From positions 11,794 to 75,793 of the forward strand of contig JAZQGC010000002.1 in assembly GCA_045539815.1 (NCBI GenBank): a stretch of 64,000 bases of DNA. The letters are read 5' to 3'. This document shows, piece after piece, positions 1 to 64,000 of the stretch. The DNA is from Candidatus Enterousia sp. Its GTDB lineage: Bacteria; Pseudomonadota; Alphaproteobacteria; Rs-D84. The notes below the pieces were generated by a model. That model had not been told where the DNA came from, did not search any database, and was given only the letters and a program-made list of their open reading frames with translations. The translations under genes were made by a program, and so were the position numbers. Position 1 is the first letter of the stretch. Each line of letters opens with the position of its first letter.

Positions 1-541
1 ACACATATTGTCCGTTACTGATTGCGGCCCACACACCATCTTTCAGATGTTGCGCACGAAAGGCCTTGATTGCATTTTTCTTGTGAACTTTATCCGGTTT
101 CGATAACAACAAGTCGTGCGCCAACGCATATCGTGGATTTCGTGGCAAATCATCAGTCTTGTTAAAATCAACACCAAAATTTCGATTTAAATCAACCAGT
201 CCGCCACGAACATTATCCATAACCTCGCGCATACGATTTTGCATACCCCAGCCATTAATCACATGAATCAAGACAACAGTGTATTTCTGCAAAAAATCTT
301 TTGATAAATTATTTGCAAATTTATCCAAGAACATCAATTGTGCTGCACTGCCAAAATAACCTTCTATGCCATGAATTCCCGAATTAAACACAATTTTATT
401 CGGCCCACAACCAATTGACACATACGGAATATCAAATTCATGATCTTGTGCCACAGCCCAACGAACACGATTATATCTGCTGGCACTTTTTACAAACTTA
501 TCGGTTGCCTGATGCCAATCTTCTGAATAATATCGTTGCAT
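1..541 (-). CDS. DUF2817 / M14 zinc-carboxypeptidase-like protein, N-terminal part only (gene runs off the window start)
   Basis: Absent from the ORF track because no stop lies in the window. My own reverse-strand translation from ATG 541-539 gives MQRYYSEDWHQATDKFVKSASRYNRVRWAVAQDHEFDIPYVSIGCGPNKIVFNSGIHGIEGYFGSAAQLMFLDKF. The SG-HG-EG-GS motif is typical of DUF2817. Confidence 0.55.
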   Translation of the reverse strand, partial: MQRYYSEDWHQATDKFVKSASRYNRVRWAVAQDHEFDIPYVSIGCGPNKIVFNSGIHGIEGYFGSAAQLMFLDKFANNLSKDFLQKYTVVLIHVINGWGMQNRMREVMDNVRGGLVDLNRNFGVDFNKTDDLPRNPRYALAHDLLLSKPDKVHKKNAIKAFRAQHLKDGVWAAISNGQYV

Positions 542-570
542 AATAAAACAAACCCTTTATTGGATAACAA

Positions 571-1308
571 TCACATTACCTTGCCTTGCATTGGGTAAAA
601 AGTCAACTGTATTTTTTCCCAACTGCTAAATTCATTTACAGGCAACATACGAAATGGCTGACATGTATCAATTGCATCTTTAATGGTATCCAACACATAC
701 GCAAACGCCGAATCTGTATCTGCGCGCGCGGCAGATTCAAACCACACATTTTGCACAGTTCCATTTTTACGCATCTTTAAATGCGCAACTGCGCGAATAT
801 CAGATATATCAGAACGCGTCGTATCAACGACCCAACAACGTGTCATTGCAACACGAATTGCATCAACAACAGAAACAGTCATTGTTCTGTCCAGGGACAA
901 GACCTCGCGATTGACACGTACAACACGTTTCTTTTTAGGCTGTTCTGGCGCTTGCTCTTTTAATTTTTCATCCCGTTTTTCTAACTTATCATCTTTCTTT
1001 AAGTCTTCAACCAAAGTCGTTGTTTTTATTTCTGTTTTTTCAACTTCAACCTTTGTTTTTTCTGGTGATTTTTCCGATTGTTTTACATTTTTATCTGGCG
1101 TTCCAACATTATACAACTTTGTATCTTTTCCGGACACAACCACATCATCTAAATCTATTTCTACAATTTGAATTCTGTCTGGCGTTACCAATTGCGCACG
1201 ATTAATAACCAATGTAACAGATGTCAAAATCAGGGCCACTAATAATAAATGCCCACAAACAGACATTAAAATATTTTCCAACGAAAATCTGCGCCACCAA
1301 CTGTTCAT
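571..1308 (-). CDS. tolA: TolA-like protein (N-terminal TM helix, Lys/Glu-rich linker, TolA/TonB-type C-terminal domain)
   Basis: Last gene of a ybgC-tolQ-tolR-X cluster. It has one TM helix (LLLVALILTSVTLVI) and a charged KEKxE linker. Assignment rests on position and architecture. Confidence 0.6.
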   Translation of the reverse strand: MNSWWRRFSLENILMSVCGHLLLVALILTSVTLVINRAQLVTPDRIQIVEIDLDDVVVSGKDTKLYNVGTPDKNVKQSEKSPEKTKVEVEKTEIKTTTLVEDLKKDDKLEKRDEKLKEQAPEQPKKKRVVRVNREVLSLDRTMTVSVVDAIRVAMTRCWVVDTTRSDISDIRAVAHLKMRKNGTVQNVWFESAARADTDSAFAYVLDTIKDAIDTCQPFRMLPVNEFSSWEKIQLTFYPMQGKVM

Positions 1309-1311
1309 AAA

Positions 1312-1710
1312 TTACTCCGGCTGGGTACGCAAACCAACTTTTTGGAACCCTGCATCTTTCAGTTTTCCCATAACCGACATAACAGCCCCATAATCAGCAT
1401 GCGTATCACCGCTTATCATGATAGTTAAATTTGGATTTTCACCCCGCATTGCGATTGCACGTTTTACAATATCATCACGCGTCATCTGTGTTTCAGACAA
1501 AAAATAACGCCCACGAGAATCGACACTGATTTGAATTGCATGATCGTTTCCCGTCATTGCGGACACGCCCGCACGCGGCAATTCCAAATCAATCCCCGTG
1601 GTCATCATCGGTGTAGTAACCATAAACACAGCCAACAACACCGTCATAACATCAATCATTGGTGTCAGCTGTATTCCGCCATCTGATTGTCTGCGCCGAA
1701 TTCTGGACAT
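1312..1710 (-). CDS. tolR: ExbD/TolR biopolymer transport protein
   Basis: 132 aa. Contains LTPMIDVMTVLLAVFMV, which is the ExbD/TolR TM motif. Located between tolQ and tolA. Confidence 0.85.
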   Translation of the reverse strand: MSRIRRRQSDGGIQLTPMIDVMTVLLAVFMVTTPMMTTGIDLELPRAGVSAMTGNDHAIQISVDSRGRYFLSETQMTRDDIVKRAIAMRGENPNLTIMISGDTHADYGAVMSVMGKLKDAGFQKVGLRTQPE

Positions 1711-1723
1711 AACACCCCCCCGA

Positions 1724-2215
1724 TTATTTTTTTGATTTTAAATCGCGCACATCCTGGACCATACGATCGTATAAATCGTCTGATTTTTTCGCAAAGCACT
1801 GATGCGCAATCGCCGCAGGAATTGCAGCAATCAACCCCAACGCAGTTGTCCCCAATGCCACTGCCAACCCTGGGGCAATAACACCAATACTGACAGACTG
1901 ATTTACACCAATTGACGCAAAAGAATCCATAACCCCCCACACGGTTCCAAACAAACCGATAAACGGAGAAATATACGCCACCATCGACAAAAACCACAAA
2001 TTCTTGTCAAACGGTTTTATTTTTTTATCAACAACAGTTTCCAGATTATCTGATTCTTTGATTGATAACGGGCTTCTTTTTACCATGCGCCACAGGCGAA
2101 TTTTTTCAATAATCACCGCCCATGACAAAACACTAAACACAACCAACACAATCGACACAAACAATGTCATCAAATCGCCAGTAAACAAACTTAGCATTGA
2201 AAAATTATTTTCCAT
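1724..2215 (-). CDS. tolQ: MotA/TolQ/ExbB proton-channel protein (compact, 163 aa)
   Basis: Contains PFIGLFGTVWGVM and GLAVALGTTALGLIAAIPA, the TolQ/ExbB signatures. Confidence 0.85.
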   Translation of the reverse strand: MENNFSMLSLFTGDLMTLFVSIVLVVFSVLSWAVIIEKIRLWRMVKRSPLSIKESDNLETVVDKKIKPFDKNLWFLSMVAYISPFIGLFGTVWGVMDSFASIGVNQSVSIGVIAPGLAVALGTTALGLIAAIPAAIAHQCFAKKSDDLYDRMVQDVRDLKSKK

Positions 2216-2228
2216 TTTTTCTTCCTTT

Positions 2229-2603
2229 TTAAATCAAACCTTCAATAAACTCTGCTGGTATCCTTTTTGGACGCATATCCGCACCCAAATAAACCACTTT
2301 TATGTTTATTATAGCACAAACGACACCATCTTTTACAAATTTTTGTTCAATTTTGACAACCACCGCACCAACATCTGTCATTTGTGTTTCAACAACAAAA
2401 TCGTCTGCAACGCGCAACGGCTGCAAATATTTAATATTCAACTCACGCACAACAAAGCCAATATCGCCATCAACTGTTACATGTCCGCGCAACCAATTCA
2501 TCCTGGCACGTTCTGCGATTTCCAGATATCGTGCATGATAAACGATACCTTCGGCATCTGTATCTGCATACGCAATTGTAAAAGGGAAAATATGCGTTTT
2601 CAT
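2229..2603 (-). CDS. ybgC: YbgC-type acyl-CoA thioesterase (4HBT hotdog fold)
   Basis: The N-terminus IAYADTDAEGIVYHARYL matches the YADTD-VYH motif. Located directly upstream of tolQ. Confidence 0.8.
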   Translation of the reverse strand: MKTHIFPFTIAYADTDAEGIVYHARYLEIAERARMNWLRGHVTVDGDIGFVVRELNIKYLQPLRVADDFVVETQMTDVGAVVVKIEQKFVKDGVVCAIINIKVVYLGADMRPKRIPAEFIEGLI

Positions 2604-3208
2604 TTTACAAAGTCCCCCGCATCTATATTTAATTCTGCCTTCAATCTTTGTGCAACACGACTTTTTATTTCATCAAAAACATTCCGCAACACAGGTTCAA
2701 AGTCAAACAAAGCCGCAAAATCCGCACTAAAAAACATCTTCCAATAGAAATTATCCGCATAATCACCAATATACGCCAAATCTTGGGCGCACATATGTTG
2801 TACGGTCGTATCCATAATATCCAACGCCTTGGCCAAGCGCGCCTCGTTTGTCTGGCGTGCATCATATTCTGCAAACAAATCTGCAACATGATTATTGCAT
2901 ACCAAGTTCAATATTGTCTTTATCGCATTTGTTTCTGCCAAACGCTTTTCTTGACGAACTTGATCCGTCTGTTCATGCAACGGCACATCATGCATAATCG
3001 CTTCTGGTAAATCATGCAACAGACACAATTCCAACACGCGTTGCATATTATATTCACCCTTTAAATAAGGCGCAAACACCATTGCCATCATCGCCATATT
3101 CCACGAGTGCGACGCCACAGCCTGTTTTTTTCCGTCTGACATACGCGTCAACCGATATTCGCATTCCAGTTTTTCTGCAATCTGCAAGAAATCAACAATA
3201 TTTTTCAT
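2600..3208 (-). CDS. HD-domain phosphohydrolase (YfbR/HD_3-like)
   Basis: Has the H...HD motif: ASHSWNMAMMA and LLHDLPEAIMHD. Confidence 0.7.
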   Translation of the reverse strand: MKNIVDFLQIAEKLECEYRLTRMSDGKKQAVASHSWNMAMMAMVFAPYLKGEYNMQRVLELCLLHDLPEAIMHDVPLHEQTDQVRQEKRLAETNAIKTILNLVCNNHVADLFAEYDARQTNEARLAKALDIMDTTVQHMCAQDLAYIGDYADNFYWKMFFSADFAALFDFEPVLRNVFDEIKSRVAQRLKAELNIDAGDFVK

Positions 3209-3212
3209 ATTT

Positions 3213-4202
3213 TTATTTTTCCAACCCCAGATGCCGATACCCCAAATCTGTAATCACACGACCACGCGGGGTGCGCTGAACAAATCCCAATTGCATCAAA
3301 TAAGGTTCAATCACATCTTCAATTGTATCGCTTGGTTCGGACAAGGCCGCAGACAAATTTTCAATTCCAACAGGGCCACCTGCATAAAATTTTATTATTG
3401 TATTCATATACTCACGGTCTATTTCATCCAATCCTGATCCGTCAATATGCAATTGAAACAATGTTGTTTTTATTGTATCTGCGCTGATTTCTTTCTTGCC
3501 CAATGCGGCGGCAAAATCACGCGCACGTTTTAACAATCGATTTGCAATACGCGGTGTTCCACGTGCGGCACGCGCCAACATCAACGCACCATCAGCATCG
3601 ATTTGCGTTCCCAAAATATTTGCACTGCGCGAAATAATTTTTGCCAAATCTTCTGGCGAATAAAATGTTAACCTTAAATCAATACCAAATCTGTCCCGCA
3701 ATGGATTAGACAACAAACCCGTACGCGTTGTTGCCCCGACCAGCGTAAACGGGGGCAGGTCGATACGCACACTTTTTGCGCTGGGCCCTTCGCCCAACAT
3801 GATATCCAGTTTAAAATCTTCCATCGCAGAATACAAAACTTCTTCAATTGCCGTTGGCAATCTATGGATTTCATCTATAAACAGAACATCCATTGGTTCC
3901 AGCGCGGTCAAAATTGCCGCCAGATCCCCCTGTTTGGTCAGCATCGGCGCAGCCGTTGCCCGAAAATTAGTACCTAATTCATTTGCCACAATATGCGCCA
4001 ATGTCGTTTTCCCCAGCCCCGGGGGGCCATACAGCAAGACATGGTCCATCGCTTCCCCACGCGCACGCGCCCCGGACACAAACACTGACAAATTCTGTTT
4101 TAAACTGTCATGACCAATAAAATCAGCCAAACAACGTGGACGAATCGTCTGCGCCATATCGTCTGGGATATTTGCATCTAAAAAGCGTTCTTTGTTTTGC
4201 AT
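3213..4202 (-). CDS. ruvB: Holliday junction branch migration helicase RuvB
   Basis: Walker [18 protein letters not shown], and a RuvB C-terminal winged helix. I chose the start at MQNKERF (4202) so it does not overlap the upstream gene's stop at 4204. Confidence 0.95.
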
Positions 4203-4203
4203 T

Positions 4204-4863
4204 TTACAACAACTTATCTTCTTCGTTTTCGCGTCCAACATACGCCTTTAAATCGTTATACATCTGTCGCAAATCTGCGGGCTGGCTGTACATTTCATCC
4301 GCCCCTTTGACACGAATAGTTTCCAAATCTATTTTCGCCTGTTTTTTCAAGACCTGTGTTAAATGTGCTGCAAATGCGCGTGCTTCATCAGATTCCCCAC
4401 CGCCTTGCAACAACAAACCACGATTTGGACGGGGTGACAAGAACGTAAAATCAGATACAGACGCATCTGGCGACACCAAGGCAAAACCTGAAATCTCGGG
4501 ACGGCGCATCATTGCCTGCAACACATACCAGGCCCCCAATTGATTACCTGCCAACCATATCTTATCACTGTCTTCATTATTATTTTGAATCCAGTCAATA
4601 ACTGTTGCGATATCCAACATATTTTCTGCGGTTGTACCAATCAGGCCTTCGGAATCGCCAACCCCACGATAATTAAATCGCACAACAGAAAAACCGATAT
4701 CCATAAACGCACGAAATGTCGCATAAGACACACGATCGTTCATATGGCATTTCTGACGTGGATTTCCCGACAACACAACGGCCAACGGCGCGCCTTCGTT
4801 CGCTGATTTATGATACACAGCATGCAATTTGCCTGCTTCGCCCGAGATGATAATATCTACCAT
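4204..4863 (-). CDS. alpha/beta-hydrolase-fold protein with a degenerate catalytic motif
   Basis: 219 aa. [11 protein letters not shown] and [10 protein letters not shown] resemble a conserved ~215 aa hydrolase family. The nucleophile elbow reads GNQLG rather than GxSxG. Confidence 0.65.
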
Positions 4864-4952
4864 AAGACAACACCTATATTAAAATTAAATTCTTTTTCTT
4901 ATCCCAAATTTAGAACAAAGCGATTATAAATTTCAATAAAAATATTTTTGTT

Positions 4953-4982
4953 TTGACACAAATATCAAAAATGTTCTAATAT
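4953..4982 (+). promoter_or_regulatory. sigma70-like promoter, TTGACA-18-TAATAT
   Basis: TTGACA at 4953-4958 and TAATAT at 4977-4982, about 30 nt upstream of the 5011 start. Confidence 0.4.
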
Positions 4983-5010
4983 TCATACCGAGAGAACCAA
5001 AGGTCATACA

Positions 5011-5925
5011 ATGTTACGAACAGCTGTTGCATCTATTTTAGCAATATTATGCGGATTTTCTGCACATGCGGCGGATTTTGTTGAACAAAATTTCCAAACA
5101 ATTTACACAGAAACACCTGTGCAATCCTATTACGCATACCCAGACGATCCAAATTTTATTCCAGAATCTGAATTCATGGAACGCGCAGACAGTTTGGATT
5201 ACGACCAAAACATTGTTGCCGCACGCGATTTAGAAAGCGCAATGCATCCTGGCGTACAATTTGCCGATAAACCGATGATTATATGTCGTAATTTTGGTTG
5301 CACGCGTTTAAACGACCGCATTACCCGCACATTTTTATTTAACAGCCTGACAAACATGTTCATGATGAACGCACATTCGCGTGTATATATTTGTGAAGCA
5401 GATCCTTTCTCACGCGATTGTTTACAATCTGGCATATCCTTTCCTGTACGCAGTGGTATTGCAAACGCGATGGTAAAAATCCCCAAGGCCACAATATCCC
5501 AGGTCAGCACTTCAACCGGCCTGTCCAAGGCAACTGTTGGCATGACATACGATTTTCTGGTAAACGGTATTGACCGCAAATGCGAACCAACGATTATGGA
5601 CATTGTTGTCCCCGTAAATTCCGAAGCAATCTTGTCAAATCGTGAATTTGCATGCAACATGACCAGTGATGGCATCAGCAGCGTATCCTTAATCGTCAGC
5701 ATTGACTATATTGATTTAGATTATGGCATATTGGGCGGATATTATTCATTGGGCATGCAGGGACCAACCACTGGCGGTGGTACCGGATACGCATTATTTA
5801 AAACAGAATTTACCACCGGTGGTATGCAGTTTCGCGCAGCAGTTGACGCCCAGGCAGATACCGCTGCCAACGCGACACGCACAATTCAACCCGGTGAATA
5901 CGCTGTTGAACCACTAAAAAAATAA
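5011..5925 (+). CDS. hypothetical secreted protein
   Basis: Signal peptide MLRTAVASILAILCGFSAHA/AD. No recognisable domain. Confidence 0.6.
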   Translation: MLRTAVASILAILCGFSAHAADFVEQNFQTIYTETPVQSYYAYPDDPNFIPESEFMERADSLDYDQNIVAARDLESAMHPGVQFADKPMIICRNFGCTRLNDRITRTFLFNSLTNMFMMNAHSRVYICEADPFSRDCLQSGISFPVRSGIANAMVKIPKATISQVSTSTGLSKATVGMTYDFLVNGIDRKCEPTIMDIVVPVNSEAILSNREFACNMTSDGISSVSLIVSIDYIDLDYGILGGYYSLGMQGPTTGGGTGYALFKTEFTTGGMQFRAAVDAQADTAANATRTIQPGEYAVEPLKK

Positions 5926-5964
5926 CTTGTTAGCGGTGTATTTTTTGATACACTGACACACAAG

Positions 5965-6603
5965 ATGAATAAAACCGTTCTGATTATTGACGATGACGAT
6001 ATGTTGCGCAACACCCTGGCCCAGGGGTTACGCGCGTCTGATTTTAATGTTCTAACATCGCCATCCGCAGAAAATGCAGAATCTGTACTGTCCAAAATAT
6101 CCGTTGACGCAATAATTCTGGACAGAATGATGTCTGGCATGGACGGATTAAGTTTTTTAAAGAAATTGCGCGACGCTGGAAATAATACACCAACAATAAT
6201 GCTAACCGCAATGTCGGGCCCAGAAAACACCATTGACGGCCTGTCTGGCGGGGCAGACGACTATTTAACAAAACCATTTCAGATTCGTGAATTGATATTA
6301 CGAATAAACAACATAACACGACACAACAGACAACCAAACAATATTTTACCAGACGGCCTGTTTTTTATTGACGATGAATTTTTTATCGAACAGAACGGAA
6401 CCAAGGTCCTGTTTGGTTTATCTGGCGAAGAAAAAAAATTACTTATTGGTCTGACCAGTCCGATTGGCAATATCGTCGCGGCATCTCCAATGGTTGCAAA
6501 ACGCTTGCGCAACAAAATAAATGTTGTATTATCTGATATGGATATAATAACAATTCGCGGACACGGATACAAAATAATAGAAAACAAACAAAAAAAACGG
6601 TGA
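5965..6603 (+). CDS. OmpR-family response regulator
   Basis: Receiver domain (IIDDDD, ILDRMMSGMDG, TKPF) plus a winged-helix C-terminus (IRGHGYKI). Confidence 0.85.
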   Translation: MNKTVLIIDDDDMLRNTLAQGLRASDFNVLTSPSAENAESVLSKISVDAIILDRMMSGMDGLSFLKKLRDAGNNTPTIMLTAMSGPENTIDGLSGGADDYLTKPFQIRELILRINNITRHNRQPNNILPDGLFFIDDEFFIEQNGTKVLFGLSGEEKKLLIGLTSPIGNIVAASPMVAKRLRNKINVVLSDMDIITIRGHGYKIIENKQKKR

Positions 6604-6609
6604 TGTAAA

Positions 6610-7890
6610 ATGAGACTAATTCCACGCAGTTTTTTATGGCGCACAATATTAATGATTTTAATACCATTAATCGTCGCACAGATTATCGTTGCAAATGCGT
6701 TCTTTGGCAACCATTGGTCACGCGTGCACAACACCTTGGCGCGCACATTGGCCGGCGAAATTGTAACAATGATGAACTTTATTGATCAAAACAAAACCAC
6801 AGAATCACAACAATTGGCCCGTGACATCGGTATTAATTTCAGCATCAACAAACAATTAAACAGACCAAAACATAATGATAACAACGCCAACGAAACAGGG
6901 GAACTGGCGGCAGAATTATCAAAACGTTTAAAACGCCCGGCAAACATTTACATGGACAAGGGCAAACGATTGGTATTTGTTGATGTTCCGACCAAGGATA
7001 ACCAAATTGCAACATTTGGCACATCTTTGTATCGCATATATTCAACCAGTACCGAAGTTTTCATTATCTGGCTATTGGGGTCTATTTTGATTGTATCGGT
7101 ATTGGTATCGCCGTTTATCATAATGCACACCCGCAGCATTAAACGAATTGCACGTGCTGCCAATCGTTTTGGGCGCGGTCTGGACGCACCTGGTTTCAGC
7201 CCCAGTGGTTCCAAAGAAATACGCGAAGCGGCCACATCAATGATAACAATGAAGGAACGCCTGGACCGTTATAACAGAACCCGTACCGACATGCTAAATG
7301 CTGTAAGTCATGACTTAAAGGCGCCATTAACACGCATGCGTTTGGCAATTGAAACAAACACGGCGGACAACGCAACCTTAATTCGTGACATCGACCGCAT
7401 GACAGAGATGGTAAATGGATATCTGGCGTTTGCGCGTGGCGAAACCCCTGAAATAGAACAGGCAACCGAACTGCCTCCAATGCTGACGCGTATTGCCCGC
7501 GACGCGGCACCGACCAAGGAAATTATAACAAACTTTCCTGACACACCTGTTCAATTTTACGCCCGCCCAATGGCACTGGCACGCGCATTCAGTAATATCA
7601 TAGAAAACGCGGCCAGATACGCAAACAAGACAATAAAAATCACTGAAACAGATGCACCTGATCATATTGAAATCTGTATAGAAGATGACGGCATCGGTAT
7701 ACCAGACGACCGCAAAAAAGATGCATTGCGCCCATTTGTTCGCCTGGACGACGCACGCGGGACAGATACCGGTGGCACGGGGCTGGGGTTATCCATTGCG
7801 CAAACCGCAATTGAAAATCATGGTGGTCAATTATTCCTGGAAAACAGCGATTTGGGCGGATTAAAGGTAAAAATTATTTTACCAATCTAA
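6610..7890 (+). CDS. EnvZ/PhoR-like sensor histidine kinase
   Basis: Two TM helices, H-box SHDLKAPLTRM, N-box NIIENAARY, G-boxes DDGIGIP and GTGLGLSI. Confidence 0.85.
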   Translation: MRLIPRSFLWRTILMILIPLIVAQIIVANAFFGNHWSRVHNTLARTLAGEIVTMMNFIDQNKTTESQQLARDIGINFSINKQLNRPKHNDNNANETGELAAELSKRLKRPANIYMDKGKRLVFVDVPTKDNQIATFGTSLYRIYSTSTEVFIIWLLGSILIVSVLVSPFIIMHTRSIKRIARAANRFGRGLDAPGFSPSGSKEIREAATSMITMKERLDRYNRTRTDMLNAVSHDLKAPLTRMRLAIETNTADNATLIRDIDRMTEMVNGYLAFARGETPEIEQATELPPMLTRIARDAAPTKEIITNFPDTPVQFYARPMALARAFSNIIENAARYANKTIKITETDAPDHIEICIEDDGIGIPDDRKKDALRPFVRLDDARGTDTGGTGLGLSIAQTAIENHGGQLFLENSDLGGLKVKIILPI

Positions 7891-7893
7891 TAA

Positions 7894-7916
7894 ATCCCCA
7901 ACATGGGGATTTTTTT
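7894..7916 (+). terminator. rho-independent terminator
   Basis: Hairpin ATCCCCAacatGGGGAT followed by T6. Confidence 0.7.
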
Positions 7917-7982
7917 ATTATTGCTTTCATGAAAAAACATTGTATAATCACGGGGCAATTCTAATTAATTAGGGGAAAACAT

Positions 7983-9290
7983 ATGTTCAAAAAAGAAAAA
8001 ATCAAAGATTTACATTATTCAGTTAATGGCTTGATTTCTGCGGCGGACGCACAATCTGCGGCGGATGAAATCTTGCTGGAATACGGTAAAAAGGCAAAAA
8101 TGCCTGGTTTCCGTGCCGGAAAAATTCCATTATCTATCCTGCGTCAAAAATATAATGCATCTGCATATGGCGAAGCAATTGATAAATTAATGAACAAAGA
8201 TTTGAACGAATATGTCGCAGACAAAAAAATTCGTTTAGCTGGCGCCCCAAAGGCAGATTTGGCTGGCTGGGAATTTGGCAAAGACATTGAATATTCTTTG
8301 GAATTTGATATTTTGCCAACATTGCCTGAAATAGATTTAGAAAAATTCACTGTAACCAAAAAAGTTGCAGAACCTGACGACAAAGAAATCAATATTGCAT
8401 TGGAAAATATTCGCAAAAGCCGCAGCCAAGCAGAAAAACAAGACGCAAAATACAAGGCTGCAAACGGCGATATCGCGGTAATTGATTTCAAGGGCTTTGT
8501 TGGTGACGAAGCATTCGAAGGTGGCGAAGCAAAAAAACATCACTTAACATTGGGCTCTGGCGCATTTATCCCGGGCTTTGAAGATCAAATTATCGGACAC
8601 AAGGTTGGCGATAAATTTGATGTAAATGTTAAATTCCCAGATGAATATCATGCAGAAAACCTGGCTGGTAAAGACGCTCGTTTTGCGGTTGAAATTCACG
8701 AAATTCGCAAATTCATTTTACCTGAATTAAATGACGAATTGGCAAAACAAGTTGGTCAAGAATCCGTAGATGCGCTGAAACAACATATCAGCAAAATCCT
8801 GGCTGACCAGTATGCCGATGTTGCACAACGCGATATGCGCAATGAATTGTTGGACATCTTGGCAGACAAGGTTAAATTAAACCTGCCAGAAACATTGGTC
8901 GAACAAGAATACAATATGGCAAAATCAGAATTTGATCGTTCTCACTCTCATTGTGGCGACGCAAAATGCGAACACAAATGGGACGAAAAGACAGAACGCA
9001 AAGACGCTGAACGCCGTGTAAAATTGGGCTTGATATTGGCAGAATGGGGCACACAGAACAAAATAGAAGTAACACGCGAAGACTTGCAACAGGCAATCTG
9101 GGCCGAAGCATCCCGCTATCCAGATCCAAAACAGGTTTTTGAATTCTATAACAAGAACCAAAATGCATTGGCAATGTTGCGTGGCATGATGTTCGAACGC
9201 AAAGCCCTGGATGCAATGTTGACACATGTAAAAACAAAAGAAAAAAAATTAAAAGCAGATGAATTGTTTAAACAAGCACCTGTAAAATAA
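7983..9290 (+). CDS. tig: trigger factor
   Basis: N-terminal ribosome-binding motif GFRAGKIP, an FKBP-like middle domain (IDFKGFVGDEAFEGGEA) and a C-terminal arm domain. Confidence 0.9.
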   Translation: MFKKEKIKDLHYSVNGLISAADAQSAADEILLEYGKKAKMPGFRAGKIPLSILRQKYNASAYGEAIDKLMNKDLNEYVADKKIRLAGAPKADLAGWEFGKDIEYSLEFDILPTLPEIDLEKFTVTKKVAEPDDKEINIALENIRKSRSQAEKQDAKYKAANGDIAVIDFKGFVGDEAFEGGEAKKHHLTLGSGAFIPGFEDQIIGHKVGDKFDVNVKFPDEYHAENLAGKDARFAVEIHEIRKFILPELNDELAKQVGQESVDALKQHISKILADQYADVAQRDMRNELLDILADKVKLNLPETLVEQEYNMAKSEFDRSHSHCGDAKCEHKWDEKTERKDAERRVKLGLILAEWGTQNKIEVTREDLQQAIWAEASRYPDPKQVFEFYNKNQNALAMLRGMMFERKALDAMLTHVKTKEKKLKADELFKQAPVK

Positions 9291-9295
9291 CACCG

Positions 9296-9322
9296 ACGCC
9301 CCCCCAAAAAGGGGCGTTTTTT
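9296..9322 (+). terminator. rho-independent terminator
   Basis: Hairpin ACGCCCC...GGGGCGT followed by a T-run. Confidence 0.65.
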
Positions 9323-9374
9323 ATTGAATATAAAAATATTCCTATTTATAATAAAATAAAAAAAGGAGATACTT

Positions 9375-10334
9375 ATGCAGGCATACCTTAATATACTAAA
9401 CGACATTTATCGCCATTGCACCGATCTGCGCGATAACCGCACCGGGATACCAGATATTGGACTGGGACATGGCGCCGTATTCGAGCATGATATGAAAAAC
9501 GGATTTCCATTGGTTACAACCAAGAAAATGGGATTAAAAAATATTGCAACTGAACTGGAATTCTTTTTGCACGGCATCACAGATAAAAAATGGTTACAAG
9601 ACCGCAAATGTAACATCTGGAACGAATGGGCAAACCCTGTCAAGGTTGAACAAAAATACAAAACACAATTACAGAACCAAACGACCAACCTGACAGACAC
9701 AGAAAAACAACATTTGCGTAATTCTATAATGGATACAGAACGTGATTTGGGTCCAATTTACGGATTCCAATGGCGACACTTTGGTGGCGAATACCAATGG
9801 GATAAAAATCGTATAGAAAAAAATCCAACAGACAATTTTAACCCGCAAAAACCGGGCATAGACCAGGTAGCAAGCGCAATCGACAAATTAAAAAACAATC
9901 CAAACGACAGACGCATTATTGTTTCTGCCTGGAATCCGACAGACTTTTATCAAATGGCTTTGCCACCATGCCATATCATGCACCAACTAATTGTCCGTGA
10001 CGGAAAATTATCTTTGATATGGACACAGCGCTCTTGCGATATGTTCTTGGGCATACCATATAATATCGCCAGTTACGCATTACTGTTACTGCTGTACGCC
10101 AAAGAAGCAGGGTTGGAACCACATATGTTAAAAGGCGAACTGCACGATGCGCATATTTATCAAAACCATTTTGATCAGGTTGCCACACAACTACAACGCA
10201 AACCGCTTGATTTACCAACAGTTGAAATCCCTGATAAAAATTGGACAGGCATGTTAAACTGGCGTGCAGACGGCGGTTTTAAACTAAAAGACTATGTCTG
10301 TCACGAACGTTTACGTGGCGATGTTGCCCGCTAA
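9375..10334 (+). CDS. thyA: thymidylate synthase (ThyA, long form with insertions)
   Basis: DRTGIP, LGPIYGFQWRHFG, SAWNP, LPPCH and QRSCDMFLGIPYNIASYALL are all ThyA signatures. Confidence 0.95.
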   Translation: MQAYLNILNDIYRHCTDLRDNRTGIPDIGLGHGAVFEHDMKNGFPLVTTKKMGLKNIATELEFFLHGITDKKWLQDRKCNIWNEWANPVKVEQKYKTQLQNQTTNLTDTEKQHLRNSIMDTERDLGPIYGFQWRHFGGEYQWDKNRIEKNPTDNFNPQKPGIDQVASAIDKLKNNPNDRRIIVSAWNPTDFYQMALPPCHIMHQLIVRDGKLSLIWTQRSCDMFLGIPYNIASYALLLLLYAKEAGLEPHMLKGELHDAHIYQNHFDQVATQLQRKPLDLPTVEIPDKNWTGMLNWRADGGFKLKDYVCHERLRGDVAR

Positions 10335-10361
10335 AAAAAATCCCCATGTGGGGATTTTTTT
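10333..10361. terminator. bidirectional terminator between convergent genes
   Basis: A8-TCCCCAtgtGGGGA-T7 palindrome. Confidence 0.7.
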
Positions 10362-12522
10362 AAATCATCGGTGGGAAACATTCATCCGTTCCATCAACGC
10401 AACACAACATACTGCCATTAACATCTGTTGCTGTTTCGCCCGCGCAACAACCATTTGCATCCGGCGCACTGTTATCTGCGCATACATTTTGTGTATCTGT
10501 TTCGTAATCAGGCGACGCAACAAACATCTTCTCTTGTTGCGACACATTATACACCGGCTTTTCAACCACAGGTTCGCTTTCAACCGCAACCACTTCTTCT
10601 GCAACAGTGTCTGTTGTTACCACAGGTTCTGAAACAACTGTTGTGTCATCCACTGTCTGAATTGCCGCATCCAGGGCCTGAACCAACGTGGCGTCCATTG
10701 CTGTTTCTTCGACAATTGGCGCATCCGGTACAACTGGAACATCAGCCGTTACAGTTTGAACAACATCTGATTCAACCACTTCTGCAACCACAGGTTCTGC
10801 AACTTCTTCTGTTACGCCTGTTTTTTCTTCATCTGCAACACTTACCACATCAATAAACGGCGATTCTGTATCTTCTAGCGTCACAAGATTAACCGTTTCA
10901 TCTGTTGTATCTACATAAGATTCTTTTTCTTCATCGATTTGTACCAACTGTGTTTTTGCTTCCAGCTCAGGCACCATATCATCCGTTACAGATTTTTGAT
11001 ATAACCACAATGTAAACACAGACAAAACAATCAAGACAACCAACATAATATAATAAATTTTTGTTGGCTTATTAGACACAGAATTATCAACAACCACTGC
11101 TTCTTCTGCGATTGGCGAAGCAGGGCGCACTGCATCTTCTGCCACTTTTGCAACAACATGATTGTTTGACACATTATCAGTCGCAACAGTCTTTATATCA
11201 GCGTCCCCCAGCACATCTTCTGCGACCAAGTCCGCTTGTTCTGTTGCAATTGGTGTAAATGTATCTAACACAGGCTTTTCTGTTACATATGTTACTTCTT
11301 CTGTTACGGGTTCCGCCACAGGTTCTGCAATTTCATCAAAAGAAACAGGTGGCACAAACGCCAACGGCTGCACAACAGATTCTGAAACAGTATCACCATC
11401 AGATTTGTTATCTTTGTTCTCAATATCTGTCGGATATTCAGACACAACCTCTGGCAACTTATCAAATAAAACTTCTGGCACGCGTTCTGGAACAACTTCT
11501 GGTAATTTTTCTGTTACAACTTCTGGCAAATGATCCTGGACAACTTCTGGCAATTTTTCTGTGACAACTTCTGGCAAATGTTCGGACGCTGCCTTGGGCA
11601 AAAAAACATCCTGTTCTTCTTCAATTTTTTCTGCATCATCAAACACAGGCACAAAATTAATTCCAATGTCCAATATATCAGAAGCCGACTTTTTAACATC
11701 TTCGCTATTTTCTGTTGTATTAAAATCAATGGGTTTAAACGCAATACCTTCATCCAAAATATTTGGATCCTTGTCAAACAGCGGTTTTATTTCATCGTCA
11801 GCCATATTTTCCACCTTGTTTTTCTGTATTATTTCGTGTGTCTGATTCAATTTATCCAGAATTCCCTGGGCAATTACGGCATCTTCACCAGCCGTGTCCA
11901 ATCTTTTTTTTGCGTTTTGCAAACGCTTTTGCGCACGATTCAGCTTTTCACTTGTCGCATCCATTTGCGCTTCTATGCGTAAAACACGAGATGCCGAACG
12001 TTTTGTTGGTTCTGTTCCAATTGCACGTTTTGCATCAGACAAATCCGCCCGCAATTTTTTTAATTTGTCCTTCATATACACAATGGACTGATTTGTCCTT
12101 TGTATTGTATCGTTTGCATGTACCGCCTGTTCTTCTGCTGCGACCAAACGTTCTTGTGCGATTCGTTTTGCAGACTTCTTATAAAAATCATCCAACTGTA
12201 CCAATATTGCATTTAAATCATCTTGGCCATCATACGCATCAAACAATCTGTCATATATCCCCAGCCCATCGTATTCAATATCCAGTTTCTGATACTTATT
12301 ATCTTTTTTTGGTCTGACCGTTTCTAAATCGACACCATAATCATTAGACAGGATATCATCCCATTTCCTGTCATCCACAGGATTTATTACCAATAAAACA
12401 TTAGGCTTTATATCACTGACTGAAAAATCCAGCACAAACACCAGGTTATTATCATCCTCACTGTAAAACGCGCGCATTGAACGACCCTGGACATTAAAAT
12501 CTGTACTGTACAACTTGTTCAT
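10360..12522 (-). CDS. hypothetical bitopic membrane protein (coiled coil, LPEVV repeats, acidic exported region, C-terminal Cys cluster)
   Basis: 720 aa long ORF. One TM helix (IYYIMLVVLIVLSVFTLWLY). Seven copies of an 8-aa xxLPEVVx repeat. C-terminus CCAGETATDVNGSMLCCVDGTDEC. Confidence 0.7.
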   Translation of the reverse strand: MNKLYSTDFNVQGRSMRAFYSEDDNNLVFVLDFSVSDIKPNVLLVINPVDDRKWDDILSNDYGVDLETVRPKKDNKYQKLDIEYDGLGIYDRLFDAYDGQDDLNAILVQLDDFYKKSAKRIAQERLVAAEEQAVHANDTIQRTNQSIVYMKDKLKKLRADLSDAKRAIGTEPTKRSASRVLRIEAQMDATSEKLNRAQKRLQNAKKRLDTAGEDAVIAQGILDKLNQTHEIIQKNKVENMADDEIKPLFDKDPNILDEGIAFKPIDFNTTENSEDVKKSASDILDIGINFVPVFDDAEKIEEEQDVFLPKAASEHLPEVVTEKLPEVVQDHLPEVVTEKLPEVVPERVPEVLFDKLPEVVSEYPTDIENKDNKSDGDTVSESVVQPLAFVPPVSFDEIAEPVAEPVTEEVTYVTEKPVLDTFTPIATEQADLVAEDVLGDADIKTVATDNVSNNHVVAKVAEDAVRPASPIAEEAVVVDNSVSNKPTKIYYIMLVVLIVLSVFTLWLYQKSVTDDMVPELEAKTQLVQIDEEKESYVDTTDETVNLVTLEDTESPFIDVVSVADEEKTGVTEEVAEPVVAEVVESDVVQTVTADVPVVPDAPIVEETAMDATLVQALDAAIQTVDDTTVVSEPVVTTDTVAEEVVAVESEPVVEKPVYNVSQQEKMFVASPDYETDTQNVCADNSAPDANGCCAGETATDVNGSMLCCVDGTDECFPPMI
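11441..11586. repeat. 24-bp-period tandem repeat encoding (x)xLPEVVx units
   Basis: The plus strand shows repeated acaacttctggcaa(a/t)t units, which translate to EHLPEVVTEKLPEVVQDHLPEVVTEKLPEVVPERVPEVLFDKLPEVV. Confidence 0.8.
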
Positions 12523-12566
12523 TAAAACCTCTCTCGCTTTAATATAGTCATCCCCAGTTTCAATTA

Positions 12567-13178
12567 TTATTTCTTTTTTGGTGGTGCAAATTGATACGCC
12601 TGCTTACAATGTTCATAACAATATGGTTTTCCGACAAAAACGGTTTCACCACAAAAATGAAAATGTTCAGAATCCGGATCCCCAATTGGCCAACGACATT
12701 GATTTGGTTTCAGGTTTGCCATTTCCAAGGAATGCTGAATAATACGCTGATGCATTGCCAGATTTTTTGCATTAGTTTTGACTGTATCTTTTACTTTTGT
12801 TTCTTCTGCGACCGCAACCGTTTTAGCCTTGGTGTTTTTCTTGGTATCATCTGCCTTTACAGGTGCAACTTTTTTGTCAGCCCCTTTTACCGCCTTGGCC
12901 ACAGGGGTTGTTTTTTTAGTTTCTTTTTTCTTAACAGTTGTTTTTGCTGTTTTTTTGGTATCTTTTTCTTTGCCTGCGTCTTTTTTTGCAGTTACTTTTT
13001 TATCTGCCTCTGCGGCCGCAGCGCCGCCAGCCTTGGCATTCCAGCCCAATCTGTTTAACTTACCAACAATGGCGTTTTTCGACATACCCAAACGCTTGCC
13101 AATTTCGGACGTAGACAATCCCTTGCCGGTTAATGCTTTTAATTTTTTTAATGCCGTGGCATCCCAACCCTTACTCAT
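12567..13178 (-). CDS. gcrA: cell-cycle regulator GcrA
   Basis: N-terminus WDATALKKLKALTGKGLSTSEIGKRLGMSKNAIVGKLNRLGW and C-terminus CRWPIGDP...FCG...PYC..HC are GcrA hallmarks. Confidence 0.9.
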   Translation of the reverse strand: MSKGWDATALKKLKALTGKGLSTSEIGKRLGMSKNAIVGKLNRLGWNAKAGGAAAAEADKKVTAKKDAGKEKDTKKTAKTTVKKKETKKTTPVAKAVKGADKKVAPVKADDTKKNTKAKTVAVAEETKVKDTVKTNAKNLAMHQRIIQHSLEMANLKPNQCRWPIGDPDSEHFHFCGETVFVGKPYCYEHCKQAYQFAPPKKK

Positions 13179-13250
13179 TTTACAAAACCCTTGTTATACA
13201 TTATAATGCAATTCTAGCACAAATCCGATTCGAAACGCAAGGGAGAAAAC

Positions 13251-13721
13251 ATGATAAACACCATATTTTTAACAGGACTGTTATCATTGGCGGCATGGCT
13301 GGCATATAAAATATCGGTTGCAGATTTTCGTCGGCGCATTATCCCGGACGCATACCTGTTTCCATTAATGTTAATCGGATTAATAACGACAACATTCTAT
13401 CAAATTCCAACAGATATTGAATCTGGGGTAATTGGCGCTGCTTTTGGATATTTTGTATCTTGTTTTATTGGGTTGGCATATGAATACATTTCCAAACGAC
13501 GCGCACAATCATACGACACACCAATTGGCATGGGGGACATCAAATTAATTGGGGTTGGGGGACTGTGGTTGGGCACAACTGGTTTATCCATTGCATTAAT
13601 AATATCTTGCATTATTGGTGCGTGGTGGGGACGGGCACACAAACAGCGTTTTATTCCATTTGCGCCATTTTTTATTTTTGGCTGTTTTTTGACTTTCATT
13701 AGTTTTGCCTTTTTGTTATAA
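13251..13721 (+). CDS. A24-family prepilin-peptidase-like membrane protein (CpaA/TadV type, no methyltransferase domain)
   Basis: 156 aa and polytopic. First Asp motif RRRIIPD and second motif GMGDIKLIG. Confidence 0.7.
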   Translation: MINTIFLTGLLSLAAWLAYKISVADFRRRIIPDAYLFPLMLIGLITTTFYQIPTDIESGVIGAAFGYFVSCFIGLAYEYISKRRAQSYDTPIGMGDIKLIGVGGLWLGTTGLSIALIISCIIGAWWGRAHKQRFIPFAPFFIFGCFLTFISFAFLL

Positions 13722-15766
13722 TGACTGCACAGGGACCTGAAATGAGAATGAATTTGTCTGTTATTTTCAGCTGCATAATTGGCGCAACATTGTGCATTTC
13801 TGGCGCATATTCTGTGTCGCCTTTTTCTAAATACGGCCAGATTCAAAATGTTCAAACATACTCGTCTAATCCATTTTATAACCAGAATTCGCCATACAAT
13901 CAAACGATGCCACAACCGGTATATGCCCTGGGGCCATCAATCCAAACATCAGATTGCCAATCTGTATTGGCGACATTGGTTGCACAACAATGTTCAATGA
14001 TGAACAATTGTCAAAGCGCCCGCCTGTCTGACATTCGTCCGGCAATAATGTTACAGTTATCACGCATGCCGGGGGGCAACTATGCGACATCATGTTCGGG
14101 CTATCTGGACAGTGCATTTGAAAATTATAAAAAGAATTTTTCATACAACACACCAACTGCGGGCGCGACATTTCCGGCCGCAACCGTTCCAAACCCAAAC
14201 GCTGACGCCGCCAATCCCCAGATAAAAATATTTCCTGACGCGCAAAAGCCACAATGGGCAACAGAAATGGCACAGCGCAAGCAAGAATTAAAAGAATTAC
14301 AGGCTGCATCTGGCGCAAATGATGCGGGATTAGAATACGCAGAATTTCAAAAAACATATGCTGATTTATCTTTCACTGAACGCATGGCGAACGAGGCCGC
14401 CGGCTTTGAACCATACAAGGACAAAAAAGCATACGACACATTAAAAATAGAAAGCGAACAAGAATATCTTGAAAAACAAGCTGCCTTATCACGTATAAAT
14501 TCAAAATCAACAGATTCCAATAATAACACAAAAACAAACGACAACGAAAAGAACCCGAATTTAATAACCGATCATAATTACGACGAATTCGAAGCTTTAT
14601 TACCATGGTATGGAATTTTGGTTGTAAAAGCGGGAAGTCTTGATAAATACGCCGCATTAGATTTACCAATAATATCAACAGAATATATGAAGGCGCATCG
14701 CGATGAATTTTATCCCGCAAATTCGGATCAAACATTCGGTCATGGTTGCACATATTACAATCATACGGCAAACGACAATGATATTATCAATCGCGCAACA
14801 CACAACGTTATGGGCGAAGAAAATAACTTTTTCAGTGGCAGTGATTACTATGTATTTGATGGATCCGATGTCTATTGGGGTTGGCTAACCATAGCAGGCG
14901 AAGTCGCATTAGCCCTGTTGACATTAGGCATATCCGCAGAAGCAAGCGCTGCAAAAACAGCTTTACAAATAACTGATGCCAGTACAAAAACAATTGCTGC
15001 CGCTTCAAAAACCAAAGGACTTATCACTGTTGGTAAACTAACTACTAACGCCGAAAAGTTAAAAAAAGCTGCCGAAGCAGCCAAGGCTGTAAAGGCAGGC
15101 GACGCCGCATCAAAAACCAAGGCAATTGATGCATTGGCAGATGCTGGCATTACTGTAAAAAATACAGCACGACCAGTTACATTTAAAAACATAGCAACGG
15201 CATTAGAAACAGCAATTGCAACAGCAAAACCTGTAAAATGGACATCTTCGTTGTCAAAACCGTGGCGACTGATAAAAAGTGGTGCAAAAGATTTAAAATC
15301 AAACAAAATAGGACGCGGCGTTTCATGGGGAACCAATTTCAAAACCCTTGGGATTACCGCTGCTGGCATTGGTGTTAATTATTATATCAAAGAATTCATG
15401 AAATCATTTGGATACAGCTCATCGATGATACAAGACCCAACAACCGGCGATGTTGCATTTAACAGTTTTGGTCTGTTATCAGATGACGACGAAGAGGGAC
15501 GCGAAAACGTTGTTTCACATGGTGCATGGATACAATTTAACGAAATTGGTACTGCGAACGAAAATGATGCTGTAAATGAAGCTCTTGTTTTTGCTGACGA
15601 ATTAAAAAAAGAAATAGATAAAATAAACGCGTCGGACCCGTTATGTGACATAGATATATATGTTGTACAGCCCGCAATCAGCAACCCTGAAAAACTGCCT
15701 GGGGCCCGCCAAATATATTACATATTGCAAAATGACGATCAAAAAATTCAAGTTCGAACAAAGTAA
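13721..15766 (+). CDS. hypothetical large envelope protein, paralog A (signal peptide, two hydrophobic segments, Ala/Lys-rich loop)
   Basis: The start overlaps the upstream stop (TAATG); the real start may be MRMNL at 13742. Homologous to the next gene across WYGILVV, INRA..N..GEE, YYV.G and CDIDIYVVQP. Confidence 0.7.
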   Translation: MTAQGPEMRMNLSVIFSCIIGATLCISGAYSVSPFSKYGQIQNVQTYSSNPFYNQNSPYNQTMPQPVYALGPSIQTSDCQSVLATLVAQQCSMMNNCQSARLSDIRPAIMLQLSRMPGGNYATSCSGYLDSAFENYKKNFSYNTPTAGATFPAATVPNPNADAANPQIKIFPDAQKPQWATEMAQRKQELKELQAASGANDAGLEYAEFQKTYADLSFTERMANEAAGFEPYKDKKAYDTLKIESEQEYLEKQAALSRINSKSTDSNNNTKTNDNEKNPNLITDHNYDEFEALLPWYGILVVKAGSLDKYAALDLPIISTEYMKAHRDEFYPANSDQTFGHGCTYYNHTANDNDIINRATHNVMGEENNFFSGSDYYVFDGSDVYWGWLTIAGEVALALLTLGISAEASAAKTALQITDASTKTIAAASKTKGLITVGKLTTNAEKLKKAAEAAKAVKAGDAASKTKAIDALADAGITVKNTARPVTFKNIATALETAIATAKPVKWTSSLSKPWRLIKSGAKDLKSNKIGRGVSWGTNFKTLGITAAGIGVNYYIKEFMKSFGYSSSMIQDPTTGDVAFNSFGLLSDDDEEGRENVVSHGAWIQFNEIGTANENDAVNEALVFADELKKEIDKINASDPLCDIDIYVVQPAISNPEKLPGARQIYYILQNDDQKIQVRTK

Positions 15767-15768
15767 TC

Positions 15769-17454
15769 ATGCTGACACGAATTGTTTGTATATTATATTT
15801 TCTCTGCCTTCCTTGGTCAGCTTTTGCAGATTCTGCTGGGACGCCGTGTGCCAGCGCTGTTATTTCAAAAGAAATCGCACAGTCTGCACCAGAAATAGAT
15901 GAAAACACATCCGAACAATCCGTTAAACAATGGATTTATTCCGTTCTGTCAGACAAAACTGTTTTAACCAATGTTTTGAAATGCCCAGAAATTGCGTCTT
16001 TATCCCCAGAAGACACAATTACATTTTCGCCGATACAATTTACTTTTCCAAATGGTCGCGAAATTGTTATAAACTATGAAACGCAACAAAAAATACTGAC
16101 CCAGCGTTTAACAATATCTGAAAAACGCGGCCTGCCATCTGACGATCCAAACCCACGTGTTGGCGACAAGAACGATGACTCTGTTTGGACAAACACAGAT
16201 CCGGCATGGTATGGAATCATGGTTGTTGAATCCGGCGCATTAAATCAATTTGTTGGTCCTGATAAAAACAACACAATATCTGTAAAATACATTAACGATA
16301 ATATTGACACATTATACCCCAGCGGTCTTAATTGCACCAGTCGCAGCGCACTGGCCGAAGATAATTGTGCAATAAATCGCGCGGTTACAAATACTGTTGG
16401 AATCGAAGGCGACACAAACGATTACTATGTTGCCGGCGATATTAACCTGGAATGGATTGGTTACGCTGAAATCGCATTGGATGTCGTTATTACTGTTGCA
16501 ACATTTGGCACCGGCACACTGGCATTGGGGGCTGTCAGGGGCGCACAATCACTGCGTGCATTAAATGGCATGCGCAATACCCTGAAAACATTACGCGCAA
16601 CAGATACCGTTCGTGATTACATAAAATATACGGGTCAGGCAAACAGACTAACCGCAGAATTAAAAACAATTGATCGGGTTGCTGACGCCACAAAATACGC
16701 AGAAAAAACAAAAGAACTGGAAAAAATACAAGACACCGTAAAAACACTAGAAAACGCCGATGATGTAAAAAAATATCGTGAAACATCAAAAACTTTTTCT
16801 GATTTAAATTCATATCGTCATACATTAAAAGGTGCAGAATTCAGAAAAATCCCAAATCGTGGCAACGTCGCGGTCCGCAGTGTTCGTGCCACACGCGCCG
16901 CAGCAAAAACATTAAAAGCCGTAACAACCGGCAACAAATTAATTAAACGCGGTGCAAAACTGGGACGGGCCAGTAAACTATCCACACGCGTTCGCGATTA
17001 TTTATTTCACAGTACATTAAAAACCGCGGGCGTATTAGCAAAAATGCAAATGGCAACCGGCGCAATATACGGCGCCCTGCAAACGGTTGGCGGATTGATG
17101 TACGATTTTACCGAAACCAGTACAGGCGAATTTACCAATGACATTGATTTTAAACCGTTGTTATTGTTGTCTGCCGACGACATCCAGGGACAAGAAGATA
17201 CAATAAACTATGGTATGTGGTTAATGTGGTATGGTGATTCACAAAGCCCCATGGACGATGATGCCGCATATTTACAGGCAATGGACTTTGCGGCAAAATT
17301 CCACGAAGATTTATTGGACATCCAGGAAGATTCCGCATCACCTTGTGATATTGATATTTTTGTTGTGCGACCAATCATACGCAATCCAGACAGCCAAAAC
17401 CCAGAATTATATTACTTGATTATGAACGATACACCATGGACAACACATGACTAG
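15769..17454 (+). CDS. hypothetical large envelope protein, paralog B
   Basis: Signal peptide LCLPWSAFA. Shares WYGIMVVESGAL, AINRAVTNTVG, YYVAGD and SPCDIDIFVVRPIIRNP with the 13721 gene. Confidence 0.7.
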   Translation: MLTRIVCILYFLCLPWSAFADSAGTPCASAVISKEIAQSAPEIDENTSEQSVKQWIYSVLSDKTVLTNVLKCPEIASLSPEDTITFSPIQFTFPNGREIVINYETQQKILTQRLTISEKRGLPSDDPNPRVGDKNDDSVWTNTDPAWYGIMVVESGALNQFVGPDKNNTISVKYINDNIDTLYPSGLNCTSRSALAEDNCAINRAVTNTVGIEGDTNDYYVAGDINLEWIGYAEIALDVVITVATFGTGTLALGAVRGAQSLRALNGMRNTLKTLRATDTVRDYIKYTGQANRLTAELKTIDRVADATKYAEKTKELEKIQDTVKTLENADDVKKYRETSKTFSDLNSYRHTLKGAEFRKIPNRGNVAVRSVRATRAAAKTLKAVTTGNKLIKRGAKLGRASKLSTRVRDYLFHSTLKTAGVLAKMQMATGAIYGALQTVGGLMYDFTETSTGEFTNDIDFKPLLLLSADDIQGQEDTINYGMWLMWYGDSQSPMDDDAAYLQAMDFAAKFHEDLLDIQEDSASPCDIDIFVVRPIIRNPDSQNPELYYLIMNDTPWTTHD

Positions 17455-18493
17455 GGCAGGGGTTTATATTTTATTATTTTATGTGTTTATGACACCAATA
17501 CACGGTGTCGCATCTTTCTTGCAACCTGCGTCATTTCCAAAAACAATCCAAGACACAACAACATTTACCGAACGCATGGAAAACGAACGCATTGGATTTA
17601 TGCCATACAAGGATAAACGCGCATACGACACATTGAAAATACAAACAGAACAAGAATACTTGGACAGTATGATTCAAACTGCCAACGCACGCAACAAACA
17701 AGATCTGGCCAACATGTCTGTTGATGAATATTGTAATAAATATCCACTGGATGCTGAACGTTGTCCGCAAACATCTGGGCAAGAGGCACAAATTATCGCC
17801 AACGCAAATCGCAAACCAACACCCCAAACAATCGCCCAACCAACGGGTACTATTGTTGGCTATGACACTAACGGCATTGCTGTTATCGCCAAACCAAATG
17901 CATATAACGGACCATGCACACAACCACAACACAGCAATTGGTTTTCAAACAAAATATTAAGCACCGGTAAATACGCCGGCATTGACCCTGCATTTGAAAA
18001 AGCAATAATAACAACCTTTCGCAAAGAAGGTGATTGTGTAAACGACCCCGACGATTCGGGCGGATACACATGCTATGGCATATCCCAGAAAAATAATCCC
18101 GAAATTGATGTAAAAAATATAACGCGTGCAGACGCAGAAAATATTGCATATCAAAAATATTACACGCAATACGGATTCAACAAATTGCCCGACCACATTC
18201 GCGGTTCTGTATTTATGTTGGGCTGGAACGCCGGCCCCGTGGTCAGCATAAGACGTTTATGCCGTGTATTGGGGATACCAGAACGCAATGAAATAGACAA
18301 TGATATTATTAACGCCATACATAACTATCCCGGCGATTTACATAATGATTTCATGGATGTTCAACAGAAATTTTATATCGATGCATCGAACAAAAATAAT
18401 AACAAAAAATATTTAAAAGGCTGGATGGAAAGTGTTCGTTTGACACGCGAAAACGGATGTCACACTGAAACGACCACGCCAATCAGACGCTGA
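17447..18493 (+). CDS. secreted peptidoglycan muramidase, GH108 plus PG_binding_3-like, with an N-terminal module shared with the 13721 gene
   Basis: The KEGDCVNDPDDSGGYTCYGIS motif is GH108 type (EGG-VNDP-D-GG-T-YGI). The start overlaps the upstream stop by 8 nt (ATGACTAG). Confidence 0.75.
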   Translation: MTRAGVYILLFYVFMTPIHGVASFLQPASFPKTIQDTTTFTERMENERIGFMPYKDKRAYDTLKIQTEQEYLDSMIQTANARNKQDLANMSVDEYCNKYPLDAERCPQTSGQEAQIIANANRKPTPQTIAQPTGTIVGYDTNGIAVIAKPNAYNGPCTQPQHSNWFSNKILSTGKYAGIDPAFEKAIITTFRKEGDCVNDPDDSGGYTCYGISQKNNPEIDVKNITRADAENIAYQKYYTQYGFNKLPDHIRGSVFMLGWNAGPVVSIRRLCRVLGIPERNEIDNDIINAIHNYPGDLHNDFMDVQQKFYIDASNKNNNKKYLKGWMESVRLTRENGCHTETTTPIRR

Positions 18494-18566
18494 TGATATT
18501 AATTCTTATTGTTTTTTTTATTGTGATTTTTTATAATCATATCATAACATGAAACAGGGGGTATAC

Positions 18567-18884
18567 ATGAAGAAAATAATTACAGCCTTGGCAATTATAA
18601 TTTCAACTGTATATGCGGCAAATGCATATCAGGTATTATCATCCAAAGAATTGGGTAAAAATGATGCAAAAAATCAAAATGTTGTTGTGAAATGCACGAC
18701 AGATACGGGTAAATTATCCAATCAAACATGCTCTTTGCGTCGCTATGCCAAATGTACCGGAAACGGTTCTGCAAAACGTTGCAGCGGTTGGCAACCATGG
18801 CGCGATTTGCGCAATCCATCTGCGCAATATTCTGATTGGCAGGCTGCGGCATCTGCATGCTGTCGGTCCAAGGGATTAAGATAA
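18567..18884 (+). CDS. small secreted cysteine-rich protein
   Basis: Start chosen at MKKIITALAIIISTVYAANA. Six Cys residues in about 80 mature residues. Confidence 0.55.
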   Translation: MKKIITALAIIISTVYAANAYQVLSSKELGKNDAKNQNVVVKCTTDTGKLSNQTCSLRRYAKCTGNGSAKRCSGWQPWRDLRNPSAQYSDWQAAASACCRSKGLR

Positions 18885-18885
18885 T

Positions 18886-18912
18886 AAAAAAACCGCGATT
18901 TGCGGTTTTTTT
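18886..18912. terminator. bidirectional terminator
   Basis: A-run, AACCGCgatttGCGGTT, then T-run. Confidence 0.75.
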
Positions 18913-18913
18913 A

Positions 18914-19198
18914 TTATTGTTCAACCCATATCAATGTTCGACCAGACGCAGCTGTTGTAGAAGGCTGCCCCAGCGAAACAGTATCAAATCTGGTATCGGC
19001 ACCAGACGCAACAGTTGAAGATGTTTGTCCAACTGGCAAACGATTTATATTGACCGTACCAGATGTCAAATTTGACGCATTAGTTGTCTTGCTGAAATTA
19101 TCATCAACATACTTAACGCTGGAAACATCTGCGGCAAAAGCCGGCATAACAAACATACCAATGATTGCAAAAACATGTATCGCTTTTTTTATTTTCAT
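18914..19198 (-). CDS. small secreted protein with a tail-fibre-like motif
   Basis: Start at MKIKK, preceded by GGGGGGAAG. Signal peptide ...MPAFA/AD. Contains LPVGQTSSTVASGADTRFD. Confidence 0.55.
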   Translation of the reverse strand: MKIKKAIHVFAIIGMFVMPAFAADVSSVKYVDDNFSKTTNASNLTSGTVNINRLPVGQTSSTVASGADTRFDTVSLGQPSTTAASGRTLIWVEQ

Positions 19199-19218
19199 CA
19201 CGCTTCCCCCCAGCATTT

Positions 19219-19635
19219 TTAATTTTCGACATGATAATATGCACCATTATGATACACATTAACATCACCAGATGATTTACCACTGACCAACTTGCTGTAA
19301 CATACGGTACCATTTGACGTTCTGAACGCCAATGCGGGACTTGTTTCCTTGGTACTGTATATATTATAAGATTTACCCGTACCTGTCTTTAACTTGGTAA
19401 TTCCACCGCCACACAATTCAGCAAAGAACATACATATTTTATCTGTGGTATTTGAACAATTTGCAAACATCGTTGTTCCAATCGCAGTTGACCCAGACGG
19501 ACAAGAATCTCCTAATTCAATGGTAATCGCCGGTTTTTCCAACGAAACATATCCAGACGGACAGGTTGCTGCACCTGCAACTGCTGTTGCAAAGCAACAC
19601 AACAAAGTCATAAAAACTGCGGATATTTTATTCAT
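19219..19635 (-). CDS. secreted Cys-rich protein with CPSG modules and the TTPSL-type C-terminal domain
   Basis: Signal peptide MNKISAVFMTLLCCFATAVAGA. The C-terminal ~58 aa align to the C-termini of the 45731 gene and the giant 55878 gene. Confidence 0.65.
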   Translation of the reverse strand: MNKISAVFMTLLCCFATAVAGAATCPSGYVSLEKPAITIELGDSCPSGSTAIGTTMFANCSNTTDKICMFFAELCGGGITKLKTGTGKSYNIYSTKETSPALAFRTSNGTVCYSKLVSGKSSGDVNVYHNGAYYHVEN

Positions 19636-20071
19636 AAAACGCCCCCAGAATCACATTACGAAACGCAACATTTTCACTATTTGACTGATCTGCCAACTTA
19701 CCAGCACATGCCAATGGACAATACTGTAAACAATTTGATGCGTTATTATCATTTGGTTCTGCAAACACCCAACGCGAAACCACCGGTTGAACAATTTTGC
19801 AAAAACAGTCTGTATTTTCATATGGATTTGAACTAATCCACACACTATCTACGGCGCGATTATCTGCATTACCACCATCTTTATGACCACAAACCGAAAC
19901 GCCACGAATCGCAATACCATTACAATTTGAACCCCAATCTGTATGATATTGCTCAGGCGTAATATTTTGACACGCCGTACTCGTATTTAACGCGATACAT
20001 TTTTGAATCGCATACGCAGGCACACTCAATAACACAAACAAACAAAATGCAAATTTTATAGTTCTCATCAT
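19628..20071 (-). CDS. secreted Cys-rich protein, CWC family
   Basis: Signal peptide ...LLSVPAYA. The motif DCFCKIVQPVVSRWVF...C...C...CA is shared with the 44691 and 45239 genes. Confidence 0.65.
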   Translation of the reverse strand: MMRTIKFAFCLFVLLSVPAYAIQKCIALNTSTACQNITPEQYHTDWGSNCNGIAIRGVSVCGHKDGGNADNRAVDSVWISSNPYENTDCFCKIVQPVVSRWVFAEPNDNNASNCLQYCPLACAGKLADQSNSENVAFRNVILGAFYE

Positions 20072-20144
20072 CCCGTCCTGTAATTCTGTTATTAATACGG
20101 AATAAATTTTAACAAAAACGACAAACTAAATCAACACAAAAAAA

Positions 20145-20221
20145 TGGTGGATGTGATTGGACTCGAACCGACGACCTCTTCGATGTGAACGAAGCGCTCT
20201 AACCAACTGAGCTACACATCC
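20145..20221 (-). tRNA. tRNA-Val (anticodon CAC), CCA encoded
   Basis: Hand-folded cloverleaf: acceptor GGATGTG/CACATCC, anticodon loop TTCACAT. One C-A mismatch in the T stem. Confidence 0.85.
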
Positions 20222-20276
20222 ATACCACACAGCATATTATAAAACAACCCATACCCCTTGCAAGCATTTTTATTAT

Positions 20277-22256
20277 ATGATAAAATTTACATCAACAACG
20301 ATGGATACAAACATGCAAAAAAACTATTTGATTTTTGACACAAACACAATGCAACAAATTAAAAAGAACTTGCATTACCCGATAAATAATGTACACCCAT
20401 CACTAAAACAACCAACCATAAACACAGAAAGCGTTATCCAAGACATTATAAACCAGCATAACGCGGCTTATCCTGTTGATTTATTCAATAAAATTAATCA
20501 AACACTGCAAAACATCGACACAATAAACGCAGAAATATCAAAGCTTGATGCCCAAGCACAAGACATCAACATAAACCATGAACAATATTTAAATGATATA
20601 GATAAAGTTAAACCAGAAATTACACAAAAATTAGAAACGCTTAAATCTTTCTTTCCAAACAAACAATTTGACAGTATCTTGTCCAACTTTTTTGATTACG
20701 ACAGAATGTTGCGCAACATGCAAAACAACATGGGAACATTTACAAAAATATTTCAATCAAAATCCCGCACCCAAGAATTTGAAAAATTATATTCCGAGAT
20801 TGCAGAACTGGCAAAAGAATTGGGGATATACGACCTTGCCGCCCCAGAAACAAACATCCAATCCAATATACGACAAAACAAAACACAAACAAACACAAAA
20901 CTGAATATCATAAACGAGAAGAAACAAAGATTACAAAACGAACTAAATATCGAACAAAAACAATTAGCGGAATATACCAAACAACATGATATTTTATCTG
21001 ATAAATTACACCAAGACATTGCAGAATTTTTAAACGCATATGAAAATCGCCACCTGTTACGCAAAAATATTCCCGCCACATTAAACATGCAGGGCTTAAA
21101 TGAACCTGTGGCTTTTTTTCAATCAATATCCAATATAACCCCAGAAGAATTAACAACCTTATTAAATCATGCCGGATTAAGGGTCGGATACAATCCATCT
21201 GAATACATCATACGACAATCGCGTACAATCAGTGGCGATCCATGCCTGGAACTGATAACACCGTTTTATTCGCCTGAAAAAGCCAGAAGAAACATAACAG
21301 AAATCATGAAATACTTGGCTGAACATGGCGCAACATTTAACGGTATAATAAAACCCGCCACATATTCACAAATAAACCCATTACCAACACACAATATACA
21401 ACAGACTGATGAAAACAGGGCGCGTATCATACAATACATACAGGAAAAACTACAATCCCCCGACGCACTGGACCGTGATACATTTTATACGCAGTATTAC
21501 ACAAACGACGACCAGAAACAGTACCTTTTTCGTGGCCACACATTTATAACCAGCGACCCAAAATCTTCATACGCAACACCAACATGGCGCCCCGGGCGTA
21601 CGGGCATAGTATATGGAAGCACCGATCCAAAATACGCTGCCAGTTATGCAGGTGGCGCAGATTACGATGGTGTTAACGGCAAGACAATGAATTCACAGCA
21701 TTTATTACACGTAAATAATTATAATGTTGGTTTTGTAACAGTATTTAAAAACAGTAAACGCAACATATTTGTTTCAGATATAAATCTTGAAACCATGGGC
21801 AAGAACAAACATCTTAAACCATCAATAAAAATCAATCAGATGATGAACCATGTTAACGAAACCATTATTTCCCCGCATAACAACCCTGTTGTTGCCAGAT
21901 ACATGGTTGTTGGAAATAAAATGGTAAAAATTGACGACAACGATGAAAAATGGCGCGAAATTATGGATTTTATGGCACCAGATTTAAATATGACCCACAT
22001 AACCAGCTTTAATAAAGAACAGGCTGACCCAACACAAACAACTCACGGACAGGCTTTGATACAACGAATTCAAAACATACAAAACGAAATAGAAAACACG
22101 GGGTCAATCACGACATATGACATACCCGACGAAAATCTGCAAAAACTGGGGTATAAATCCCCAACAGAACAATTTACCAACGGCACAAACAAAATAAATC
22201 AGATGTCAGACATATTATTACACAGAAATATGCAACAATATAATGTTAACGAATAA
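20277..22256 (+). CDS. hypothetical N/Q/K-rich coiled-coil protein with a globular C-terminal domain
   Basis: 659 aa ORF with no signal peptide. Bracketed by tRNA genes. The exact start is uncertain (several in-frame Met). Confidence 0.6.
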   Translation: MIKFTSTTMDTNMQKNYLIFDTNTMQQIKKNLHYPINNVHPSLKQPTINTESVIQDIINQHNAAYPVDLFNKINQTLQNIDTINAEISKLDAQAQDININHEQYLNDIDKVKPEITQKLETLKSFFPNKQFDSILSNFFDYDRMLRNMQNNMGTFTKIFQSKSRTQEFEKLYSEIAELAKELGIYDLAAPETNIQSNIRQNKTQTNTKLNIINEKKQRLQNELNIEQKQLAEYTKQHDILSDKLHQDIAEFLNAYENRHLLRKNIPATLNMQGLNEPVAFFQSISNITPEELTTLLNHAGLRVGYNPSEYIIRQSRTISGDPCLELITPFYSPEKARRNITEIMKYLAEHGATFNGIIKPATYSQINPLPTHNIQQTDENRARIIQYIQEKLQSPDALDRDTFYTQYYTNDDQKQYLFRGHTFITSDPKSSYATPTWRPGRTGIVYGSTDPKYAASYAGGADYDGVNGKTMNSQHLLHVNNYNVGFVTVFKNSKRNIFVSDINLETMGKNKHLKPSIKINQMMNHVNETIISPHNNPVVARYMVVGNKMVKIDDNDEKWREIMDFMAPDLNMTHITSFNKEQADPTQTTHGQALIQRIQNIQNEIENTGSITTYDIPDENLQKLGYKSPTEQFTNGTNKINQMSDILLHRNMQQYNVNE

Positions 22257-22286
22257 AAAAAGCACCAACAACTGTTGGTGTTTTTT
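22257..22286 (+). terminator. rho-independent terminator
   Basis: Hairpin CACCAACaactGTTGGTG followed by T6. Confidence 0.7.
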
Positions 22287-22290
22287 ATCT

Positions 22291-22377
22291 TGGTGGGGAT
22301 AGTGGGACTCGAACCCACACGGTCGCAATGACCAAAGGATTTTAAGTCCTCAGCGTCTACCATTCCGCCATATCCCC
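22291..22377 (-). tRNA. tRNA-Leu (anticodon TAA), long variable arm, CCA encoded
   Basis: Acceptor GGGGATA/TATCCCC, anticodon loop CTTAAAA, 87 nt. Confidence 0.9.
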
Positions 22378-22400
22378 GAAGACTATATTCCCAAAAAATT

Positions 22401-22476
22401 TGGTGGAGCTGATGGGACTCAAACCCACGACCTCTACGATGCGAACGTAGCGCTCTATCAACTGAGCTACAACCCC
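22401..22476 (-). tRNA. tRNA-Ala (anticodon CGC), CCA encoded
   Basis: Anticodon loop TTCGCAT. The G3:U70 alanine identity pair is present. Confidence 0.9.
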
Positions 22477-22485
22477 AAAACTTTA

Positions 22486-22572
22486 TGGTGGGCGTAAGAA
22501 GACTCGAACTTCCAAGGTATTGCTACCACTAGTACCTGAAACTAGCGCGTCTACCAATTCCGCCATACGCCC
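22486..22572 (-). tRNA. tRNA-Leu (anticodon CAG), long variable arm, CCA encoded
   Basis: Acceptor GGGCGTA/TACGCCC, anticodon loop TTCAGGT, 87 nt. Confidence 0.9.
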
Positions 22573-22689
22573 ATAAAGCGAACAAATATTAACTCAAATC
22601 TAAAACAATTGCAACAAGAAAAATTTGATTTTTTTAACTGCTTTTTCACTTGCGCTGTTTTTCATAAATTTGCTAAGATTTTAGCAGAG

Positions 22690-25194
22690 ATGAAGAAAAT
22701 TCTATTTTTACTTGCAAATACCCTTGTTTGCGTTGGTATTGCCAACGCTGCTGTTCGTGATGGAACGGGTACCAAGCGCGCACAAAACACCACTCAATCA
22801 CGCGTATCAACCACGCAACGCGCCACAACTGCGCGCACAACTGTGTTGCCTGCACGCACATCAACAAAAACAACAACCCCGCGCAACGCCAAGGGCACCA
22901 TACAACGCCCAACAAACGACGCACACAACGCGCGTACACCGACAAAATCAACCATCACACGCAGTGCAATAAAATCCGACAAAACAACCACACCCCGTCC
23001 CCAGACTATATCGCGTGCCGCATCAACGGATGCAACGGTCGCACAAACACGCACTGGTGCCGAATACGAAAAATGTAAAACAACATATTTCACCTGTATG
23101 GATCAATTTTGCAGTTTGAAAAATGACGATTTTCGTCGTTGTTCCTGTAATGACCGTGTATTTCAATTGATGGAAACACGCGACACACTGAAACAGGCCG
23201 GCGAACAATTAACCATTTTCAACGAAAATCTAGAGGTTGTAGGCATGACCGCCGCCCAGGCAACGGCCATGAAAACCGCATCCGAAGGGGAAAACGCCTT
23301 GACCGCTGACCAATCCGCATCCAAGGCATTATTACAAGCAATCATGAATTCTATACGCGGCGACGATACAAATGTTGGTGGCAAATATTCAGATCTGAAC
23401 AGTATCAATATAACATTTGATAATGTTAACGCGTTTGGCATGGCTGACACCGGCCAGGCAATTGCCGCATACAATGGCCAGGCCCTGTACCAGGCCGTAT
23501 ACCCACAATGTCGCACTGCGGTTATGTCTGATTGTAATGATGCATCCCTGCAACGCGCAATAACGGCATACCTGATGGCAATTGAACAAGATTGCAACAC
23601 CGTACAAACCGCAATCGAAAACACACAAAAGCAACTGAAATCCGCTGTCCGCGAAGGCAGCGCCATGTTGGATTTGGCACGTATTGAAAATCGCCAAAAA
23701 CATAACTCCACAGATCTGGCAACATGCATCAGCAATATATCCACCGCCATACAAAGCGAAGAGGTATGTGGTGCGAACTATCATAAATGCCTGGACAATG
23801 GCGAATATATCGACATATCTACGGGAAAACCAATTGTTGGTGTAACAGACTTCTATAAATTGGAACAACTGTTGGTATTCAGCGATGGTATCGAGGCTGC
23901 CGAACAAAAACTATCCAAGAATCCAACGAACAAAACCTTTGTTAACAACTTTGTCAGCCGCACAAAAAACTTTGCACTTGACGCATTGGACAAATGCACA
24001 GAACAGGCCGACATTGCATGGTCTGAATATTTGGACCAAGCATTGCTGGATATATACTATGCCCAACGCGCCAAGGTTGCAGAAATCAAACAAGGATGCT
24101 TTGATTTTGTGTCTTCTTGTTATGTAAATCGCAACGATTCCATTACAGACGCAATGAAGGGTCTGACCGCAGACACAACAACAATGATTAATCCTGATAA
24201 AATCATATTAAACTCTGCAATGTGCACAGAATATGTTGATTCTTGCAACAATATGTTCAGCACAGACATCGTCAAAGACTATGTTAACTTACAAACAGAG
24301 ACAGATAATCTAACCGCATGTCGCGCGGTTGTAAAGCGTTGTTTTGATAGATATGGTGGCACCAATTACGAGAATTTCTTTTATCCATACAGCGGTTTGT
24401 TTGAGGCCGGAAAAGCACCAGATTGGTTTACCCTGTACGACACCAAGAACAACACGGACGAAAAAACTTATGTATCCAGATGCGCCCAGGAATTAACTGA
24501 AATTAACGCATGCAACGACACAGAGATCATAGAAAAAACATTTGGCGGATTTGACAAACTGGAAGACGACGTGTATGGCTTGGAAACAGGCAAAGAACAG
24601 CGTCAATTACGTGTAACTGGCGTCGCAACCGAAGTTTATAACCAAATCATATCAACATTAACAACACAATGCCTGAATATATACGGCAGATTTGTTCAAG
24701 CCCAGCATATAGACTCAAACAAATATACAACAGGCAACCTGTGTAGAATAGACAAATCCTATATTCCTGAAAAATTTGGACGGCTCTCTGGACAGGATGA
24801 ATATATATGCCCTGCGAATTATAATATGCAAGTTGACACAGAATCATGGGGCGCATGTCAATGTTGGGAAAACGGCGGTCGCCGCAGTCGTAACGGCAAA
24901 TCCCAACGCTGTGAAGCATTGATGGTTATAGAAAAAGATGTCGATGACACCACACTGGATAACAAAGATGAAACAACCACATTTTCTTGCATAAAAAAAG
25001 AAAATGAAATGTACACATTTTCAAACAACGCAGAGCCCCCCCTGTGGTGTACATTGTCAAACATTAACCCACAAACAAATACCGTGTGTCCAGGCAATCT
25101 AGAAAACACCGGTACACCAGATAGTCCCGAATATACCTGTACAGAAATAGATACAAGCAAAGACGAATCTGTTCCGCCTGGTATTACCGAATAA
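22690..25194 (+). CDS. large secreted cysteine-rich protein with a basic Thr/Arg-rich low-complexity linker
   Basis: Start chosen at MKKILFLLANTLVCVGIANA (signal peptide). About 95 aa are T/R/K-rich with almost no acidic residues, followed by a ~700 aa Cys-rich body. Confidence 0.7.
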   Translation: MKKILFLLANTLVCVGIANAAVRDGTGTKRAQNTTQSRVSTTQRATTARTTVLPARTSTKTTTPRNAKGTIQRPTNDAHNARTPTKSTITRSAIKSDKTTTPRPQTISRAASTDATVAQTRTGAEYEKCKTTYFTCMDQFCSLKNDDFRRCSCNDRVFQLMETRDTLKQAGEQLTIFNENLEVVGMTAAQATAMKTASEGENALTADQSASKALLQAIMNSIRGDDTNVGGKYSDLNSINITFDNVNAFGMADTGQAIAAYNGQALYQAVYPQCRTAVMSDCNDASLQRAITAYLMAIEQDCNTVQTAIENTQKQLKSAVREGSAMLDLARIENRQKHNSTDLATCISNISTAIQSEEVCGANYHKCLDNGEYIDISTGKPIVGVTDFYKLEQLLVFSDGIEAAEQKLSKNPTNKTFVNNFVSRTKNFALDALDKCTEQADIAWSEYLDQALLDIYYAQRAKVAEIKQGCFDFVSSCYVNRNDSITDAMKGLTADTTTMINPDKIILNSAMCTEYVDSCNNMFSTDIVKDYVNLQTETDNLTACRAVVKRCFDRYGGTNYENFFYPYSGLFEAGKAPDWFTLYDTKNNTDEKTYVSRCAQELTEINACNDTEIIEKTFGGFDKLEDDVYGLETGKEQRQLRVTGVATEVYNQIISTLTTQCLNIYGRFVQAQHIDSNKYTTGNLCRIDKSYIPEKFGRLSGQDEYICPANYNMQVDTESWGACQCWENGGRRSRNGKSQRCEALMVIEKDVDDTTLDNKDETTTFSCIKKENEMYTFSNNAEPPLWCTLSNINPQTNTVCPGNLENTGTPDSPEYTCTEIDTSKDESVPPGITE

Positions 25195-25220
25195 AAAAAA
25201 CCGCAAATTGCGGTTTTTTT
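25193..25220. terminator. bidirectional terminator
   Basis: A8-CCGCaaattGCGG-T7. Confidence 0.75.
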
Positions 25221-26376
25221 ATTTTTTATACAATAAATCAGCTATTTGTTTACCCGCGCCACTGGACCGGCACCATAATTCATCGGCCGACTTTAAATCC
25301 GAAATCATCTTGTTACGAACACTGGGAATTGTCAGTTGTTGCACAGCGCCCAAAACATTTTCCAGCGTTGCATCAGGCCCCAAGAATTCTGGATAAACAC
25401 CCCGATTTAATAATATATTAACCAAAGAAACCCAACGCACACGTATAAATTGCTTTATCAACCATGTGGTTACCTTATTCATTTTATAAACAACGATTGT
25501 TGGCACATGCAACATTGCCAATTCTGCCGACACCGTTCCACTGGCAACAATCGCAATATATGTTTGCGAATAAATATCGTATCGCGCATCAGCATCAACA
25601 ATCATGGGTTTTACGCGCCACTTTGCAACCTGGGCACGCACATAATCACGCGTTGTTTCAACTGTTGGTATAACAAATTGATATCCCACATACCCATTAC
25701 GTGACAAAGTATCCGCAACATCACGCATTAATGGCAACAAGCGTTTTACTTCGGACATACGGCTGCCCGGGACCAACGTTATTATTTTTTTATCATCTTT
25801 TATTTTATGTTGCACCTTGCGTCCAATCAGTCCTTCGGCAATTGGGTGACCGACCGCAACCGTATCCAATCCATATTTGGTAAAATAGGGCAATTCAAAG
25901 TCAAAAAACGCATACAATTTATCAAACAATTTTGCATATTTTTTTGCCCGTTTTGGTCGCCAGGCCCAAACCTGGGGTGCAACAACATGATGGAATCGCA
26001 TTCCCTGTTTTATTAAATTCTGCCCTGCGGGCATATTACGCAATTTTTTTATAACACTTTTTGCAAATCCTGGTGAATCAATTGTCAGAACAACATCAGG
26101 TTGTGTTGCAATAATTGCATCAACCGTCTGTTTAATTCTGGTCATCAAAGTCCGCGCATGCCCCAATACCTCTACAGCGCCCATAACAGACAAATCCCCC
26201 ATCGGAAACAACGAACTCAGGCCGTATTTCTGCATATTTTGTCCGCCAATACCGACAAATTCAGCATCCGGCATATTTTCCATTATGCGTCCGCCCAGGA
26301 TATCACCAGAAACCTCGCCAGCGATTATAAAAACCTTTAATTTTTTATTGTGCATTTTTAGACGTGCCAATTCCAC
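25219..26376 (-). CDS. lpxB: lipid-A-disaccharide synthase
   Basis: N-terminus KVFIIAGEVSGDILGGRIM and overall LpxB-like sequence. The start may instead be MHNKK at 26355. Confidence 0.9.
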   Translation of the reverse strand: MELARLKMHNKKLKVFIIAGEVSGDILGGRIMENMPDAEFVGIGGQNMQKYGLSSLFPMGDLSVMGAVEVLGHARTLMTRIKQTVDAIIATQPDVVLTIDSPGFAKSVIKKLRNMPAGQNLIKQGMRFHHVVAPQVWAWRPKRAKKYAKLFDKLYAFFDFELPYFTKYGLDTVAVGHPIAEGLIGRKVQHKIKDDKKIITLVPGSRMSEVKRLLPLMRDVADTLSRNGYVGYQFVIPTVETTRDYVRAQVAKWRVKPMIVDADARYDIYSQTYIAIVASGTVSAELAMLHVPTIVVYKMNKVTTWLIKQFIRVRWVSLVNILLNRGVYPEFLGPDATLENVLGAVQQLTIPSVRNKMISDLKSADELWCRSSGAGKQIADLLYKK

Positions 26377-27142
26377 GCTTTGAACGATTTTCTATAAAAT
26401 CAATCGCATCCATTGCGTACTTATTATTTTTAACTTCCTTGCGCACCTTGGCCAATCGTTCGGACACTGTACCTTCGCCATCACGGAAAACCGCCGAATA
26501 CACAGCATGAATTGCATGCATATCATCATTTGTAAATCCATGTCGCATTAATCCGACACGGTTAATTGTACGATATACTGCGCGATTTCCATCGTATATT
26601 GCATATGGCAATACATCATTGCCAACGCCACTCATACCGCCAATAAATGCATTTCGTCCGATACGCGCAAATTGCAACACCATAACACCACCAGACAGAA
26701 TTGCAAAATCTTCGATTTCCACATGTCCCGCGACCTGGACCAAATTTGACATAACGACGCTGTTTCCAACCTTGCAGTCATGTCCGATATGCGCATTAAC
26801 CATTATCTGGCAATCATCCCCCACAACCGTTCCATCTGATGCGGGCGTCCCCGAATGAATTGTTGCATACTCACGAATTTTGCAGCGTTTACCAATACGC
26901 AATCCCGTCATTGTGGATTCATCTTGCCATTTTAAGTCCTGACTTAACCCCCCCAGCACGGCAAAAGGGTACACAATAGAATCATCACCAATTGATGTTT
27001 TTCCTTCTATCACGACATGCGACACCAGTTCGACACGGTCGCCCAATACAACATTCGGTCCAACAATACAAAACGGACCAATTTTACAATCAGCGCCAAT
27101 TTTTGCGCCTTCATGAATAACTGCGGTTGGATGTATACTCAT
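26345..27142 (-). CDS. lpxA: acyl-ACP--UDP-N-acetylglucosamine O-acyltransferase
   Basis: Left-handed beta-helix hexapeptide repeats plus the LpxA C-terminal helical domain (GLMRHGF). Confidence 0.9.
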   Translation of the reverse strand: MSIHPTAVIHEGAKIGADCKIGPFCIVGPNVVLGDRVELVSHVVIEGKTSIGDDSIVYPFAVLGGLSQDLKWQDESTMTGLRIGKRCKIREYATIHSGTPASDGTVVGDDCQIMVNAHIGHDCKVGNSVVMSNLVQVAGHVEIEDFAILSGGVMVLQFARIGRNAFIGGMSGVGNDVLPYAIYDGNRAVYRTINRVGLMRHGFTNDDMHAIHAVYSAVFRDGEGTVSERLAKVRKEVKNNKYAMDAIDFIENRSKRGIGTSKNAQ

Positions 27143-27225
27143 AATATTTCTTATCCTGTATTTTATTTTCTGATACAGATATTACAGTATTTGCACAAAA
27201 ATTTGTATTCAATAAATATAACAAA

Positions 27226-28212
27226 TTATAACAAGCGCTTTACTTCATACCATACATCACGCGATAATTCTGGGCGCCACAGCAAGATTCCTATGACGGT
27301 TATAACCGGCACAATTGTCAAAACACCAAACGCCATCAACATCACAGCGAATATATTTTCTGCCACGCCATCTTGAATTCTGTCAGAATGTCGAACAGAC
27401 ATTGCGAACATAACAAAGAACATCAGCAACACAGCCATCAGAACCGGCACTGCCTCGGTCAGCAAGAACAACGCCACCCCCAACGCACAAATAACACGCG
27501 TCAACCATTTCAATTTTATATACAAGGCATGTTTTATTTTACCCGCAGGCTTAACATTATTTGTCACCACGGCGCCAATTGCACTGATTCCCACCAGCAA
27601 GATTGCCACCAGATGCCCCAGTGTCAGGTTTCCCAACTGTCCGAATCTAAAAAATTCTGGTTGCATTAAAATTGCAACAACTGTTGACAACAAAATCAAA
27701 ACAGTACCCGCCATTGGCCGCATCGGGGCAGGGGCCACACGTCCCAACGCCAACCCCAAGAACATTGCACCGACCTGTAACAATGGCCCCCACCATGCAT
27801 GCATATCTGATAAAGCAACCAAAACAACACCACAAACACACGCCACCCCCCAGTACCAGCGCATCTTTGGTATTTTATATTTACGCCCATACGAAGACAA
27901 AAACAAGGACGCCAAGAACAATACAACGGCGCACATCATCGGCAACACAGACCAACTGTCGCGTAAAATCTGATAATCACCACCAATCAATACGACCCAT
28001 GCACCTGTCAATCCCACGGTCCACATGGCCCCATATTTTATAACATCTGTTTTTTCCCAAGCAATTTTATTTAAAATCGCATCACGCATCAGATACACAA
28101 CAACGAACAACGGCAACATTAACAATCCCAACCACAAGAACGCAGGACCAAACAACGCCATATTATTAAATGCACTGACCGCACTTTGCACAACGATAAT
28201 ATCTTCTAACAT
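27226..28212 (-). CDS. hypothetical polytopic inner-membrane protein
   Basis: 328 aa with about 9 hydrophobic helices. Located immediately upstream of lpxA on the same strand. Confidence 0.6.
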   Translation of the reverse strand: MLEDIIVVQSAVSAFNNMALFGPAFLWLGLLMLPLFVVVYLMRDAILNKIAWEKTDVIKYGAMWTVGLTGAWVVLIGGDYQILRDSWSVLPMMCAVVLFLASLFLSSYGRKYKIPKMRWYWGVACVCGVVLVALSDMHAWWGPLLQVGAMFLGLALGRVAPAPMRPMAGTVLILLSTVVAILMQPEFFRFGQLGNLTLGHLVAILLVGISAIGAVVTNNVKPAGKIKHALYIKLKWLTRVICALGVALFLLTEAVPVLMAVLLMFFVMFAMSVRHSDRIQDGVAENIFAVMLMAFGVLTIVPVITVIGILLWRPELSRDVWYEVKRLL

Positions 28213-28246
28213 ATACTTGCCTTTTTAATTCAATGTTTTATTATAA

Positions 28247-28939
28247 ATGCATATGAGCACAAAACAAGCAATTTTTACCCTGATGGGTGGTCGCGTTAAA
28301 TTTCATCGTGGCACATATAATCCGACATCCGATGCGGTATGGTTGGCTGCATTTGCCGCATCATTTAACGCAAGAACCGTTTTGGATGTTGGTATTGGCA
28401 CAGGTGGGGTATCGTTATGTTTACAATCCCACACACCACACACCCAGATTACAGGGCTGGACACATCCCTGGAAATGTTAACCCAATGCGCCGATAACGC
28501 AGAATTAAATTCTGTTAACCTGGAATTAATACATACTGATATAGAACAATGGCGAACAGCACGTACATTTGACATGGTTATAACAAACCCGCCGTATTTT
28601 AATGGCACCCCTGCGAAACATAACGCCCACCACAACGCCAACCTGTCTGGATGGATATCCCGTTGCATTGCGCGCGTAAAACCCATGGGCACATTCTGCA
28701 TAATCACAGACGCATCAACCCTGGGACAGGTAATATCAGAAATGGCACAGAAACTGGGCGATATTACAGTAATTCCCCTATTTGGGTCAAAACCCACGGC
28801 CGAGCGTATTTTAATATCCGGCCGTTTGGGCACAAAAGGCATATCAAAAATATACAGTGGCTTTTCGATGAATTACGCACCAATTTTACGCGACGGCTTG
28901 ACTATTGCAGATATTTTGTCTAAACTGGGGCAGAAATGA
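28247..28939 (+). CDS. class I SAM-dependent N6-adenine methyltransferase (TrmN6/YfiC-like)
   Basis: SAM motif VLDVGIGTGGVSL and catalytic motif VITNPPYF. Confidence 0.75.
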   Translation: MHMSTKQAIFTLMGGRVKFHRGTYNPTSDAVWLAAFAASFNARTVLDVGIGTGGVSLCLQSHTPHTQITGLDTSLEMLTQCADNAELNSVNLELIHTDIEQWRTARTFDMVITNPPYFNGTPAKHNAHHNANLSGWISRCIARVKPMGTFCIITDASTLGQVISEMAQKLGDITVIPLFGSKPTAERILISGRLGTKGISKIYSGFSMNYAPILRDGLTIADILSKLGQK

Positions 28940-30213
28940 TAAATTTTATAACCAGACATTTTACATCCCTGTGGGCATTTATCACATCACCATTTCGTGC
29001 GATATGGCGTCTGATTGTGCGCATGTTTCCGCCCCGTCAATTTACGGTTATGGACACACCGCGCGGCAATGTTTACACATTTGATCAAAGCAGTTTTTGG
29101 CGTTTCACGCGTTTTTGTGGCAAGGTTGGTCTGATTATATGGGCATCTTGGTCAACATATGTGTTTATTTACCACCGTCCATTATTACAGATGCGCACCC
29201 AGCAACTGGAAGAAGCACGCGCCACCCACGACAGACACATGACAGATTTACAGACATACTTAAAGAAATACAATGATTTGGCGCGCGACTTAAATGTTAT
29301 CGACGACAAGGTTTTAAACGACAAATCACTGAAAGACAAAGAAAAAGAAAAATTAATAAACAGCCGCATAAAAACCTGGGGCGAACTGGAATTTTTGCAC
29401 ACCCGCGTTACAGAAATGCTGAAAGACGAAGAATACGCCCCAGAATACACAAAAATGTCTGAATTATCCGCAGAATATGAATTAACACGTGCCGAGAACG
29501 AAGAACTAAAAAAACGCAACACAAAATTAGTTGAAAACATGTTGCAAATTGCCGAAGCAGACAACGCAATTGTTGACATGGTTGACACACTGACGACGGA
29601 CAAATCCGCAGAATTACATAAAAACATAAAAACAATTAACGGCACACTGGCCACATTGGGATTGACCGAAAAAACACTTATACGTAATGTAAATAAATAT
29701 TCCAGTCCGATTGTTGGCGCGGCATTTAATCCATTGGAATTTGATAAAGACATCAATGAAAAATATAAAAAACTGGCTGATGGTCTGGAACGTTGGAACG
29801 GCTTAAAGCGCCTGAATGAGGTACTGCCACTGGGTAAACCGGTAAAATCCCGTATAACATCCAACTATGGCGTACGCAATGATCCATTTACCGGCAAACC
29901 CAAAAAGCATCGTGGCATTGATTTTGCCGGGAAAATTGGCACAGAATTATTGGCGGTTGCACCGGGGCGCGTTGTTTCTGCGGGGGAACGCGTTGGATAT
30001 GGCACAACGGTTGAAATTGATCATGGTTTGGGCTTTACAACCCTGTACGCCCACTTGTCCCAGATTATGGTATCGCGTGGGGACTGGGTCAGACCTGGCA
30101 CTGTAATTGGATTGGCTGGGTCGTCTGGGCGTTCAACGGGCCCACATTTGCATTATGAAATCAGATACAAGGGCGCACCATTTGATCCAACAAAATTTGT
30201 AAAAGGAAACTAA
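28936..30213 (+). CDS. membrane-anchored coiled-coil M23 metallopeptidase (LmdC/EnvC-like)
   Basis: TM helix VGLIIWASWSTYVFIY, a coiled coil, and M23 motifs HRGIDFAG and GPHLHYEIR. Confidence 0.85.
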   Translation: MINFITRHFTSLWAFITSPFRAIWRLIVRMFPPRQFTVMDTPRGNVYTFDQSSFWRFTRFCGKVGLIIWASWSTYVFIYHRPLLQMRTQQLEEARATHDRHMTDLQTYLKKYNDLARDLNVIDDKVLNDKSLKDKEKEKLINSRIKTWGELEFLHTRVTEMLKDEEYAPEYTKMSELSAEYELTRAENEELKKRNTKLVENMLQIAEADNAIVDMVDTLTTDKSAELHKNIKTINGTLATLGLTEKTLIRNVNKYSSPIVGAAFNPLEFDKDINEKYKKLADGLERWNGLKRLNEVLPLGKPVKSRITSNYGVRNDPFTGKPKKHRGIDFAGKIGTELLAVAPGRVVSAGERVGYGTTVEIDHGLGFTTLYAHLSQIMVSRGDWVRPGTVIGLAGSSGRSTGPHLHYEIRYKGAPFDPTKFVKGN

Positions 30214-30216
30214 GAC

Positions 30217-30567
30217 ATGCTGGCATTTACTAATTCTTCGGAAAAACAATCCCCAACCATTATCGGGGCAGGTTGCAAATTGACAGGCGACATAAAAACA
30301 GACCATACTGTACAAATTCACGGCGAAGTTGTGGGCAACATCACCGCAGAAACAGTTGTCATTGGTCGTGGCGGTCGCGTTATTGGCGAAGTACAAACAC
30401 CAATATTATTTTTACATGGTACCCTGGATGGTCCGGCCACAGTTAACATTGCCAATGTATTCAGTGCGGCCCAAATGACGGGCGAACTGTCGTATCGCAC
30501 ACTAAACATTACCGGCAACACAGGTCTTGAATGCAAATTATCAAAACGAAAGGACACAGAAAAATGA
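30217..30567 (+). CDS. bactofilin
   Basis: 116 aa. IGAGCKLTGDIKTDHTVQIHGEVVGNITAETVVIGRGGRVIGEV is the bactofilin beta-helix repeat pattern. Confidence 0.8.
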   Translation: MLAFTNSSEKQSPTIIGAGCKLTGDIKTDHTVQIHGEVVGNITAETVVIGRGGRVIGEVQTPILFLHGTLDGPATVNIANVFSAAQMTGELSYRTLNITGNTGLECKLSKRKDTEK

Positions 30568-31010
30568 ATAAAACAGTATCCAAGGTATATATCGCATCCG
30601 ATCATCGCGGTGTCAGTTTAAAATTGTATTTGATTGAAATGTTGGCGGCCAGTGGTTATAACACTGTAAATCTGGGGGTTGACGATCCGAACACATCTGC
30701 GGATTATCCAGATGTTGCTGCAACATTGGCGGACGCCATGATTGACGATAAAAACGCACGTGGCATAATTATTTGTGGCACTGGTGCGGGCGTTATGATT
30801 GCTGCAAACAGATATCGTCATATTCGTGCATCGCGTTGCACCACACCAACCCAGGCGCGCGACGATCGTTTCCACGATGACATAAATGTATTGGCCCTGG
30901 CGGCAGACGATATTGATATAGAGGTTGCATTTTTATGCGTTCAATCATTTTTGGAAAGTCCATTTGACAATATTGAACGCCGCATTCGCAGAATTGAAAA
31001 AATATCATAA
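30564..31010 (+). CDS. rpiB: ribose-5-phosphate isomerase B
   Basis: IASDHRG and ICGTGAGVMIAANR motifs. Start chosen at MNKTVSKVY. Confidence 0.9.
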   Translation: MNKTVSKVYIASDHRGVSLKLYLIEMLAASGYNTVNLGVDDPNTSADYPDVAATLADAMIDDKNARGIIICGTGAGVMIAANRYRHIRASRCTTPTQARDDRFHDDINVLALAADDIDIEVAFLCVQSFLESPFDNIERRIRRIEKIS

Positions 31011-31038
31011 AAAAAATCCCCAAACGGGGATTTTTTTT
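31011..31038. terminator. bidirectional terminator
   Basis: A-run, ATCCCCaaacGGGGAT, then T8. The core is identical to the element at 55847. Confidence 0.75.
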
Positions 31039-31084
31039 ATCAAAAACACGGTCTAAACACCAAAATTTCCTGACCTGATTATTC

Positions 31085-32185
31085 TTAATCTGCTAAATAA
31101 CATTCTTCGTCACAATATTCCGTCTCTGCATTAAAGTAACAATCCCCCGCTGACTTGCCGTCTACTGATTGCAAACTCCAAAATCCTGTATCATCTTCAC
31201 CAGACTTAGCACCATCATGCTTCTTATAACAATCGTTTTTCGTTCTCTCTTCATAATACGTTCTATTACAATTGGCTATATCTTTTGATTCTAATTTCTT
31301 TATGCTAATTTGATTAGAAGTATAACTGTCATATATGTATATATAATCTGGTACAAATAAAGATTTAGCAGAACCTAATTCCCCATTACCGCACTTATAC
31401 TTCTTAAAAGAAAATGCTTTTGAATCCTGTTGTACAAAACCATTGTCGTCACAAGATATACCGCCGCCTTTTGCAGTATAATTTATTTTGCCTTCCTCAT
31501 CCTTATACACTGGCACAAAATAGTTGGAAGGGGAATTATTTTTGTCTTCATACTGATATTTTACTACCCAATGATTCACTTTATTATCACCATTACCCAA
31601 ATCTGCAAATGCAATACACAAATCTTCAAGCCGCTCAGACCAATATACATTACGCTCTACAGATTCATTCTCATCATAACATAAACCACCCCCTTCGGTT
31701 GAATCCCAACACATTGCAGCTTGTTGTTCCGCCATAATATATGAACCATCCTCAAAATTCACGGAATCAGTATTATCTAAAAACACCATTGCATTATTAT
31801 TTGGATGAATATTTTGTACTCTACATGACGAGGATTCATACACATATTCACCATACTGCGTATTATTACAACATCTACTACCGCCCTGCGTCCCCCCAAA
31901 ACTTAAACAACTTGGTACGCAATGTCCACAATTTGAGGGAGGACTTGAACTGCTATCTATATAAAGAGTTGTTTCACTCCCATAAAAATCTTGATATTTT
32001 GCTCCTGGCAAGCTGTCAATTACATCTTTATAAGTAGTATTTTCTCTACACGGGTAATAAGACAACGTATCTTCTATGTCTTCGAAATAGTCAATTTGAG
32101 TATTTTGTTGCCAATAAGATGAAGATGTTTTAACAAAACCAAACAAAACAAAAAATACAACCAACACACGGGTTAATTTGTGCAT
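31085..32185 (-). CDS. secreted Cys-rich protein, CYY-E C-terminal family (large member)
   Basis: Signal peptide VVFFVLFGFVKTSSS. The C-terminus DDTGFWSLQSVDGKSAGDCYFNAETEYCDEECYLAD aligns to the 42797 gene C-terminus. Confidence 0.7.
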   Translation of the reverse strand: MHKLTRVLVVFFVLFGFVKTSSSYWQQNTQIDYFEDIEDTLSYYPCRENTTYKDVIDSLPGAKYQDFYGSETTLYIDSSSSPPSNCGHCVPSCLSFGGTQGGSRCCNNTQYGEYVYESSSCRVQNIHPNNNAMVFLDNTDSVNFEDGSYIMAEQQAAMCWDSTEGGGLCYDENESVERNVYWSERLEDLCIAFADLGNGDNKVNHWVVKYQYEDKNNSPSNYFVPVYKDEEGKINYTAKGGGISCDDNGFVQQDSKAFSFKKYKCGNGELGSAKSLFVPDYIYIYDSYTSNQISIKKLESKDIANCNRTYYEERTKNDCYKKHDGAKSGEDDTGFWSLQSVDGKSAGDCYFNAETEYCDEECYLAD

Positions 32186-32198
32186 AATAATATCCTTT

Positions 32199-32921
32199 TT
32201 ATTTTAATTTCTGGGTCCATTCGTTATCTGGAAAATTCTTACGCAACATTTCTGCATACCCATGCACTTGTTCTGGTAACCCAATTGCGGTATAGCATTC
32301 CGTTAAACGGTATAATGCTTCGGGCGTCATGACTGTTTCCTGGGCGTCTGATACAACCGACTGCAAACGATTAATCGCACTGGTCCAGTTTTCCCGACGC
32401 ATATCATTACGCGCCGCATACATAACCTTGCCCGCGATATAGTTTTTCAGAATAATTATCTTGTTTTTTGCATTTTTTGCATATTCACTGCGCGGGAAAC
32501 GCTGTACCAAACTTTGGAACTGTTGCAGGGCATATGCACTCATCCCCGGTTCACGACGAACATCACTGACCTGGCGGTAATAACACATACCACGCAAATA
32601 CATTACATATGCAACATCACGGTGGCCGGGATAAAAACGCATAAATCTGTCAGTTACCAATAACGCCCCCGCAAAATCCCCATCCATATAATACGAATAT
32701 GCCGCCATAACCAGCGCATCTGGGGCCCATTGACTGACCGGGAACATCGATTCGACCTTCAAGAATTCCAGCGCCGCCTGTTCATAATCTTCGTCATTAA
32801 ATTCTGCATATGCCGTTTCATAAATCTGTGGCAATGTTACATCTGTTTGAATTTGTGCATCTTTACCGGCGCATGCCCCCAAAAACACGCAACATAAAAT
32901 CAACAATCTTAAATTTCTCAT
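32199..32921 (-). CDS. bamD: outer membrane protein assembly factor BamD
   Basis: Lipobox FLGAC, TPR repeats and BamD-like sequence. Confidence 0.85.
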   Translation of the reverse strand: MRNLRLLILCCVFLGACAGKDAQIQTDVTLPQIYETAYAEFNDEDYEQAALEFLKVESMFPVSQWAPDALVMAAYSYYMDGDFAGALLVTDRFMRFYPGHRDVAYVMYLRGMCYYRQVSDVRREPGMSAYALQQFQSLVQRFPRSEYAKNAKNKIIILKNYIAGKVMYAARNDMRRENWTSAINRLQSVVSDAQETVMTPEALYRLTECYTAIGLPEQVHGYAEMLRKNFPDNEWTQKLK

Positions 32922-32974
32922 GCTAAATATTCCTGCCTTGATTTTTTATTAACATACGCATTATAATCAAAACT

Positions 32975-34441
32975 ATGAAACTTGGCAAACATATTTTAGG
33001 CGTCGGCGCCATGACAGGAATCAGTCGCGTATTTGGATTTATTCGCGACATGCTGATTGCGCGCGTATTGGGGGCGGGGCGCCTGTCTGATATATTCTTG
33101 GCGGCGTTCAAGTTACCGAATTTATTCCGCGACTTGTTGGGCGAAGGGGCACTGTCCGCAATATTTATCCCAATGTATACAGATTCCAAGAAAGATGCTG
33201 GCTTTGCAAAAAATGTATTTTCTTGGTTAATGGTTATTTTGCTGGGGATTACAATCTTGTTTGAAATATTTATGCCACTGATTGTATGGATATTGGCACC
33301 TGGGTTTGATGCGGTCCCGGGCAAGATGGAAATGACGGTTATTATATCACGCATAATGTTCATTTATGTAATATTCATTTGCGGGTCGGCATTTTTATCG
33401 GCAATATTGAACGCCTTTTCCAGATTTATACTGGCGGCATTTATGCCTGTATTACTAAACATAATGTTAATTTGTGCATTATTGGCGGCGATGATATTTG
33501 GTTCAGAACACATTTTGTACCTGATGGCGGGCACAGTTGTGGCATCTGGCGTTATACAGTTCTTGGTTTTATGGACACGCATCCGACGCAAACATTTTGG
33601 ATTGCATCTGGTTCGTCCAAAATGGACCCCTGGCATCAGCAGTATATTCCGTCGCATGGGGGTCAGCATTGTCGGCAGTGGTTTTTACCAGATAACCATT
33701 ATTGTCGGCACACTGGTCGCCAGTTTTCAGGGTGGGGCGGTATCGTGGTTGTATTATTCTGACAGAATTGTACAATTGCCATTTGCGATGATTGGTCTGG
33801 CCGCTGGCACCGTACTGATGTCATCTATATCAAATGCGCTGGCGGACAAGAATATGCGCAGTATCTATATCCAACAGAATTCATCTGCCCGCAAATCATT
33901 AATGTTAACATTGCCATGCGTTGTGGGCTTGTTTATTTTATCTGAACCAATTATTCAATACTTGTTTGAATATGGTGCCTGGACGCACCAGTCAACAATC
34001 GCTGTTTCACGTGCAATAATGATTCAGGCACTGGTATTACCAGCCATGGTAATCAGCCAAATATACAGCAAAACCTTGTACGCATCCCAAGATGTAAAAA
34101 CACCTGTAAAAACCAGCATGATATCATTGGGCTTGGCCGCGGTATTATATGTTACACTGTTTCCATTTATCGGATATTTGGCCATACCTGTGGGGATTGT
34201 CATCAGCGGATATGTAAAAAATTATTTACTGGGGCGCATTTGTCGCCAGCGTCAATTGACCAAGACAGACAGTCGCACAATTCATGCAACCGTATCTTTC
34301 TTGGTACTATCTGTGATTTTGGGGGCGATACTGTATATGATTCCGATAACCAACATATGGGCACTGTTTATTGCGATTGCGGGTTATGGTGTTACATACC
34401 TGCCGTTGGCGTACATTTTAGACCGAAAAATCAAGCATTAA
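32975..34441 (+). CDS. murJ: lipid II flippase MurJ
   Basis: ISRVFGFIRDMLIARVLGAG, AFKLPNLFRDLLGEGALSAIFIP and about 14 TM helices. Confidence 0.9.
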   Translation: MKLGKHILGVGAMTGISRVFGFIRDMLIARVLGAGRLSDIFLAAFKLPNLFRDLLGEGALSAIFIPMYTDSKKDAGFAKNVFSWLMVILLGITILFEIFMPLIVWILAPGFDAVPGKMEMTVIISRIMFIYVIFICGSAFLSAILNAFSRFILAAFMPVLLNIMLICALLAAMIFGSEHILYLMAGTVVASGVIQFLVLWTRIRRKHFGLHLVRPKWTPGISSIFRRMGVSIVGSGFYQITIIVGTLVASFQGGAVSWLYYSDRIVQLPFAMIGLAAGTVLMSSISNALADKNMRSIYIQQNSSARKSLMLTLPCVVGLFILSEPIIQYLFEYGAWTHQSTIAVSRAIMIQALVLPAMVISQIYSKTLYASQDVKTPVKTSMISLGLAAVLYVTLFPFIGYLAIPVGIVISGYVKNYLLGRICRQRQLTKTDSRTIHATVSFLVLSVILGAILYMIPITNIWALFIAIAGYGVTYLPLAYILDRKIKH

Positions 34442-34510
34442 AATAAATTTGAAACCGAACCTTTTTTATGATAAAATACAAAACATAAAGAATGTAAGGA
34501 GTCAAAAATC

Positions 34511-35392
34511 ATGAAAAAAGTTATATCTTTGGCTGTATTGGCTGCAACATTGGCGGGCTGTATGGACCTCAGCACGACCAGCAATAATGCCGGTTATGGC
34601 GCAGACGGCTTTGGCGAAGAAGCATTGGTTACAACAACACCTGCAACAGAACAGTCATTAAATGATACATATCTGATGGCGGCCGCACCAAAATATTATA
34701 TCGGCACCGCATACAAGGTTGACGAAGTACAGTATATCCCTGTGGAAGATTTGACATACAACCAAACAGGCATGGCTGGTATAATTCCCACAGAATTAAA
34801 TGGCACAAAAACCAGCAATGGCGAAATATTTGATGTTAATCAAATGGTCGCAACCAGCAAGACATTACCATTACCAACCATTGCGCGCGTAACAAATCTG
34901 GACAACGGTCAATCTGTTGTTGTTCGTGTAAACAATCGCGGTCCATTTGTAAACACACGTTTAATGGATTTATCGCCTGCGGCGGCGCAAAAAATTGGCA
35001 TCAACGGCCAGGCCAAGGTTCAAATCCAGGTATTGGGCGACCAAACAATTGCTGTAAAGAACGCAACATTGGGCACACCACAAACAGAAGTTGTTGTAAC
35101 AGACACACCTGTTGAATCTGCACCTGTTGCACAACCTGCCGCACCAGCGTCCGGCACATACAGTGTTCAATTGGCTGCATTTTATGCCCAGGACAGCGCC
35201 GATGCATTGGCCCAACGCATGAAAACATACGGCGATGCAGTTGTCGTTAACGAAGGCGACATGTTCAAGGTTCGTATTATCAATCTGGACGCCACCCAGG
35301 CACGCAGCATAATCGACACACTGCGTTCAAACGAAGGCATGGCCCCAGGATTGTTAAAAGACGGTCGTTGGGTAAATCCTGACAGTATCTAA
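34511..35392 (+). CDS. rlpA: septal ring lytic transglycosylase RlpA (DPBB plus SPOR), lipoprotein
   Basis: Lipobox LAGC, DPBB motif TSNGEIFD...ARVTNLDNGQSVVVRVNNRGPF, and a SPOR-like C-terminus. Confidence 0.85.
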   Translation: MKKVISLAVLAATLAGCMDLSTTSNNAGYGADGFGEEALVTTTPATEQSLNDTYLMAAAPKYYIGTAYKVDEVQYIPVEDLTYNQTGMAGIIPTELNGTKTSNGEIFDVNQMVATSKTLPLPTIARVTNLDNGQSVVVRVNNRGPFVNTRLMDLSPAAAQKIGINGQAKVQIQVLGDQTIAVKNATLGTPQTEVVVTDTPVESAPVAQPAAPASGTYSVQLAAFYAQDSADALAQRMKTYGDAVVVNEGDMFKVRIINLDATQARSIIDTLRSNEGMAPGLLKDGRWVNPDSI

Positions 35393-35424
35393 AAAAATAA
35401 AAAACCCGCATTTGCGGGTTTTTT
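35393..35424. terminator. bidirectional terminator
   Basis: A-run, AACCCGCatttGCGGGTT, then T-run. Confidence 0.75.
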
Positions 35425-35938
35425 ATTTTTGATAATCGTTGTACTTAAACCATTTCCAACTATCTTCAATCTTATACTTACGCCAATCCTTTTGCACATC
35501 TACTTCTGATTCATAAACAATCTTTTCTTTTGGAATTATTATTGGTTTTGCACGAATTTCTTTATCATATATCAGCTTCACAGAATATTTTACATACGGA
35601 CAAAACGCAGGCAAAATATATTGTATTGTAATCACCTGTGGCGACAATTTTACACCATTGTGCGCCAAACAACCGCTTACCGCATCACCGCGTTTGCTGA
35701 CATCCGAAGAATAGCATTTGCATTTTCTGGTTTCTTTATCCAAATGATCACACGCAATTGTTGTTAACCAAATCAAACCATCTTCATCCATTACTTTTAC
35801 AAAACAGCATGTACCGCATTGCTTGCACAGATTTTCCCATTTTGGACTGTACGGTACTATACACCCCTTGCCATCTTTGTTATCCTTGCACCCTTTACAA
35901 CTTTTTTTGCAATCAGGCGCATAACTATATTTTTTCAT
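35423..35938 (-). CDS. YkgJ-family (UPF0153) CxxCxxCC zinc/iron-sulfur cluster protein
   Basis: CKQCGTCCF motif plus additional conserved Cys residues. Confidence 0.7.
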   Translation of the reverse strand: MKKYSYAPDCKKSCKGCKDNKDGKGCIVPYSPKWENLCKQCGTCCFVKVMDEDGLIWLTTIACDHLDKETRKCKCYSSDVSKRGDAVSGCLAHNGVKLSPQVITIQYILPAFCPYVKYSVKLIYDKEIRAKPIIIPKEKIVYESEVDVQKDWRKYKIEDSWKWFKYNDYQK

Positions 35939-36016
35939 AAAAAGCCTCTTTTTTTTTACACACTACAATATAATACATATTATCATTTTGTCAATATCAG
36001 ATTAATAAAAAAATTT

Positions 36017-36045
36017 ATCCCCGACATAAAATCGGGGATTTTTTT
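36017..36045. terminator. terminator hairpin downstream of leuS
   Basis: ATCCCCGacataaaatCGGGGAT flanked by an A-run and a T-run. Confidence 0.55.
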
Positions 36046-36053
36046 ACAACCAA

Positions 36054-38450
36054 TTACTTCTTTACAACAAAGTTCACCAACTTTTTCGGCACAACAATTG
36101 TTTTGATGATTTCAACACCATCCAATTTTGCACCTGTGGCTTCTTTTGCCGCATCAATAATCGCTGTTTCATCTGCATCGGTGGCGACAACAAATTCTGC
36201 TGCACGTTTACCGTTAATTGACGCAACAATTGTCATTTGCGTCTCAACCAGCTTTGACGCATCAAATGTTGGCCACGGTTCAAATACCAGCATATCATCA
36301 TGCCCCAGTTTTTCCCACATTTCTTCGGTTAAATGCGGTGCAAATGGATTCAATATCTGCAACAGTGTTTCATACGCAGGGCGGGGCATTTTACCACCAA
36401 ACGCATTGATATATTCCATCATTGCAGAAATTGTGGTATTAAATTTCATTTCTTCCAAACGCTGTGTTGCATCGGCAATCAGTTTATGTTGCAAACGTTC
36501 TTGTTCTGCGGTCATTGGCTCATCTGTCAGATTATCCGACAAATTTTCCACACGTTTCAAGAAACGTTGCACACCAGCCAGCGCCCCATCAGTCCATATC
36601 GTGTTATTTTCCCACGGCCCTAACGACAACACCGCAACACGTCCAGCGTCCGCACCAACACTTTCAACCAAATCAGCGACCATAAATCCGTTACCGCGTG
36701 ACTTGGACATTTTAAACCCATCGTTACCCATTAACAACCCCTGGGCGGTTCGTTTTGCATATGGTTCTGGCGTATTTACCAATCCCAAATCATACAAAGC
36801 ATGATGCCAGAAACGCGAATAAATCAAGTGTCTGGTATTGTGTTCATGCCCACCATTATAATGCGTTACCGGCATCCATTTTTCCATCTGTTCACGCGAA
36901 CAGAATTCATCATTGTTTTTCGGGTCCAGATAACGCAAGAAATACCACGAAGACCCCGCCCATCCCGGCATTGTATCTGTTTCGCGTTTTGCCGGCGCGC
37001 CACAATGCGGACAGGTTGTATTTACCCAATCTGTTGCACGTGCCAATGGACCTTCGCCATCATCTGTTGGACGATAATCAGACATATATGGTTGCATCAG
37101 TGGCAATTCAGAATCCGGCACAGGTACCCAACCACATTTTTCACAATGCACCATTGGGATTGGTTCGCCCCAGTACATTTGACGCGAAAATCCCCAGTCT
37201 TTTAATTTATATTTTGTTGTTCCGCGTGCAAAGCCATGTTCAGAACCGTATTTAATTGCGGCTGCAATCGCATCATCTTTACCCATACCATCCAAGAAAG
37301 AAGAGTTTATATGTACACCATCACCTTCCCAGACTTTTCCTTCTTCACCGCCCGCCAGAACAGGGATAATATCCAGTCCAAACTTTTTCGCAAAGTCCCA
37401 ATCACGACCATCATGTGCCGGCACCGCCATAATCGTACCATACGCATAATCCACCAAGACATAATCTGATGTAAACACTGGAATTTCAGTTCCCGTGAAC
37501 GGATTTACCGCCATAATTCCATCCAAACGCACACCGGTCTTTTCTTTTGTTGCATCTGTTCGTTCAATTTCAGATTTTGATGCAGATTCCTTGATATAAG
37601 AACGCACATCATCTGCGTTTTTAATTTTGCCTTCATCCAGCCATTTTTTTACCAACGCGTGTTCTGGCGCAATAACACAGAAGGTTACACCGAATATAGT
37701 ATCAACACGTGTTGTATAAACAGTCATAACATCATCGCCAACCATAAAATCAACATCCGCACCATGGGATTTACCAATCAGATTTATTTCGTCTTTTTTA
37801 ATACGTTCATCAAAATCAACATCTTTCAATCCGTCCAGCAATTTATCTGCATACTTTGACAACGCCAGGTTCCACTGTAACTTTTCTTTTTTTTCAATTG
37901 CCCCATGACAGCGTGGACATTTATTATCTTCCAATTCTTCGTTTGTAAATGTTGTTCTGCAATCGGGACACCAGTTCATTGGCAACGCAGACTTATACGC
38001 CAACCCCGCTTTCCAGAATTGAATAAACATCCACTGGGTCCACTTGATATATTCCGGATCAGACGTTGAAACGCGTGTTTCCGGGCTGACAGACCAACCA
38101 ACACGATCTATCATTTCAGAATAACTTTTAGTTAATTCAGCGGCAACATCGGCAGGATGCTTACCAATTTTTGTTGCATAATGTTCGCCTGCGATTCCCA
38201 TTGCGTCAAACCCCATTGGGAACAACACATCAAAACCGCGCGCACGACGAAATCGCGCCAACACATCGATACCAGAATAATTCAACATATGTCCTGCATG
38301 CATACCCGCCCCAGACAAAAACGGAAATTCTACCAACGTATAAAACCTTGTTTTTGAACCATCATTTTTTGGCACAAACGCACGTGCATCTGCCCATTTT
38401 TTTTGCCATTTTGCTTCGCGTTCATGAATTCTTTTGATATCATCTGCCAT
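36054..38450 (-). CDS. leuS: leucyl-tRNA synthetase
   Basis: A HIGH-like motif (AGMHAGH), KMSKS (FKMSKSRGN) and a CP1 editing domain. Start chosen at MADDIKRIHEREAKWQKKW. Confidence 0.95.
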   Translation of the reverse strand: MADDIKRIHEREAKWQKKWADARAFVPKNDGSKTRFYTLVEFPFLSGAGMHAGHMLNYSGIDVLARFRRARGFDVLFPMGFDAMGIAGEHYATKIGKHPADVAAELTKSYSEMIDRVGWSVSPETRVSTSDPEYIKWTQWMFIQFWKAGLAYKSALPMNWCPDCRTTFTNEELEDNKCPRCHGAIEKKEKLQWNLALSKYADKLLDGLKDVDFDERIKKDEINLIGKSHGADVDFMVGDDVMTVYTTRVDTIFGVTFCVIAPEHALVKKWLDEGKIKNADDVRSYIKESASKSEIERTDATKEKTGVRLDGIMAVNPFTGTEIPVFTSDYVLVDYAYGTIMAVPAHDGRDWDFAKKFGLDIIPVLAGGEEGKVWEGDGVHINSSFLDGMGKDDAIAAAIKYGSEHGFARGTTKYKLKDWGFSRQMYWGEPIPMVHCEKCGWVPVPDSELPLMQPYMSDYRPTDDGEGPLARATDWVNTTCPHCGAPAKRETDTMPGWAGSSWYFLRYLDPKNNDEFCSREQMEKWMPVTHYNGGHEHNTRHLIYSRFWHHALYDLGLVNTPEPYAKRTAQGLLMGNDGFKMSKSRGNGFMVADLVESVGADAGRVAVLSLGPWENNTIWTDGALAGVQRFLKRVENLSDNLTDEPMTAEQERLQHKLIADATQRLEEMKFNTTISAMMEYINAFGGKMPRPAYETLLQILNPFAPHLTEEMWEKLGHDDMLVFEPWPTFDASKLVETQMTIVASINGKRAAEFVVATDADETAIIDAAKEATGAKLDGVEIIKTIVVPKKLVNFVVKK

Positions 38451-38539
38451 TTTTTCAACCTTTTTGATTAAATTTACGGGCACACTGTAATAATAAAACG
38501 GTTTTAATTCAAGTTTTTTATACACCTAAAAAAAGCAAA

Positions 38540-38568
38540 TTGACACCCACAGATAAAAATGCAATAAT
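38540..38568 (+). promoter_or_regulatory. sigma70-like promoter, TTGACA-17-AATAAT
   Basis: TTGACA at 38540-45 and AATAAT at 38563-68. Homologous to the promoter at 40139. Confidence 0.5.
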
Positions 38569-38607
38569 CACAACCGATATATCGACGTAACAGGGGGAAG
38601 CGTTCAT

Positions 38608-39318
38608 ATGAACAAAATAAATAAGCTATTATGGGGAATATTAAGTCTTGGCATCAGCCTTATTTATCGTACAAATGTAGATGCGGCCCACTATACAGAT
38701 ACAAACGCAATAACAAACCCTGCTGTCGGCGACACAATCACTATCGGCTGCGATTTTGGCAATATTGTACTATCACTTGTGTACGCATTTAATCACGCAG
38801 CCAACACAACAAGTGACATTCCACGTGAAGAAAATTGCGTATACCTTGACGAGTATATATGCAACACAACCGCAACTTACACAAGCATGTGCAATTCTTT
38901 TAATCACACGGCAATACCAAAACACTCATCAGCTGTTAATCCATCTGATTTCACATGCAGCACATTAACCTGTCCAAACGGTGGCACATTGGGGCAACGT
39001 GCCGTACTTCAAACTGAGACATTAAATCTAACCAAAAACAGCAATTGTCACCGATATTACACTGGCGGCACTGGTCATCGCTACATTGGCTTTTCTTTTG
39101 TAATCAGTGCAATCACTGCCAGTTCTGGCTGGTACGGCAGCTATAGCAAATTCAACGGCACCAAGGATTGGATATATCAACAATACAGCATTTATTGGCA
39201 ACGCGTTAACAACAATTCTATAAACGATTGTTATCTTGCGCCGGGCACATATACCGACAGCAACGGCAACACATACACCCAAACCGATTCCGACAACAAA
39301 TGCTATTACCAGGAATAA
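38608..39318 (+). CDS. secreted Cys-rich protein, CYY-E family (tandem paralog 1)
   Basis: Conserved leader MNKINKLLWGILSLGISLIYRTNVDA, YTGGTGH motif, and a C-terminus ending CYYQE. Confidence 0.7.
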   Translation: MNKINKLLWGILSLGISLIYRTNVDAAHYTDTNAITNPAVGDTITIGCDFGNIVLSLVYAFNHAANTTSDIPREENCVYLDEYICNTTATYTSMCNSFNHTAIPKHSSAVNPSDFTCSTLTCPNGGTLGQRAVLQTETLNLTKNSNCHRYYTGGTGHRYIGFSFVISAITASSGWYGSYSKFNGTKDWIYQQYSIYWQRVNNNSINDCYLAPGTYTDSNGNTYTQTDSDNKCYYQE

Positions 39319-39330
39319 GGAAACCGCACA

Positions 39331-40128
39331 ATGAATAAACTGAATAAAGTTTTATGGGGAATCATCAGCGGATTTATATCCGTCGTGTATAACTTCAATG
39401 CACATGCACACGACTGCATACTCCATGAAATCGAGAGAATTGCCATCGACTGCGACTCTTCCAATTATGGCAGAAAATGTCCTGACGAACAATTGTCCAA
39501 CCCGACATATAAGAATGAAGCCTTTAGTACTCTGTTGAACACAATTATATATTCTGGGTATTACAACGTTAATGGTGGCGACGAAACACCTGTATATTGG
39601 TTTGCTGACAGTAATTATATTGATGACATATTAGATGCATTCAACACACAAAACGAATGGGTAAATGGTCGCCAATCCATCGCAGTCGATATCGACCATG
39701 AATTTGTCACAAACAGAACATATAACGGGAACATCGATTACGGTTCTTACTGCAACGCGGACTCTGAACAAAGTTGCAGTGGCAAAATAACAAATTGCCC
39801 CAGTCATACAGCCGGTATTCTGGCCAAATATACAACGACGGCATGGGTCGACAACGATGTTATTGAATATATATTGGGGGATTACAATCTGCGCAAAAAC
39901 CCCCAGGGCTATAATAACACCGACAACCCTTTATATGTATTTAACAACATATCATCTGCCATTGCGATTATGACAGTAAAAAATATCAACGATTGCAAAT
40001 ATTTTTATTCATACAGCGGAAAAAAAGCAACCGCATGTCGGGTTGCTCCGACCAGAGAATACAACGGTTCGGATACACGTGGACGATACGCAATCCCGGC
40101 AAACGACACCTGTTATTACGAATATTAA
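39331..40128 (+). CDS. secreted Cys-rich protein, CYY-E family (tandem paralog 2)
   Basis: Leader MNKLNKVLWGIISGFISVVYNFNAHA, C-terminus CYYEY, and the same AAGGAAACCGCACAATGAA 5' junction as paralog 3. Confidence 0.7.
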   Translation: MNKLNKVLWGIISGFISVVYNFNAHAHDCILHEIERIAIDCDSSNYGRKCPDEQLSNPTYKNEAFSTLLNTIIYSGYYNVNGGDETPVYWFADSNYIDDILDAFNTQNEWVNGRQSIAVDIDHEFVTNRTYNGNIDYGSYCNADSEQSCSGKITNCPSHTAGILAKYTTTAWVDNDVIEYILGDYNLRKNPQGYNNTDNPLYVFNNISSAIAIMTVKNINDCKYFYSYSGKKATACRVAPTREYNGSDTRGRYAIPANDTCYYEY

Positions 40129-40138
40129 ACCAACCAGA

Positions 40139-40167
40139 TTGACAACACATGCAAAAATTGCAACAAT
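40139..40167 (+). promoter_or_regulatory. sigma70-like promoter, TTGACA-17-AACAAT
   Basis: TTGACA at 40139-44 and AACAAT at 40162-67, followed by an A9 tract (40180-40188) and an AAGGA SD. Confidence 0.45.
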
Positions 40168-40200
40168 CGTAACGGTTGTAAAAAAAAAGGAAACCGCACA

Positions 40201-40911
40201 ATGAACAGACTGAATAAACTTTTATGGGGCATTCTAAGCTTTGGCATCAGCCTTGTTTATCGCGCAAACACAACAAACGCCAGCATATTCAGCGGTCTTA
40301 CCACTTTTGGCAACGGTAATGTCGGCGACACTATAACAGAATCATGTGACGAAATATTTGGCACAGGAATATTAAAATTCGAAATAATTGAGGCCACCGA
40401 AACAACAACCGAACCAACAAACACGACAAAATGCAGCGACCTGCCAGAATATTGTGACGAGATAACCAGCGAATACAACTATGATTTAGAAGCTTACAAA
40501 ACAAATTCCTATGGATGTGAATATGGCGATTTTCTTAATCTGGTAAATTATCGATATTGCGAGTCATGCCCTGGTGTCGGTTCAACAGACCAATCGCCAC
40601 TCTTTGACTGGTACAAAATATCCCTGGAAGACATCATTTGTTACAGCGAATACACCGGTGGCACGGGGCACGTATTCCGAAAATACAAAATTGGGCTGAT
40701 TGGGACAGACGTTGACCCCGACCCTGAAAGCACCGTTTTAACGGTCGTCAACGGCCGCAAATGCACAACAGAATATTCCAGTTGCGTCGGTTCCATTGAA
40801 TGGTTGGATGTAACTTATACCCCAGACAAAACAGATTGCCGCATATCTGTTAACGCAGGGACCGACGGACGCGGACACTACAAACAAAGATATTGTTATT
40901 ACGAAGAATAA
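40201..40911 (+). CDS. secreted Cys-rich protein, CYY-E family (tandem paralog 3)
   Basis: Leader MNRLNKLLWGILSFGISLVYRANTTNA, YTGGTGH motif, and C-terminus CYYEE. Confidence 0.7.
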   Translation: MNRLNKLLWGILSFGISLVYRANTTNASIFSGLTTFGNGNVGDTITESCDEIFGTGILKFEIIEATETTTEPTNTTKCSDLPEYCDEITSEYNYDLEAYKTNSYGCEYGDFLNLVNYRYCESCPGVGSTDQSPLFDWYKISLEDIICYSEYTGGTGHVFRKYKIGLIGTDVDPDPESTVLTVVNGRKCTTEYSSCVGSIEWLDVTYTPDKTDCRISVNAGTDGRGHYKQRYCYYEE

Positions 40912-40932
40912 AACAAATAAAAACGATTGAAC

Positions 40933-41898
40933 ATGACCAAAAAAACAGAACAAAACACACCAGATATTTCAATAATTATACCAAACCGCAATTATTCGCA
41001 CTATATTGCCGACGCACTGAATTCTGTTTTGCATCAGACTTTTCAGAATTGGGAATGTATTGTGATTGACGATGCCAGCACCGATGACAGCGTATCTGTT
41101 ATTCAAAAATTTGTGGATTCTGATCCGCGTTTCAGACTGTTTCGCAACAAAAAAACATTGGGCACATCTGCGTCCCGTAACATCGGGCTGGACAACGCGC
41201 GTGGGACATATATTGCATTTTTGGATTCCGACGATTCATACACGCAAAACGCATTGGAAACATTGTTCAAATTGGCACAACAGACCAGGGCGCCAATGGT
41301 TGGCGGACACGCCAATATTGTTCCTGTTTCATTTAAATACATCCCGCAAGAGCAAGTACCCATCGCAGACACAAACAATTTCAAAACCATCTATAACCCG
41401 GTAGTATTATTACAGGCCAACCAGAATCATAAATGGTGCTGGATATGGCGTCGCATATATCATCGTGCCTTGATTGGCGATGTTCGTTTTTCAACAAAAT
41501 TCACATCACTGGGCGAAGATTTGGCATTTATGATGGATATTTTATACAGATCGCACCCAACGATTGAAACGCCGGTACCGGTTGTTAATCATCGATATCA
41601 CGATGAAGCAATGACCAATTTGAACAAGCTGGATGAAACATATTTTGACTGGTTTCCGCACTATTTTGAACACCTGCGCGATAACAGTTTGGACAAATAC
41701 GACGCTGAATTTCTGCGTCAAACATATCGTGCAGCGTTTGCATATTTGTTAATGGAAACAATATCACGCCCGCGTAAGTTTAACAAATTACAGATGCAGG
41801 CACGCGCAGTTCTGATTAAATCTTGCAAATTAATTCCGCGTCGTTATCTGACGCGCAAACAACGCTTTTTATGCTGGTTTTTGACATGTCTAAAGTAA
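40933..41898 (+). CDS. family 2 glycosyltransferase
   Basis: ISIIIPNRN...VIDDASTDDS and LDSDD motifs. Confidence 0.85.
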   Translation: MTKKTEQNTPDISIIIPNRNYSHYIADALNSVLHQTFQNWECIVIDDASTDDSVSVIQKFVDSDPRFRLFRNKKTLGTSASRNIGLDNARGTYIAFLDSDDSYTQNALETLFKLAQQTRAPMVGGHANIVPVSFKYIPQEQVPIADTNNFKTIYNPVVLLQANQNHKWCWIWRRIYHRALIGDVRFSTKFTSLGEDLAFMMDILYRSHPTIETPVPVVNHRYHDEAMTNLNKLDETYFDWFPHYFEHLRDNSLDKYDAEFLRQTYRAAFAYLLMETISRPRKFNKLQMQARAVLIKSCKLIPRRYLTRKQRFLCWFLTCLK

Positions 41899-42821
41899 AT
41901 GTATTATATTGTTTTGACAGTAAATTTTGGCGCATGGCGGCGGTTTCCATTGGTTCAATAATGAAAAACCGCGACAGCGGCACCAATATAACGGTATACT
42001 GTATGGTTGCGCCGCACACACGTGGCCGTCGCTATATCAATCGTATTGTACGGCGGGGTGGGGGGCGTTTAGTATGGCGCACAATACATCCGCGTCAAAA
42101 TCCATTTCGCAATCACGACTATTCGCGTTGGTCGCCTGTGATATTTTATCGTCTGTTTGCGCATCGTATTTTCAAGAATCTGGACAAGATATTATATTTG
42201 GATTCTGACACAATCATCCAGACCGATTTAACAAACCTGTACAACACAGATGTACGCGATTACGCAATGGGCGCGATACGCGACATGGCCCCCATACACA
42301 ACCCCAAAGAAAAAAGTGGCCAATATGTTCTTAATTTCAAGCAGAAATATTTAAAGAACGACTTGTATGTAAATTCTGGGGTATTGCTGTTAAACATGAA
42401 CTATATGCGCATTCATGGCGACGAATTGCTGGCGGTTAAGATACCATTAACATACCCCGACCAGGACATTTTAAATGTTGCATTTGATGGAAAAATACTG
42501 GAATTACCATTGCGTTATAACTGCGTACCGGACATGGGGGTTGATATCAAGTTCCCAAAATCAGAATATCTGTATGTAAAAAACAAAATAGAGATTGCAC
42601 ATTTTTACGCGGTAAAGCCATATTATTACCACCACACCCCGCGCAATTCATATGCAATATTCTATCACGCGGCGCGATATGTCGGATTTTATCCAGACGA
42701 ATTCATCAAGGCCGACGAACATCATGCATATCAACAAGAACACAAACGACATCGCACCCAAATACCATTTGTTCGCACGGACAACACCGGACAAATATGG
42801 TTCCTGTGGATGCGGATATAA
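41886..42821 (+). CDS. family 8 glycosyltransferase (LPS/LOS galactosyl- or glucosyltransferase-like)
   Basis: VLYCFDSKFW, YLDSDTII (DxD) and NSGVLLLN motifs. The start overlaps the GT2 stop. Confidence 0.8.
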   Translation: MSKVNVLYCFDSKFWRMAAVSIGSIMKNRDSGTNITVYCMVAPHTRGRRYINRIVRRGGGRLVWRTIHPRQNPFRNHDYSRWSPVIFYRLFAHRIFKNLDKILYLDSDTIIQTDLTNLYNTDVRDYAMGAIRDMAPIHNPKEKSGQYVLNFKQKYLKNDLYVNSGVLLLNMNYMRIHGDELLAVKIPLTYPDQDILNVAFDGKILELPLRYNCVPDMGVDIKFPKSEYLYVKNKIEIAHFYAVKPYYYHHTPRNSYAIFYHAARYVGFYPDEFIKADEHHAYQQEHKRHRTQIPFVRTDNTGQIWFLWMRI

Positions 42822-43939
42822 CCACAGCAACAGGGGACAGGGAACATGCCGGCACAAACAAACAAACAAACAAACAAACAAACAAACGAACAATAGTTAA
42901 ATTTGTTGTTTGTCTTCTTGTTGCTGCATTTCCATTATTTGCATACAGCACAACGCCTTCATTATTGAATTGCTCAACCACGGTTTATATGCACGAAATA
43001 CACCCCGGTGAATCCGGAACAATATACTACAACTCCGGTGCCAACTTGGATTCATATGAAGAATCTTGCGACCACCAAACAAGAATTTCTATAAACCAAT
43101 GCAGAAGAGGATCAAACGGAAGTAGCTGTTATATCAACGATTCAGCAAGTTTTTATTATGCAGAACAATGCCAAGAGCAACCTTGGGACAAATACACAGA
43201 CCTGACAGTATACACTGGCCAACTATCTCCTAAACGTAATCATGATTGGATAAATGGTGTAAATAATTACATAACTTCACAAAAAGCAATATGTTGTGGC
43301 AAGAATTTTGATTATTGTGGCAGCTGTTACAGCAATTATTCTCACACCCATGATGTATATTGGCAATACACAGATTCAGCCATAGTCAACAAATTCAACA
43401 GCATATCCTGGAACGGTGTAAAACATTATTATTTAACAATTGAAGAAAAAATACCGGACTTTATTACATCGAACAAATACTGTTCCGCCGCAAACGATGA
43501 TGGCACCTGTAAAACTTGGGCCACATGTCCAAATGGTGGCAAAGTATATTACCAACAAACCACATATCAATTACAACGCTGTACCAATGAATATGACTGT
43601 GAAGATATTACATCACAAGACGACATTAATAACCATCCTATTTACGAAGCACAATCAGGTAGCACCACCATAGAAGCAACAAAAATTAACGATATAAATT
43701 GCATAAACAAAACCATAGTCGAAGTGAAAACACAAGACGATTGTTATAAAGAATACCTGACCGTAAAACCAAAAAACGATACATTTAATGACGAAAATTC
43801 CAATCAAAAATACGACACAAAAGAAACCTTTACCGATGACACTGGAACATATATTCTGAATGGAAATTATACTGGCAATTGTTTTTACAATGCAGAAGAA
43901 AACTATTGCAGCGAAAACAATTGTTATTTCAGCGACTAA
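42797..43939 (+). CDS. secreted Cys-rich protein, CYY-E family (large member), putatively phase-variable
   Basis: The ORF is in frame from ATG 42797 through the (CAAA)8 tract (TNKQTNKQTNK) into the signal peptide KFVVCLLVAAFPLFAYS. C-terminus CFYNAEENYCSENNCYFSD. Confidence 0.7.
   Translation: MVPVDADITTATGDREHAGTNKQTNKQTNKRTIVKFVVCLLVAAFPLFAYSTTPSLLNCSTTVYMHEIHPGESGTIYYNSGANLDSYEESCDHQTRISINQCRRGSNGSSCYINDSASFYYAEQCQEQPWDKYTDLTVYTGQLSPKRNHDWINGVNNYITSQKAICCGKNFDYCGSCYSNYSHTHDVYWQYTDSAIVNKFNSISWNGVKHYYLTIEEKIPDFITSNKYCSAANDDGTCKTWATCPNGGKVYYQQTTYQLQRCTNEYDCEDITSQDDINNHPIYEAQSGSTTIEATKINDINCINKTIVEVKTQDDCYKEYLTVKPKNDTFNDENSNQKYDTKETFTDDTGTYILNGNYTGNCFYNAEENYCSENNCYFSD
42855..42886. repeat. 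perfect tetranucleotide microsatellite (CAAA)8
   Basis: Counted base by base: C at 42855, 59, 63, 67, 71, 75, 79 and 83. It is followed by the degenerate units CGAA and CAAT. Confidence 0.95.
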
Positions 43940-44658
43940 GAACAGTGTCCCTGGCGCACAAAGCACCCCAAGAATTCGGTATTACCACTGCCACCCTGGA
44001 TGGGCGACGGCACAACACCGCAATTTTCAAACCCGTTTTCCGCAAACGCAGACACAACCCTATCAATTGCATATTGATGCCATGCTTGGTCGCGTATAAC
44101 GCCGTTACAACGGGCGGCAATATCACGTGGAACTTCGAACTGTGGTTTTATCAGGGCAACAACATTTTTTGCGCCCCACGGTGGCAAACACCCAACAATA
44201 TTGACCAATGACACAAAAGACACATCAATAACAATCAAATCAACCATTGATAATGGCTGTAATTCACGAATATCCGTCTGTTCCAGTGACACCACCCGAA
44301 CATCTGTGCGTAAATGTGGCGCCAACTGATTTGTACCAACATCAACCGCATACACACGCGCCGCACCACGCGACAGCAAAACATCGGTAAAACCACCAGT
44401 ACTGGCACCAATATCCAAACACGCCATACCATGTGGATTTATATTAAATTCTGTCAATGCATGCGCCAATTTTAAGCTGCCACGCCCAACAGCATAGGGT
44501 AAATCGCCCGCAACAATCGCATCAGATTCAGCCACCGTCATACTGGGCTTTTTCGCAGGCGCGCCGTTTACCGTAACCAAACCGGCACGAATTGCCGCCA
44601 CGGCACGCGCCCGCGTTGAATAAAGACCACGACTAACCAATGCGACATCTAATCTCAT
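43936..44658 (-). CDS. tlyA: TlyA-family rRNA 2'-O-methyltransferase
   Basis: S4 domain MRLDVALVSRGL and FtsJ-like motif CLDIGASTGGFTDVLL. Confidence 0.9.
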   Translation of the reverse strand: MRLDVALVSRGLYSTRARAVAAIRAGLVTVNGAPAKKPSMTVAESDAIVAGDLPYAVGRGSLKLAHALTEFNINPHGMACLDIGASTGGFTDVLLSRGAARVYAVDVGTNQLAPHLRTDVRVVSLEQTDIRELQPLSMVDLIVIDVSFVSLVNIVGCLPPWGAKNVVALIKPQFEVPRDIAARCNGVIRDQAWHQYAIDRVVSAFAENGFENCGVVPSPIQGGSGNTEFLGCFVRQGHCS

Positions 44659-44690
44659 ACACAAAATAATAAATAAAATTTTTAATAAAA

Positions 44691-45221
44691 TCAATCACCA
44701 TAACCAACGGTCGCCAACATACATTGCCATGTTCTGGAACCGTAGTTATCAGTACCATTAACGTCTCTTTTTGATAAATAAGCCGCACAGTTAGCCGCAC
44801 AATTTTCCGAACATTTTTTGTTGTATATATAAAAATAAATCCATCCCGATTCGAACGGGTGTGTCATTTTACACCAACAATATTCACCATCATTACGTCC
44901 ATAAAAATTGTCGTTCACATCACCATTTGATGCAGCGGTTTGCCCCCAATACCCAGATATATAATTCGGTCCTGCACAACTGTGCAGTGGCAAATTCGTT
45001 TTATCCGACTTTAATGTACTGCACGACGCAACGCCACTGACCGCGCCAAAACCATTAATATTTATACGCCAATCAAAACCATCACCCACATATCCGGATG
45101 CGGTTGTGTTTTTGTAATCCGTTCCCAATACAACCTGGTCCGATTTGGCGCAAAATGTCGCACCAGACGCAATCAACGGGCACAACGCAATATATAAAAC
45201 AACCAAAATATTCCTGAACAT
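44691..45221 (-). CDS. secreted Cys-rich protein, CWC family
   Basis: Start at MFRNILVVLYIALCPLIASGA. Motifs GVASCS and YCWCKMTHPFESGWIYF...C...C...CA. Confidence 0.65.
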   Translation of the reverse strand: MFRNILVVLYIALCPLIASGATFCAKSDQVVLGTDYKNTTASGYVGDGFDWRININGFGAVSGVASCSTLKSDKTNLPLHSCAGPNYISGYWGQTAASNGDVNDNFYGRNDGEYCWCKMTHPFESGWIYFYIYNKKCSENCAANCAAYLSKRDVNGTDNYGSRTWQCMLATVGYGD

Positions 45222-45238
45222 CAGTATCCCTTTTGTTA

Positions 45239-45721
45239 TTACCATACTGCTTCGAATAATTTATCCCGAAACGCATAACTGCCCACGACACCATCGGCGC
45301 ACAGGCGCGCACATCCCGACGTACACAAATCCACACTGTCATATGAACGCAAATACATAAAATAACTGGTCGCGGGACGACGCAACGCACACCAACAATG
45401 TGCCCCCATATCATCAGCCGGCACGACCTGATTTCCCGTTACAACCGTATATTGCGCCCCCGCAGAAAATTCACTGCACGACGCAACACCGCGCAAGAAC
45501 CGAAATGTACCGTTCATCGATGACATTGTGTCGTAATCAACGTCAACCCGCCAATTCATACCATCAATCTGGGGCGCGCCATACTTAACAGAATTATCCG
45601 TATCCTTGTCCATCGTAACCACGACCGAAAAATCGGTCTGACACATCACCCCAATTGCCACACCGGGCAGGGCACATAACAACATCATCACACACCAGAT
45701 AAATTTACCTTGTATAATCAT
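45239..45721 (-). CDS. secreted Cys-rich protein, CWC family
   Basis: Signal peptide; motifs RGVASCS and HCWCALRRPATSYFMY...C...C...CA. Confidence 0.65.
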   Translation of the reverse strand: MIIQGKFIWCVMMLLCALPGVAIGVMCQTDFSVVVTMDKDTDNSVKYGAPQIDGMNWRVDVDYDTMSSMNGTFRFLRGVASCSEFSAGAQYTVVTGNQVVPADDMGAHCWCALRRPATSYFMYLRSYDSVDLCTSGCARLCADGVVGSYAFRDKLFEAVW

Positions 45722-45730
45722 TATCGGTCC

Positions 45731-46570
45731 TTATTTTACGGCATGATAAAAATTATCTTCGTACATTATGTTTATGGCGCCTTTGCTTTTTTCCGGCACC
45801 AGATTAACATAACATTGACGATTACCAGACTTAAAGTTTAACGATGGGGTCGTCAATTTTTTTGCATATATCGGGATTACCAAACCACCACCCGTACGCA
45901 AATAACGCATACTGACCCCCGTACTGGTCAACGCGCATAAATTGGCACAATTACCCAAATAGTTCATATCTTGTCCGGCGGCACACAAACGCACCGCCAA
46001 CTTTGTATCCGGCACATCAGTATACGGATACCCATGTATTGATATCAGGCTGTTATCTGTCAAATTCGAACCATCGTATGGCGAAACAAGACGTGTACCC
46101 GACGGACAATCAAGACCATTGGCCACAACACGCATTGAATCATTCGAAAACACATTATTATATCCCGCCGGACAATTTTCTGTATCAGGCGCATACGACA
46201 CACAACCCACACCATCAAAATATCCGTTTTCACACATGGTTACCGGAATTTGATTTAACATATACACCCCAGGCTTACGCATCCGATGCGTGGCCTCTGG
46301 GCATGTACCATCAGTCCGGGGCATACCAATTCCAAACAAATTTACTGTGATATAATTATCGGCACAATAATCATTTGCGACATATTTCTGACATGAATAT
46401 TCAACTGTTTTTGTGGTTGTTTCTGCGGCCTCATCAGTTATTTCTGTAACCGTCATCACCGGATATCCACCATCACACAGCATCATATCGGGCAGGGCGC
46501 CATACACAGTCGCCGAACACATGAACATCATAAAAAATATAAATATCCCCCACATATCGCCATCACGCAT
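45731..46570 (-). CDS. secreted Cys-rich protein with CP[AS]G modules and the TTPSL-type C-terminal domain
   Basis: Signal peptide IFIFFMMFMCSATVYG. C-terminus IPIYAKKLTTPSLNFKSGNRQCYVNLVPEKSKGAINIMYEDNFYHAVK. Confidence 0.65.
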   Translation of the reverse strand: MRDGDMWGIFIFFMMFMCSATVYGALPDMMLCDGGYPVMTVTEITDEAAETTTKTVEYSCQKYVANDYCADNYITVNLFGIGMPRTDGTCPEATHRMRKPGVYMLNQIPVTMCENGYFDGVGCVSYAPDTENCPAGYNNVFSNDSMRVVANGLDCPSGTRLVSPYDGSNLTDNSLISIHGYPYTDVPDTKLAVRLCAAGQDMNYLGNCANLCALTSTGVSMRYLRTGGGLVIPIYAKKLTTPSLNFKSGNRQCYVNLVPEKSKGAINIMYEDNFYHAVK

Positions 46571-46744
46571 AAAAAAACCACCAAAATTATTTCAGGTGGT
46601 TGGAGTTAGCAACAATAGTAAGAATTGCGTGCTTATTCAATATATTCGCACACTCCAACCAAAAAGGTTGGAAAATCGTTTTAACGTCTTGCACATGACG
46701 CTTACTAACAGGTTGCTAGCCTCATCATCAGAACACCTGATAAC
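46571..46744 (-). promoter_or_regulatory. structured ~175 nt leader or small RNA ending in a terminator-like, SD-sequestering hairpin
   Basis: Runs from the predicted TSS below the 46751-46779 promoter to the ATG at 46570. There is a long-range helix (TAGCAAC..TAGTAAG / CTTACTA..GTTGCTA), an internal hairpin CCAACCtttttGGTTGG, and a terminal ACCACC-N12-GGUGGU-U7-AUG. Confidence 0.4.
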
Positions 46745-46750
46745 ACAGAC

Positions 46751-46779
46751 ATTATACCAGGAAGCATTTTCTATATCAA
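46751..46779 (-). promoter_or_regulatory. near-consensus sigma70 promoter, TTGATA-17-TATAAT
   Basis: The reverse strand reads TTGATAtagaaaatgcttcctggTATAAT. Confidence 0.55.
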
Positions 46780-46854
46780 GCACGCAATTATTTGACAATA
46801 ATAAAAATAAAATTTATCATCTTAGATACAAAAAAACCAAGGGACCCAAACAAT

Positions 46855-47160
46855 ATGAATAATCAAAAAACAACAAAAAATTTAGACCAGTTAAAACGAC
46901 GCGAAAAAATCTTGAAAACAGAAACAAAAATAATAAACACTGGCATTTTACTGGGCGCAGGCACATCGGCCGCACATGCAATACTTGCATTAATAAGTTT
47001 TTGCGACAACGCCCCCACAGAAGATTATATCATGCTTACACTTGGTGCGATGGGTTTTGGCGGGCTTACTGCGATATGCGCCAACACCGCCCGGGAAATA
47101 ACAAAACGACGCGAACAAATATCAAATCAAATACACAGCAATACCATGCAACAAAAGTAA
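46855..47160 (+). CDS. small hypothetical membrane protein (about 2 TM)
   Basis: Start at MNNQKTTKNL. Hydrophobic segments GILLGAGTSAAHAILALISF and IMLTLGAMGFGGLTAICA. Confidence 0.4.
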   Translation: MNNQKTTKNLDQLKRREKILKTETKIINTGILLGAGTSAAHAILALISFCDNAPTEDYIMLTLGAMGFGGLTAICANTAREITKRREQISNQIHSNTMQQK

Positions 47161-47500
47161 AAAATACATAAAAAAGGGCTTTTTTTAGCGATTTTTTACA
47201 CAAAAAACCGCTAAAACCCGCAGAAATCCGCCATTTTTTCTATTTTTTACGGCCAGAGCAGGGCAAAACACAATATTCTTCCACACCAATATTGTCCTGC
47301 CAGGATTTTTTATCATATTTGCGAACGACAACGCCCGTTCAACCGACAAATAACAAGCACACGAACAAAAAAACTTTGAATTTTATACACGCATTATAAA
47401 AAATTTTATTTTTGTATTATCACAAATTATACATATCTGGCACGCGTATAAATAACCAACCGTTGCGACGCATAACCAAAAGCCAAAGCGCCATAACGAC

Positions 47501-47711
47501 ATATTATGTATACAGGTGCGCCAATGAAAACAAGCACAGCGATGTTTGAATTGTTGCGCATACGAATATAAAATTTTTTTAATTTTTATATCGTATAAAA
47601 CCAAGGCATCATGTACATATATTATGTATACAGGTGCGCCAATGAAAACAAGCGCAGCGACGTTTGAATTGTTGCGCATACGAATATAAAAATTTTAATT
47701 TTTATATCGTA
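47501..47711. repeat. two tandem ~95 bp direct repeats (47501-47595 and 47619-47711) in a ~660 bp non-coding region
   Basis: The copies differ by two substitutions and a short A/T indel. The first 12 nt (ATATTATGTATA) recur inverted at 47715-47726. Confidence 0.85.
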
Positions 47712-47822
47712 AAGTATACATAATATACATTATGCGCCTTTTATATTTTACTGCCCCGCCATATAAATACAGGCGGATAAACCGCCTGCAAAAATATTAA
47801 ATTCATTTATCAAAATCACCAA

Positions 47823-48395
47823 TTAACGCTTTGTTATTTTTTTGATTTTTTTCAATGAATCTGTCGCAACATTTGTTGCCACTTTTTTCAAACCCTTTAA
47901 AGATTTTTTCAAATCACTGTCTTCGACAGATCCTGTCTCAACGGCTTCTACATCCGAACAACAAAACGGACATTTTGTCGCCGCATTATTAATTGTAGAC
48001 TTACAATATGGGCACGCATGCGTATTAGCAGGTTTTTTATCACGCATTTTATTCATGGTGCGAACAAACAAGAATATCGCAAACATTGTGATAAAGAAAC
48101 TGACCACAGAATTCAAAAACACGCCTAAATTCAATGTTGTTGCACCTGCTGCCTGGGCCTGGGCAATTGTTTCATAAACAGCCCCTGCTTCACCGCCACC
48201 CAACACAAAGAACCACTGCGAAAAATCCACACCACCAATCAACAACCCAATCGGTGGCATAATAACATCTTTTACCAACGAATTCACAACACCGGTCATC
48301 ACACTACCAACAATGATACCGACAGCCATATCTATTGCATTTCCACGTTGAACAAAAGTACTAAATTCTTTAAATATATTATTCTTTTTTGCCAT
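47823..48395 (-). CDS. mscL: large-conductance mechanosensitive channel MscL with a C-terminal zinc-ribbon extension
   Basis: FVQRGNAIDMAVGIIVG and MPPIGLLIGGVDFS are MscL signatures. It carries an extra CPYCKSTINNAATKCPFCC followed by a Lys-rich tail. Confidence 0.85.
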   Translation of the reverse strand: MAKKNNIFKEFSTFVQRGNAIDMAVGIIVGSVMTGVVNSLVKDVIMPPIGLLIGGVDFSQWFFVLGGGEAGAVYETIAQAQAAGATTLNLGVFLNSVVSFFITMFAIFLFVRTMNKMRDKKPANTHACPYCKSTINNAATKCPFCCSDVEAVETGSVEDSDLKKSLKGLKKVATNVATDSLKKIKKITKR

Positions 48396-48411
48396 TTTTT
48401 ACTCCTTTGTA

Positions 48412-48960
48412 TTATTTATTAGAATAATCTTCTATTGCACGCAACACCTTACCCAATGTTTTGCGCAAACTTTCATCATTTGTCTCTACCGTAATATCTG
48501 CCATTGCATAAACAGAATATCGTTCTTTTATCAATTGCGCCAAAATTTCACGACTGTTTGTATTCAACAACTGTGGACGCGTATCGCGTGCACCAGTACG
48601 CCTTACCAACAAATCCAAATCCGCACGCAACCACACAGACAACGCACGCTCTAAAACCATTTCGCGTATCGCGGGCGTAATAAAAGCCCCCTCGCCCGTG
48701 GAAATAACTTTCAGCGCAGGCGGCGTATCCAACAAACGTTCAATAACACGCTTTTCAACGCGTCTAAATTCTTCTTCGCCATACATTGAAAAAATATCAA
48801 CAACACTGCAACCAGCCGCCGCTTCTATTTCCTTGTCTGAATCCACAAACGGTATCCCCAAGCGTCGCGCCAACGCACGCCCAACACTGGTCTTCCCTGC
48901 CCCCATCAAACCAACCATAACGACAGGTCTGTCAATAAAATCCTCGCGTTCTTTACTCAT
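48412..48960 (-). CDS. aroK: shikimate kinase
   Basis: GLMGAGKTSVGRALARRLGIPFVDSD. Start chosen at MSKERED. Confidence 0.9.
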   Translation of the reverse strand: MSKEREDFIDRPVVMVGLMGAGKTSVGRALARRLGIPFVDSDKEIEAAAGCSVVDIFSMYGEEEFRRVEKRVIERLLDTPPALKVISTGEGAFITPAIREMVLERALSVWLRADLDLLVRRTGARDTRPQLLNTNSREILAQLIKERYSVYAMADITVETNDESLRKTLGKVLRAIEDYSNK

Positions 48961-49084
48961 AACAAATATCATTTTACCAAAAACACCTGTTTTTTACAAT
49001 AAAAATCACACAAGAACTTCTAAAACAGCCCATTTTATGTTATAATATCATCAGAAAACGTTCATAGAGAGAGAGGACAAAAAC

Positions 49085-50149
49085 ATGAAAAAAGTACTTT
49101 CATACACAACCTGCGCCCTGCTGCTTACCGGTATTACCAACACAACCAACGCCACACCGGCGGCAACATACGCAAACAACATTACCACAAACAATATCAG
49201 CGCCCTGCAACACACAATCGTAAACACCGCATTTAACAATCTGCACGGGAACAAAACAACAAATACCACAACCACAAAGAACAACAATTCCCATGACATA
49301 TACGGTCGCGCACCAATGTACGGCACAATGTCCCAATACGGCGAATACAACGACGACGGACGCAGTGGCGGCGACAAAAGCAACGCCGCACTGAACAACA
49401 TACAATTCACATGGCAACACAACGCAGACCGCGTAAAATTTAACGAATTCGCACCACTTGATACCGACTCTGACCTGATACTTGTCAATCTGATTGGGAA
49501 CGAGTATAATATCGGCACAGTAAAAAACACATGGGGAATATACACTGGTTACATTGGCACAACCCAAGAAAACAATCAAATAAACATTGACGAACAAGGC
49601 GGATATTTTGGACTTGCAAACAATTTCAATATACAAAAATTAAACATAAAAACAACAATTAACGCCGGCGCATTGGACAATTCGGTCGACACCACAAACG
49701 GCACAGACGATTATACAAACTTTTGGATTGGCGCCGCCACCAGAATATCATACGATATAAAACTGGACCCTTCATTAATCCTGCGCCCAGAAATATACGC
49801 AGGATACACATGGATTAAATCAGACGACTACACATCCGCATCGGGCCAATTCATAAACAACAGCAATACAAATTCTTTTGAAATAACCCCAGCCATCAAT
49901 ATCACAAAACATGTTGGCAATAATTGGTATTGGACATTGAACACAAAATATATAATCATTACCAACAACGACAAAAACATAATCGTAAACAATACAAAGT
50001 TAAAAGAATTAGATATTGGAAACTTTTTTGAATATGGTTTAACCATAAACAAACAGTTTGATAATACAGATTTTTCCATCAATATCGGCCGACACGACGG
50101 CGACAGATATGGTTGGTTTGGCGGATTAAATATGCGCTATATATTCTAA
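49085..50149 (+). CDS. outer-membrane beta-barrel protein (autotransporter beta-domain-like, minimal passenger)
   Basis: Signal peptide ...TNTTNA, alternating beta-strand pattern, and a C-terminal ...GGLNMRYIF with terminal Phe. Confidence 0.6.
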   Translation: MKKVLSYTTCALLLTGITNTTNATPAATYANNITTNNISALQHTIVNTAFNNLHGNKTTNTTTTKNNNSHDIYGRAPMYGTMSQYGEYNDDGRSGGDKSNAALNNIQFTWQHNADRVKFNEFAPLDTDSDLILVNLIGNEYNIGTVKNTWGIYTGYIGTTQENNQINIDEQGGYFGLANNFNIQKLNIKTTINAGALDNSVDTTNGTDDYTNFWIGAATRISYDIKLDPSLILRPEIYAGYTWIKSDDYTSASGQFINNSNTNSFEITPAINITKHVGNNWYWTLNTKYIIITNNDKNIIVNNTKLKELDIGNFFEYGLTINKQFDNTDFSINIGRHDGDRYGWFGGLNMRYIF

Positions 50150-50180
50150 AAAAACACCCGCCAAATGGCGGGATTTTTTT
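50150..50180. terminator. bidirectional terminator
   Basis: A-run, CCCGCCaaatGGCGGG, then T7. Confidence 0.75.
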
Positions 50181-51243
50181 AATCCATATTTGCCAACTGT
50201 TCTAATTGATCCGCCGCAATCAAGGCATCTATCATTTCATCCAATCCTGCACCACCGGCCAAAATATCATCCAGTTTATACAATGTCAGTTTAATACGAT
50301 GATCTGTCACGCGTTGTTCTGGAAAATTATATGTACGTATTTTTTCACTACGATCCCCAGAACCAACCATAGATTGACGTGACGCATTACTTGCATTTTC
50401 TTGTTCCATACGCTGTTTTTCATACAGTTTTGAGCGCAATACAGACATTGCCGCAATTTTATTCTGCAATTGACTACGTTCATTTTGACACGTAACAACA
50501 ATTCCTGTCGGGAAATGAGTAATACGTATTGCACTATCCGTTTTATTAACGTGCTGACCGCCTGCACCAGACGCACGAAATATATCTATACGAATATCTT
50601 TATCCTCAATAACAACGTCAATTTCTTTTGCTTCTGGCATAACCGCAACAGATGCCGCACTGGTATGAATACGTCCACCCGCTTCGGTTTCGGGTACGCG
50701 CTGAACACGATGAATCCCAGATTCAAACTTCATACGACCATACGCGCCCGCACCATCTATCTTAAAGACTATTTCTTTATACCCACGCAAAGAAGTCGCA
50801 TTTTCTTCGATAACTTCTACTTTCCAGCCTTGGCGCAACGCATAAGATTTATATTGATTATACAAATCGCCTGCAAATAGCGCAGATTCTTCACCACCAA
50901 CGCCGGCACGAATTTCCATAATAACACTATTATCATCTGCATCATCACGCGGCAACAATGCGATTTGCAAACTCTTTTCAATATCGGGCAACCTATGATT
51001 TAGCTCGTGCAATTGTTCTGTTGCAATATCACGCAAATCCGCATCATGCAACATCTCCTTTGCATCATTAATACCGGCAACAACCTGGAAATATTCGCTT
51101 ATCAACGGCAAAATCTCATTAAGACGCGAATATTCCTTGGATATTTTTGCCAACTCATCACCAGACAGATCGCCTGTATTCATTTTGTTTTCAATTTCTG
51201 ACGCCCTGTTTTGAATATCTTTTAACTTCTGTTCAATAATCAT
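50179..51243 (-). CDS. prfA: peptide chain release factor 1
   Basis: GGQ motif SGAGGQHVNKTDSAIRITH and RF1-type PxT (VPETE). Confidence 0.95.
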   Translation of the reverse strand: MIIEQKLKDIQNRASEIENKMNTGDLSGDELAKISKEYSRLNEILPLISEYFQVVAGINDAKEMLHDADLRDIATEQLHELNHRLPDIEKSLQIALLPRDDADDNSVIMEIRAGVGGEESALFAGDLYNQYKSYALRQGWKVEVIEENATSLRGYKEIVFKIDGAGAYGRMKFESGIHRVQRVPETEAGGRIHTSAASVAVMPEAKEIDVVIEDKDIRIDIFRASGAGGQHVNKTDSAIRITHFPTGIVVTCQNERSQLQNKIAAMSVLRSKLYEKQRMEQENASNASRQSMVGSGDRSEKIRTYNFPEQRVTDHRIKLTLYKLDDILAGGAGLDEMIDALIAADQLEQLANMD

Positions 51244-52538
51244 TATATGTCACCCTTCAAGATTTTTATCGCATCAGACAAAACAACAGTTTGTTGAACA
51301 CCCGTCTGCATATTTTTAATTGACACAAGTTGATTTTTTACTTCATCTTCACCAATTATTATACTGTATTTAGCTTTTATTTTATCTGCATACTCAATTT
51401 GATTTTTAAATTTCTTGTCTGCATCTAAATACGCCACGGACGAAATATTCGCATCACGCAACGAATTCAAAACAGACATCGCATAGACTGTATTTTCCTG
51501 TCCCATAACCAAAACAGACGCTTCTATTGGTGATTCAAATTGGCTTAAATCTATTTTGCCCTCGTCCATTAATGCGACCAACAATCTGGACACACCAACC
51601 GCAGCACCAACACCAATTATTTTAGTCTTTGAAAATTTAGCAGTCAAATTATCATATCTGCCACCGCCACCAACGGCACCCAATTCAGGGAATTTTTCCA
51701 AAAAGAATTCAAAAACAACACCTGTATAATACGCATGACCACGCATAATCCCCAAATCAATTTGCGCATTTTTTATTCCCATCGCGTCCAGCAATTCCAT
51801 AAATTTATCCAATTCTGAAATCGCCAAATCCAAGTTATCGCTTTTTCCAACAAACGAACGATAACCATTTGTAAATACTTGATTGATTATTTCTGCTGAC
51901 TGCGTACTGATTTCTGTACTTAACGCATCAAAAAAGTCTTTTAATTTATCCTTTTTATCTATCAACACAAACGCATTTCTGCGTTGTGCATCATCCAAAT
52001 TCAAAAAGTCAAACATCGCATTCCAAAACTTGCGATTACCAACACGCACATATGTTGGACCAATAAACTCAGATACAGATTCATAGACCCGCGACAAAGT
52101 CGCAACAATTTCCGCATCATAATTTACAGACAACGAATTAATACCCATAATATCCAAATCCATTTGATAGAATTCACGATATCTGCCACGTTGTGGTCGT
52201 TCACCACGATAATTACGCGCGAATTGATACGCCCTGAACGGAAAAGCCAAATCATTTATATTACCCGCAACATATCTGGCCAATCCGACCGTACCATCAT
52301 AACGCAAGCCCATTTTTGTATCACCCTTTTGAAACAAAAACATTTGCGTTTCAATTTCATCCCAGTTATCTTTGTCTGTCAAAACTTCTGCACGTTCAAT
52401 CGCAGGCAAATCCAAACGCGAGAAACCAGCCATACGCAAAACATTCTGCATACGCCCCACGCACAGGTCAAAACAACGTTGCTGTACAGGTGTTAATTCT
52501 ATAAATCCCGATAATGGTTTTGTTGGTTTTAAATCCAT
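51243..52538 (-). CDS. hisS: histidyl-tRNA synthetase (alphaproteobacterial atypical type)
   Basis: LRYDGTVGLARY, motif 2 FARNYRGERPQRGRYREFYQMD, motif 3 GGGRYDNL, and a C-terminal anticodon-binding domain. Confidence 0.85.
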   Translation of the reverse strand: MDLKPTKPLSGFIELTPVQQRCFDLCVGRMQNVLRMAGFSRLDLPAIERAEVLTDKDNWDEIETQMFLFQKGDTKMGLRYDGTVGLARYVAGNINDLAFPFRAYQFARNYRGERPQRGRYREFYQMDLDIMGINSLSVNYDAEIVATLSRVYESVSEFIGPTYVRVGNRKFWNAMFDFLNLDDAQRRNAFVLIDKKDKLKDFFDALSTEISTQSAEIINQVFTNGYRSFVGKSDNLDLAISELDKFMELLDAMGIKNAQIDLGIMRGHAYYTGVVFEFFLEKFPELGAVGGGGRYDNLTAKFSKTKIIGVGAAVGVSRLLVALMDEGKIDLSQFESPIEASVLVMGQENTVYAMSVLNSLRDANISSVAYLDADKKFKNQIEYADKIKAKYSIIIGEDEVKNQLVSIKNMQTGVQQTVVLSDAIKILKGDI

Positions 52539-52876
52539 TTTTTATTCCTATGGTTTTAAACAAGAAACTTTTCGACACTATATTGTGCCGATATTATATC
52601 ATAAAAATAATCAATATGCTAATATCCACCCAAACGGGCGTGATGAAAAACGCAAAAAACACAAAAACTATCAGTCATTACGCCTAGTCTAGAACAAAAA
52701 ATCGGGATTTCAAGATTTTTTTAACATCAGGCGGGGCGTCGTTTGCCTGCACACAAATGACGAAAGAAAAGATTCTTGCTTTTTAACATCTGTATCGGCA
52801 CTATTTGACGCCCCATAAACTACATACACATAATACATAAACAGCTAAAAAAATTCCACAGGGACGTTTTCCTGAT

Positions 52877-53575
52877 TTAAAAATACCGATGAAGTTGCCC
52901 ACCATTTACCGCCAACCAACGTTTTGCACGTTCGACACCAAACCCATACAATTCGCGTACAGTTGCCCAGAATTCTGGCGAATGATCCATATGCTTTACA
53001 TGCGCCAATTCATGCATAACAACATATCGCATTACATCAGCCGGCGCAAAGGCCAAGCGCCACGAAAAAGACATTGTACCAGAACTGGAACAACTGCCCC
53101 AACGCGAAACAGTATCACGGATTGCAATTTTTTTTGGCCAAAACTCGCACGGCGCACTTTTTATTATATTTTTTACTTCTTTCAGAAATTCTGCCTTAAC
53201 AAAATCACGCACACGCCTTTCAAACATATCTGCGCCACCACCAACAACCAAAATCCCATCATCTGTAAAAACATCAGAACGCGCACCAGGATTATGCTGC
53301 AACACAATACAACGCCCAAAAATCTCTAACACATCACCGGCTTTGACCGTTGTTTTTACAGGCGCCTGTTTAAAAATATTTTCTATCCAACGCTGTTTTG
53401 ATTCCAAAAATTTTATTGCACCAGAAGCAGACACTAACCAAGGTTTCGAAATAACAATTTCAGGTTTTGGAACAAATTTTGGTCGCAGCGTAATATTTCG
53501 CAAACCGCGTCTGGTATTTATTACAACAGGAATCTCTTGACCTGACGATAACACAAACACATAATCCGCCATCAT
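52877..53575 (-). CDS. YgjP/DUF45 (M48-like) zinc metallohydrolase
   Basis: HELAHVKHMDHSPEFW (HExxH...H). Confidence 0.75.
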   Translation of the reverse strand: MMADYVFVLSSGQEIPVVINTRRGLRNITLRPKFVPKPEIVISKPWLVSASGAIKFLESKQRWIENIFKQAPVKTTVKAGDVLEIFGRCIVLQHNPGARSDVFTDDGILVVGGGADMFERRVRDFVKAEFLKEVKNIIKSAPCEFWPKKIAIRDTVSRWGSCSSSGTMSFSWRLAFAPADVMRYVVMHELAHVKHMDHSPEFWATVRELYGFGVERAKRWLAVNGGQLHRYF

Positions 53576-53599
53576 CGCTTCACTTAGTTTTAAATTACA

Positions 53600-55381
53600 C
53601 TACTTTAATTTTGCCTTTATATCACATACAATTGTATCCGCGTCAAATCCCATTTCCGAATAAACAACATCCCCCGGACCAGACACGCCAAATCGATCGA
53701 TACCAACAACCGCATCTGCAAATTCAAACCATGGTGCAGACGCAGACGCTTCGATTGCCACAACAAATCCACGCAATATTTTTTGCTTAAACCCATCGTC
53801 CTGCATTCGAAAATCAGCAACAGACAGCATTGAAACAACCTGCACACCCTTGCCCAGTTTTTTTGCGACCTGTATCGCCAATGGCACTTCTGTCCCTGTT
53901 GCAATAATTGTTGCGCGAACGCGTTTATATTGCGCCCCATAAATAATATATGCGCCACGCGACAAATCAGTATTTTCTGGGGTCTGAACCATTTCTATTT
54001 TTTGCCGTGACAATATAATCGCCGACGGACGCGCACTTTCGCCCAACGCGGTTTGCCAGGCATAGGCCAATTCATCTGCGTTACACGGGCGAAAAACATT
54101 TAAATTTGGCATTAAACGCAATGCGGGCAATTGTTCTATTGGTTGATGTGTTGGACCATCTTCACCGACCGCAACACTATCGTGCGTAAAGACATATACC
54201 ACGGGCAAACCAGATAACGCAGACAAACGAATCGCGGGACGCATATAATCACTGAACACCAGAAAAGTTGACCCAAAAACCCGCATTCCCATTGCGGCCA
54301 TACCGTTCATGATTGCGGCCATTGCATGTTCGCGCACACCATAATTAATATAATTACCTGTAAAATCATTTGCCTGAATTTCACGCACGCCATTAATTTT
54401 TACATTTGTACTGCCACCTAAATCGGCACTGCCGCCAATAACATCAACCCCCGCATCTGATAACAATTGCAAATAATACCCTGACAATTCGCGTGTTGAT
54501 ATATTCGTCTTGTTCACAACAAAATCCAATTTTGGTAATTTTGCCGCTGTTCGAACTGACACAACATCAGCCATCCCAGACGCAACACCGCCCCACAAAC
54601 GTTCGCCTGCGACAGACATGTTTTTTTGAATCAAACCCATTAATTCCGAATCGCCCAGCCCAAAACCATGAACCCGATTCGACCCAGCCAGGCTGGATCC
54701 GGCACCAATAACTGTCTTACATTGTATAAATACGGGCTTATCTTGCTTTTGCGCCCGTTGCAACGCACGATTTAACGCCACAAAATCATCACCATTGACA
54801 CCAAACACTGACCAACCAGCGGCACTCATTCGTGCACACATATCAATATCCGTCTGTGCAACGCCATCGATACTGACACCATTATCCGCCCATAACAAGA
54901 CCATATTATTTAATTTATATCTTCCTGCAAATGCAATTGATTCTTGGGCGACACCTTCCATCAAATCACCATCTGAACACAGGCAATACACACGTGCATC
55001 TGTTTTGTTTATTTTTTCCGCCAACGCCATACCAACTGCGTTACCAACACCCTGCCCCAACGGCCCAGTCGTTGCATCAACCCCATCAATTCCATACTCA
55101 GGATGTCCTGGCAAACCACCAAACTTACGAAATTCCGCCAAATCCCCAACTTCATACCCAGATAATTTTAACACAGAATATAACAACGCACTGCCATGCC
55201 CCGCGGACAAGACAAACCTGTCGCGTCCACGACGTAAAAAATTAGCAAACACGCACGTAATAATATCTGCCGCCCCCAAGACAATTCCGACATGTCCGCT
55301 GCCCGCCATACGAACCGCATACAACGCCCACGCGCGTACTGCATTTGCCATTTCTTTTAAATCTTTGGAATTATAGCTCAT
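53600..55381 (-). CDS. tkt: transketolase (compact, 593 aa)
   Basis: GSGHVG, GHGSALLYS and GPLGQGVGNAVGMA motifs, with TPP- and pyrimidine-binding domains. Confidence 0.9.
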   Translation of the reverse strand: MSYNSKDLKEMANAVRAWALYAVRMAGSGHVGIVLGAADIITCVFANFLRRGRDRFVLSAGHGSALLYSVLKLSGYEVGDLAEFRKFGGLPGHPEYGIDGVDATTGPLGQGVGNAVGMALAEKINKTDARVYCLCSDGDLMEGVAQESIAFAGRYKLNNMVLLWADNGVSIDGVAQTDIDMCARMSAAGWSVFGVNGDDFVALNRALQRAQKQDKPVFIQCKTVIGAGSSLAGSNRVHGFGLGDSELMGLIQKNMSVAGERLWGGVASGMADVVSVRTAAKLPKLDFVVNKTNISTRELSGYYLQLLSDAGVDVIGGSADLGGSTNVKINGVREIQANDFTGNYINYGVREHAMAAIMNGMAAMGMRVFGSTFLVFSDYMRPAIRLSALSGLPVVYVFTHDSVAVGEDGPTHQPIEQLPALRLMPNLNVFRPCNADELAYAWQTALGESARPSAIILSRQKIEMVQTPENTDLSRGAYIIYGAQYKRVRATIIATGTEVPLAIQVAKKLGKGVQVVSMLSVADFRMQDDGFKQKILRGFVVAIEASASAPWFEFADAVVGIDRFGVSGPGDVVYSEMGFDADTIVCDIKAKLK

Positions 55382-55417
55382 GTATGATATTATATCATAA
55401 AAAAGGACGAATATAAA

Positions 55418-55846
55418 ATGTTAAAAATTTGGACTGACGGCAGCTGTTTGGGCAACCCAGGACCAGGTGGTTGGGGTTTTGTTGCAACAGATGGTAAAAA
55501 TACTGCTGAACGCAGTGGCGGAGAATCGAACACAACAAATAATCGCATGGAATTAATGGCTGTCATTCGTGCATTAAGTGCGGCGAAGAATCACGACGAA
55601 CTTGAAATTCATACGGACAGCCAGTATGTCAAAAACGGCATGCAATCTTGGTTACCAACATGGAAGCGTAATAATTGGCGTACATCGACGAAAAAGCCGG
55701 TAAAAAATCAAGACCTGTGGATGCAATTAGATGAACTGGCATCACAGAAAAAAATACACTGGTTTTGGGTACGCGGACACAATGGTGACGAAATGAACGA
55801 ACGTGTTGACAACCTGGCCCGAACCGCCGCCGAAGGCATAAAATAA
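55418..55846 (+). CDS. rnhA: ribonuclease HI
   Basis: TDGSCLGNPGPGGWG, TNNRMEL and TDSQYV motifs. Confidence 0.95.
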   Translation: MLKIWTDGSCLGNPGPGGWGFVATDGKNTAERSGGESNTTNNRMELMAVIRALSAAKNHDELEIHTDSQYVKNGMQSWLPTWKRNNWRTSTKKPVKNQDLWMQLDELASQKKIHWFWVRGHNGDEMNERVDNLARTAAEGIK

Positions 55847-55872
55847 AAAAATCCCCAAACGGGGATTTTTTT
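55847..55872. terminator. bidirectional terminator
   Basis: A-run, ATCCCCaaacGGGGAT, then T-run. Confidence 0.75.
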
Positions 55873-55877
55873 ACACA

Positions 55878-58800
55878 TCACAATACGCTATCATCATGCA
55901 CCCAATATGGAACCCCCTTGTCAACGATGCGCAAGGCGCGATTTGATTCCGTATTCATTTTTGTTTCTGTTTTGGACATATCGCCATAATATACCACCCC
56001 GTCGACACGCACATGTAACGATGGCGTTGTACGCTTTACTGAACGCAAATACAGTTTATTTTCACCAATATGTAAAATACGTCCGCAATCAGTACTTTCA
56101 TCTGCCCCCTTGCCATATCCGATTGTACGCAACGCATCTTTACACTGATTGCGTCCGACATATTGTAACGACAACTGTTGCAATATATCACCGGCATTGT
56201 TATCTAACTGTCCTTCTGCCGACGGCGACCAGTAACCATCGCCAACCTTGGCACAAGTATTTTCAATCGCATCTTGTGGGCCGGTTGCGACATATACATT
56301 ATTTATCAGATCATTAACATCGGTTATATCTGCGTTATGTGGCGACCAATATCCTGGCCCGCACATCAGTGCGACACCTGTACAATTTGCATCATACAAT
56401 TTTGTCACAGGGTTGTAATCACAGCTGACATAGAATAATCCCCGTTCATTTACCTTGTCATCATATCCTGCATCAACATTTGTATTGTTTTGAAGATCCA
56501 AATACCAACGTTCTGCGTATCCGAACACCGCACGACATTGGTTTGCCGCGGAATGCGGCGCATGTTCCAACGCATCCAACAATTCTGCACTTGCTGCGCC
56601 ATATTTTTCTGTTATTGTCGGACACTTCTCTAATCCTTGGACTTGACCATTATATTCCCAGGCCCCGCCCGTACAGAACGAATCGTCTGGACATTCTGCG
56701 CAAACATCACCATTTAAATAATATCCGGCATCACAAGATATAGAACTGATAGACCATTGTGCAGTCAAATTAATCACCGCATTATTTTCAGCCGTCGCAT
56801 TAACCAAAGACGCCCCAGGTTGAATCACCTTGCCATCGCAACTGCCACCGCTGCACAACCAACCAACAAAATTATAACCAGTCATTACAAACGCATTATT
56901 TTCCGCGACACAGCCACCATCATAGTTACAAACAACATCTGCCATATCACCAGACCCAAGGCCCGCATTATATTTCACAGTAAATGTGTTTGCCACGCAT
57001 GCATTTGTTGTTACGGTTGTGCCACCATTATAATTATATCCCGTGTTACATGTACAGCTTGCCTGACCTGTGGCGCCATTTGTGGACGAATTTGCCGGAC
57101 ACGCATTACACTGTGCGCTGTTTGTTTCTGTCCAAGTATTTGCACCACATGTTGTAATATTGTTATCGGAACATGCAGACCCCGCCGGACAAGTTACACA
57201 TACACCATTGTTCATATAAAGACCAGAATAACAACTGCTGACAGAACACAAATCACAATTTGTATATGCGCCTGTTTCTTCTTCGTACATACAAGACCTG
57301 ACACCTGTTCCTACTTCCGTGGAACACTCAACCACAGGCAACATACACTCTTCAATAGATCCCGCAGTATCTGTCAGCGTTACACCCCCATCCGGACATG
57401 CGTGTGTGATATTTGTGTCAGAAAACATACATTTTTCGGTTTCTTCTTCTGGCAGGCTAACACATTGTTCTGCACCAGCAGACCAATTATTATATCCAAC
57501 AGGAACACATATATTGTTAATAGCTTCTTGTGGATTTGACGCATAAACCATTAAAGACATAACGTCGATATTACCATATTGAACATCCAGAATATCGTTA
57601 TCAAAATTAGAAACGTACCCCGTACCACAAAAAGTTGCATACCCGCGACAATCGCTATCATATTGTTGTGTTGTTGTATTATATTTACAATCTACCACAT
57701 AATATCCTCTATTATTGGCATTCCAATCAAAATCGTCACCATCAATATTTGTCTCTCCAAGATCAGCAAACCATTTTGGAAGATACACAAATAAAGCTCT
57801 ACATTGGTTAACCGACGAATTGCGCGTCTCATCTAAAAGCCCCCCATTGTATGCGCTTGCCGCACCATACTTGTTTGTTACTGCTGGGCAGTCTGTTCTG
57901 CCGTGGATTCCACCGTCATATAACCACTCGCCACCTTCGCAATAATATTCATCTTCGCAGTCGATACAATATAAACCATCCAGATATTGTCCTGCTGGGC
58001 ATGAAATAATTACAGGTTTCCATTGTGCAACAAAAACCAAGCTATCCATATTTACATCCGTCAAATCTGACACAGTTTGCCCATCTGCAAATTTTTCGCC
58101 ATTAAACAGCCAACCATCAAATTCATGTCCCGCTTTATAGAAAGTGTTTTTATTTAAAACACATGATGTACCATATGTGCATGTTGTATCTGTCATACTG
58201 CCATCGCCACCATTTGCATTGTATCTGATGGTGTATGTGATTGGTTCCCATTGTGCATACAAGAACAAACCTGCGCCCTGTGTTGACGATGCATTTTTAA
58301 GGTTTGCACCATCTTCAAAATACTGGCTTTTATCGTAATTTGCCCAATTCTTGAATATGTATCCCGTTTTTGTATATGTGTTTGCGCTAATGTAACAGTC
58401 GGAATTATATGTACATGTTGTGTTTGCCATACTGCCATCGCCACCATTAGATACATATATGACAGTAAATGTATTTGCCGTCCATTGCGCTGTAAATGTA
58501 ACACTGGCACCGTTCGTGCTGGTCAGATTGGTATCAATGGTCGAACCCGACTGATATGTTGTTGAAACATACTGCCATCCAGCAAATGTATAACCAGTTT
58601 TTGTTGGTTTTGTGCTGGATACGGTACAATTTTGACCGTATGTACATATTGTGTCTGCTATACTGCCATCGCCACCGTTTGTATTATACTTAATTGTATA
58701 TGTGTTTGCCACGCATGCATTTGTTGTTACGGTTGTGCCACCATTATAATTATATCCCGTGTTACATGTACAGCTTGCCTGACCCGTGGCACCATTTGTG

Positions 58801-61664
58801 GATGAATTTGTTGGACACGCACTAATAATTCCTGTATCTGTATAATTTACTTTACCACCAGGACACATATTATTCACCGGACAATTTGTCACTGTGTCCG
58901 CACCAGAAATCGCAATATATTTTCCTGATTCAACAGTCATTTGACACTGATTTATCGCCGTCAGCCCTGCACCGCCATCGTCATATCCGTTTGGACATGG
59001 GGTACAAGACACCTTGCCACCAAAATAAGATTCAAATCCTGTCATGTATTGATATTCGCCTGCTGGACACGATGTTATCAGCCCAGAACCAGTGAAAACT
59101 TCTGTCATTTGATCTGTTGCCGTTGTTGTCTTGCTGATACCGGCAAACAAATCGTTCGGAATATCGCCATGAACTTTTGAACAACCATAGAACATTCTTC
59201 TGAACATTCTTGTATTTGGTGTGCCACTGATGCCAGCAAACAAATCTGATGGAATTTCACTGTTTAACGACGAACAGCCTTCGAATGTACTGTTAAACAT
59301 TCTTTCTGTCGGCACACCGTTAAATGTACCAAAGAAATTCGAAGGTATTGTAAAGTTTAATTTAGAACACCCCCAAAACGTATTATTATACATATAATCC
59401 GCTGGGGCCCCACTGATACGTGCAAATAAATCAGATGGCACAGTTTCCAGATTTGAACATCCTGCAAATGTATCCGCAAACATATAACCTGCTGGTTTTC
59501 CATAAATACCGCCAAACAGTCCACTTGGGATTGTTGTCAAACTTTTACATTGTGCAAACGTTGCATTAAACAATGCAGACGCAGGACTGCCGTCTAATCC
59601 ACCAAACAACCCAGCTGGCACAGTCTTCAACGCTGTTCCCTCGAACGTAGATCTAAACATGTTGCTGACAGGCTGACTTGTAATCCCATCAAATAACGTC
59701 GAAGGTATAGATTCCAGATTTGTACTATTATAGAAAGACTGAAAGAAACGCGGTTGTGATCCATTTGACAATGTACCAAATATCGCCCCCAGACTGCCTG
59801 ACAGACTTTTGATATTTGTATTTCCATTAAAAGTGATTGCTGCCATATTTGACGCAGAATTATATTCGGTCGCCTGACCAGAGATACCAATCACATAAGA
59901 TTTTGATCCGATTAATTCATATGTAAAAGATTCTAAATTCGTATTTGTTTTATTGATAACCTTAATAGCAGATCCATCACCTAAATCAACATAAAAAGTC
60001 CCCTTTGCAGTTAATGAAAAAGTAAAAGCTTCAGGATTGTCAACTGTTGTAATTTCAACCTCGGGCACAAATGGTGTACATGCTGTTGTTGTAGTTGTCA
60101 GCGAACCATTTGCCAAATATCCATTTTTACACGTACAATATGATGAACCTGCGGAACTGGTTGAATTTTCTGGACATGTGTAAACACCAAATGTGTCATT
60201 ATATGTCCCGCTGCTGCACCCTGGCACAGAACCACCTGGACAATAAGAACCCGCTGGACACGTTGATACTTCACGATACAACATTGAACGTGATGTATTT
60301 GAAGAACAATAATCATCCAAATAACGCGTCTTCAGATAATACCCCGGATTTACCCTGTACCAATATATAGAACTGGTGGTCATACCATACTTACCCGCGG
60401 ACGAATCATAACGAACGCCTTCATATGTAACATATCCCGCATTTGTTGTAAAACCATATACAGCCGCACATCGATTAATATCAGATAATCCAACATTTAT
60501 CCAAAATGCATATTCGTTTCTGCCGTCATCAAATACATAATCCGATCCCGGCAACACGGTTGGTTTATGTGTACTTGGGTCCGGACATGCGTTTGCGCCA
60601 CCTGTTGAACCATAAGTAACCTTGACACCACCAGGACAATAATTATTTTCTGAACACGTTGTCTGTGCAGAATCATTTGCATTTGCAATATATTTTCCCG
60701 CCGTGGTTGTTACATAGCACTTATTCTGTGCGGTATTCCCTGCGTCTGATGTATATCCTGTTGGACAAGTATACATCAAATGAGTTGCGCCATCGTATGT
60801 TCGTGTTCCCCCCGGACAGTAATATCCGGCCTTACACGTTTCACAGGTTGTTATGTTCAAATATTTTCCCGCAGAACAGGTATAGCTATTTGCAGTCCAT
60901 TGTGCGGTAAATGTAACACTGCCACCATTTGTGCTGGTCAGATTAGATACGGTCGCGCCCGCCTGATATGTTGTTGAACCATACTTCCATCCGGCAAATG
61001 TATAACCAGTCTTTGTTGGTTTTGTGCTGGATACGGTACAGTTTTGTCCGTATGTGCATGTTGTGTCGGATACCGCGCTGCCGCCCGCAGAATCGTATTT
61101 AATTGTGTAAGTATTTGCCGTCCATTGTGCATACAATGTTGCCTGATCATTACCATTGGGATTAGAACCTGTAATCGCCCCGGCACTTGATATTATTTGG
61201 CTGCCACCAGATGCGGCTGTATAAAAACCATTAAATGTATACCCTGTTCTGGTTGGTAATTGTGACGAACTTAACGTAGATATCGTGGTACCGATTGCCG
61301 CTGCAGATGTTGCAGGCGTTCCTGTTGTTTTCTTTAAACTGGTAAACCAGGCAACTCCCTTAACCGTATATAATTGTGCCAATCCACCCGAACCACCATT
61401 TGGGTTTAATGTAACCTTGTATGCCGGTGCATATGTGCCCCCAGGACAGAATTCTGCACGTGGCGCATAATCCGTACAAGAAGAACATATATTTCCAGTT
61501 GTTGGTGTACCATTATAAGCACCGTTATACCTCATAAAAAACCCAGCTCCACATGAAGTATATTTTACGGCAGAGTCACAAACATAGCCGGCCGCATAAA
61601 CATTTGCTGCCAACCCAAAGAACATCAAAAAAACCGTAAAAAGCCCAACAAATACGCGCTTCAA
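55878..61664 (-). CDS. giant (1928 aa) mosaic surface protein: Listeria-Bacteroides (Flg_new) repeats, BspA/DUF285-like LRRs, ephrin-receptor/VSP-like Cys repeats, TTPSL-type C-terminal domain
   Basis: Uninterrupted 5.8 kb ORF. Signal peptide MKRVFVGLFTVFLMFFGLAANVYA. Flg_new units end TGYTFAGW...TAQWTAN. There are about 24-aa F..TF.GC..L...IPS.LF repeats around 59100-59720. CxxGxY...CxxCxxGYYCPGG motifs occur throughout. Confidence 0.85.
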   Translation of the reverse strand: MKRVFVGLFTVFLMFFGLAANVYAAGYVCDSAVKYTSCGAGFFMRYNGAYNGTPTTGNICSSCTDYAPRAEFCPGGTYAPAYKVTLNPNGGSGGLAQLYTVKGVAWFTSLKKTTGTPATSAAAIGTTISTLSSSQLPTRTGYTFNGFYTAASGGSQIISSAGAITGSNPNGNDQATLYAQWTANTYTIKYDSAGGSAVSDTTCTYGQNCTVSSTKPTKTGYTFAGWKYGSTTYQAGATVSNLTSTNGGSVTFTAQWTANSYTCSAGKYLNITTCETCKAGYYCPGGTRTYDGATHLMYTCPTGYTSDAGNTAQNKCYVTTTAGKYIANANDSAQTTCSENNYCPGGVKVTYGSTGGANACPDPSTHKPTVLPGSDYVFDDGRNEYAFWINVGLSDINRCAAVYGFTTNAGYVTYEGVRYDSSAGKYGMTTSSIYWYRVNPGYYLKTRYLDDYCSSNTSRSMLYREVSTCPAGSYCPGGSVPGCSSGTYNDTFGVYTCPENSTSSAGSSYCTCKNGYLANGSLTTTTTACTPFVPEVEITTVDNPEAFTFSLTAKGTFYVDLGDGSAIKVINKTNTNLESFTYELIGSKSYVIGISGQATEYNSASNMAAITFNGNTNIKSLSGSLGAIFGTLSNGSQPRFFQSFYNSTNLESIPSTLFDGITSQPVSNMFRSTFEGTALKTVPAGLFGGLDGSPASALFNATFAQCKSLTTIPSGLFGGIYGKPAGYMFADTFAGCSNLETVPSDLFARISGAPADYMYNNTFWGCSKLNFTIPSNFFGTFNGVPTERMFNSTFEGCSSLNSEIPSDLFAGISGTPNTRMFRRMFYGCSKVHGDIPNDLFAGISKTTTATDQMTEVFTGSGLITSCPAGEYQYMTGFESYFGGKVSCTPCPNGYDDGGAGLTAINQCQMTVESGKYIAISGADTVTNCPVNNMCPGGKVNYTDTGIISACPTNSSTNGATGQASCTCNTGYNYNGGTTVTTNACVANTYTIKYNTNGGDGSIADTICTYGQNCTVSSTKPTKTGYTFAGWQYVSTTYQSGSTIDTNLTSTNGASVTFTAQWTANTFTVIYVSNGGDGSMANTTCTYNSDCYISANTYTKTGYIFKNWANYDKSQYFEDGANLKNASSTQGAGLFLYAQWEPITYTIRYNANGGDGSMTDTTCTYGTSCVLNKNTFYKAGHEFDGWLFNGEKFADGQTVSDLTDVNMDSLVFVAQWKPVIISCPAGQYLDGLYCIDCEDEYYCEGGEWLYDGGIHGRTDCPAVTNKYGAASAYNGGLLDETRNSSVNQCRALFVYLPKWFADLGETNIDGDDFDWNANNRGYYVVDCKYNTTTQQYDSDCRGYATFCGTGYVSNFDNDILDVQYGNIDVMSLMVYASNPQEAINNICVPVGYNNWSAGAEQCVSLPEEETEKCMFSDTNITHACPDGGVTLTDTAGSIEECMLPVVECSTEVGTGVRSCMYEEETGAYTNCDLCSVSSCYSGLYMNNGVCVTCPAGSACSDNNITTCGANTWTETNSAQCNACPANSSTNGATGQASCTCNTGYNYNGGTTVTTNACVANTFTVKYNAGLGSGDMADVVCNYDGGCVAENNAFVMTGYNFVGWLCSGGSCDGKVIQPGASLVNATAENNAVINLTAQWSISSISCDAGYYLNGDVCAECPDDSFCTGGAWEYNGQVQGLEKCPTITEKYGAASAELLDALEHAPHSAANQCRAVFGYAERWYLDLQNNTNVDAGYDDKVNERGLFYVSCDYNPVTKLYDANCTGVALMCGPGYWSPHNADITDVNDLINNVYVATGPQDAIENTCAKVGDGYWSPSAEGQLDNNAGDILQQLSLQYVGRNQCKDALRTIGYGKGADESTDCGRILHIGENKLYLRSVKRTTPSLHVRVDGVVYYGDMSKTETKMNTESNRALRIVDKGVPYWVHDDSVL
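56985..57104. repeat. intragenic 120 bp near-identical direct repeat, copy 1
   Basis: Differs from 58701-58820 at only about 5 positions. Encodes CP(A/T)NSSTNGATGQASCTCNTGYNYNGGTTVTTNACVANT. Confidence 0.85.
58701..58820. repeat. intragenic 120 bp near-identical direct repeat, copy 2
   Basis: See the 56985-57104 entry. Confidence 0.85.
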
Positions 61665-61784
61665 GACCTAACTTCCTCTCTATCAAGTGACATCATAGAA
61701 CAAAACACAATTTACAACAAGCGCTTTTTTTACATATTTTAATTAATTTTTTATTTGACCCAAAAAAACAAAAAAGGCACATAT

Positions 61785-62447
61785 TTATGCGCCTTTGAAC
61801 CCTGTTGCGACAATAAACATCTCGACGCTATCCTTGCGCGAAGAAGGCGGTTTTATATGATGAACAGATTCAAATTTTTCCTTGATTTGCTTTAATAATT
61901 CATTTGTTGTTCCGCCGGTAAAAGACTTGCAAACAAAGGTTCCGCCAACCTTTAACGCGCGCAACGCGAAATCAAATGCATATTCCAACAAAACCATTTG
62001 GCGGATATGGTCTGTTTTCTTGTGTCCGACTGTATTTGGTGCCATATCAGAAACAATTACATCCGCGGTCCCTGCACCAACTTCGTCATGAGATAAGCCC
62101 AATTTTTCTTCCAGCCAGCGCAGTGCCGCATCCGTGGTAAAGTCCCCCTGATAAGTTTCAACACCAACAATCGGCGATATTTCCAATAAATCCATTGCAA
62201 AAATCTTGGATTTTGGGTAAGTACGCGCAATATATTGCGACCATGACCCTGGCGCTGCACCCAAATCAACAACAACCTGGCCGTTTCGCAAGAATTTGAA
62301 CTTTTCGTTCATTTCTATTAATTTATATGCGGCACGCGCACGATATCCATCCTTGTGCGCACGTGCGACATATGGATCTGCGGCCTGACGTTGCAACCAC
62401 GCGACCGAAGATTTTTTGCTGGCAATTTTTTTATTGGTTATCTTCAT
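61785..62447 (-). CDS. rlmE: 23S rRNA U2552 2'-O-methyltransferase RlmE/FtsJ
   Basis: YRARAAYKLIE, VVDLGAAPGSWSQ and DVIVSDMAPN motifs. Confidence 0.9.
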   Translation of the reverse strand: MKITNKKIASKKSSVAWLQRQAADPYVARAHKDGYRARAAYKLIEMNEKFKFLRNGQVVVDLGAAPGSWSQYIARTYPKSKIFAMDLLEISPIVGVETYQGDFTTDAALRWLEEKLGLSHDEVGAGTADVIVSDMAPNTVGHKKTDHIRQMVLLEYAFDFALRALKVGGTFVCKSFTGGTTNELLKQIKEKFESVHHIKPPSSRKDSVEMFIVATGFKGA

Positions 62448-62956
62448 TTAGATTTGCTTTGCATTTGTTTACATTTTTTATTATAAAAATCCATTGCACG
62501 ATCATGTGCATATTGTGAATTAAACAACGCAAAATGATCCATATCATGCGAAAAGAAGAATGTTTTACGCTGATTATTCTTGTATGTTACAACCACTTTA
62601 TACCCCAAGAAACGTTTTTGTTTTGGTGCATATACAAAAAAATCTGGCTCTGGCTTTTGGACATCAACCGGTGTATAATCGAAACGTTGTTTCAGATTAT
62701 GCGCCATATTATAAAACCAATTTCCATGAACACGCCACAGACAAGAATCTGCCAACCACAACGGCCCCGGCATTTTTTGCAACCTGCGTCCAACCGCGGG
62801 TGTTCCGTCAATTCTATCCTGGGGCACACTGTTTATCCACATAACAGATTCGCCCGAATTATTGGCAACTGTTAAATTATAAAACACAGACATATGCCCA
62901 TTGGCATCTGGTTTTGTTATTTTTTTTACTTCAATAATACGATTGTATTTTTCCAT
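62444..62956 (-). CDS. hypothetical protein
   Basis: 170 aa ORF. Its stop overlaps the rlmE start (4 nt). No recognisable domain. Confidence 0.5.
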   Translation of the reverse strand: MEKYNRIIEVKKITKPDANGHMSVFYNLTVANNSGESVMWINSVPQDRIDGTPAVGRRLQKMPGPLWLADSCLWRVHGNWFYNMAHNLKQRFDYTPVDVQKPEPDFFVYAPKQKRFLGYKVVVTYKNNQRKTFFFSHDMDHFALFNSQYAHDRAMDFYNKKCKQMQSKSK

Positions 62957-63062
62957 TATATTTACCCGTCTTTTTTAAATCAACCGCCATGTACGGTTGA
63001 TAATTCTTTCTGCCCCCTCTCTTTTCCTTATCTGTTTAAAAATTCTAAATTCATCACAAAAA

Positions 63063-63572
63063 CTATTTTGCGCCTGGGAAACCACCCTGTTGCATTTTCT
63101 GCATAACAGCTTCCATTCCACCCATACGTTGAATCATCGCCATCTGTTGTTTCATTTTTGTGTATTGTTTGATGATATGTTCAACATCACGAACGGTACA
63201 CCCAGCCGTTTCTGCAATACGCGCCTTGGCATTTGCAAATATTTTTTCTGGTTCTGCGCGTTCTGCGGGCGTCATTGCTTCTAACAGTTTAATCTGACTG
63301 TCAACACTGCCGTCTTTGATTTTTTCCTTCATTGCATTAACAGCGCCACTCATACCCGGCACCATCTTCAACAACCCGCTAAAATTACTCATTTTTTTAA
63401 TCTGTTTCAGCTGTGCCAACATATCATTCATATCAAACTGTCCAGACATCATGCGTTGTGCAGTTTCCTTCATCCCCGATGGTATTTTATCGGCTGTCAA
63501 ATCCTTATCAGCCCCAGCGACATTATTATTTTCAACAACTTTTTGTTCTTTCTTTTTACCAAATCCAAACAT
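63063..63572 (-). CDS. free-standing SRP54/Ffh M-domain protein (no NG GTPase domain)
   Basis: FDMNDMLAQLKQIKKMSNFSGLLKMVPGMSG...MTPAERAEPEKI...RIAETAGCTVRDVEHIIKQYTKMKQQM aligns by eye to the E. coli Ffh M domain. The gene starts 17 nt after the uvrA stop. Confidence 0.7.
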   Translation of the reverse strand: MFGFGKKKEQKVVENNNVAGADKDLTADKIPSGMKETAQRMMSGQFDMNDMLAQLKQIKKMSNFSGLLKMVPGMSGAVNAMKEKIKDGSVDSQIKLLEAMTPAERAEPEKIFANAKARIAETAGCTVRDVEHIIKQYTKMKQQMAMIQRMGGMEAVMQKMQQGGFPGAK

Positions 63573-63589
63573 ACCTACTCCTTTTTGTA

Positions 63590-64000
63590 CTATTTTTTTA
63601 TTTTATTTATTTTTACTGTTTTGTCCAGATACTTATGCAAATATTTTCCTGTTTTTGATTCTGGCACCTGTACAATATCTTCTGGGGTACCTGCTGCAAT
63701 CAGTTGTCCACCACCGGCGCCACCTGTGGGTCCTAAATCAATAACCCAATCGGCTGTTTTTATAACTTCTAAATTATGTTCAATTACAATAACAGTATTT
63801 CCCTGATCCACCAATTCGTGCAACACAGACAGCAAAGATTTTATATCTTCAAAGTGCAATCCGGTTGTGGGTTCATCCAATATATATATTGTTTCCCCTG
63901 TACTGCGCGCGGCCAATTCTTTGGACAATTTTATACGCTGTGCTTCACCACCTGACAGATCCAACGAACTTTGTCCCAGCTTTATATAATCCAGTCCAAC
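63590..64000 (-). CDS. uvrA: excinuclease ABC subunit UvrA, C-terminal end (gene continues beyond the window)
   Basis: [54 protein letters not shown]. The frame stays open to position 64000. Confidence 0.95.

Follow-up and report, generated by a model that had tools for sequence, protein, structure and literature searches.

FtsEX docks EnvC, PcsB or RipC via an N-terminal helical module. SagA and VirB1 open the wall for an envelope-spanning machine, and TtsA of Salmonella relies on a holin. A24 peptidases are, to our knowledge, otherwise known solely as class III signal peptidases, TadV/CpaA being the type found in Flp (Tad) pilus loci. Also known are loci in which variable cassettes are exchanged, namely polymorphic toxin/effector loci and the pilin-allele locus of Pseudomonas aeruginosa. 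The operon described here has something in common with each of these, and our reading, which is tentative, is that it encodes an inner-membrane and periplasmic scaffold specific to Rs-D84 that docks cell-wall hydrolases and is neither a pilus, nor a phage, nor a type-10 system.

The window, by which we mean the whole 64 kb stretch of DNA that was analysed, comes from Candidatus Enterousia (order Rs-D84, genomes of ~1 Mb), one of a group of gut Alphaproteobacteria with tiny genomes in which the operon is found order-wide. Five tightly packed genes on the same strand (13251-18884) encode an A24 (GxGD) peptidase, two large paralogues, a GH108 muramidase and a six-cysteine protein, and all five reading frames called in an earlier note on this DNA exist as described (Table 1). 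One conserved promoter drives them: its TTTACA-17 nt-TATAAT is the best promoter match in the region, and both hexamers are kept in an alignment of 47 orthologous spacers. At the 3' end lies a strong terminator hairpin of -15.5 kcal/mol (z = -5.66; equally good folds in 0 of 200 shuffles), flanked on both sides by A and T runs. Terminator-like matches within the operon show no excess (12 against 8.3 ± 3.1 in shuffles), in agreement with the earlier statement that a bidirectional terminator occurs only after 18884. The junctions read TAATG between genes 1 and 2 (13719-13723), TAA, a 2-nt gap and ATG between genes A and B (15764-15771), and ATGACTAG between gene B and gene 4 (17447-17454). These overlapping or near-overlapping sequences are as had been claimed, but the TAATG overlap may not be the start used, because Met8 of gene 2 (13742) is nearly invariant in the alignment and is the probable true start; the six-cysteine protein probably begins at Met7 (18567). 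The N-termini of all four non-protease products resemble signal peptides.

Table 1. Positions of the operon genes, their shared module, the regulatory elements and the upstream neighbours in the window
Feature	Position	Strand	Remarks
p720, conserved neighbour	10360..12522	-	In the syntenic block, outside the operon
gcrA, cell-cycle regulator	12567..13178	-	Pfam GcrA E 8e-29; divergent from the operon
Sigma-70-like promoter, TTTACA-17 nt-TATAAT	13179..13207	+	Before the operon; 11/12 consensus matches
GANTC (GATTC), CcrM methylation motif	13227..13231	.	Within a conserved 5'-UTR block
Gene 1, short A24 (GxGD) aspartyl peptidase	13251..13721	+	156 aa; Pfam PF01478
Gene A (gene 2)	13721..15766	+	681 aa; natural fusion of X and Y
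MOD, shared docking-type module	14318..14503	+	~60 residues; C-terminal end of X
Gene B, conserved large protein	15769..17454	+	561 aa; in 83/83 loci by construction
Gene 4, Sec-exported GH108 muramidase	17447..18493	+	348 aa; Pfam PF05838; accessory member
Six-cysteine protein, small, basic, exported	18549..18884	+	Mature ~85 aa; most conserved operon member
Intrinsic terminator hairpin, symmetric (bidirectional)	18883-18915	.	Shared with the convergent minus-strand genes

The conserved core of the locus comprises the A24 peptidase, the adaptor X, a Y that varies, B and the six-cysteine protein. Synteny of the block extends over ~80 related species, it belongs to the core genome, and its place beside gcrA is fixed in every species examined. 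Among the 83 loci collected with B, MOD is found in 81, the six-cysteine gene in 79, the A24 gene in 76, gcrA in 74 and p720 in 73, and conservation does not extend to the outer flanks (trigger factor in 25/83, thyA in 18/83). The earlier suggestion of an undescribed envelope module stands, since the large proteins match no known family, the gene set is syntenic in other species and there is no phage context.

The searches support the view that neither large protein can be assigned to a described family or fold: Pfam, NCBIfam, PHROGs, PADLOC, PDB sequences and Foldseek gave no match, B matches no PDB or BFVD fold, and among 1.84 billion representatives only 138 clusters match these proteins, with B relatives encoded in 281 species genomes. 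The 681-aa and 561-aa products had been called paralogous membrane proteins, and in the window they are paralogous (BLASTP E 1e-31, 27% identity over 429 residues); as a general statement this does not hold, the paralogous pair being limited to a sub-lineage. B starts with a signal peptide, an acidic N-domain and a hydrophobic helix (235-253) at which E234 and D238 are invariant; then come a basic helical region of ~170 residues and a weak segment rich in Gly (421-445), and the C-domain is again acidic. A hairpin with two periplasmic domains, as proposed earlier for both proteins, is plausible from these features: the loop of B has a net charge of +22 between domains of -15 and -21, and each domain has one Cys (C189 and C526) that is invariant in both paralogues. 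The weak point is the second membrane segment, which is marginally hydrophobic in both large proteins (Kyte-Doolittle <1.2, against 1.68-1.79 for the first) and is not predicted helical in the AF2 model of B, in which the N-domain, the C-domain and the loop helices are confident; the topology of B is thus uncertain.

Gene A had been described as one of two paralogous membrane proteins; it is better described as the adaptor X (residues ~1-262) fused with one of at least four interchangeable Y cassettes (residues ~290-681), here the B-paralogue type, and relatives carry it split into genes of 311 and 497 aa or of 301 and 395 aa. Its model (pLDDT 68) is confident for a helical Cys domain (71-140) and for the Y domains and has no fold match. 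The slot between X and B holds mutually unrelated Y types that are exchanged between close relatives, and only the type found in the window is paralogous to B. They are patchily spread over the B tree, and where two species have X, B and six-cysteine proteins that are 76-90% identical, the cassettes show sharp borders. In this the locus resembles the toxin/effector and pilin-allele loci, where a conserved frame likewise leaves one slot for unrelated genes and close relatives differ with sharp borders. It differs from them in having no recognisable toxin, immunity or pilin domain, in having as a rule one variable gene per locus, and in that every cassette has the same general build, a signal peptide and a Gly/Ala-rich hydrophobic hairpin. 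Y-type proteins also gave sub-threshold matches to SseC and the T6SS effector family Bfe1, which are leads only.

MOD, with the consensus FPTTYADLSFTERMENAAAGYEPYKDKSAYKTIKIESEEEYL, links X to the hydrolases. Residues 204-258 of gene A and 25-80 of gene 4 are 49% identical (BLASTP E 4e-16), the MOD HMM matches the two copies with E 2e-25 and 1.6e-24, respectively, and the module directly follows the signal peptide both of the GH108 muramidase in the window and of M23 endopeptidases in other species (loci L017, L033 and L078; Pfam PF01551, E 1e-21 to 1e-23). Fusions of the form X-MOD-Y occur in the window and 5 loci, X-MOD-GH108 in 6 and MOD-GH108 in 19. From these fusions and the shared architecture we infer that MOD docks on B or Y; it could instead bind peptidoglycan directly. 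In gene 4 MOD (nt 17510-17704) is followed by a linker and by the GH108 and PG-binding part (nt ~17975-18460), which matches Glyco_hydro_108 (E 1e-17), the endolysin family phrog_315 (E 2e-33) and the PDB chains 2IKB, 7DNP (SagA), 6V3Z and 6V40. The earlier description of a Sec-exported GH108 enzyme with a PG-binding-like C-terminus is right for GH108, and the PDB alignment spans residues 183-330; the PG_binding_3 match itself stays below threshold (16.5 bits, cut-off 24.6). The catalytic part is of the same GH108 and PG_binding_3 type as that of SagA and the Salmonella TtsA family, but gene 4 has its own signal peptide and MOD where TtsA relies on a holin, and no T4SS, toxin or holin genes are recognised near the operon. 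SagA, likewise alphaproteobacterial (Brucella), opens the wall for a machine and carries a C-terminal membrane anchor (PMC8334348), whereas in gene 4 a signal peptide that looks cleavable is followed by an N-terminal MOD. The enzyme is also dispensable for the conserved block: GH108 is present in 28 of the 83 loci and absent from 55, which makes the muramidase an accessory member. As only some third of the species have hydrolases at the locus, the conserved function may do without them, or their genes may lie elsewhere in the genome.

Gene 1 is a member of the Pfam Peptidase_A24 family (E 9e-16, 58.6 bits, cut-off 26.5) with ~5 hydrophobic segments and an intact active site, Asp25 and the Asp of GMGD being invariant in 73 orthologues. 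It resembles TadV/CpaA in its size (~155 residues), in lacking the N-terminal zinc/methyltransferase part and in having both catalytic Asp motifs (D...IPD and GxGD). It differs from them in matching no NCBIfam model, in being co-transcribed with exported proteins of Sec type, not class III, and in that a Flp pilin, a TadE/F pseudopilin, a CpaF ATPase and a secretin are all missing from the operon, the window and the related loci. The earlier observation that no pilin, Tad/T2SS ATPase or secretin accompanies it was borne out by a scan of ~40 larger ORFs of the window. No Flp or type IV pilin motif was found in any frame of the window. The search for an A24 substrate gave none, and class III signal peptides are absent from the operon, the window and six loci. 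The six-cysteine protein has 18 K+R against 5 D+E, and its six Cys and most of its mature sequence are invariant in 77 orthologues; it is 65-87% identical where B is 50-62%. It matches 516 clusters, all of ~105 aa and without a name, and nothing in Pfam or the PDB.

The model that we tentatively favour has B and Y anchored in the inner membrane, with the acidic domains in the periplasm and the basic helical region of B in the cytoplasm. X is an exported adaptor ending in MOD, and Y an exported protein with its Gly/Ala-rich hydrophobic hairpin. MOD would act as a docking tag, recruiting X and the hydrolases to the scaffold or to the wall beside it, and the cell's own peptidoglycan would therefore be cut locally and under control. 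The A24 protease probably processes a membrane-anchored component, and the acidic domains in the periplasm are the probable binding partners of the basic six-cysteine protein. Such local docking would resemble that of EnvC, PcsB or RipC by FtsEX, or the wall opening by SagA and VirB1. As in FtsEX systems, a membrane protein combines a sizeable periplasmic domain with a part in the cytoplasm, exported hydrolases or adaptors carry a helical module directly behind the signal peptide (its docking role here being our proposal), an M23-type enzyme is among the partners, and one adaptor is non-catalytic, X here and EnvC there. Unlike them, the locus has no ABC ATPase, and its proteins are not similar to theirs in sequence or fold; B combines a signal peptide with an N-out hairpin where FtsX has four helices, a GxGD protease and a six-cysteine protein occur only here, and one subunit is exchanged between species.

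This last point bears on the choice between readings. That the Y subunit can be swapped suggests a structure in contact with a variable partner on the outside; the non-homologous replacement of Y among close relatives is unusual for a housekeeping wall-remodelling complex and fits interaction or antagonism systems better. Y could then be an interchangeable payload that acts on membranes or binds a receptor, the muramidase, M23 peptidase and esterase-like proteins that carry MOD exchangeable wall-degrading effectors against another cell, and B, X and the six-cysteine protein a conserved delivery or display core. The patchy, sharply bordered Y types with their hairpins speak for this, as do the patchy and modular hydrolase payloads, the SseC and Bfe1 leads and the proposed dependence of Rs-D84 bacteria on partner cells (PMC12306168). 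We nevertheless consider it unlikely: Y and the hydrolases come without a variable immunity gene, the block has no outer-membrane conduit, ATPase or other energy source, hydrolases with ordinary Sec signals would encounter the wall of the producing cell before any other, the block is part of the core genome, and PADLOC and toxin-domain searches gave no match. Export of the type-10 kind, which the earlier note had raised as a possibility, would have GH108 open the wall for a Sec-exported periplasmic cargo such as the six-cysteine protein, a small exported protein encoded directly downstream. The GH108 domain is indeed related to the TtsA family and to SagA (PMC8334348), but its distribution across the loci weakens this proposal, the cargo candidate being far more widely present than the enzyme. 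The enzyme is equipped with a signal peptide and MOD at its N-terminus and shows no holin dependence, no holin- or spanin-like gene is recognised among ORFs of at least 60 aa and no cargo is recognised, and the neighbours are not phage-derived, so that we regard the idea as very doubtful.

Gene order in reduced genomes can stay conserved without functional coupling, and the operon need not be a single system. A24 might be a prepilin peptidase that is left over or stands alone and acts on pilins or pseudopilins whose genes lie elsewhere in the compact genome, and the six-cysteine gene an unrelated one, both packed beside a wall module of X, Y and B. Their link to these three is adjacency and a shared promoter and terminator, the unrelated gcrA is equally position-conserved, and A24 peptidases have the class III role noted above. 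This seems rather improbable to us, as all 76 loci that extend far enough have A24 (the 7 without it all end upstream at a contig end), always as first gene, 20-35 nt from X and behind the conserved promoter, and the flanks beyond the block from p720 to the six-cysteine gene are not conserved. A pilin-like motif is absent from the window and six loci, and in a published survey of the Rs-D84 genomes a different lineage is the only one with reported type IV pilus genes (PMC12306168). A degraded prophage lysis cassette, made of an endolysin and membrane proteins, has virtually no standing. The phrog_315 match of the muramidase would favour it, but the operon has no further PHROG match, no phage, pilus or secretion genes lie near it, the 64 kb window holds no phage genes and surrounds it with housekeeping genes, it has the same chromosomal place in ~80 species and is conserved at the protein level, and B has no relative in 2.9 million viral contigs (IMG/VR) or among BFVD folds. 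A prophage origin, which the earlier note had named as a possible objection, is effectively refuted by the synteny and by the lack of phage genes and viral relatives.

Upstream, gcrA is adjacent and divergent in 74/83 loci, with p720 adjoining it in 73/83. The spacer between gcrA and the operon, 72 nt long, holds a GANTC motif 24 nt ahead of gene 1. The motif keeps this offset in every one of 65 orthologous spacers, where the background of 0.0024 per bp gives ~0.17 expected per spacer. An invariant GANTC beside gcrA suggests that expression of the operon may be timed by the cell cycle; the site may instead regulate gcrA. The neighbour p720, which has no family match in Pfam or NCBIfam, begins with a cytoplasmic coiled-coil region and a disordered acidic repeat region, followed by one strongly hydrophobic TM helix (residues 489-507, from hydropathy) and an acidic, periplasmic tail with the Cys-rich end '...CC...CFPP[LM]x'; the TM helix and this C-terminal motif are conserved.

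Two of the operon's products, the A24 peptidase of gene 1 and the GH108 muramidase of gene 4, belong to known families; the large protein B of gene 3, the adaptor X and the cassette types Y (one of each is fused in gene 2, the large protein A) and the six-cysteine protein of gene 5 do not, and the combination fits no described system. Literature searches found no published description of the locus. Unfamiliar families, an unmatched combination and the lack of a paper together suggest a new kind of envelope module with a putative function in uncultured organisms, much as the earlier note had proposed when it spoke of an undescribed envelope apparatus or module around two large proteins that it could not recognise. 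What the comparison demonstrates is the gene order, its conservation, gene fusions, a shared module and intact active sites.

The five same-strand ORFs lie where they had been reported, and the overlapping or closely spaced junctions between genes 1 to 4 read as claimed. The bidirectional terminator said to follow gene 5 is a symmetric hairpin (-15.5 kcal/mol, z = -5.7). The conserved start of gene 2 is probably Met8 rather than the ATG of TAATG. Immediately 5' of gene 1 lies the top promoter-like site of the region, with an 11/12 match.

Features of the locus and its surroundings, with their presence among 83 related loci
Feature	Position	Strand	Source	Loci
Gene 1, A24 peptidase	13251-13721	+	ORF listing	76/83
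Gene 2, A (X-Y fusion)	13721-15766	+	ORF listing	
Gene 3, B	15769-17454	+	ORF listing	83/83
Gene 4, GH108 muramidase	17447-18493	+	ORF listing	
Gene 5, six-Cys protein	18549-18884	+	ORF listing	79/83
MOD (60-residue module)				81/83
Gene 1/gene 2 junction, TAATG	13719-13723			
Probable start of gene 2, Met8	13742			
Gene 2/gene 3 junction, TAA, 2-nt gap, ATG	15764-15771			
Gene 3/gene 4 junction, ATGACTAG	17447-17454			
YmcA/RicA-like region of B	~16624-16842			
Bidirectional terminator	after 18884			
Promoter-like site, TTTACA-17-TATAAT	13179-13207			
gcrA-operon spacer	13179-13250			
gcrA, divergent	12567-13178	-		74/83
p720	10360-12522	-		73/83
Trigger factor				25/83
thyA				18/83
138- and 147-aa Cys-rich proteins	19219-20071	-		
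Region with four tRNA genes	20145-22572			
659-aa ORF	20277-22256			3/83
861-aa Cys-rich protein	22609-25194	+		
Autotransporter beta-domain protein	49085-50149			
1928-aa protein	55878-61664	-		

Relatives of B occur in 281 species-representative genomes. Those fetched carry the labels Candidatus Enterousia, Alphaproteobacteria or Rickettsiales MAGs and come from animal, human and termite guts; the synteny set comprises 83 loci from them, three of which are near-duplicates. The co-occurrence of the genes, which had been put forward as a check, was examined in this set, and the block is syntenic in about 80 other species: the presence counts place the conserved unit from p720, a conserved neighbour, through the six-Cys gene. 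All seven loci without an A24 gene are truncated by a contig end, and the six-Cys gene is absent within 10 kb in two full-length loci. The neighbours in the window are ordinary chromosomal genes, among them those for TolQ, RuvB, a two-component pair, trigger factor, ThyA, GcrA, LpxA, LpxB, an M23 peptidase, MurJ, an RlpA-like protein, LeuRS, glycosyltransferases, a release factor, HisRS and transketolase, and the window ORFs that were scanned include no gene of a phage, pilus, T2SS or T4SS. Rs-D84 genomes measure 0.75-1.0 Mb and lack flagella, type IV pilus genes are reported by the same survey for another lineage only, and dependence on partner cells has been suggested (PMC12306168).

Within this unit, gene 2 is a fusion. 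Relatives carry two genes in its place, X (about 300 aa) and a middle gene Y, and the middle genes between X and B form at least four groups without detectable mutual similarity. The group found in the window and nine other loci is the sole paralogue of B (hhalign probability 99.9%, E 3e-36). For the other Y types hhalign gave probabilities of 1.8-4.3%, on which a distant relationship with B was rejected; the likeness between '...DIDMY.G' (type Y1) and 'CDIDIFVV' (B) is one seen by eye only. All groups retain a signal peptide and a Gly/Ala-rich hydrophobic hairpin. In a neighbour-joining tree of B the Y types are scattered among close relatives, and in pairs of loci such as L062 and L070, whose X, B and six-Cys proteins are 86-89% identical, the stretch between X and B has no similarity at all. 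This slot is hypervariable.

That the 681-aa and 561-aa products are paralogues, as had been claimed, is borne out by an alignment at E 1e-31 with 27% identity across 429 residues. Each had also been credited with two hydrophobic segments; the first internal one is indeed strong, but the second is Gly-rich and weak. B falls into more than 900 clusters, none of them named, in a collection of 5.8 billion proteins, and of 1.84 billion 50% representatives no more than 138 clusters match its profile, which confines the family to this lineage; the latter search returned no kin outside the family and no informative domain fusions. The AF2 model of B (mean pLDDT 71) is confident in an N-domain (26-225), a helical region (257-350) and a C-domain (460-561) and has no fold match in the PDB or among viral models (BFVD); that of A (pLDDT 68), whose X part holds a confident three-helix Cys domain (71-140), has no fold match either. 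The Foldseek check that the earlier note had called for thus found no known fold, with nothing below E 0.7 for A and B against the PDB or for B against BFVD. Pfam, NCBIfam, PHROGs and PADLOC gave no match for A, B, X, the Y types, the six-Cys protein, p720 or the 861-aa exported protein (p861). Between its hydrophobic segments B has a net charge of +22, while the flanking domains are acidic; C189 and C526, one in each flanking domain, are invariant in both paralogues. A periplasmic location of both flanking domains would fit these features.

Single and profile sequence searches of the PDB gave YmcA/RicA as the sole match (E 0.26-0.62, B 286-358). Three independent weak signals, none significant, hint at a helical bundle like that of YmcA/RicA within B's basic region: the PDB profile match, the top Foldseek match (6PRH, E 0.94) and a homologue (P0107) annotated as YmcA family at source. 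We took this likeness to RicA, which is also the top Foldseek match, as coiled-coil noise.

The strongest functional clue of the locus is MOD, a module of about 60 residues. A (residues 204-258) and the muramidase (residues 25-80) share 49% identity across it (E 4e-16), and an HMM of the module finds exactly these two copies in the window. Among the related loci it stands at the end of X in 70 and directly after the signal peptide of a GH108 protein in 19; X-MOD-GH108 fusions occur in six loci, X-MOD-Y fusions in the window and five others, and in three loci MOD precedes M23 endopeptidases (Pfam E 1e-21 to 1e-23). Judged from these sequences, MOD appears to be a portable tag common to unrelated wall hydrolases and the adaptor. 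The M23 peptidases that bear it (L017, L033, L078; ORFs of about 335 aa) are exported, lie near the operon and have intact HxxxD and HxH motifs. A further MOD-tagged exported ORF of 357 aa, on the minus strand of L066, has no family match and shows, by eye, a GxND-like block suggestive of an SGNH esterase.

The assignment of gene 4 to the GH108 muramidases holds (PF05838, E 1e-17; a PHROG endolysin family, E 2e-33), with 2IKB, 7DNP, 6V3Z and 6V40 as PDB relatives. GH108 enzymes are recognised by the catalytic Glu of an EGG(Y) motif followed by D-x-GG, and gene 4 aligned to 2IKB retains both (kEGd...DdsGG against hEGG...DPGG); its N-terminus is a hydrophobic, signal-peptide-like segment. Since the catalytic domain is present in only 28 of the 83 loci, the muramidase is an accessory member of the locus. 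The strongly basic six-Cys protein is, by contrast, the operon's most conserved member, with 65-87% identity where B has 50-62%. A role as a lysozyme inhibitor of the PhiA/MliC kind was rejected, there being no MliC-type match and the protein being conserved also where GH108 is absent.

Gene 1 exceeds the curated threshold of the A24 family model, as had been expected (PF01478, 58.6 bits against a cut-off of 26.5, E 9e-16), and matches no NCBIfam model. Its 156 residues contain about five hydrophobic segments, and the catalytic pair, Asp25 (ADFRRRIIPD) and the Asp of GMGDIKL, is invariant in 73 orthologues. Class III signal peptides combine a short basic leader, Gly at -1, a hydrophobic helix and usually Glu at +5; six-frame motif scans of the window and of six loci found no such substrate, the Flp/type IV pilin motif is absent from every frame of the window, and the N-termini of all operon products are Sec-type in appearance. 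Neither a Tad/Flp or T2SS ATPase nor platform proteins or a secretin were found in the window ORFs scanned or the called genes of related loci, in agreement with the claim that the peptidase gene lacks pilin, ATPase and secretin companions. Cleavage of B before its second hydrophobic segment (K-N-[I/A]-G421 / x-L-[G/A]-K-[M/L]-E) was considered and is unlikely, because Gly421 is present in just 60 of 72 B-type sequences and the following segment is not hydrophobic, with Lys at +4 and Glu at +6. Cleavage of p720 before its conserved N-in TM helix is unsupported: position -1 varies (L, M, A, F and others) and shows no conservation of Gly or Ala.

In 47 of 65 loci the spacer between gcrA and the operon measures 71-73 nt, and its sequence is strongly conserved; it contains the promoter hexamers and a 5'-UTR block bearing a GANTC site (GATTC at 13227-13231 in the window), which lies at an identical offset in 65/65 spacers (about 0.17 expected by chance). 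CcrM methylates GANTC, and in other Alphaproteobacteria GcrA acts through this motif; here the site may serve gcrA, the operon or both.

We tentatively favour, at somewhat less than even confidence, a reading in which B, the variable Y and the adaptor X form an inner-membrane and periplasmic scaffold. MOD-tagged wall hydrolases would dock onto it and cut the cell's own peptidoglycan locally. One membrane component would be the substrate that the GxGD protease matures, and the acidic periplasmic domains would be the binding partner of the basic six-Cys protein. Topology, docking, proteolysis and timing are what we infer here, from sequence alone; the X-MOD-Y and X-MOD-GH108 fusions lend only indirect support to a binding of MOD to the periplasmic domain of a membrane protein. 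FtsEX, which docks EnvC, PcsB or RipC, is alike in functional logic only, and the operon products have no FtsX or ABC family match in Pfam or NCBIfam that would indicate an FtsX-like four-helix protein or an FtsE ABC ATPase. The machine-associated hydrolases of the SagA and VirB1 types also follow a similar logic, but the features that define membership in those groups are absent here.

A polymorphic module for interaction or antagonism would account better for the exchange of cassettes and the patchy hydrolases, yet it would have to work without immunity genes, an outer-membrane route or an energy source, and we regard it as rather unlikely. It is less likely still that the A24 gene simply stands alone beside an unrelated wall module. 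The muramidase-dependent, type-10-like export raised in the earlier note fared badly: the distribution of the GH108 domain contradicts it, the muramidase has its own signal peptide, no holin-like family was recognised in the operon (ORFs of at least 60 aa searched) and toxin- or chitinase-type cargo is absent, all of which makes such an exporter very improbable. A prophage remnant, which the endolysin-family match might suggest and which that note had named as a refutation, was looked for and is effectively excluded, as the muramidase alone matches a PHROG, no phage genes lie nearby among the housekeeping neighbours, and B has no relative in IMG/VR or BFVD.

We also speculate, at low probability, that the series p720 - gcrA / A24 - X - Y - B - six-Cys is an unfamiliar envelope apparatus of partner-dependent Alphaproteobacteria with reduced genomes: a cell-cycle-timed membrane platform matured by a GxGD protease taken over from the processing of pilins, with a portable 60-residue tag that loads interchangeable wall enzymes, and an exchangeable, membrane-active Y shown to another cell. 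If true, the locus would in effect encode a new system for delivery or contact whose payloads are polymorphic; should its role be the routine upkeep of the wall, it would still be a new way to tether autolysins. Rs-D84 (Enterousia) bacteria are widespread in animal and human guts; their genomes of about 1 Mb lack the usual transporters as well as large parts of central metabolism, and the cells are believed to subsist on partner cells. Few other gene sets in these genomes are at once lineage-wide and lineage-specific, and the unusual anatomy of the block, with its orphan GxGD protease, portable hydrolase tag, swappable subunit and invariant cell-cycle site, is testable. A prepilin-peptidase-type protease without a pilin could point to a new class of GxGD substrates, MOD would offer a portable means of targeting muramidases and M23 peptidases alike, a slot that exchanges cassettes would mark contact of the cells with a changing outside world, and the CcrM-type site beside gcrA would link the locus to the alphaproteobacterial cell-cycle circuit.

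Several neighbouring genes deserve mention. p720 has a cytoplasmic coiled-coil region, a disordered acidic region with PEVV repeats, a near-invariant TM helix, (I/L)YY(I/V)ML..LI.LS.FTLW.YQ, and a periplasmic tail ending in CC...CC...CFPP(L/M)x; this layout recalls polar organisers such as PodJ, and no family match was found. The two small Cys-rich exported proteins, whose genes converge on the operon and share its terminator, match no family, and their position is rarely conserved (2-4 of 83 loci). Among the four tRNA genes, in the window's lowest-GC stretch (0.358), lies the 659-aa ORF, whose weak matches are all of coiled-coil type and which, given its few homologues, may be a strain-specific insertion. 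A homologue of the 861-aa Cys-rich exported protein, which again has no family match, follows the operon downstream at a distance of at most 10 kb in 47 of 83 loci; in a complete genome (L045) it lies about 1.3 kb downstream, past one opposite-strand gene. Further away are an autotransporter beta-domain protein and the 1928-aa protein, which has four Listeria-Bacteroides (Flg_new) repeats and is probably a surface protein. One Enterousia relative (L001-L003) carries, about 20.7 kb into the locus and 9 kb downstream of the operon, a Cas9-like gene with HNH, RuvC_III and Cas9_RuvC domains, notable in a genome of about 1 Mb.

Follow-up and report, generated by a model that had tools for sequence, protein, structure and literature searches.

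The closest described counterparts of the element reported here are the C-terminal domains (CTDs) of the type IX secretion system (T9SS) in Bacteroidota, all-beta domains of ~70-100 amino acids that sit at the extreme C-terminus of Sec-exported proteins. The domain described below, termed TTPSL, resembles them in being a terminal all-beta domain that is found on cargo of varied size, on many proteins per genome, and within a restricted lineage. To our knowledge, the T9SS itself is confined to the Fibrobacteres-Chlorobi-Bacteroidetes group. LPXTG, PEP-CTERM, and GlyGly-CTERM signals are built from a short motif, a TM helix, and a basic tail, in that order, and the likeness to sortase, exosortase, and rhombosortase systems lies in a C-terminal element common to many exported proteins of one lineage. 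The YadA-type anchor (PF03895) is a short (~70 aa), beta-rich C-terminal domain of giant repetitive adhesins in Proteobacteria. Substrates of RTX-type type I secretion systems (T1SS) have no N-terminal Sec signal and are secreted unfolded. Dockerin-cohesin pairs offer a further parallel, with a small terminal module on many exported proteins and a dedicated partner that is either separate or part of the same polypeptide. Finally, the foldon of phage fibritin and the C-terminal chaperone domains of tailspikes nucleate folding or multimerization. A terminal module shared by variable exported proteins is an arrangement of a known kind.

The window analyzed here is a stretch of 64,000 nucleotides (C2:11794-75793) from a 0.95-Mb genome of Candidatus Enterousia, assembled in 43 contigs with 40% G+C and 98% complete. 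The transketolase encoded by this genome shares 59-73% identity with those of Candidatus Enterousia sp. MAGs from the guts of ruminants and other animals, against ~42% for the relatives that come next. Candidatus Enterousia (Rs-D84) comprises uncultured gut bacteria with genomes of ~0.9 Mb. The uncultured alphaproteobacterial order Rs-D84, to which Enterousia belongs, consists throughout of members with reduced genomes that are devoid of a TCA cycle and respiratory chains (PMC12306168). Because it has neither, Enterousia is probably dependent on other cells. The genome studied here encodes nine proteins with a TTPSL CTD, five of type I and four of type II, together with 14 proteins of a second family, CWC, which is described below. 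TTPSL is a lineage-specific, Sec-exported all-beta module of ~65 residues.

A first-pass annotation of the window, made from the letters alone, had aligned the C-termini of two small Cys-rich proteins and one giant protein. All three genes are present, and the quoted C-terminal sequences are exact to the letter (Table 1). Each of the proteins (138, 279, and 1928 aa) begins with a signal-peptide-like segment. The 138-aa protein has homologs at 99, 89, 85, and 64% identity, and the Flg_new repeats of the giant match Pfam PF09479 at E 5.8e-35. The annotation also drew attention to CP[SAGT]G modules common to the three proteins; these do occur in all of them but are generic Cys-repeat motifs and carry little information for that reason. 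A look for simple-sequence repeats, of the kind that form phase-variation tracts, was negative both within the window's CTD genes and directly ahead of them.

Table 1. Positions of the CTD and CWC features within the 64,000-nucleotide window.
Feature	Positions	Strand	Basis
138-aa exported protein gene	19219..19635	-	ORF; signal peptide, ~50 aa with two CPSG modules, type I CTD
Type I TTPSL CTD of the 138-aa protein, residues ~72-138	19222..19422	-	BLASTP, HMM match 75-136, AlphaFold
Divergent CWC gene, 147 aa	19628..20071	-	ORF; jackhmmer E 1.5e-14; A4 profile E 3.6e-18
279-aa exported Cys-rich protein gene, cassette gene 1 of 3	45731..46570	-	ORF; type I CTD by HMM
Type I CTD of the 279-aa protein, residues 209-279	45734..45946	-	BLASTP; E 1.6e-32 versus A1
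CWC B-type gene, 160 aa, ends ...EAVW, cassette gene 2	45239..45721	-	jackhmmer E 6e-28; A4 profile E 2.2e-24
CWC C-like gene, 184 aa, CWCKMTHP, divergent, cassette gene 3	44691..45245	-	jackhmmer E 4e-41; A4 profile E 8.8e-28
1928-aa mosaic exported protein gene	55878..61664	-	ORF; Flg_new, BspA-like, Cys repeats, type II tail
Type II CTD of the giant, residues 1860-1928 (CGRILHIG...YWVHDDSVL)	55881..56087	-	tail family, alignment, hhalign

The two small proteins do share a C-terminal domain, as had been claimed: BLASTP aligns 69 residues at the C-termini of both with 38% identity (E 7e-11). The giant shows no C-terminal BLASTP match to either of them. It scores 5.9 bits against an HMM of the five type I domains of its own genome and 10.2 bits against a 150-sequence type I HMM, in both cases over residues 1873-1901, which is the expected place, and in a six-frame type I search of the whole genome its tail is found at E 0.12, level with an unrelated chance match. 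With no BLASTP match, few bits, and this E value, membership of the giant would not be significant by these searches alone, and they are what would speak for a chance resemblance, with the domain being common to the two small proteins only.

The giant's tail has a large family of its own, however. Searched with its last 128 residues, 87 of the 121 genomes from the bacterial family yield matching tails, which sit on open frames from ~100 to >6000 aa and, in the genome studied here, also on three further small proteins (C4_2271_3053, C30_21358_22143, and C15_13889_14662). A clean alignment of 34 such type II tails gives the consensus CGR[IV]LH.G..K.YLRS.KKTTPSLNV.[IV].G..FYGNM....LR[IV]....TYSV[YH]DDS, compared with L[RK]T.TG..VPLY..K.TTP[AS][IL][NH][IV]...CY.NL...G..AINV.YN...YHT for type I. 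When the type II alignment is compared by hhalign with the 150-sequence type I alignment, the two match over 48 columns with a probability of 97.5% and E 5.7e-12, with the TTPSL motif and its flanking strands in register; a reversed alignment and 30 column shuffles, run as controls, all remain at E >= 0.025. Direct matches of the type II HMM to several type I domains have E values of 4e-8 to 2e-4, and three sites in relatives are matched by both type I and type II queries (G015:C12, G069:C7, and G015:C1). Judged by these profiles, types I and II are homologous and the giant's tail is a member of the superfamily, with a match at exactly the same terminal position as in the small proteins. The three-way alignment thus failed at the pairwise and single-profile level and held at the level of profile-profile comparison between families, and in view of the profile match, its controls, the cross-matches, and the shared sites, it was correct in substance. 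A chance resemblance of the giant is extremely improbable; the hhalign match, its controls, and the cross-matches refute it.

Both types are restricted to the lineage and occur within it in multiple copies per genome. Type I occurs in 53 of the 121 family genomes with up to 13 copies per ~0.9-Mb genome, and type II in 87 with up to 12, so that at least one CTD subtype is present in 91. In an order-level sample, 69 of 151 genomes carried type I, all of them from the Candidatus Enterousia (Rs-D84) family, and neither type was found in ~300 genomes from other families of Alphaproteobacteria. Within the genome studied here, the paralogous CTDs are only 26-36% identical to one another.

A word-indexed protein search found only two relatives for the giant's tail and four for the 138-aa protein, and a related-locus search of genome contigs with the 138-aa protein found none. 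When the profile of this genome's five type I domains (A1) was scored against 1.84 billion representative proteins, 387 clusters (50% identity) were found at E <= 1e-3, and 101 at E <= 1e-10. The CTD-bearing representative proteins range from 52 to 1765 aa, and six-frame open frames reach 6809 aa. An N-terminal hydrophobic segment is present in 113 of the 147 Met-initiated representatives, most of the others being short or fragment-like, and the median Cys content is 5%. Ahead of the CTD, the cargo modules include Flg_new, BspA-like, Cys-repeat, and lectin-like types. A single CTD stretch was matched in 149 of 150 representatives, and it ends no more than five residues from the C-terminus in 140 of them (93%). 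Three of the exceptions (P0090, P0114, and P0128) continue into what appear to be the mature parts of neighboring paralogs, of BspA-like/Cys-repeat type; in P0131, P0144, and the truncated P0065, a CWC domain follows the CTD; and the four remaining ones (P0031, P0040, P0102, and one other) have C-terminal extensions of only 8-52 residues. The first-pass description of an extreme C-terminal domain on exported proteins of very different size, here from ~50 to >6000 aa with mostly signal-like N-termini, is borne out by these counts, with the reservation that the domain lies internally, followed by further modules, in ~3% of representatives. Internal occurrence had been named in that annotation as something that would speak against its reading, and to this mild degree it is observed.

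Separate from these counts, module sharing was seen in a second setting. At three loci outside the window (C4:2271-3892, C30:21358-23092, and C15:13889-15548), the gene for a small type II protein (~260 aa) comes after one, on the same strand, for an exported protein of 250-315 aa that ends in ...(M/F)YD+..F(F/Y)YxQxGxxxxIAGP. The same module, in the form GMYD...FY.N.GTG.F, is found inside the large type I proteins P0040, P0046, P0049, and P0067, a second case of modules that occur as separate genes or fused.

A terminal domain of this kind had led the first-pass annotation to propose a sorting, anchoring, or secretion tag. In the strict sense of the T9SS, such a tag would be recognized by a hypothetical outer-membrane translocon or sortase-like enzyme and then either cleaved or attached covalently to the surface. 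The terminal position, the cargo of any size behind Sec signal peptides, the many copies per genome, and the narrow lineage range are all as such a tag would have them, and the CTD is also like established T9SS CTDs in its size and all-beta character. The hallmarks of the known tags are missing, however. There is no match to Por_Secre_tail (TIGR04183 / PF18962) or to TIGR04131 in the three window proteins (NCBIfam and Pfam), nor to the Pfam model in 88 domains. The Ig-like beta-sandwich of the T9SS CTDs finds no likeness in the predicted fold, for which the best PDB neighbor by Foldseek has E 0.87 with a query that included a low-confidence half. The host of TTPSL is an alphaproteobacterium, and its domain is sometimes internal, followed by further modules or a fused partner domain. 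Nor did a non-systematic look identify a candidate machine. A single genome maintains divergent paralogous subtypes, and type I has a conserved Cys with a partner Cys upstream, as expected of a stably folded module and not of a disposable tag. The part of the proposal that stood is the terminal position on variable exported proteins; a machine-recognized tag in the T9SS sense is, on this balance, unlikely.

The other known sorting signals and anchors were not matched either. C-terminal hydrophobic segments are absent from all 150 representatives (15-aa hydropathy peaks at 1.42), as are LPXTG and PEP from their last 60 aa, so neither a C-terminal TM helix nor a motif of this class is present, and LPXTG, PEP-CTERM, and GlyGly-CTERM signals were rejected on these grounds. 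An autotransporter or trimeric anchor was rejected on the basis that there is no match to PF03797 or PF03895 and that 135 of 150 representatives end in D, E, N, K, Q, or R, a polar residue in place of an aromatic one. The CTD also differs from the YadA-type anchor in its conserved disulfide Cys and in lacking an amphipathic membrane-strand pattern, being predicted to form a small globular domain. This agrees with the first-pass judgment that it is not an autotransporter barrel. A T1SS signal was likewise rejected, given the Sec-type N-terminal segments and the fact that the proteins are Cys-rich and presumably disulfide-bonded. Proteins of the classical kind appear to coexist with the TTPSL proteins, judging from two C-terminal endings: a 354-aa Asn/Thr-rich signal-peptide protein in the window (49085-50149, plus strand) ends in ...GGLNMRYIF, like an outer-membrane beta-barrel C-terminal signal, and a 1707-aa protein on contig C32 ends in ...VSGSYRF, as in C-terminal-aromatic outer-membrane or autotransporter-type proteins. 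TTPSL proteins do not have this ending.

The first-pass reader had not recognized the domain, and our searches bear this out. Pfam, NCBIfam, and PHROGs hold no family for the small CTD proteins or the giant's tail, a per-member Pfam scan of 88 CTD sequences gave no consistent family, and the best hit of a PDB sequence-profile search with the CTD has E 0.15. We modeled the mature 138-aa protein with AlphaFold2 from an 88-row alignment. Confidence is low for the first 50 residues (pLDDT 47-62). The CTD is predicted with pLDDT 94-98 as a compact domain of six beta strands, in which the nearly invariant T-x-P of TTPSL would lie in the loop before the third strand and an invariant Tyr in the last strand. 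The CTD is modeled as a compact disulfide-containing beta domain. Foldseek searches with this model, whose query included the low-confidence N-terminal half, returned a TM of at most 0.21 in the PDB and a best E of 0.72 in BFVD.

The surroundings of the 138-aa gene include a gene with a phage-related motif. Two nucleotides downstream, a 100-aa signal-peptide protein (18914-19216, minus strand) has hits to families of phage minor tail proteins (phrog_2012, E 3e-9; phrog_8780, E 2e-6), which come from a motif of the type LPxG..T..TVA.G.D.R. At its N-terminus it is similar to C9_89593_90471 and C39_9613_10881, two exported coiled-coil proteins of the same genome. By reading of the sequence, a tRNA-like stretch (20145-20220, minus strand) lies directly upstream of the string formed by the CWC, CTD, and tail-fiber-motif genes, so that the string would follow directly on a tRNA, a feature that often marks variable loci. 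As a conserved neighbor of the CTD, the tail-fiber-motif gene was rejected, since it was not found beside the CTD genes of relatives.

The compact beta fold, the single copy, and the terminal position would also suit a nucleus for the folding or oligomerization of elongated repeat proteins, one with no targeting role, and the tail-fiber-like motif encoded next to the 138-aa gene is suggestive in the same direction. The failure of that gene to recur beside relatives' CTD genes argues the other way, as do the lack of a significant PDB or BFVD neighbor for the CTD model and the presence of the CTD on proteins such as the 138-aa one, which have almost no passenger to fold. We regard a pure folding nucleus as very unlikely.

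The smallest proteins invite a different reading, in which the CTD is a conserved ligand-binding head, directed at host, prey, or glycan or toxin-like, that is carried on stalks of variable length, with the 135-146-aa proteins as soluble minimal versions. In the 138-aa class, more than half of the mature protein is CTD, and genes of this class occur in several copies, with six or more of 135-152 aa in G062. A binding site could be formed by the nearly invariant K-x-T-T-P loop together with the Tyr, and paralogous subtypes that are old and divergent would be expected if they had different specificities. Against this, the adhesin-like modules (Flg_new, LRR, and lectin-like) are N-terminal, where binding diversity normally lies, and a head would not need so consistent a position at the extreme C-terminus. 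A binding head is, in our assessment, quite unlikely.

A second unannotated family, CWC, bears on the choice among these readings. Its members are small signal-peptide Cys proteins with a core C[WF]C..(T/G)xP. The B type, of ~160-200 aa, ends in ...(D/E)(A/S)(V/M)W, and the C type, of ~160-185 aa, has the canonical form TDMCARDD...YCWCKMTHP...FGSVG[IL]. The C type alone forms 169 clusters at 90% identity, of which the few that are named are hypothetical proteins of Alphaproteobacteria MAGs, none with a Pfam domain. No Pfam, NCBIfam, or PHROG family was found for CWC proteins, and a PDB sequence-profile search gave nothing. CWC was folded alone, since in a MAFFT alignment for a natural CTD-CWC fusion the free-standing CWC proteins had their N-terminal halves wrongly placed in CTD columns; the AlphaFold model (pLDDT 94, pTM 0.87) has a five-strand sheet and two C-terminal helices, and Foldseek found no PDB neighbor for it, nothing being better than E 0.7. 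Homology between CWC and the CTD was considered and rejected (hhalign E 0.05). Up to 30 CWC copies occur per genome, with 21-30 in some genomes of 0.9 Mb (G081, G099, G027, G109, and G073), an expansion that is remarkable for genomes so small. In G091 (C2:133373-135373), three tandem CWC domains lie in one open frame of 2830 aa.

CWC genes are tied to CTD genes in three ways. First, two CWC genes follow, on the same strand, each of this genome's type I genes of the 280-360-aa class. This CTD-CWC-CWC cassette occurs four times here (window 44691-46570 and contigs C11, C24, and C41) and, by coordinates, in 12 other species-level genomes (G105, twice, and G114, G069, G091, G097, G104, G111, G120, G116, G068, G066, and G103). 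The order can also be inverted: the 147-aa CWC gene lies immediately upstream of the 138-aa CTD gene, its 3' end overlapping the CTD start by 8 nt, and the same order of CWC then CTD is found in L033 and G062:C4. Second, the two domains are fused in frame, for type I in P0131, P0144, G058:C2 (268-aa frame), and G055:C2 (288-aa frame), and for type II in L002-L005 and L009, which include G086:C5 and G090:C2 and thus giants of 3342 and 2722 aa, respectively. In the fusions the CWC signal peptide is gone, and ~5-12 residues lead from the last CTD strand to the first CWC cysteine. Third, the two families co-occur (odds ratio 4.8; Fisher p 4e-4, uncorrected for phylogeny): of the 121 genomes, 67 have both, 24 have the CTD without a detectable CWC, 11 have CWC alone, and 19 lack both. 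These counts indicate that the coupling is real but not obligatory. Six of the 14 CWC genes of this genome are orphans, and the 1.5 kb around most 135-146-aa members, and around the large proteins sampled, contain no CWC gene.

Taken together, the cassettes, the fusions, and the co-occurrence suggest that the CTD and CWC may be in physical contact. The parallel to dockerin-cohesin pairs is one of arrangement only: there is no homology, no Pfam dockerin match was found in two window proteins or 86 further family members, and the binding of CWC by the CTD would be read from operons and fusions. The cassettes and in-frame fusions therefore point at least as much to protein-protein assembly as to a tag recognized by a machine; read this way, the mechanism would consist at least partly of assembly with CWC. 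Some form of sorting or anchoring, the general idea of the first-pass annotation, remains the most economical class of explanation.

Our preferred reading, held tentatively and with a probability of roughly 0.4, is that the CTD is an envelope-anchoring or assembly foot of variable exported proteins. The CTD proteins would leave the cytoplasm by Sec and then form disulfides, and the foot would keep the variable N-terminal part, which consists of adhesin-like repeats or, in the smallest members, of only ~50 residues, in an envelope-associated assembly, presumably at the cell surface. To do so, the foot would bind a conserved partner, often one or two CWC proteins encoded directly downstream or fused behind it and in other cases some other envelope component. 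The data would fit TTPSL as the common C-terminal foot of large, rapidly diversifying, Cys-rich exported proteins in Enterousia/Rs-D84. Position, cargo diversity, export segments, narrow range, copy number, fold, and CWC coupling all speak for such a foot.

Several observations stand against it. CWC is not obligatory, given the 24 of 91 CTD-bearing genomes in which it was not detected, the 11 genomes with CWC and no CTD, and the many members without a CWC gene nearby; the CTD is also tolerated internally. The low identity of the CTD paralogs within a single genome would be odd if all of them bound one common site. This divergence and the CTD-only genomes fit none of the readings discussed here comfortably.

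A more far-reaching version of the foot can be envisaged, in which Alphaproteobacteria with reduced genomes would use TTPSL and CWC jointly as a surface-display system of a kind not known before. The foot would be recognized by a dedicated partner or machine that mounts dozens of interchangeable adhesins on the cell, with which this host-dependent bacterium would attach to its partner, and TTPSL would play, by analogy and without homology, the part that the T9SS CTD or dockerin-cohesin pairs play elsewhere. We give this extension little credence at present.

The CTD and CWC are both unannotated and are without detectable sequence or structural relatives. As modeled, they offer two confident and apparently new small folds for structural work, and their putative pairing is a concrete binary interaction amenable to testing in E. 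coli, with no need for a culture of Enterousia. An HMM of the CTD, in turn, provides a sequence handle with which to list the repertoire of variable exported proteins of the whole lineage. A visible portion of the small Enterousia genome is given over to exported Cys-rich proteins, and if the foot were a display or sorting signal, it would add a new way in which diderm bacteria display proteins on their surface.

What the first reader, a model, noticed from the sequence alone, without database searches (positions are those of the whole stretch)
38540..43939. Surface-variation island: three tandem CYY-E paralogs with duplicated promoter and leader, two glycosyltransferases, and a phase-variable large paralog
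Between leuS and tlyA lie three tandem genes with near-identical leaders (MN(K/R)(I/L)NK(L/V)LWGI(L/I)S.(G)(I/F)S(L/V)(I/V)Y). Their junction sequences are conserved (AAGGAAACCGCACAATGAA at 39318 and 40188), and paralogs 1 and 3 share YTGGTGH. Their central regions are highly divergent, and all end in CYY-x-E/Y. The promoter upstream of paralog 1 (TTGACA-17-AATAAT) is duplicated in recognisable form upstream of paralog 3 (TTGACA-17-AACAAT).

These genes are followed by overlapping GT2 and GT8 genes and then the (CAAA)8-containing family member. Conserved ends with divergent cores, plus glycosyltransferases and an SSR switch, are the organisation seen in antigenic or phase-variable surface loci such as LOS and adhesin loci of Haemophilus, Neisseria and Campylobacter.
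Basis: partly seen in the sequence, partly recalled or inferred. Interest (0 to 1): 0.6.

Follow-up and report, generated by a model that had tools for sequence, protein, structure and literature searches.

The report
Phase-variable surface-protein island in Enterousia
A tiny-genome, uncultured gut bacterium (Candidatus Enterousia) keeps, between two housekeeping genes, an operon of exported cysteine-rich proteins and two sugar-adding enzymes. Close strains swap, lose and rapidly alter these protein genes, and one of them has a (CAAA)n repeat that switches it on or off, the strategy known from Haemophilus and Neisseria.

Summary
leuS and tlyA flank three tandem genes for exported Cys-rich proteins, then overlapping GT2 and GT8 genes, then a larger Cys-rich gene with (CAAA)8 behind its start codon.

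Nine related assemblies were compared with the window.
- Flanking leuS is 95-99% identical in protein.
- The paralog slots are 24-97% identical, with clean cassette breakpoints.
- Copy number varies: 2-3 small genes and 0-1 large gene.
- Two recently diverged allele pairs have pN/pS of about 3.

The tract is the longest simple repeat in the 947-kb genome. Strains carry 8+1, 13, 15 or at least 14 units. The 13-unit copy is in frame with the SD-preceded ATG (364 aa). The window copy is out of frame, so it is OFF. (CAAA)n of six or more units occurs in 13 of 257 Enterousia species, mostly at or just upstream of gene starts.

- The large gene is only a remote relative of the small ones.
- The in-frame ATG at 42797 is incidental.
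- The glycosyltransferases carry no repeat, but they are linked to these proteins across the genus.

The protein family has no Pfam match, a confident all-beta model with no fold match, and an odd Cys count. Surface exposure and within-population switching are inferred, not shown.

The parts
36054..38525 (-). leuS, the conserved left flank. The start is probably the ATG at 38450, giving 798 aa.
   Evidence: ORF. The 99%-identical ortholog in L009 carries PF00133, PF13603 and PF08264. It is 95-99% identical between strains with pN/pS 0.07.
38540..38568 (+). Promoter-like site TTGACA-17-AATAAT (with TG) upstream of paralog 1.
   Evidence: 11 of 12 matches. This is a prediction only.
38608..39318 (+). 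Small paralog 1, 236 aa: signal peptide, 9 mature Cys, ends CYYQE.
   Evidence: The core 38600-39200 is replaced relative to L009 (57-78% DNA identity) while the flanks are 97-100%. The AF2 model has pLDDT 81.6 and is all-beta. There is no Pfam, NCBIfam, PDB or BFVD match.
39331..40128 (+). Small paralog 2, 265 aa, ends CYYEY. It starts 12 nt after paralog 1, behind the SD AAGGAA.
   Evidence: The slot holds at least 3 allele classes across strains, 28-96% identical. Allele pair L007/L011 has pN/pS 3.5, p=0.012.
40139..40167 (+). Promoter-like site TTGACA-17-AACAAT (with TG) in the spacer before paralog 3. It is a recognisable copy of the paralog-1 promoter.
   Evidence: This is a prediction only.
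40201..40911 (+). Small paralog 3, 236 aa, ends CYYEE.
   Evidence: The slot is absent in L011 and L089, frameshifted in L086, and filled by a paralog-1-like copy in L007.
40933..41898 (+). GT2 glycosyltransferase, 321 aa.
   Evidence: PF00535, E 1.7e-35. The best long NCBIfam match is PRK10073, 101 bits over residues 9-251, below the cutoff. There are two deep allele classes, 80-82% aa with dS above 1. It is linked to family genes across the genus.
41871..42821 (+). GT8 glycosyltransferase, 316 aa from ATG 41871 or 311 aa from ATG 41886. It overlaps the GT2 3' end.
   Evidence: PF01501, E 1.2e-30. The nearest solved structure is LgtC 1g9r, E 9.4e-12. The NCBIfam LPS 3-alpha-galactosyltransferase model scores 49 bits, below the cutoff.
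42832..42848 (+). SD-like AGGGGA (42832-42837) and the true start codon ATG (42846-42848) of the large gene.
   Evidence: Read from the sequence. The orthologous ATG opens a 364-aa ORF in L011.
42855..42890 (+). (CAAA)8 plus one degenerate CGAA unit, in the n-region of the signal peptide. This is the slipped-strand switch.
   Evidence: The same allele has 13, 15 and at least 14 units in other strains.
42846..43939 (+). Large Cys-rich gene (B-type allele), phase-OFF in this assembly. ATG 42846 reads 16 codons to TAG 42894. The body frame (42887-43939) encodes a signal-peptide h-region and a mature part of about 330 aa with 19 Cys.
   Evidence: The whole cassette 42823-43957 is replaced in L009 by an unrelated-core A-type allele. 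It is deleted in L086 and reduced to a remnant in L089.
43936..44694 (-). tlyA-type rRNA methyltransferase, the conserved right flank.
   Evidence: PF01728, E 2.6e-40, and the S4 domain PF01479.
44691..46570 (-). Three further signal-peptide Cys-rich genes: two CWC-motif paralogs and a 279-aa gene. They adjoin the island and are also variable.
   Evidence: The 279-aa gene is either 100% or about 62% identical between strains.

Best explanation
**What it is.** This is a contingency (variation) island of Candidatus Enterousia. One operon encodes Sec-exported, disulfide-rich proteins of a lineage-restricted family, followed by two cytoplasmic Leloir glycosyltransferases (GT2 and GT8) and a larger exported Cys-rich protein.

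**Shown here.**
1. The protein genes turn over between close strains by homologous replacement. The breakpoints lie in the conserved leader, the conserved 3' end or the gene boundaries.
2. Genes are gained, lost and frameshifted.
3. Two recently diverged allele pairs carry a large excess of amino-acid-changing substitutions, while the leader stays under purifying selection.
4. The large gene's B-type allele carries a hypermutable-type (CAAA)n tract between its SD-preceded ATG and the hydrophobic core of its signal peptide. Unit number differs between strains. A total of 3k+1 units gives the full protein, and other counts stop after 16-24 codons. The window copy (8+1 units) is OFF.

**Inferred.**
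- Slipped-strand mispairing changes the tract at high frequency within a population and gives reversible ON/OFF expression.
- The proteins are exposed on or released from the cell. They are selected by an external agent such as phage, host antibody or a partner cell.
- GT2 and GT8 extend a lipid-A-anchored oligosaccharide (LOS type), and this glycan and the proteins form one variable surface.
For: **Organism.** One search identifies a related locus as a Candidatus Enterousia MAG.

**Mosaic variation.**
- leuS is 95-99% identical while the paralog slots are 24-97%.
- DNA against L009 is mostly 94-100% per 100-nt bin, except the paralog-1 core and the whole large gene.
- Copy-number variation, a clean deletion at CAGCAAC/CAGCGAC and a remnant are seen.

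**Selection.**
- The large A-type allele (L009 vs L010) has 87 nonsynonymous and 8 synonymous differences, pN/pS 2.8, Fisher p=0.0012.
- Paralog 2 (L007 vs L011) has 33.5 vs 2.5, pN/pS 3.5, p=0.012.
- leuS has pN/pS 0.07.
- The leader codons show synonymous but few nonsynonymous changes (first bins).

**The repeat.**
- It is a unique outlier in the genome.
- Strain states are 8+1 OFF, 13 ON (364 aa) and 15 OFF, and one scaffold breaks in the tract after 14 units.
- The same unit sits in frame in the leader of a small family member in another species: MAAQTNKQTNKQTNKQLNKILWGI, 9 units.
- Tracts of six or more units occur in 13 of 257 Enterousia species. Ten of the 14 tracts lie in or just upstream of the 5' end of an ORF, and seven of those ORFs begin with a signal peptide.

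**Export.** The h-region is about 14 residues and is followed by A-x-A-type sites such as VDA|A, AHA|H and TNA|S.

**Linkage to the GTs.**

**LOS-type context.** LpxC is present. No Wzy_C/WaaL-PglL family and no Bac_transf family is found. The nearest structure to GT8 is the LOS galactosyltransferase LgtC.

**Comparison system.** In H. influenzae, tetranucleotide SSRs lie just downstream of start codons, and CAAA is a known unit there (PMC2651432).
Against: - Within-population length heterogeneity and switching are therefore not shown, and differences between strains could in principle be slow.
- All sequences are metagenome assemblies. Consensus errors in repeats and strain chimeras in hypervariable stretches are possible. 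Against that, L007/L008 and L087/L088 are independent assemblies that agree.
- Surface location is inferred only from signal peptides. No anchor, lipobox or beta-barrel signal is seen.
- Most allele pairs have saturated dS, so pN/pS is informative for only a few pairs. Only one test (p=0.0012) survives correction for about 13 tests.
- KdtA (PF04413) was not detected, so the LOS pathway is not fully accounted for.
- The GTs carry no SSR.
- The promoter-like sites are not statistically above background.
Confidence: 0.72

Rival explanations
1. The Cys-rich proteins are themselves the acceptors of the co-operonic GT2/GT8. They would be glycosylated in the cytoplasm before Sec export, perhaps guided by the unusually conserved leader and perhaps on the conserved unpaired Cys. 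The island would then encode a variable glycoprotein rather than protein plus LOS.
For: - One to three family genes sit directly upstream of GT2, sometimes with a 4-nt overlap, in about 24 of 29 species loci.
- The leader is conserved at protein level even in single-copy species and despite synonymous divergence.
- 35 of 36 members have an odd number of mature Cys, which implies one unpaired Cys.
- No WaaL/PglL and no initiating phosphoglycosyltransferase is present, so en-bloc routes are excluded.
- From established knowledge, GT2 enzymes of the SunS/GccA kind S-glycosylate Cys. A GT8 extends cytoplasmically added N-linked glucose on Actinobacillus adhesins.
Against: - The GT2 scores 22.7 bits against the SunS family model, whose cutoff is 350 bits. 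It fits generic polysaccharide and LPS GT2 models far better.
- N-x-S/T sequons are not enriched: 71 observed against 66 expected.
- Both GTs end in hydrophobic or aromatic tails, which from established knowledge is typical of membrane-associated lipid-acceptor GTs (sequence).
- No GT41-type N-glycosyltransferase was looked for or seen.
- Glycosylated Sec substrates are rare.
Confidence: 0.12
2. The small exported Cys-rich proteins are diffusible antagonistic peptides or proteins (bacteriocin- or glycocin-like), and they diversify in an arms race with competing strains rather than acting as surface antigens.
For: They are small, secreted, disulfide-rich, hypervariable, under positive selection, and next to a GT2.
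Against: - The locus holds no immunity-like small membrane gene, no ABC or peptidase exporter and no double-glycine leader.
- At 210-330 aa, the mature proteins are far larger than glycocins.
- An ON/OFF SSR switch is typical of surface structures, not of toxins that lack a coupled immunity gene.
Confidence: 0.05
3. The variation is neutral decay. Under this reading these are dispensable periplasmic proteins under relaxed constraint in a shrinking genome, and the repeat is a mutational accident.
For: - Frameshifts occur in L007/L008 (A7 vs A6 run) and in L086 paralog 3, and deletions occur in L086 and L089.
- The window's large gene is out of frame.
Against: - pN/pS is well above 1 in two pairs, not about 1.
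- The Cys framework, leader and C-terminal motif are strictly kept across the genus.
- Intact ORFs persist at 25-70% identity.
- The same CAAA unit recurs near gene 5' ends in 13 species, and the tract is in frame in two family genes.
- The family is maintained next to GT2 in about 24 species loci.
Confidence: 0.06

Closest known systems
Haemophilus influenzae tetranucleotide contingency loci (lic1A, lic2A, lgtC, YadA-like genes; review PMC2651432)
   Same: A perfect tetranucleotide tract lies just downstream of the start codon. Unit number differs between strains and sets the reading frame. The loci concern surface structures. CAAA is itself one of the units recorded there. A GT8 of LgtC type lies in the same locus here.
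   Different: - Here the repeat is in an exported protein of an unknown family, not in the glycosyltransferases.
- The genome has essentially one such tract, whereas H. influenzae has a dozen or more.
- The organism is an uncultured alphaproteobacterium with a 0.95-Mb genome.
- Switching was not measured.
Neisseria Opa proteins (CTCTT repeats in the signal-peptide coding region)
   Same: The repeat sits inside the signal-peptide coding region, so frame changes abolish the exported protein. Both are multigene families with conserved ends and hypervariable parts, reshuffled by recombination (established knowledge).
   Different: - Opa proteins are eight-stranded outer-membrane barrels. The model here is a soluble-looking all-beta, disulfide-rich fold with no structural match.
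- Only one paralog per genome carries the repeat.
- The paralogs are tandem in one operon rather than scattered.
Variable surface protein families of Mycoplasma and Borrelia (Vsp/Vlp, Vsa, Vlh) with a conserved leader and divergent mature part
   Same: These are also small-genome, host-associated bacteria. They have a highly conserved signal sequence, divergent mature domains, tandem paralogs and SSR-based switching in some families (established knowledge; compare PMC5476646, found).
   Different: - Those are lipoproteins with a lipobox, and no lipobox is present here.
- They have no co-operonic glycosyltransferases.
- They have no conserved C-terminal Cys motif.
Lgt-type LOS outer-core glycosyltransferase loci of Neisseria and Haemophilus
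   Same: A GT8 resembling LgtC sits with a GT2. LpxC is present and no O-antigen ligase is found, which is consistent with sequential LOS assembly. Deep allelic classes of the GT pair exist between strains.
   Different: - The scores are far below NCBIfam equivalog cutoffs.
- No SSR lies in the GT genes.
- The acceptor is unknown.
- KdtA was not detected.

Membership tests
SSR-driven contingency locus (translational phase variation) | A perfect short-unit repeat tract far longer than the genome background. | tested here: met
   (CAAA)8 is the longest SSR in 947 kb. All other tetranucleotide runs have 3 units or fewer.
SSR-driven contingency locus (translational phase variation) | The tract lies between the start codon and the functional body, with a unit length that is not a multiple of 3. 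| tested here: met
   ATG 42846, tract 42855-42890, then the signal-peptide h-region.
SSR-driven contingency locus (translational phase variation) | Unit number differs between strains, with both in-frame and out-of-frame states. | tested here: met
   8+1 units OFF, 13 ON (364 aa), 15 OFF, and at least 14 unresolved.
SSR-driven contingency locus (translational phase variation) | Length heterogeneity and reversible switching within one population. | not testable with these tools
Multigene antigenic-variation family (conserved ends, variable core) | Several paralogs share a leader and a C-terminus but have divergent cores. | tested here: met
   Alignments A2 and A3. The invariant residues are leader residues plus C122, C208, G220, C232 and Y234.
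Multigene antigenic-variation family (conserved ends, variable core) | Recombination mosaics with breakpoints in the conserved parts. | tested here: met
   Only the paralog-1 core is replaced relative to L009, and the large-gene cassette is replaced from the GT8 stop to 18 nt after its own stop.
Multigene antigenic-variation family (conserved ends, variable core) | Diversifying selection on the mature part. | tested here: met
   pN/pS 2.8 (p=0.0012) and 3.5 (p=0.012) in two young allele pairs. Other pairs are saturated.
Multigene antigenic-variation family (conserved ends, variable core) | Silent donor cassettes that feed an expression site (pilE/pilS or vlsE type). | tested here: not met
   Every copy has its own SD and start codon. 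The family profile finds no further copies in the genome.
Multigene antigenic-variation family (conserved ends, variable core) | The protein is exposed on the cell surface. | not testable with these tools
   Only Sec-type signal peptides can be read from the sequence.
LOS glycosyltransferase locus (Lgt/Waa type) | GT8 and GT2 catalytic domains. | tested here: met
   PF01501 at E 1.2e-30 and PF00535 at E 1.7e-35.
LOS glycosyltransferase locus (Lgt/Waa type) | Equivalog-level match to a characterised LOS/LPS transferase. | tested here: not met
   49 bits against a cutoff of 461 for the LPS 3-alpha-galactosyltransferase model. LgtC matches at E 9.4e-12 only.
LOS glycosyltransferase locus (Lgt/Waa type) | Lipid A pathway present and O-antigen ligase route absent. 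| tested here: inconclusive
   LpxC is present. Wzy_C and Bac_transf are absent. KdtA N-domain was not found.
Diversity-generating retroelement target | A reverse transcriptase with a template repeat that matches a short variable region at the gene's 3' end. | tested here: not met
   RT genes exist on other contigs. They have no TR/VR pair and no meaningful similarity to the locus. The substitutions are spread over the whole gene.
Glycocin-type S-glycosylated peptides | A SunS-family GT, a double-glycine leader and an ABC exporter. | tested here: not met
   The SunS model scores 22.7 bits against a cutoff of 350. The leader is Sec-type, and no transporter lies in the locus.

The most novel reading that the evidence does not exclude
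The strict genus-wide coupling of these genes to GT2/GT8, the protein-level conservation of their leader and the conserved unpaired cysteine could mean that the proteins are leader-guided substrates of cytoplasmic glycosylation, possibly S-linked, before Sec export. That would be an undescribed type of phase- and allele-variable glycoprotein coat, built on a new all-beta disulfide fold, in a bacterium with a genome under 1 Mb.
Probability: 0.12. Interest if true: 0.8.

Novelty: new member of a known kind. Interest (0 to 1): 0.58.

Why it matters
Candidatus Enterousia (order Rs-D84) is a widespread, uncultured gut lineage with genomes under 1 Mb, and its lifestyle is unknown (PMC12306168). No paper that mentions the genus has a title or listed abstract on phase variation.

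A bacterium that has shed most of its biosynthesis still maintains a hypervariable exported-protein operon under diversifying selection, with a slipped-strand switch. That implies strong, fluctuating pressure on its surface from phage, host immunity or a partner cell. The locus also gives a concrete marker for strain tracking and for testing whether the organism is an epibiont or a parasite.

The work also defines an orphan protein family. Only 17 clusters match it among 1.84 billion representatives. It has a confident model with no known fold relative, and a genus-wide (CAAA)n contingency motif.

Tried and rejected
- **DGR mutagenesis.** Reverse transcriptases exist on contigs C15 and C31. 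They have no template/variable repeat pair and no meaningful similarity to the locus, and the substitutions are spread over whole genes. Rejected.
- **N-glycosylation sequons.** 71 were observed against 66 expected from shuffles. Not enriched.
- **Family assignment of the Cys-rich proteins.** Pfam and NCBIfam gave no match at or above their cut-offs.
- **Fold assignment.** PDB (best E 0.15, TM about 0.1) and the viral library (best E 0.035) gave nothing.
- **En-bloc O-glycosylation or O-antigen route.** No Wzy_C and no Bac_transf was found.
- **ATG 42797 as the real start.** Rejected. It lies inside the GT8 coding sequence without an SD. It is absent in L011, and in L087/L088 it is thrown out of frame by an extra G.
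- **Large gene as a close paralog.** A profile of small paralogs gives hhalign probability 5.9%. Only the C-terminal module and a CPNGG motif are shared.
- **Pattern scans of JGI metagenome contigs.** Two scans for the tract flanks returned nothing.
- **P0009 and P0010 contigs.** They were cut before the repeat.

Full report
**1. What is in the window**

The region between leuS (36054-38525, minus strand) and a tlyA-type methyltransferase gene (43936-44694, minus; PF01728 and S4) holds six plus-strand genes:
- Three tandem ORFs at 38608-39318, 39331-40128 and 40201-40911.
- A GT2 gene at 40933-41898 (PF00535, E 1.7e-35).
- An overlapping GT8 gene ending at 42821 (PF01501, E 1.2e-30).
- A 1.1-kb ORF ending at 43939.

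The three small products share the leader MN(K/R)(I/L)NK(L/V)LWGI..S..IS..Y and end in CYYQE, CYYEY and CYYEE. Paralogs 1 and 3 share YTGGTGH. The junction AAGGAAACCGCACAATGAA precedes paralogs 2 and 3, and the leader DNA forms 56-68-nt repeats at 63-86% identity. The two promoter-like sites are the best-placed matches in the region (11/12 and 10/12, both with a TG extension). The total count of such matches is not above shuffled expectation, so they stay predictions.

(CAAA)8 lies at 42855-42886 and is followed by one degenerate CGAA unit. In the whole 947-kb genome no other tetranucleotide run exceeds three units, and the next longest SSR is (AATCC)4. The tract is therefore not a chance feature.

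**2. Organism**

The window belongs to a 947-kb, 98%-complete genome. The closest named record carrying the locus is a MAG of Candidatus Enterousia sp. (JAZQRR010000018.1). This agrees with earlier notes of this scan. Enterousia belongs to the order Rs-D84 of Alphaproteobacteria. It is an uncultured gut lineage with genomes under 1 Mb and no respiratory chain (PMC12306168).

**3. Comparison across strains**

Exact-protein look-ups and a genome scan retrieved nine related assemblies of the locus: L007/L008, L009, L010, L011, L086, L087/L088 and L089. Gene order is conserved: leuS, small paralogs, GT2, GT8, large gene, tlyA, then three further Cys-rich genes. The contents of the slots are not conserved.

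Protein identity between strains:

| Gene | Identity |
|---|---|
| leuS | 95-99% |
| Paralog 1 | 57-85% |
| Paralog 2 | 28-96% |
| Paralog 3 | 32-96% |
| Large gene | 24-86% |

One paralog-1 pair outside that table, L007 vs L011, is 97% identical.

Against the closest strain (L009), DNA identity per 100-nt bin is mostly 94-100% from 36000 to 42822 and again from 43958 onward. One leuS bin falls to 85%. There are two larger exceptions:
- The core of paralog 1 (38600-39200) is 57-78% identical. Its last 120 nt are 97% identical again.
- The whole large gene (42823-43957) does not align at all.

Copy number also varies:
- L011 and L089 have two small paralogs.
- L086 has lost the large gene by a clean deletion between CAGCAAC and CAGCGAC, and its paralog 3 is frameshifted.
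- L089 retains only a remnant of about 100 nt of the large gene's signal-peptide region.
- The large gene of L007/L008 is split at an A7 run that is A6 in L009.
- In L007 the third slot holds a paralog-1-like copy with a paralog-2-like tail, so sequence also moves between slots.

**4. Selection**

Most allele classes are so old that synonymous sites are saturated. Two young pairs are informative:
- The A-type large gene (L009 vs L010) has 87 nonsynonymous and 8 synonymous differences (pN/pS 2.8, one-sided Fisher p=0.0012).
- Paralog 2 (L007 vs L011) has 33.5 against 2.5 (pN/pS 3.5, p=0.012).
- For comparison, leuS gives pN/pS 0.07.

The changes are spread over the whole mature protein. The first 30 codons, which encode the leader, show synonymous but almost no nonsynonymous change. 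The leader is therefore kept by purifying selection on the peptide and not only by recent gene conversion. Only the first test survives a correction for the roughly 13 comparisons made.

GT2, GT8 and the 279-aa minus-strand gene also fall into two deep allele classes: 76-82% and about 62% identity with dS of about 1-2, against dS 0.3-0.4 for leuS. The island as a whole is therefore exchanged between lineages.

**5. The repeat switch**

The large gene occurs as two alleles with unrelated cores.
- **A-type** (L007-L010) starts with the family leader MN(K/R)TKRILWGI and has no repeat.
- **B-type** (window, L011, L087, L088) starts at an ATG preceded by AGGGGA, then runs into (CAAA)n, then into TIVKF(V/I)VCL(L/I)VAAFPLFA, the hydrophobic core of a signal peptide.

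Strain states of the B-type allele:

| Assembly | Units | State from the SD-preceded ATG |
|---|---|---|
| L011 | 13 | In frame, 364-aa ORF |
| Window | 8 perfect + 1 degenerate | Stops after 16 codons (TAG 42894) |
| L088 | 15 | Stops after 24 codons |
| L087 | at least 14 | Scaffold breaks in the tract |

The ORF listed from ATG 42797 is in frame in the window only by accident. That ATG is part of the GT8 codons ...Q-I-W-F... and has no SD. It is absent in L011. In L087/L088 an extra G (GGGGG instead of GGGG) puts it out of frame. The window copy is therefore best read as phase-OFF.

In a different Enterousia species (G062) a small family member next to leuS carries (CAAA)9 in frame at the same place: MAAQTNKQTNKQTNKQLNKILWGI. 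Tracts of six or more CAAA units occur in 13 of 257 Enterousia species genomes, almost always at one place per genome and with 6-25 units. Ten of the 14 tracts lie in or just upstream of the 5' end of an ORF, and seven of those ORFs begin with a signal peptide. CAAA thus looks like the genus's contingency unit.

This matches the rule described for H. influenzae. There, tetranucleotide SSRs lie just downstream of start codons, and CAAA is one of the recorded units (PMC2651432). What is missing is read-level evidence of length heterogeneity within a population.

**6. The proteins**

A profile of the family finds only 17 cluster representatives among 1.84 billion proteins. In the own genome it finds only the locus itself. 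There are no Pfam or NCBIfam matches.

With a 23-sequence alignment, AlphaFold2 gives a confident all-beta model for paralog 1 (pLDDT 81.6, pTM 0.70). The model has no match in the PDB or in the viral structure library (best E 0.15 and 0.035, TM about 0.1).

The leader has a hydrophobic core of about 14 residues followed by A-x-A-type sites, so it is a Sec signal peptide. There is no lipobox.

The invariant residues outside the leader are Cys 122, 208 and 232, Gly 220 and Tyr 234. In 35 of 36 members examined the mature protein has an odd number of cysteines: 7, 9, 11, 13 or 19. This implies a conserved unpaired Cys, which I cannot explain.

The (CAAA)8 gene is only a remote relative of the small paralogs:
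- A profile of the small paralogs alone matches it at a C..CPNGG motif only (hhalign probability 5.9%).
- It shares a C-terminal module of about 80 residues (DCY...D.TG.Y...CFYNAEE..C) with the A-type allele (E 2e-5).
- It shares the same module with a bamD-linked gene at 31085-32185 (E 2e-9).

**7. The glycosyltransferases**

The GT2 ortholog is accessory, present in 28 of 101 Enterousia species at E <= 1e-30. In about 24 of 29 such loci the gene or genes directly upstream are Cys-rich proteins with the same kind of leader and a G.(Y/F)....C.Y end. These sometimes overlap GT2 by 4 nt. The gene downstream is a GT8 or a second GT2. The GTs are therefore not unrelated neighbours, and the unit "family gene(s)-GT2-GT8" is conserved.

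Evidence on what the GTs act on:
- The nearest solved structure to GT8 is the LOS galactosyltransferase LgtC (E 9.4e-12).
- The best long NCBIfam match of GT2 is the glycosyltransferase model PRK10073.
- Both scores are far below the equivalog cutoffs.
- The genome has LpxC but no Wzy_C (WaaL/PglL) and no Bac_transf family member. That fits sequential LOS-type assembly and excludes en-bloc O-glycosylation by those families.
- KdtA was not detected, which leaves a gap.
- N-x-S/T sequons are not enriched in the proteins.

I therefore favour an LOS-type glycan as the product. I keep direct protein glycosylation as a minority reading, because of the tight linkage, the conserved leader and the unpaired Cys.

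**8. Alternatives rejected**

A diversity-generating retroelement is not supported. Reverse transcriptases exist on two other contigs, but they have no template/variable repeat pair and no meaningful similarity to the locus. The substitutions are also not confined to a short 3' region.

Neutral decay does not fit pN/pS well above 1, the strictly kept Cys framework and the genus-wide retention.

A bacteriocin reading lacks immunity and export genes.

**9. Verdict**

- The window's switch is OFF.
- The large gene is a remote relative of the small paralogs.
- The GTs carry no repeat.
- Surface exposure and within-population switching are inferred.

The mechanism is a known kind: a slipped-strand contingency locus combined with a recombining multigene family, as in Haemophilus, Neisseria and Mycoplasma. 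It is found here in a lineage and a protein family where it has not been described.

Noticed in passing
window 31085-32185 (-): A 366-aa exported Cys-rich gene directly after bamD shares the C-terminal module of about 80 aa (DCYK...DDTG...CYFNAE.EYC) with the (CAAA)8 gene (BLASTP E 2e-9). It is kept in the related strains.
   Followed up: partly
window 44691-46570 (-): Three further signal-peptide Cys-rich genes lie after tlyA. The first two are paralogs with a CWC motif (E 7e-9). The 279-aa one is either 100% or about 62% identical between strains, so it has deep allele classes. The first gene has clustered nonsynonymous changes against L009 (pN/pS 0.87).
   Followed up: partly
family-wide (window 38608-40911 and relatives): 35 of 36 family members have an odd number of cysteines in the mature protein (7, 9, 11, 13 or 19). 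This implies a conserved unpaired Cys of unknown role.
   Followed up: partly
L026, L027, L033, L035 (other Enterousia species): (CAAA)9-25 tracts lie between a -10-like box and the SD or start codon of other signal-peptide protein genes. One reaches 25 units and ends two bases before the ATG. These are candidate transcriptional or 5'-UTR switches.
   Followed up: no
L036, L037, L038 (other Enterousia species): (CAAA)8-11 tracts lie in frame in the first 10-25 codons of three genes that are not family members and show no obvious signal peptide.
   Followed up: no
L007 14917-14930 and L008 (same site): The A-type large gene is split into 216 + 139 aa at an A7 run that is A6 in L009. Two independent assemblies agree. 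This could be a second, homopolymer-based switch or a pseudogene.
   Followed up: partly
own genome (G000): LpxC is present, but the KdtA/WaaA N-domain (PF04413), Wzy_C (PF04932) and Bac_transf (PF02397) are not detected in a 98%-complete genome.
   Followed up: no
G000 C15:5611-6636 (-) and C31:4955-5743 (-): Two reverse-transcriptase genes (341-343 aa and a 528-aa ORF) occur in a 947-kb genome. There is no template/variable repeat near the first. Their type (retron, group II intron or other) was not determined.
   Followed up: partly
window 35423-35938 (-): A 171-aa YcgN-family cysteine-cluster protein (NCBIfam E 3e-18, below the cutoff) lies between the SPOR/RlpA-like gene and leuS. It is 98% conserved between strains.
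   Followed up: no

Follow-up and report, generated by a model that had tools for sequence, protein, structure and literature searches.

A tract of eight CAAA units in the 5′ coding region of a Candidatus Enterousia gene quite probably serves, in our judgement, as the length-variable part of a translational phase-variation (contingency) switch for an orphan cysteine-rich protein with a predicted signal peptide. The gene lies in a stretch of 64,000 nucleotides, referred to here as the window, and the coordinates of its features are collected in Table 1. Direct reading and our own census of simple sequence repeats (SSRs) agreed on eight perfect units on the plus strand, as a preliminary description of this DNA had reported. 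Tandem Repeats Finder returned a wider span (42854-42893, period 4, 10.0 copies, 94% matches), since the perfect units run on into CGAA and CAAT. The tract is the sole tetranucleotide repeat of more than three units within the 64 kb, where the longest homopolymer does not exceed 9, and about 6e-12 period-4 tracts of 32 nt are expected by base composition. It has the properties of a contingency locus in that a perfect tract, with a unit length that is not a multiple of three, lies inside an ORF 3′ of the start codon, far exceeds compositional expectation and, at 13–15 units in relatives, falls in the range of frequent slippage as judged by the instability threshold from published Haemophilus work.

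Table 1. Features of the putative phase-variable locus, in window coordinates
Feature	Position	Strand	Remarks
GT8 glycosyltransferase gene	41871..42821	+	PF01501, E 1.2e-30; stop TAA 42819-42821
Probable incidental ATG	42797..42799	+	Within GT8 3′ end, from GT8 Ile-Trp codons ATA TGG
SD-like AGGGGA	42832..42837	+	9 nt 5′ of ATG 42846, counted from last G (42836)
Predicted native start codon (MPAQ...) of putative phase-variable gene	42846..42848	+	L003 homologue starts in-frame 364-aa ORF
Putative mutable tract (CAAA)8	42855..42886	+	First unit 9 nt after ATG 42846
Degenerate ninth unit CGAA	42887..42890	+	CAAA in L003 and L009 (alignment, unit count)
Rest of predicted signal peptide	42887..42949	+	R/K residues, hydrophobic core FVVCLLVAAFPLF, A-Y-S cleavage motif; read by eye from translation
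Invariant CAATAGTTAAATTT	42891..42904	+	Puts TAG 42894-42896 and TAA 42898-42900 in the two OFF frames just 3′ of tract
Predicted mature cysteine-rich orphan protein	42950..43939	+	Stop TAA 43937-43939

Two ATG codons have to be considered as starts. ATG 42797 opens a 380-aa ORF reading ...EHAGTNKQTNKQTNKRTIVKFVVCLLVAAFPLFAYS, and ATG 42846 is out of frame and gives MPAQTNKQTNKQTNEQ, terminating at TAG 42894-42896. In the window, ATG 42846 and the in-frame ATA codon at 42893 lie at a distance of 47 nt, and therefore the gain of one unit (51 nt) or the loss of two (39 nt) restores the frame for this start. The frame arithmetic of the preliminary description, including its statement that 7 or 10 CAAA units leave both ATGs out of frame, held throughout when recomputed. 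Its account of the translation signals was likewise borne out, as no purine-rich motif lies 5′ of ATG 42797 and the better SD is that of ATG 42846. G-rich motifs at a similar spacing are common 5′ of 58 ORFs in the window, and the paralogue at 38608 carries AGGGGGAAG at a comparable upstream position.

What the preliminary description had taken for an ON state, namely translation of the assembled sequence from ATG 42797, was not upheld by comparison with related genomes. We predict ATG 42846 to be the native start because the homologous ATG in the Candidatus Enterousia sp. genome L003 starts an in-frame ORF, MPTQ(TNKQ)4TIVKF...; the start of allele B in L002 has the equal position relative to the GT8 stop. 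ATG 42797, to judge from the same alignments, is incidental. Its position is ATA in L003, and the window assembly alone has it in frame with the ORF that follows, the frame being lost in L009 through an extra G. It also lies outside the gene cassette, because homology to L002, a genome with another allele at this locus, stops exactly at the GT8 stop and ATG 42797 is 5′ of this break at 42822. With ATG 42846 as the native start and ATG 42797 incidental, the gene in the window is most likely OFF (T = 9, where T is the total number of units with CGAA included). The 380-aa ORF was rejected as the true gene, its ATG being incidental, devoid of an SD and ATA in L003; it was probably called in error, owing to an ATG in GT8 that happens to be in frame.

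Both ATGs might instead be used, as the preliminary description had sketched, in a switch with three levels in which protein would be made in two of the three frames. The state with eight units would then be a second, probably weaker ON state with a 30-residue N-terminal extension, and ATG 42797 would be accessible to ribosomes that terminate at the GT8 stop 24 nt 3′ of it. The frame of ATG 42797 is indeed open through the tract in the window, the GT8 stop is about 24 nt from either ATG, and lic1 of Haemophilus influenzae reportedly has alternative start codons (ATG) in more than one frame 5′ of its CAAT tract. Against this, besides the ATA codon, the missing SD and the extra G, ATG 42797 is part of the conserved GT8 coding sequence, outside the variable cassette, and a start there would put about 34 residues ahead of the hydrophobic core. 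Across the window, L003, L009 and L002, the two functional starts of a lic1-type switch were not found, the second ATG being neither conserved nor preceded by an SD. We therefore regard use of both starts as unlikely and favor the single predicted start at ATG 42846.

The GT8 product is identical (100%) to a 316-aa database protein (P0008), and the GT8 gene is approximately 99% identical in nucleotide sequence to that of L009. GT8 and the gene downstream probably share a transcript, because they run in the same direction with 24 nt between the GT8 stop and the predicted native start. A promoter scan of 38400-44800 gave 20 sites, compared with 20.6 in shuffled sequence, and is thus uninformative on a separate promoter.

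To reach related genomes, we used the neighboring genes, searching for the TlyA-like gene in GTDB genomes and following GT8 protein clusters to their contigs. The block of SD, ATG, (CAAA)n and signal peptide is found again, with hardly a base changed, in at least three Candidatus Enterousia-like lineages. L003, which is about 82% identical to the window at the nucleotide level and has the same order GT8-gene-TlyA, contains (CAAA)13 with a distance of 63 nt, and is ON from the ATG homologous to 42846. Its intergenic region and signal-peptide DNA are nearly identical to those of the window, and the 30-nt signal-peptide core is 100% identical, despite a mature protein with 49% identity. L009, a contig of the window group, has flanks 94–100% identical to the window per 100-nt block (mostly 98–100%) and contains (CAAA)15 with a distance of 71 nt, out of frame from both ATGs; the ORF 3′ of its tract is open for 350 codons. 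L008 has at least 14 units followed by a 93-N scaffold gap, and in L016, whose signal-peptide sequence contains a TGA, at least 13 units lie on a contig that begins within the tract. Complete counts are available from three genomes, all of them metagenome assemblies, in which the consensus of an SSR can be arbitrary.

The orthologues thus keep the repeat at the same site with differing counts (13, 15, at least 14 and at least 13), which supports the slipped-strand switch that had been predicted from the window; neither a count fixed at 8 in relatives nor an orthologue with the same N terminus and no repeat was seen among those compared. As expected of a contingency locus, copy number is polymorphic at one site between close genomes, and ON (L003) and OFF (window and L009) states both occur, with the downstream ORF of about 350 codons intact in all three and hence in both OFF genomes. 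The ON state was found in one genome, L003. CAATAGTTAAATTT, with both of its OFF-frame stops, is identical in five genomes (window, L003, L008, L009 and L016), and the OFF-frame products are 16–24 aa long. The idea that the tract is a mere linker of variable length was rejected, as there are between-genome differences that are not multiples of three units.

Errors of assembly could in principle account for these differences, if the true tracts were all in frame and the unit counts of the consensus sequences in these metagenome-derived genomes and contigs were wrong. Two of the five assemblies break within the tract, and some contigs have a low coverage, approximately 3–5x by their names. However, a tract of 32–64 nt fits within single Illumina reads and within k = 141 (the L009 contig is named k141), and the window and L009 differ by 15 versus 9 total units, or 24 nt, which is exactly six whole units with the rest about 99% identical. 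Even a wrong count would most likely stem from a sample of mixed tract lengths, and the breaks within the tract in L008 and L016 hint at such a mixture, although they are only suggestive. We consider an artefact of this kind highly improbable.

The gene is cleanly deleted in L010, is reduced to a remnant in L011, and is replaced in L002 and L012–L015 by a repeat-free, unrelated allele; on this pattern of presence and absence, we regard it as dispensable. One chromosomal slot therefore segregates the repeat-bearing gene, a repeat-free alternative gene and a clean deletion. Such losses, replacements and interruptions in several relatives, together with two of the three complete copies being out of frame, could also be read as a fixed frameshift, in which the gene of the window (and of L009) is a young pseudogene under loss and the repeat differences are slow drift. 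Yet in each of the two OFF genomes the reading frame 3′ of the tract is uninterrupted for about 350 codons, at a GC content of about 40%, and a perfect tract of 13–15 units is kept in lineages that are about 80% identical, whereas unselected SSRs decay. The 5′ block is also far more conserved than the mature protein, and slippage at such a tract is intrinsically reversible. A fixed frameshift is accordingly a very unlikely explanation, and we return to a reversible switch as the preferred one.

In the switch that we propose, translation would start at ATG 42846, behind the AGGGGA SD and 24 nt after the GT8 stop, and the tract, when in the ON frame, would encode (QTNK)n in the charged n-region of the signal peptide. 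Given this position and the in-frame (QTNK)n, gains or losses of three units should be tolerated. Slipped-strand mispairing in replication would add or remove 4-nt units. The gene would be ON if T = 1 mod 3 (e.g. 7, 10, 13 or 16), and in the other two frames translation would end just 3′ of the tract, at the invariant TAG or TAA, and give peptides of 16–24 aa. We infer that switching within a population would be reversible and of high frequency. In the window the rate may be low, because the tract is the shortest of those compared, with 8 perfect units and the CGAA interruption.

By inspection, the putative signal peptide consists of K/R residues, then the hydrophobic core FVVCLLVAAFPLF, then A-Y-S, for which L009 has A-H-G. 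The mature protein contains many Cys residues that are invariant across relatives and two hypervariable segments (42925-43403 and 43604-43703) with 56–73% nucleotide identity to L009, compared with 94–100% elsewhere. The mosaic, hypervariable segments and the conservation of cysteines are consistent with a protein exposed outside the cytoplasm. The product would be secreted or displayed at the surface, where host immunity, a partner cell or phage would select for its diversification. Searches of Pfam, NCBIfam and PHROGs returned no family for it. A word-indexed protein search, run with the single sequence and with a three-sequence profile, returned only the protein itself and one partial relative, and an exhaustive phmmer search of 1.84 billion representatives added one further, partial relative, such that libraries of 5.8 billion and 1.84 billion proteins yielded close relatives only. 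There was no match in an exact-sequence look-up of the window protein (P0001), in protein-guided scans for the gene in JGI metagenome contigs and GTDB representative genomes, with an exact 30-nt signal-peptide probe against metagenome contigs, or with a tract-plus-flank probe against viral contigs. An AlphaFold2 model built on a three-sequence alignment had a pLDDT of 34.6 and was unusable. Gene callers had misannotated the OFF alleles, as the 380-aa ORF from the GT8-internal ATG in the window and as a 315-aa ORF without leader in L008 and L009.

The mechanism itself is already known from Haemophilus lic and Neisseria opa. H. influenzae lic1A, lic2A and lic3A reportedly are translational switches with (CAAT)n, and the locus described here resembles them in a tetranucleotide tract a few codons past the start at which gain or loss of units shifts the frame, in a glycosyltransferase or LOS-type neighborhood, and in occurring in a bacterium that is associated with a host and has a small genome. 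Both can also involve a further upstream ATG, but the second ATG here is not conserved. The unit here is CAAA rather than CAAT, the encoded protein is a cysteine-rich orphan that is predicted to be secreted rather than a cytoplasmic LOS-modifying enzyme, and the organism is an alphaproteobacterium of the order Rs-D84 rather than a member of the Pasteurellaceae. In Neisseria opa, (CTCTT)n lies inside the signal-peptide coding region. The two systems share a repeat in the leader-peptide coding sequence (here a predicted one) of an exported protein, a hypervariable mosaic mature part, and intact ORFs in both ON and OFF alleles. The opa pentamer, however, encodes the hydrophobic core, whereas the tetramer here encodes a polar n-region; opa is multi-copy (about 4–11 loci), whereas a single copy was seen here, and the proteins have no sequence or known fold relationship. 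H. influenzae hgpA, hgpB and hgpC carry (CCAA)n at the junction of signal peptide and mature protein and resemble the proposed switch as genes of exported proteins with a 5′ tetranucleotide tract and translational ON/OFF control. Their products, unlike ours, are TonB-dependent hemoglobin receptors, and their tract follows the leader, whereas here it precedes the hydrophobic core. PMC11868660 lists Opa phase variation and cites De Bolle et al. (2000) for tract length setting the switching rate.

A closer taxonomic parallel is the Bartonella adhesin gene badE, a contingency locus with mononucleotide-tract SSRs (PMC11466379). As is proposed for the window gene, SSR frameshifts there switch a surface protein of an alphaproteobacterium, and its ON/OFF state varies among natural isolates. 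Its tracts, by contrast, are of single nucleotides within the gene of a trimeric autotransporter adhesin, its switching was demonstrated experimentally by passage, and Bartonella belongs to the Hyphomicrobiales and differs in lifestyle from the window organism. The suggestion that such a switch had not been described in this kind of alphaproteobacterium therefore has to be narrowed: badE precedes it in Bartonella, and in the literature on Candidatus Enterousia or the order Rs-D84 we found no comparable contingency locus. What is new is the putative switch in a new lineage, not slipped-strand mispairing as its mechanism.

Candidatus Enterousia (order Rs-D84) is an uncultured gut lineage with genomes of less than 1 Mb that lack the TCA cycle and respiratory chains (PMC12306168). 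As a tentative and rather speculative extension, the block of SD, ATG, (CAAA)n and signal peptide might be a portable phase-variable export leader that is itself preserved and behind which the ectodomain is shuffled by recombination, and genome-reduced cells, probably dependent on a partner or host, might bet-hedge on one exposed attachment protein or phage or immune target. This could be the first contingency locus in such ultra-small gut bacteria, possibly with a third expression level via the GT8-embedded ATG. On the practical side, OFF alleles are liable to be wrongly annotated by gene callers. A contingency locus on a hypervariable, lineage-specific protein that is predicted to be exported would point to one molecule under strong fluctuating selection, and would offer a concrete target for studying how Enterousia interacts with its host, partner cells or phages. 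Tetranucleotide SSR switching, familiar from classical mucosal pathogens, would then also be represented in a genome-reduced bacterium of the gut that has not been cultured.

We consider it likely that slipped-strand mispairing at a (CAAA)n tract, near the 5' end of the gene between the GT8 and TlyA-like genes, would turn translation of a predicted exported protein, starting at ATG 42846, on and off, with the window representing the OFF state. The order in the window is TAA (42819-42821), CCACAGCAACAGGGGACAGGGAAC, ATG (42846), CCGGCA, (CAAA)8, CGAA and CAATAGTTAAATTT. The eight perfect units reported in the preliminary description were confirmed, and its translations and frame arithmetic proved correct on re-computation; Tandem Repeats Finder gives a longer array (42854-42893, 10 copies, 94% matches), as it includes the CGAA and CAAT that come after the perfect CAAA units. 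About 6e-12 tracts like (CAAA)8 are expected from base composition, and a census of all 1-8-nt repeats in the 64 kb window found no other tetranucleotide tract of more than three units and no homopolymer longer than nine.

Relatives were reached with GT8 as the anchor, by listing cluster members and fetching their contigs, which yielded four more copies of the 5' block. Let T be the count of all units, with the degenerate CGAA counted as one; the distance separating the ATG and the in-frame ATA is then 11 + 4T, and T = 1 mod 3 puts the gene in the ON state. The window and L009, a contig of the window's group, are 94-100% identical per 100-nt block (mostly 98-100%) over 41050-42924 and beyond 43704, and their tracts differ by exactly 24 nt, that is, six units; an assembly artefact is an extremely improbable account of the tract. 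In both of these OFF genomes ~350 downstream codons are open. Directly 3' of the tract, CAATAGTTAAATTT is invariant in 5/5 genomes and carries a stop for each OFF frame (TAG and TAA), which would limit OFF products to 16-24 residues. The contig L016 represents a third lineage, ~80% identical to both others. The anatomy of the tract, its conservation and its polymorphism between genomes are direct observations, and the findings that counts differ among relatives and that orthologues keep the repeat agree with the slipped-strand switch predicted beforehand. Switching within the population, like the role of the protein, is something that we infer.

Features of the locus and its counterparts in related contigs (T, total tract units; ON and OFF refer to ATG 42846 or its equivalent)
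Genome or contig	Feature	Position	Strand	Remarks
Window	GT2 and GT8 glycosyltransferase genes			upstream of tract-bearing gene
Window	TlyA-like S4/FtsJ methyltransferase gene			downstream, convergent
Window	six orphan cysteine-rich genes	38608-40911; 44691-46570	+; -	flank the locus
Window	(CAAA)8, 8 perfect units	42855-42886	+	sequence reading
Window	(CAAA)8 + CGAA			T = 9; distance 47 nt; OFF
L009 (ENA ERZ27316723)	(CAAA)15			distance 71 nt; OFF
L003	(CAAA)13			distance 63 nt; ON
L008 (ENA ERZ28594298)	at least 14 units			then 93 N within tract
L016 (ENA ERZ28633557)	at least 13 units			contig start falls inside tract
L002	repeat-free allele B	3546-4595	-	between GT8 and TlyA-like gene
L012-L015	repeat-free allele B			downstream of GT8
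L010	clean deletion, SD to last sense codon	3451-3480		between GCAAC and GCGAC
L011	leader remnant only			

ATG 42846 is supported as the real start in four ways. The orthologue in L003, a Candidatus Enterousia MAG locus, is a 364-aa ORF beginning MPTQTNKQTNKQTNKQTNKQTIVKFIVCLIVAAFPLFAYS, the ATG of which aligns with window 42846; the intergenic sequence is nearly identical in the two, and L003 has ATA at the position of ATG 42797. In L002, a Logan contig that shares 96-98% identity with the window on either side of the slot, the unrelated allele B (MNKTKRILWGI..., no repeat) takes the place of the entire gene lying between the GT8 stop and the TlyA-like gene. Homology ends exactly at window 42822, which places ATG 42797 outside the cassette, within GT8 coding sequence that is conserved (codons ATA-TGG, Ile-Trp). 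Allele B starts 21 nt after the GT8 stop, compared with 24 nt for ATG 42846. The latter has an AGGGGA SD 9 nt upstream, as in many window genes; none comparable lies upstream of ATG 42797, from which ~34 residues would precede the hydrophobic core. A two-start switch also using ATG 42797 would have a precedent in Haemophilus lic1, but this codon failed the conservation test and we regard such an arrangement as unlikely. The L009 equivalent of ATG 42797 is out of frame as well, because of one extra G in the SD-region G-run. This run is G4 in the window (42833-42836) and G5 in L008 (1773-1777) and L009 (1738-1742), a difference that shifts the frame of the tract relative to the ATG embedded in GT8.

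Allele B is present in several strains of both species groups, and its sole similarity to the window gene is in ~80 C-terminal residues (32% identity). The leader of L016 (1-110) has an in-frame TGA in the signal-peptide coding region (FP*FA), with the remaining ~335 codons open. Together with allele B, the deletion and the remnant, this TGA indicates that the gene is dispensable. Contingency genes usually are, and the same observation could be read as a fixed pseudogene, which we judge very unlikely. The segment deleted in L010 is bounded by the 5-nt near-repeats GCAAC and GCGAC (window 42827-42831 and 43932-43936), and a single GCAAC is left at the junction. In L012 (~4100, in an alignment with L013 and L015), an A7 run in place of the A6 of the others breaks allele B into two ORFs; contig coverage is ~4.6x, so either an assembly error or a second mutable homopolymer may be responsible. 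In the MAG GCA_036309105.1 (L001, L014), contig 38 ends with the 5' part of allele B and contig 166 starts with the 3' part of the repeat-type allele, reflecting either two genes in tandem or a strain mixture in the sample.

From the putative signal peptide onward, the product matched no Pfam, NCBIfam or PHROGs family; a 5.8-billion-protein library yielded only partial close relatives, and an exhaustive search of 1.84 billion representatives gave one further related fragment. The AlphaFold2 model was unusable (pLDDT 34.6). Many cysteines are invariant in an alignment of five orthologues, which would fit an extracytoplasmic, disulphide-bonded protein. The DNA of the signal-peptide and 5' region is nearly identical between lineages with mature proteins only 49% identical. 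Within the window's species group, segments 42925-43403 and 43604-43703 have 56-73% nucleotide identity and the rest of the gene 94-98%, a mosaic pattern characteristic of exposed proteins that face diversifying selection.

The stop codons of this gene and the convergent TlyA-like gene overlap (43936-43939), leaving no intergenic space or terminator. The six orphan genes around the locus encode cysteine-rich proteins with signal-peptide-like N-termini and no Pfam or NCBIfam matches. A near-identical leader, MNK.NK.LWGI, is common to genes 38608, 39331 and 40201 and allele B of L002. Because the L002 orthologue of 38608 has only 69% protein identity between flanks with 97% identical DNA, this gene may be a second fast-evolving one. 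Elsewhere in the window, tandem repeats of 24/48 nt (up to 93% matches; 11444-11587) lie in frame within a 720-aa ORF (10360..12522, -), and a 1928-aa ORF (55878-61664, -) is very large for a genome expected to be <1 Mb. The syntenic L003, found with the TlyA-like protein in a scan of GTDB representative genomes, is 88% identical to the window at the protein level in that search and ~82% in DNA. A few kb from its locus (4169-5101, -) is a gene for a microvirus-type replication initiation protein (phrog_942, E 9e-53), which may belong to an integrated or co-binned small ssDNA phage.

In mechanism, the switch would resemble those of Haemophilus lic1A/lic2A, (CAAT)n, and hgp, (CCAA)n, and its repeat is placed, as in Neisseria opa, (CTCTT)n, in the leader peptide of a mosaic, predicted exported protein; Opa phase variation is listed in the review PMC11868660. 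The preliminary description knew of no account of such a switch in this kind of alphaproteobacterium; this stands for Enterousia and Rs-D84, for which we found no SSR contingency locus reports in the literature, but not for Bartonella, an alphaproteobacterium where such loci are already documented as mononucleotide tracts in badE (PMC11466379). That the locus is real, and new in lineage and protein family with an already known mechanism, is well supported. It provides a clear case of OFF alleles mis-annotated by gene callers. Ca. Enterousia, a member of the uncultured alphaproteobacterial order Rs-D84, lives in the gut of farm animals; its genomes are <1 Mb and lack a TCA cycle and respiratory chains (PMC12306168). 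The locus offers a useful way into the biology of this uncultured, reduced-genome bacterium.
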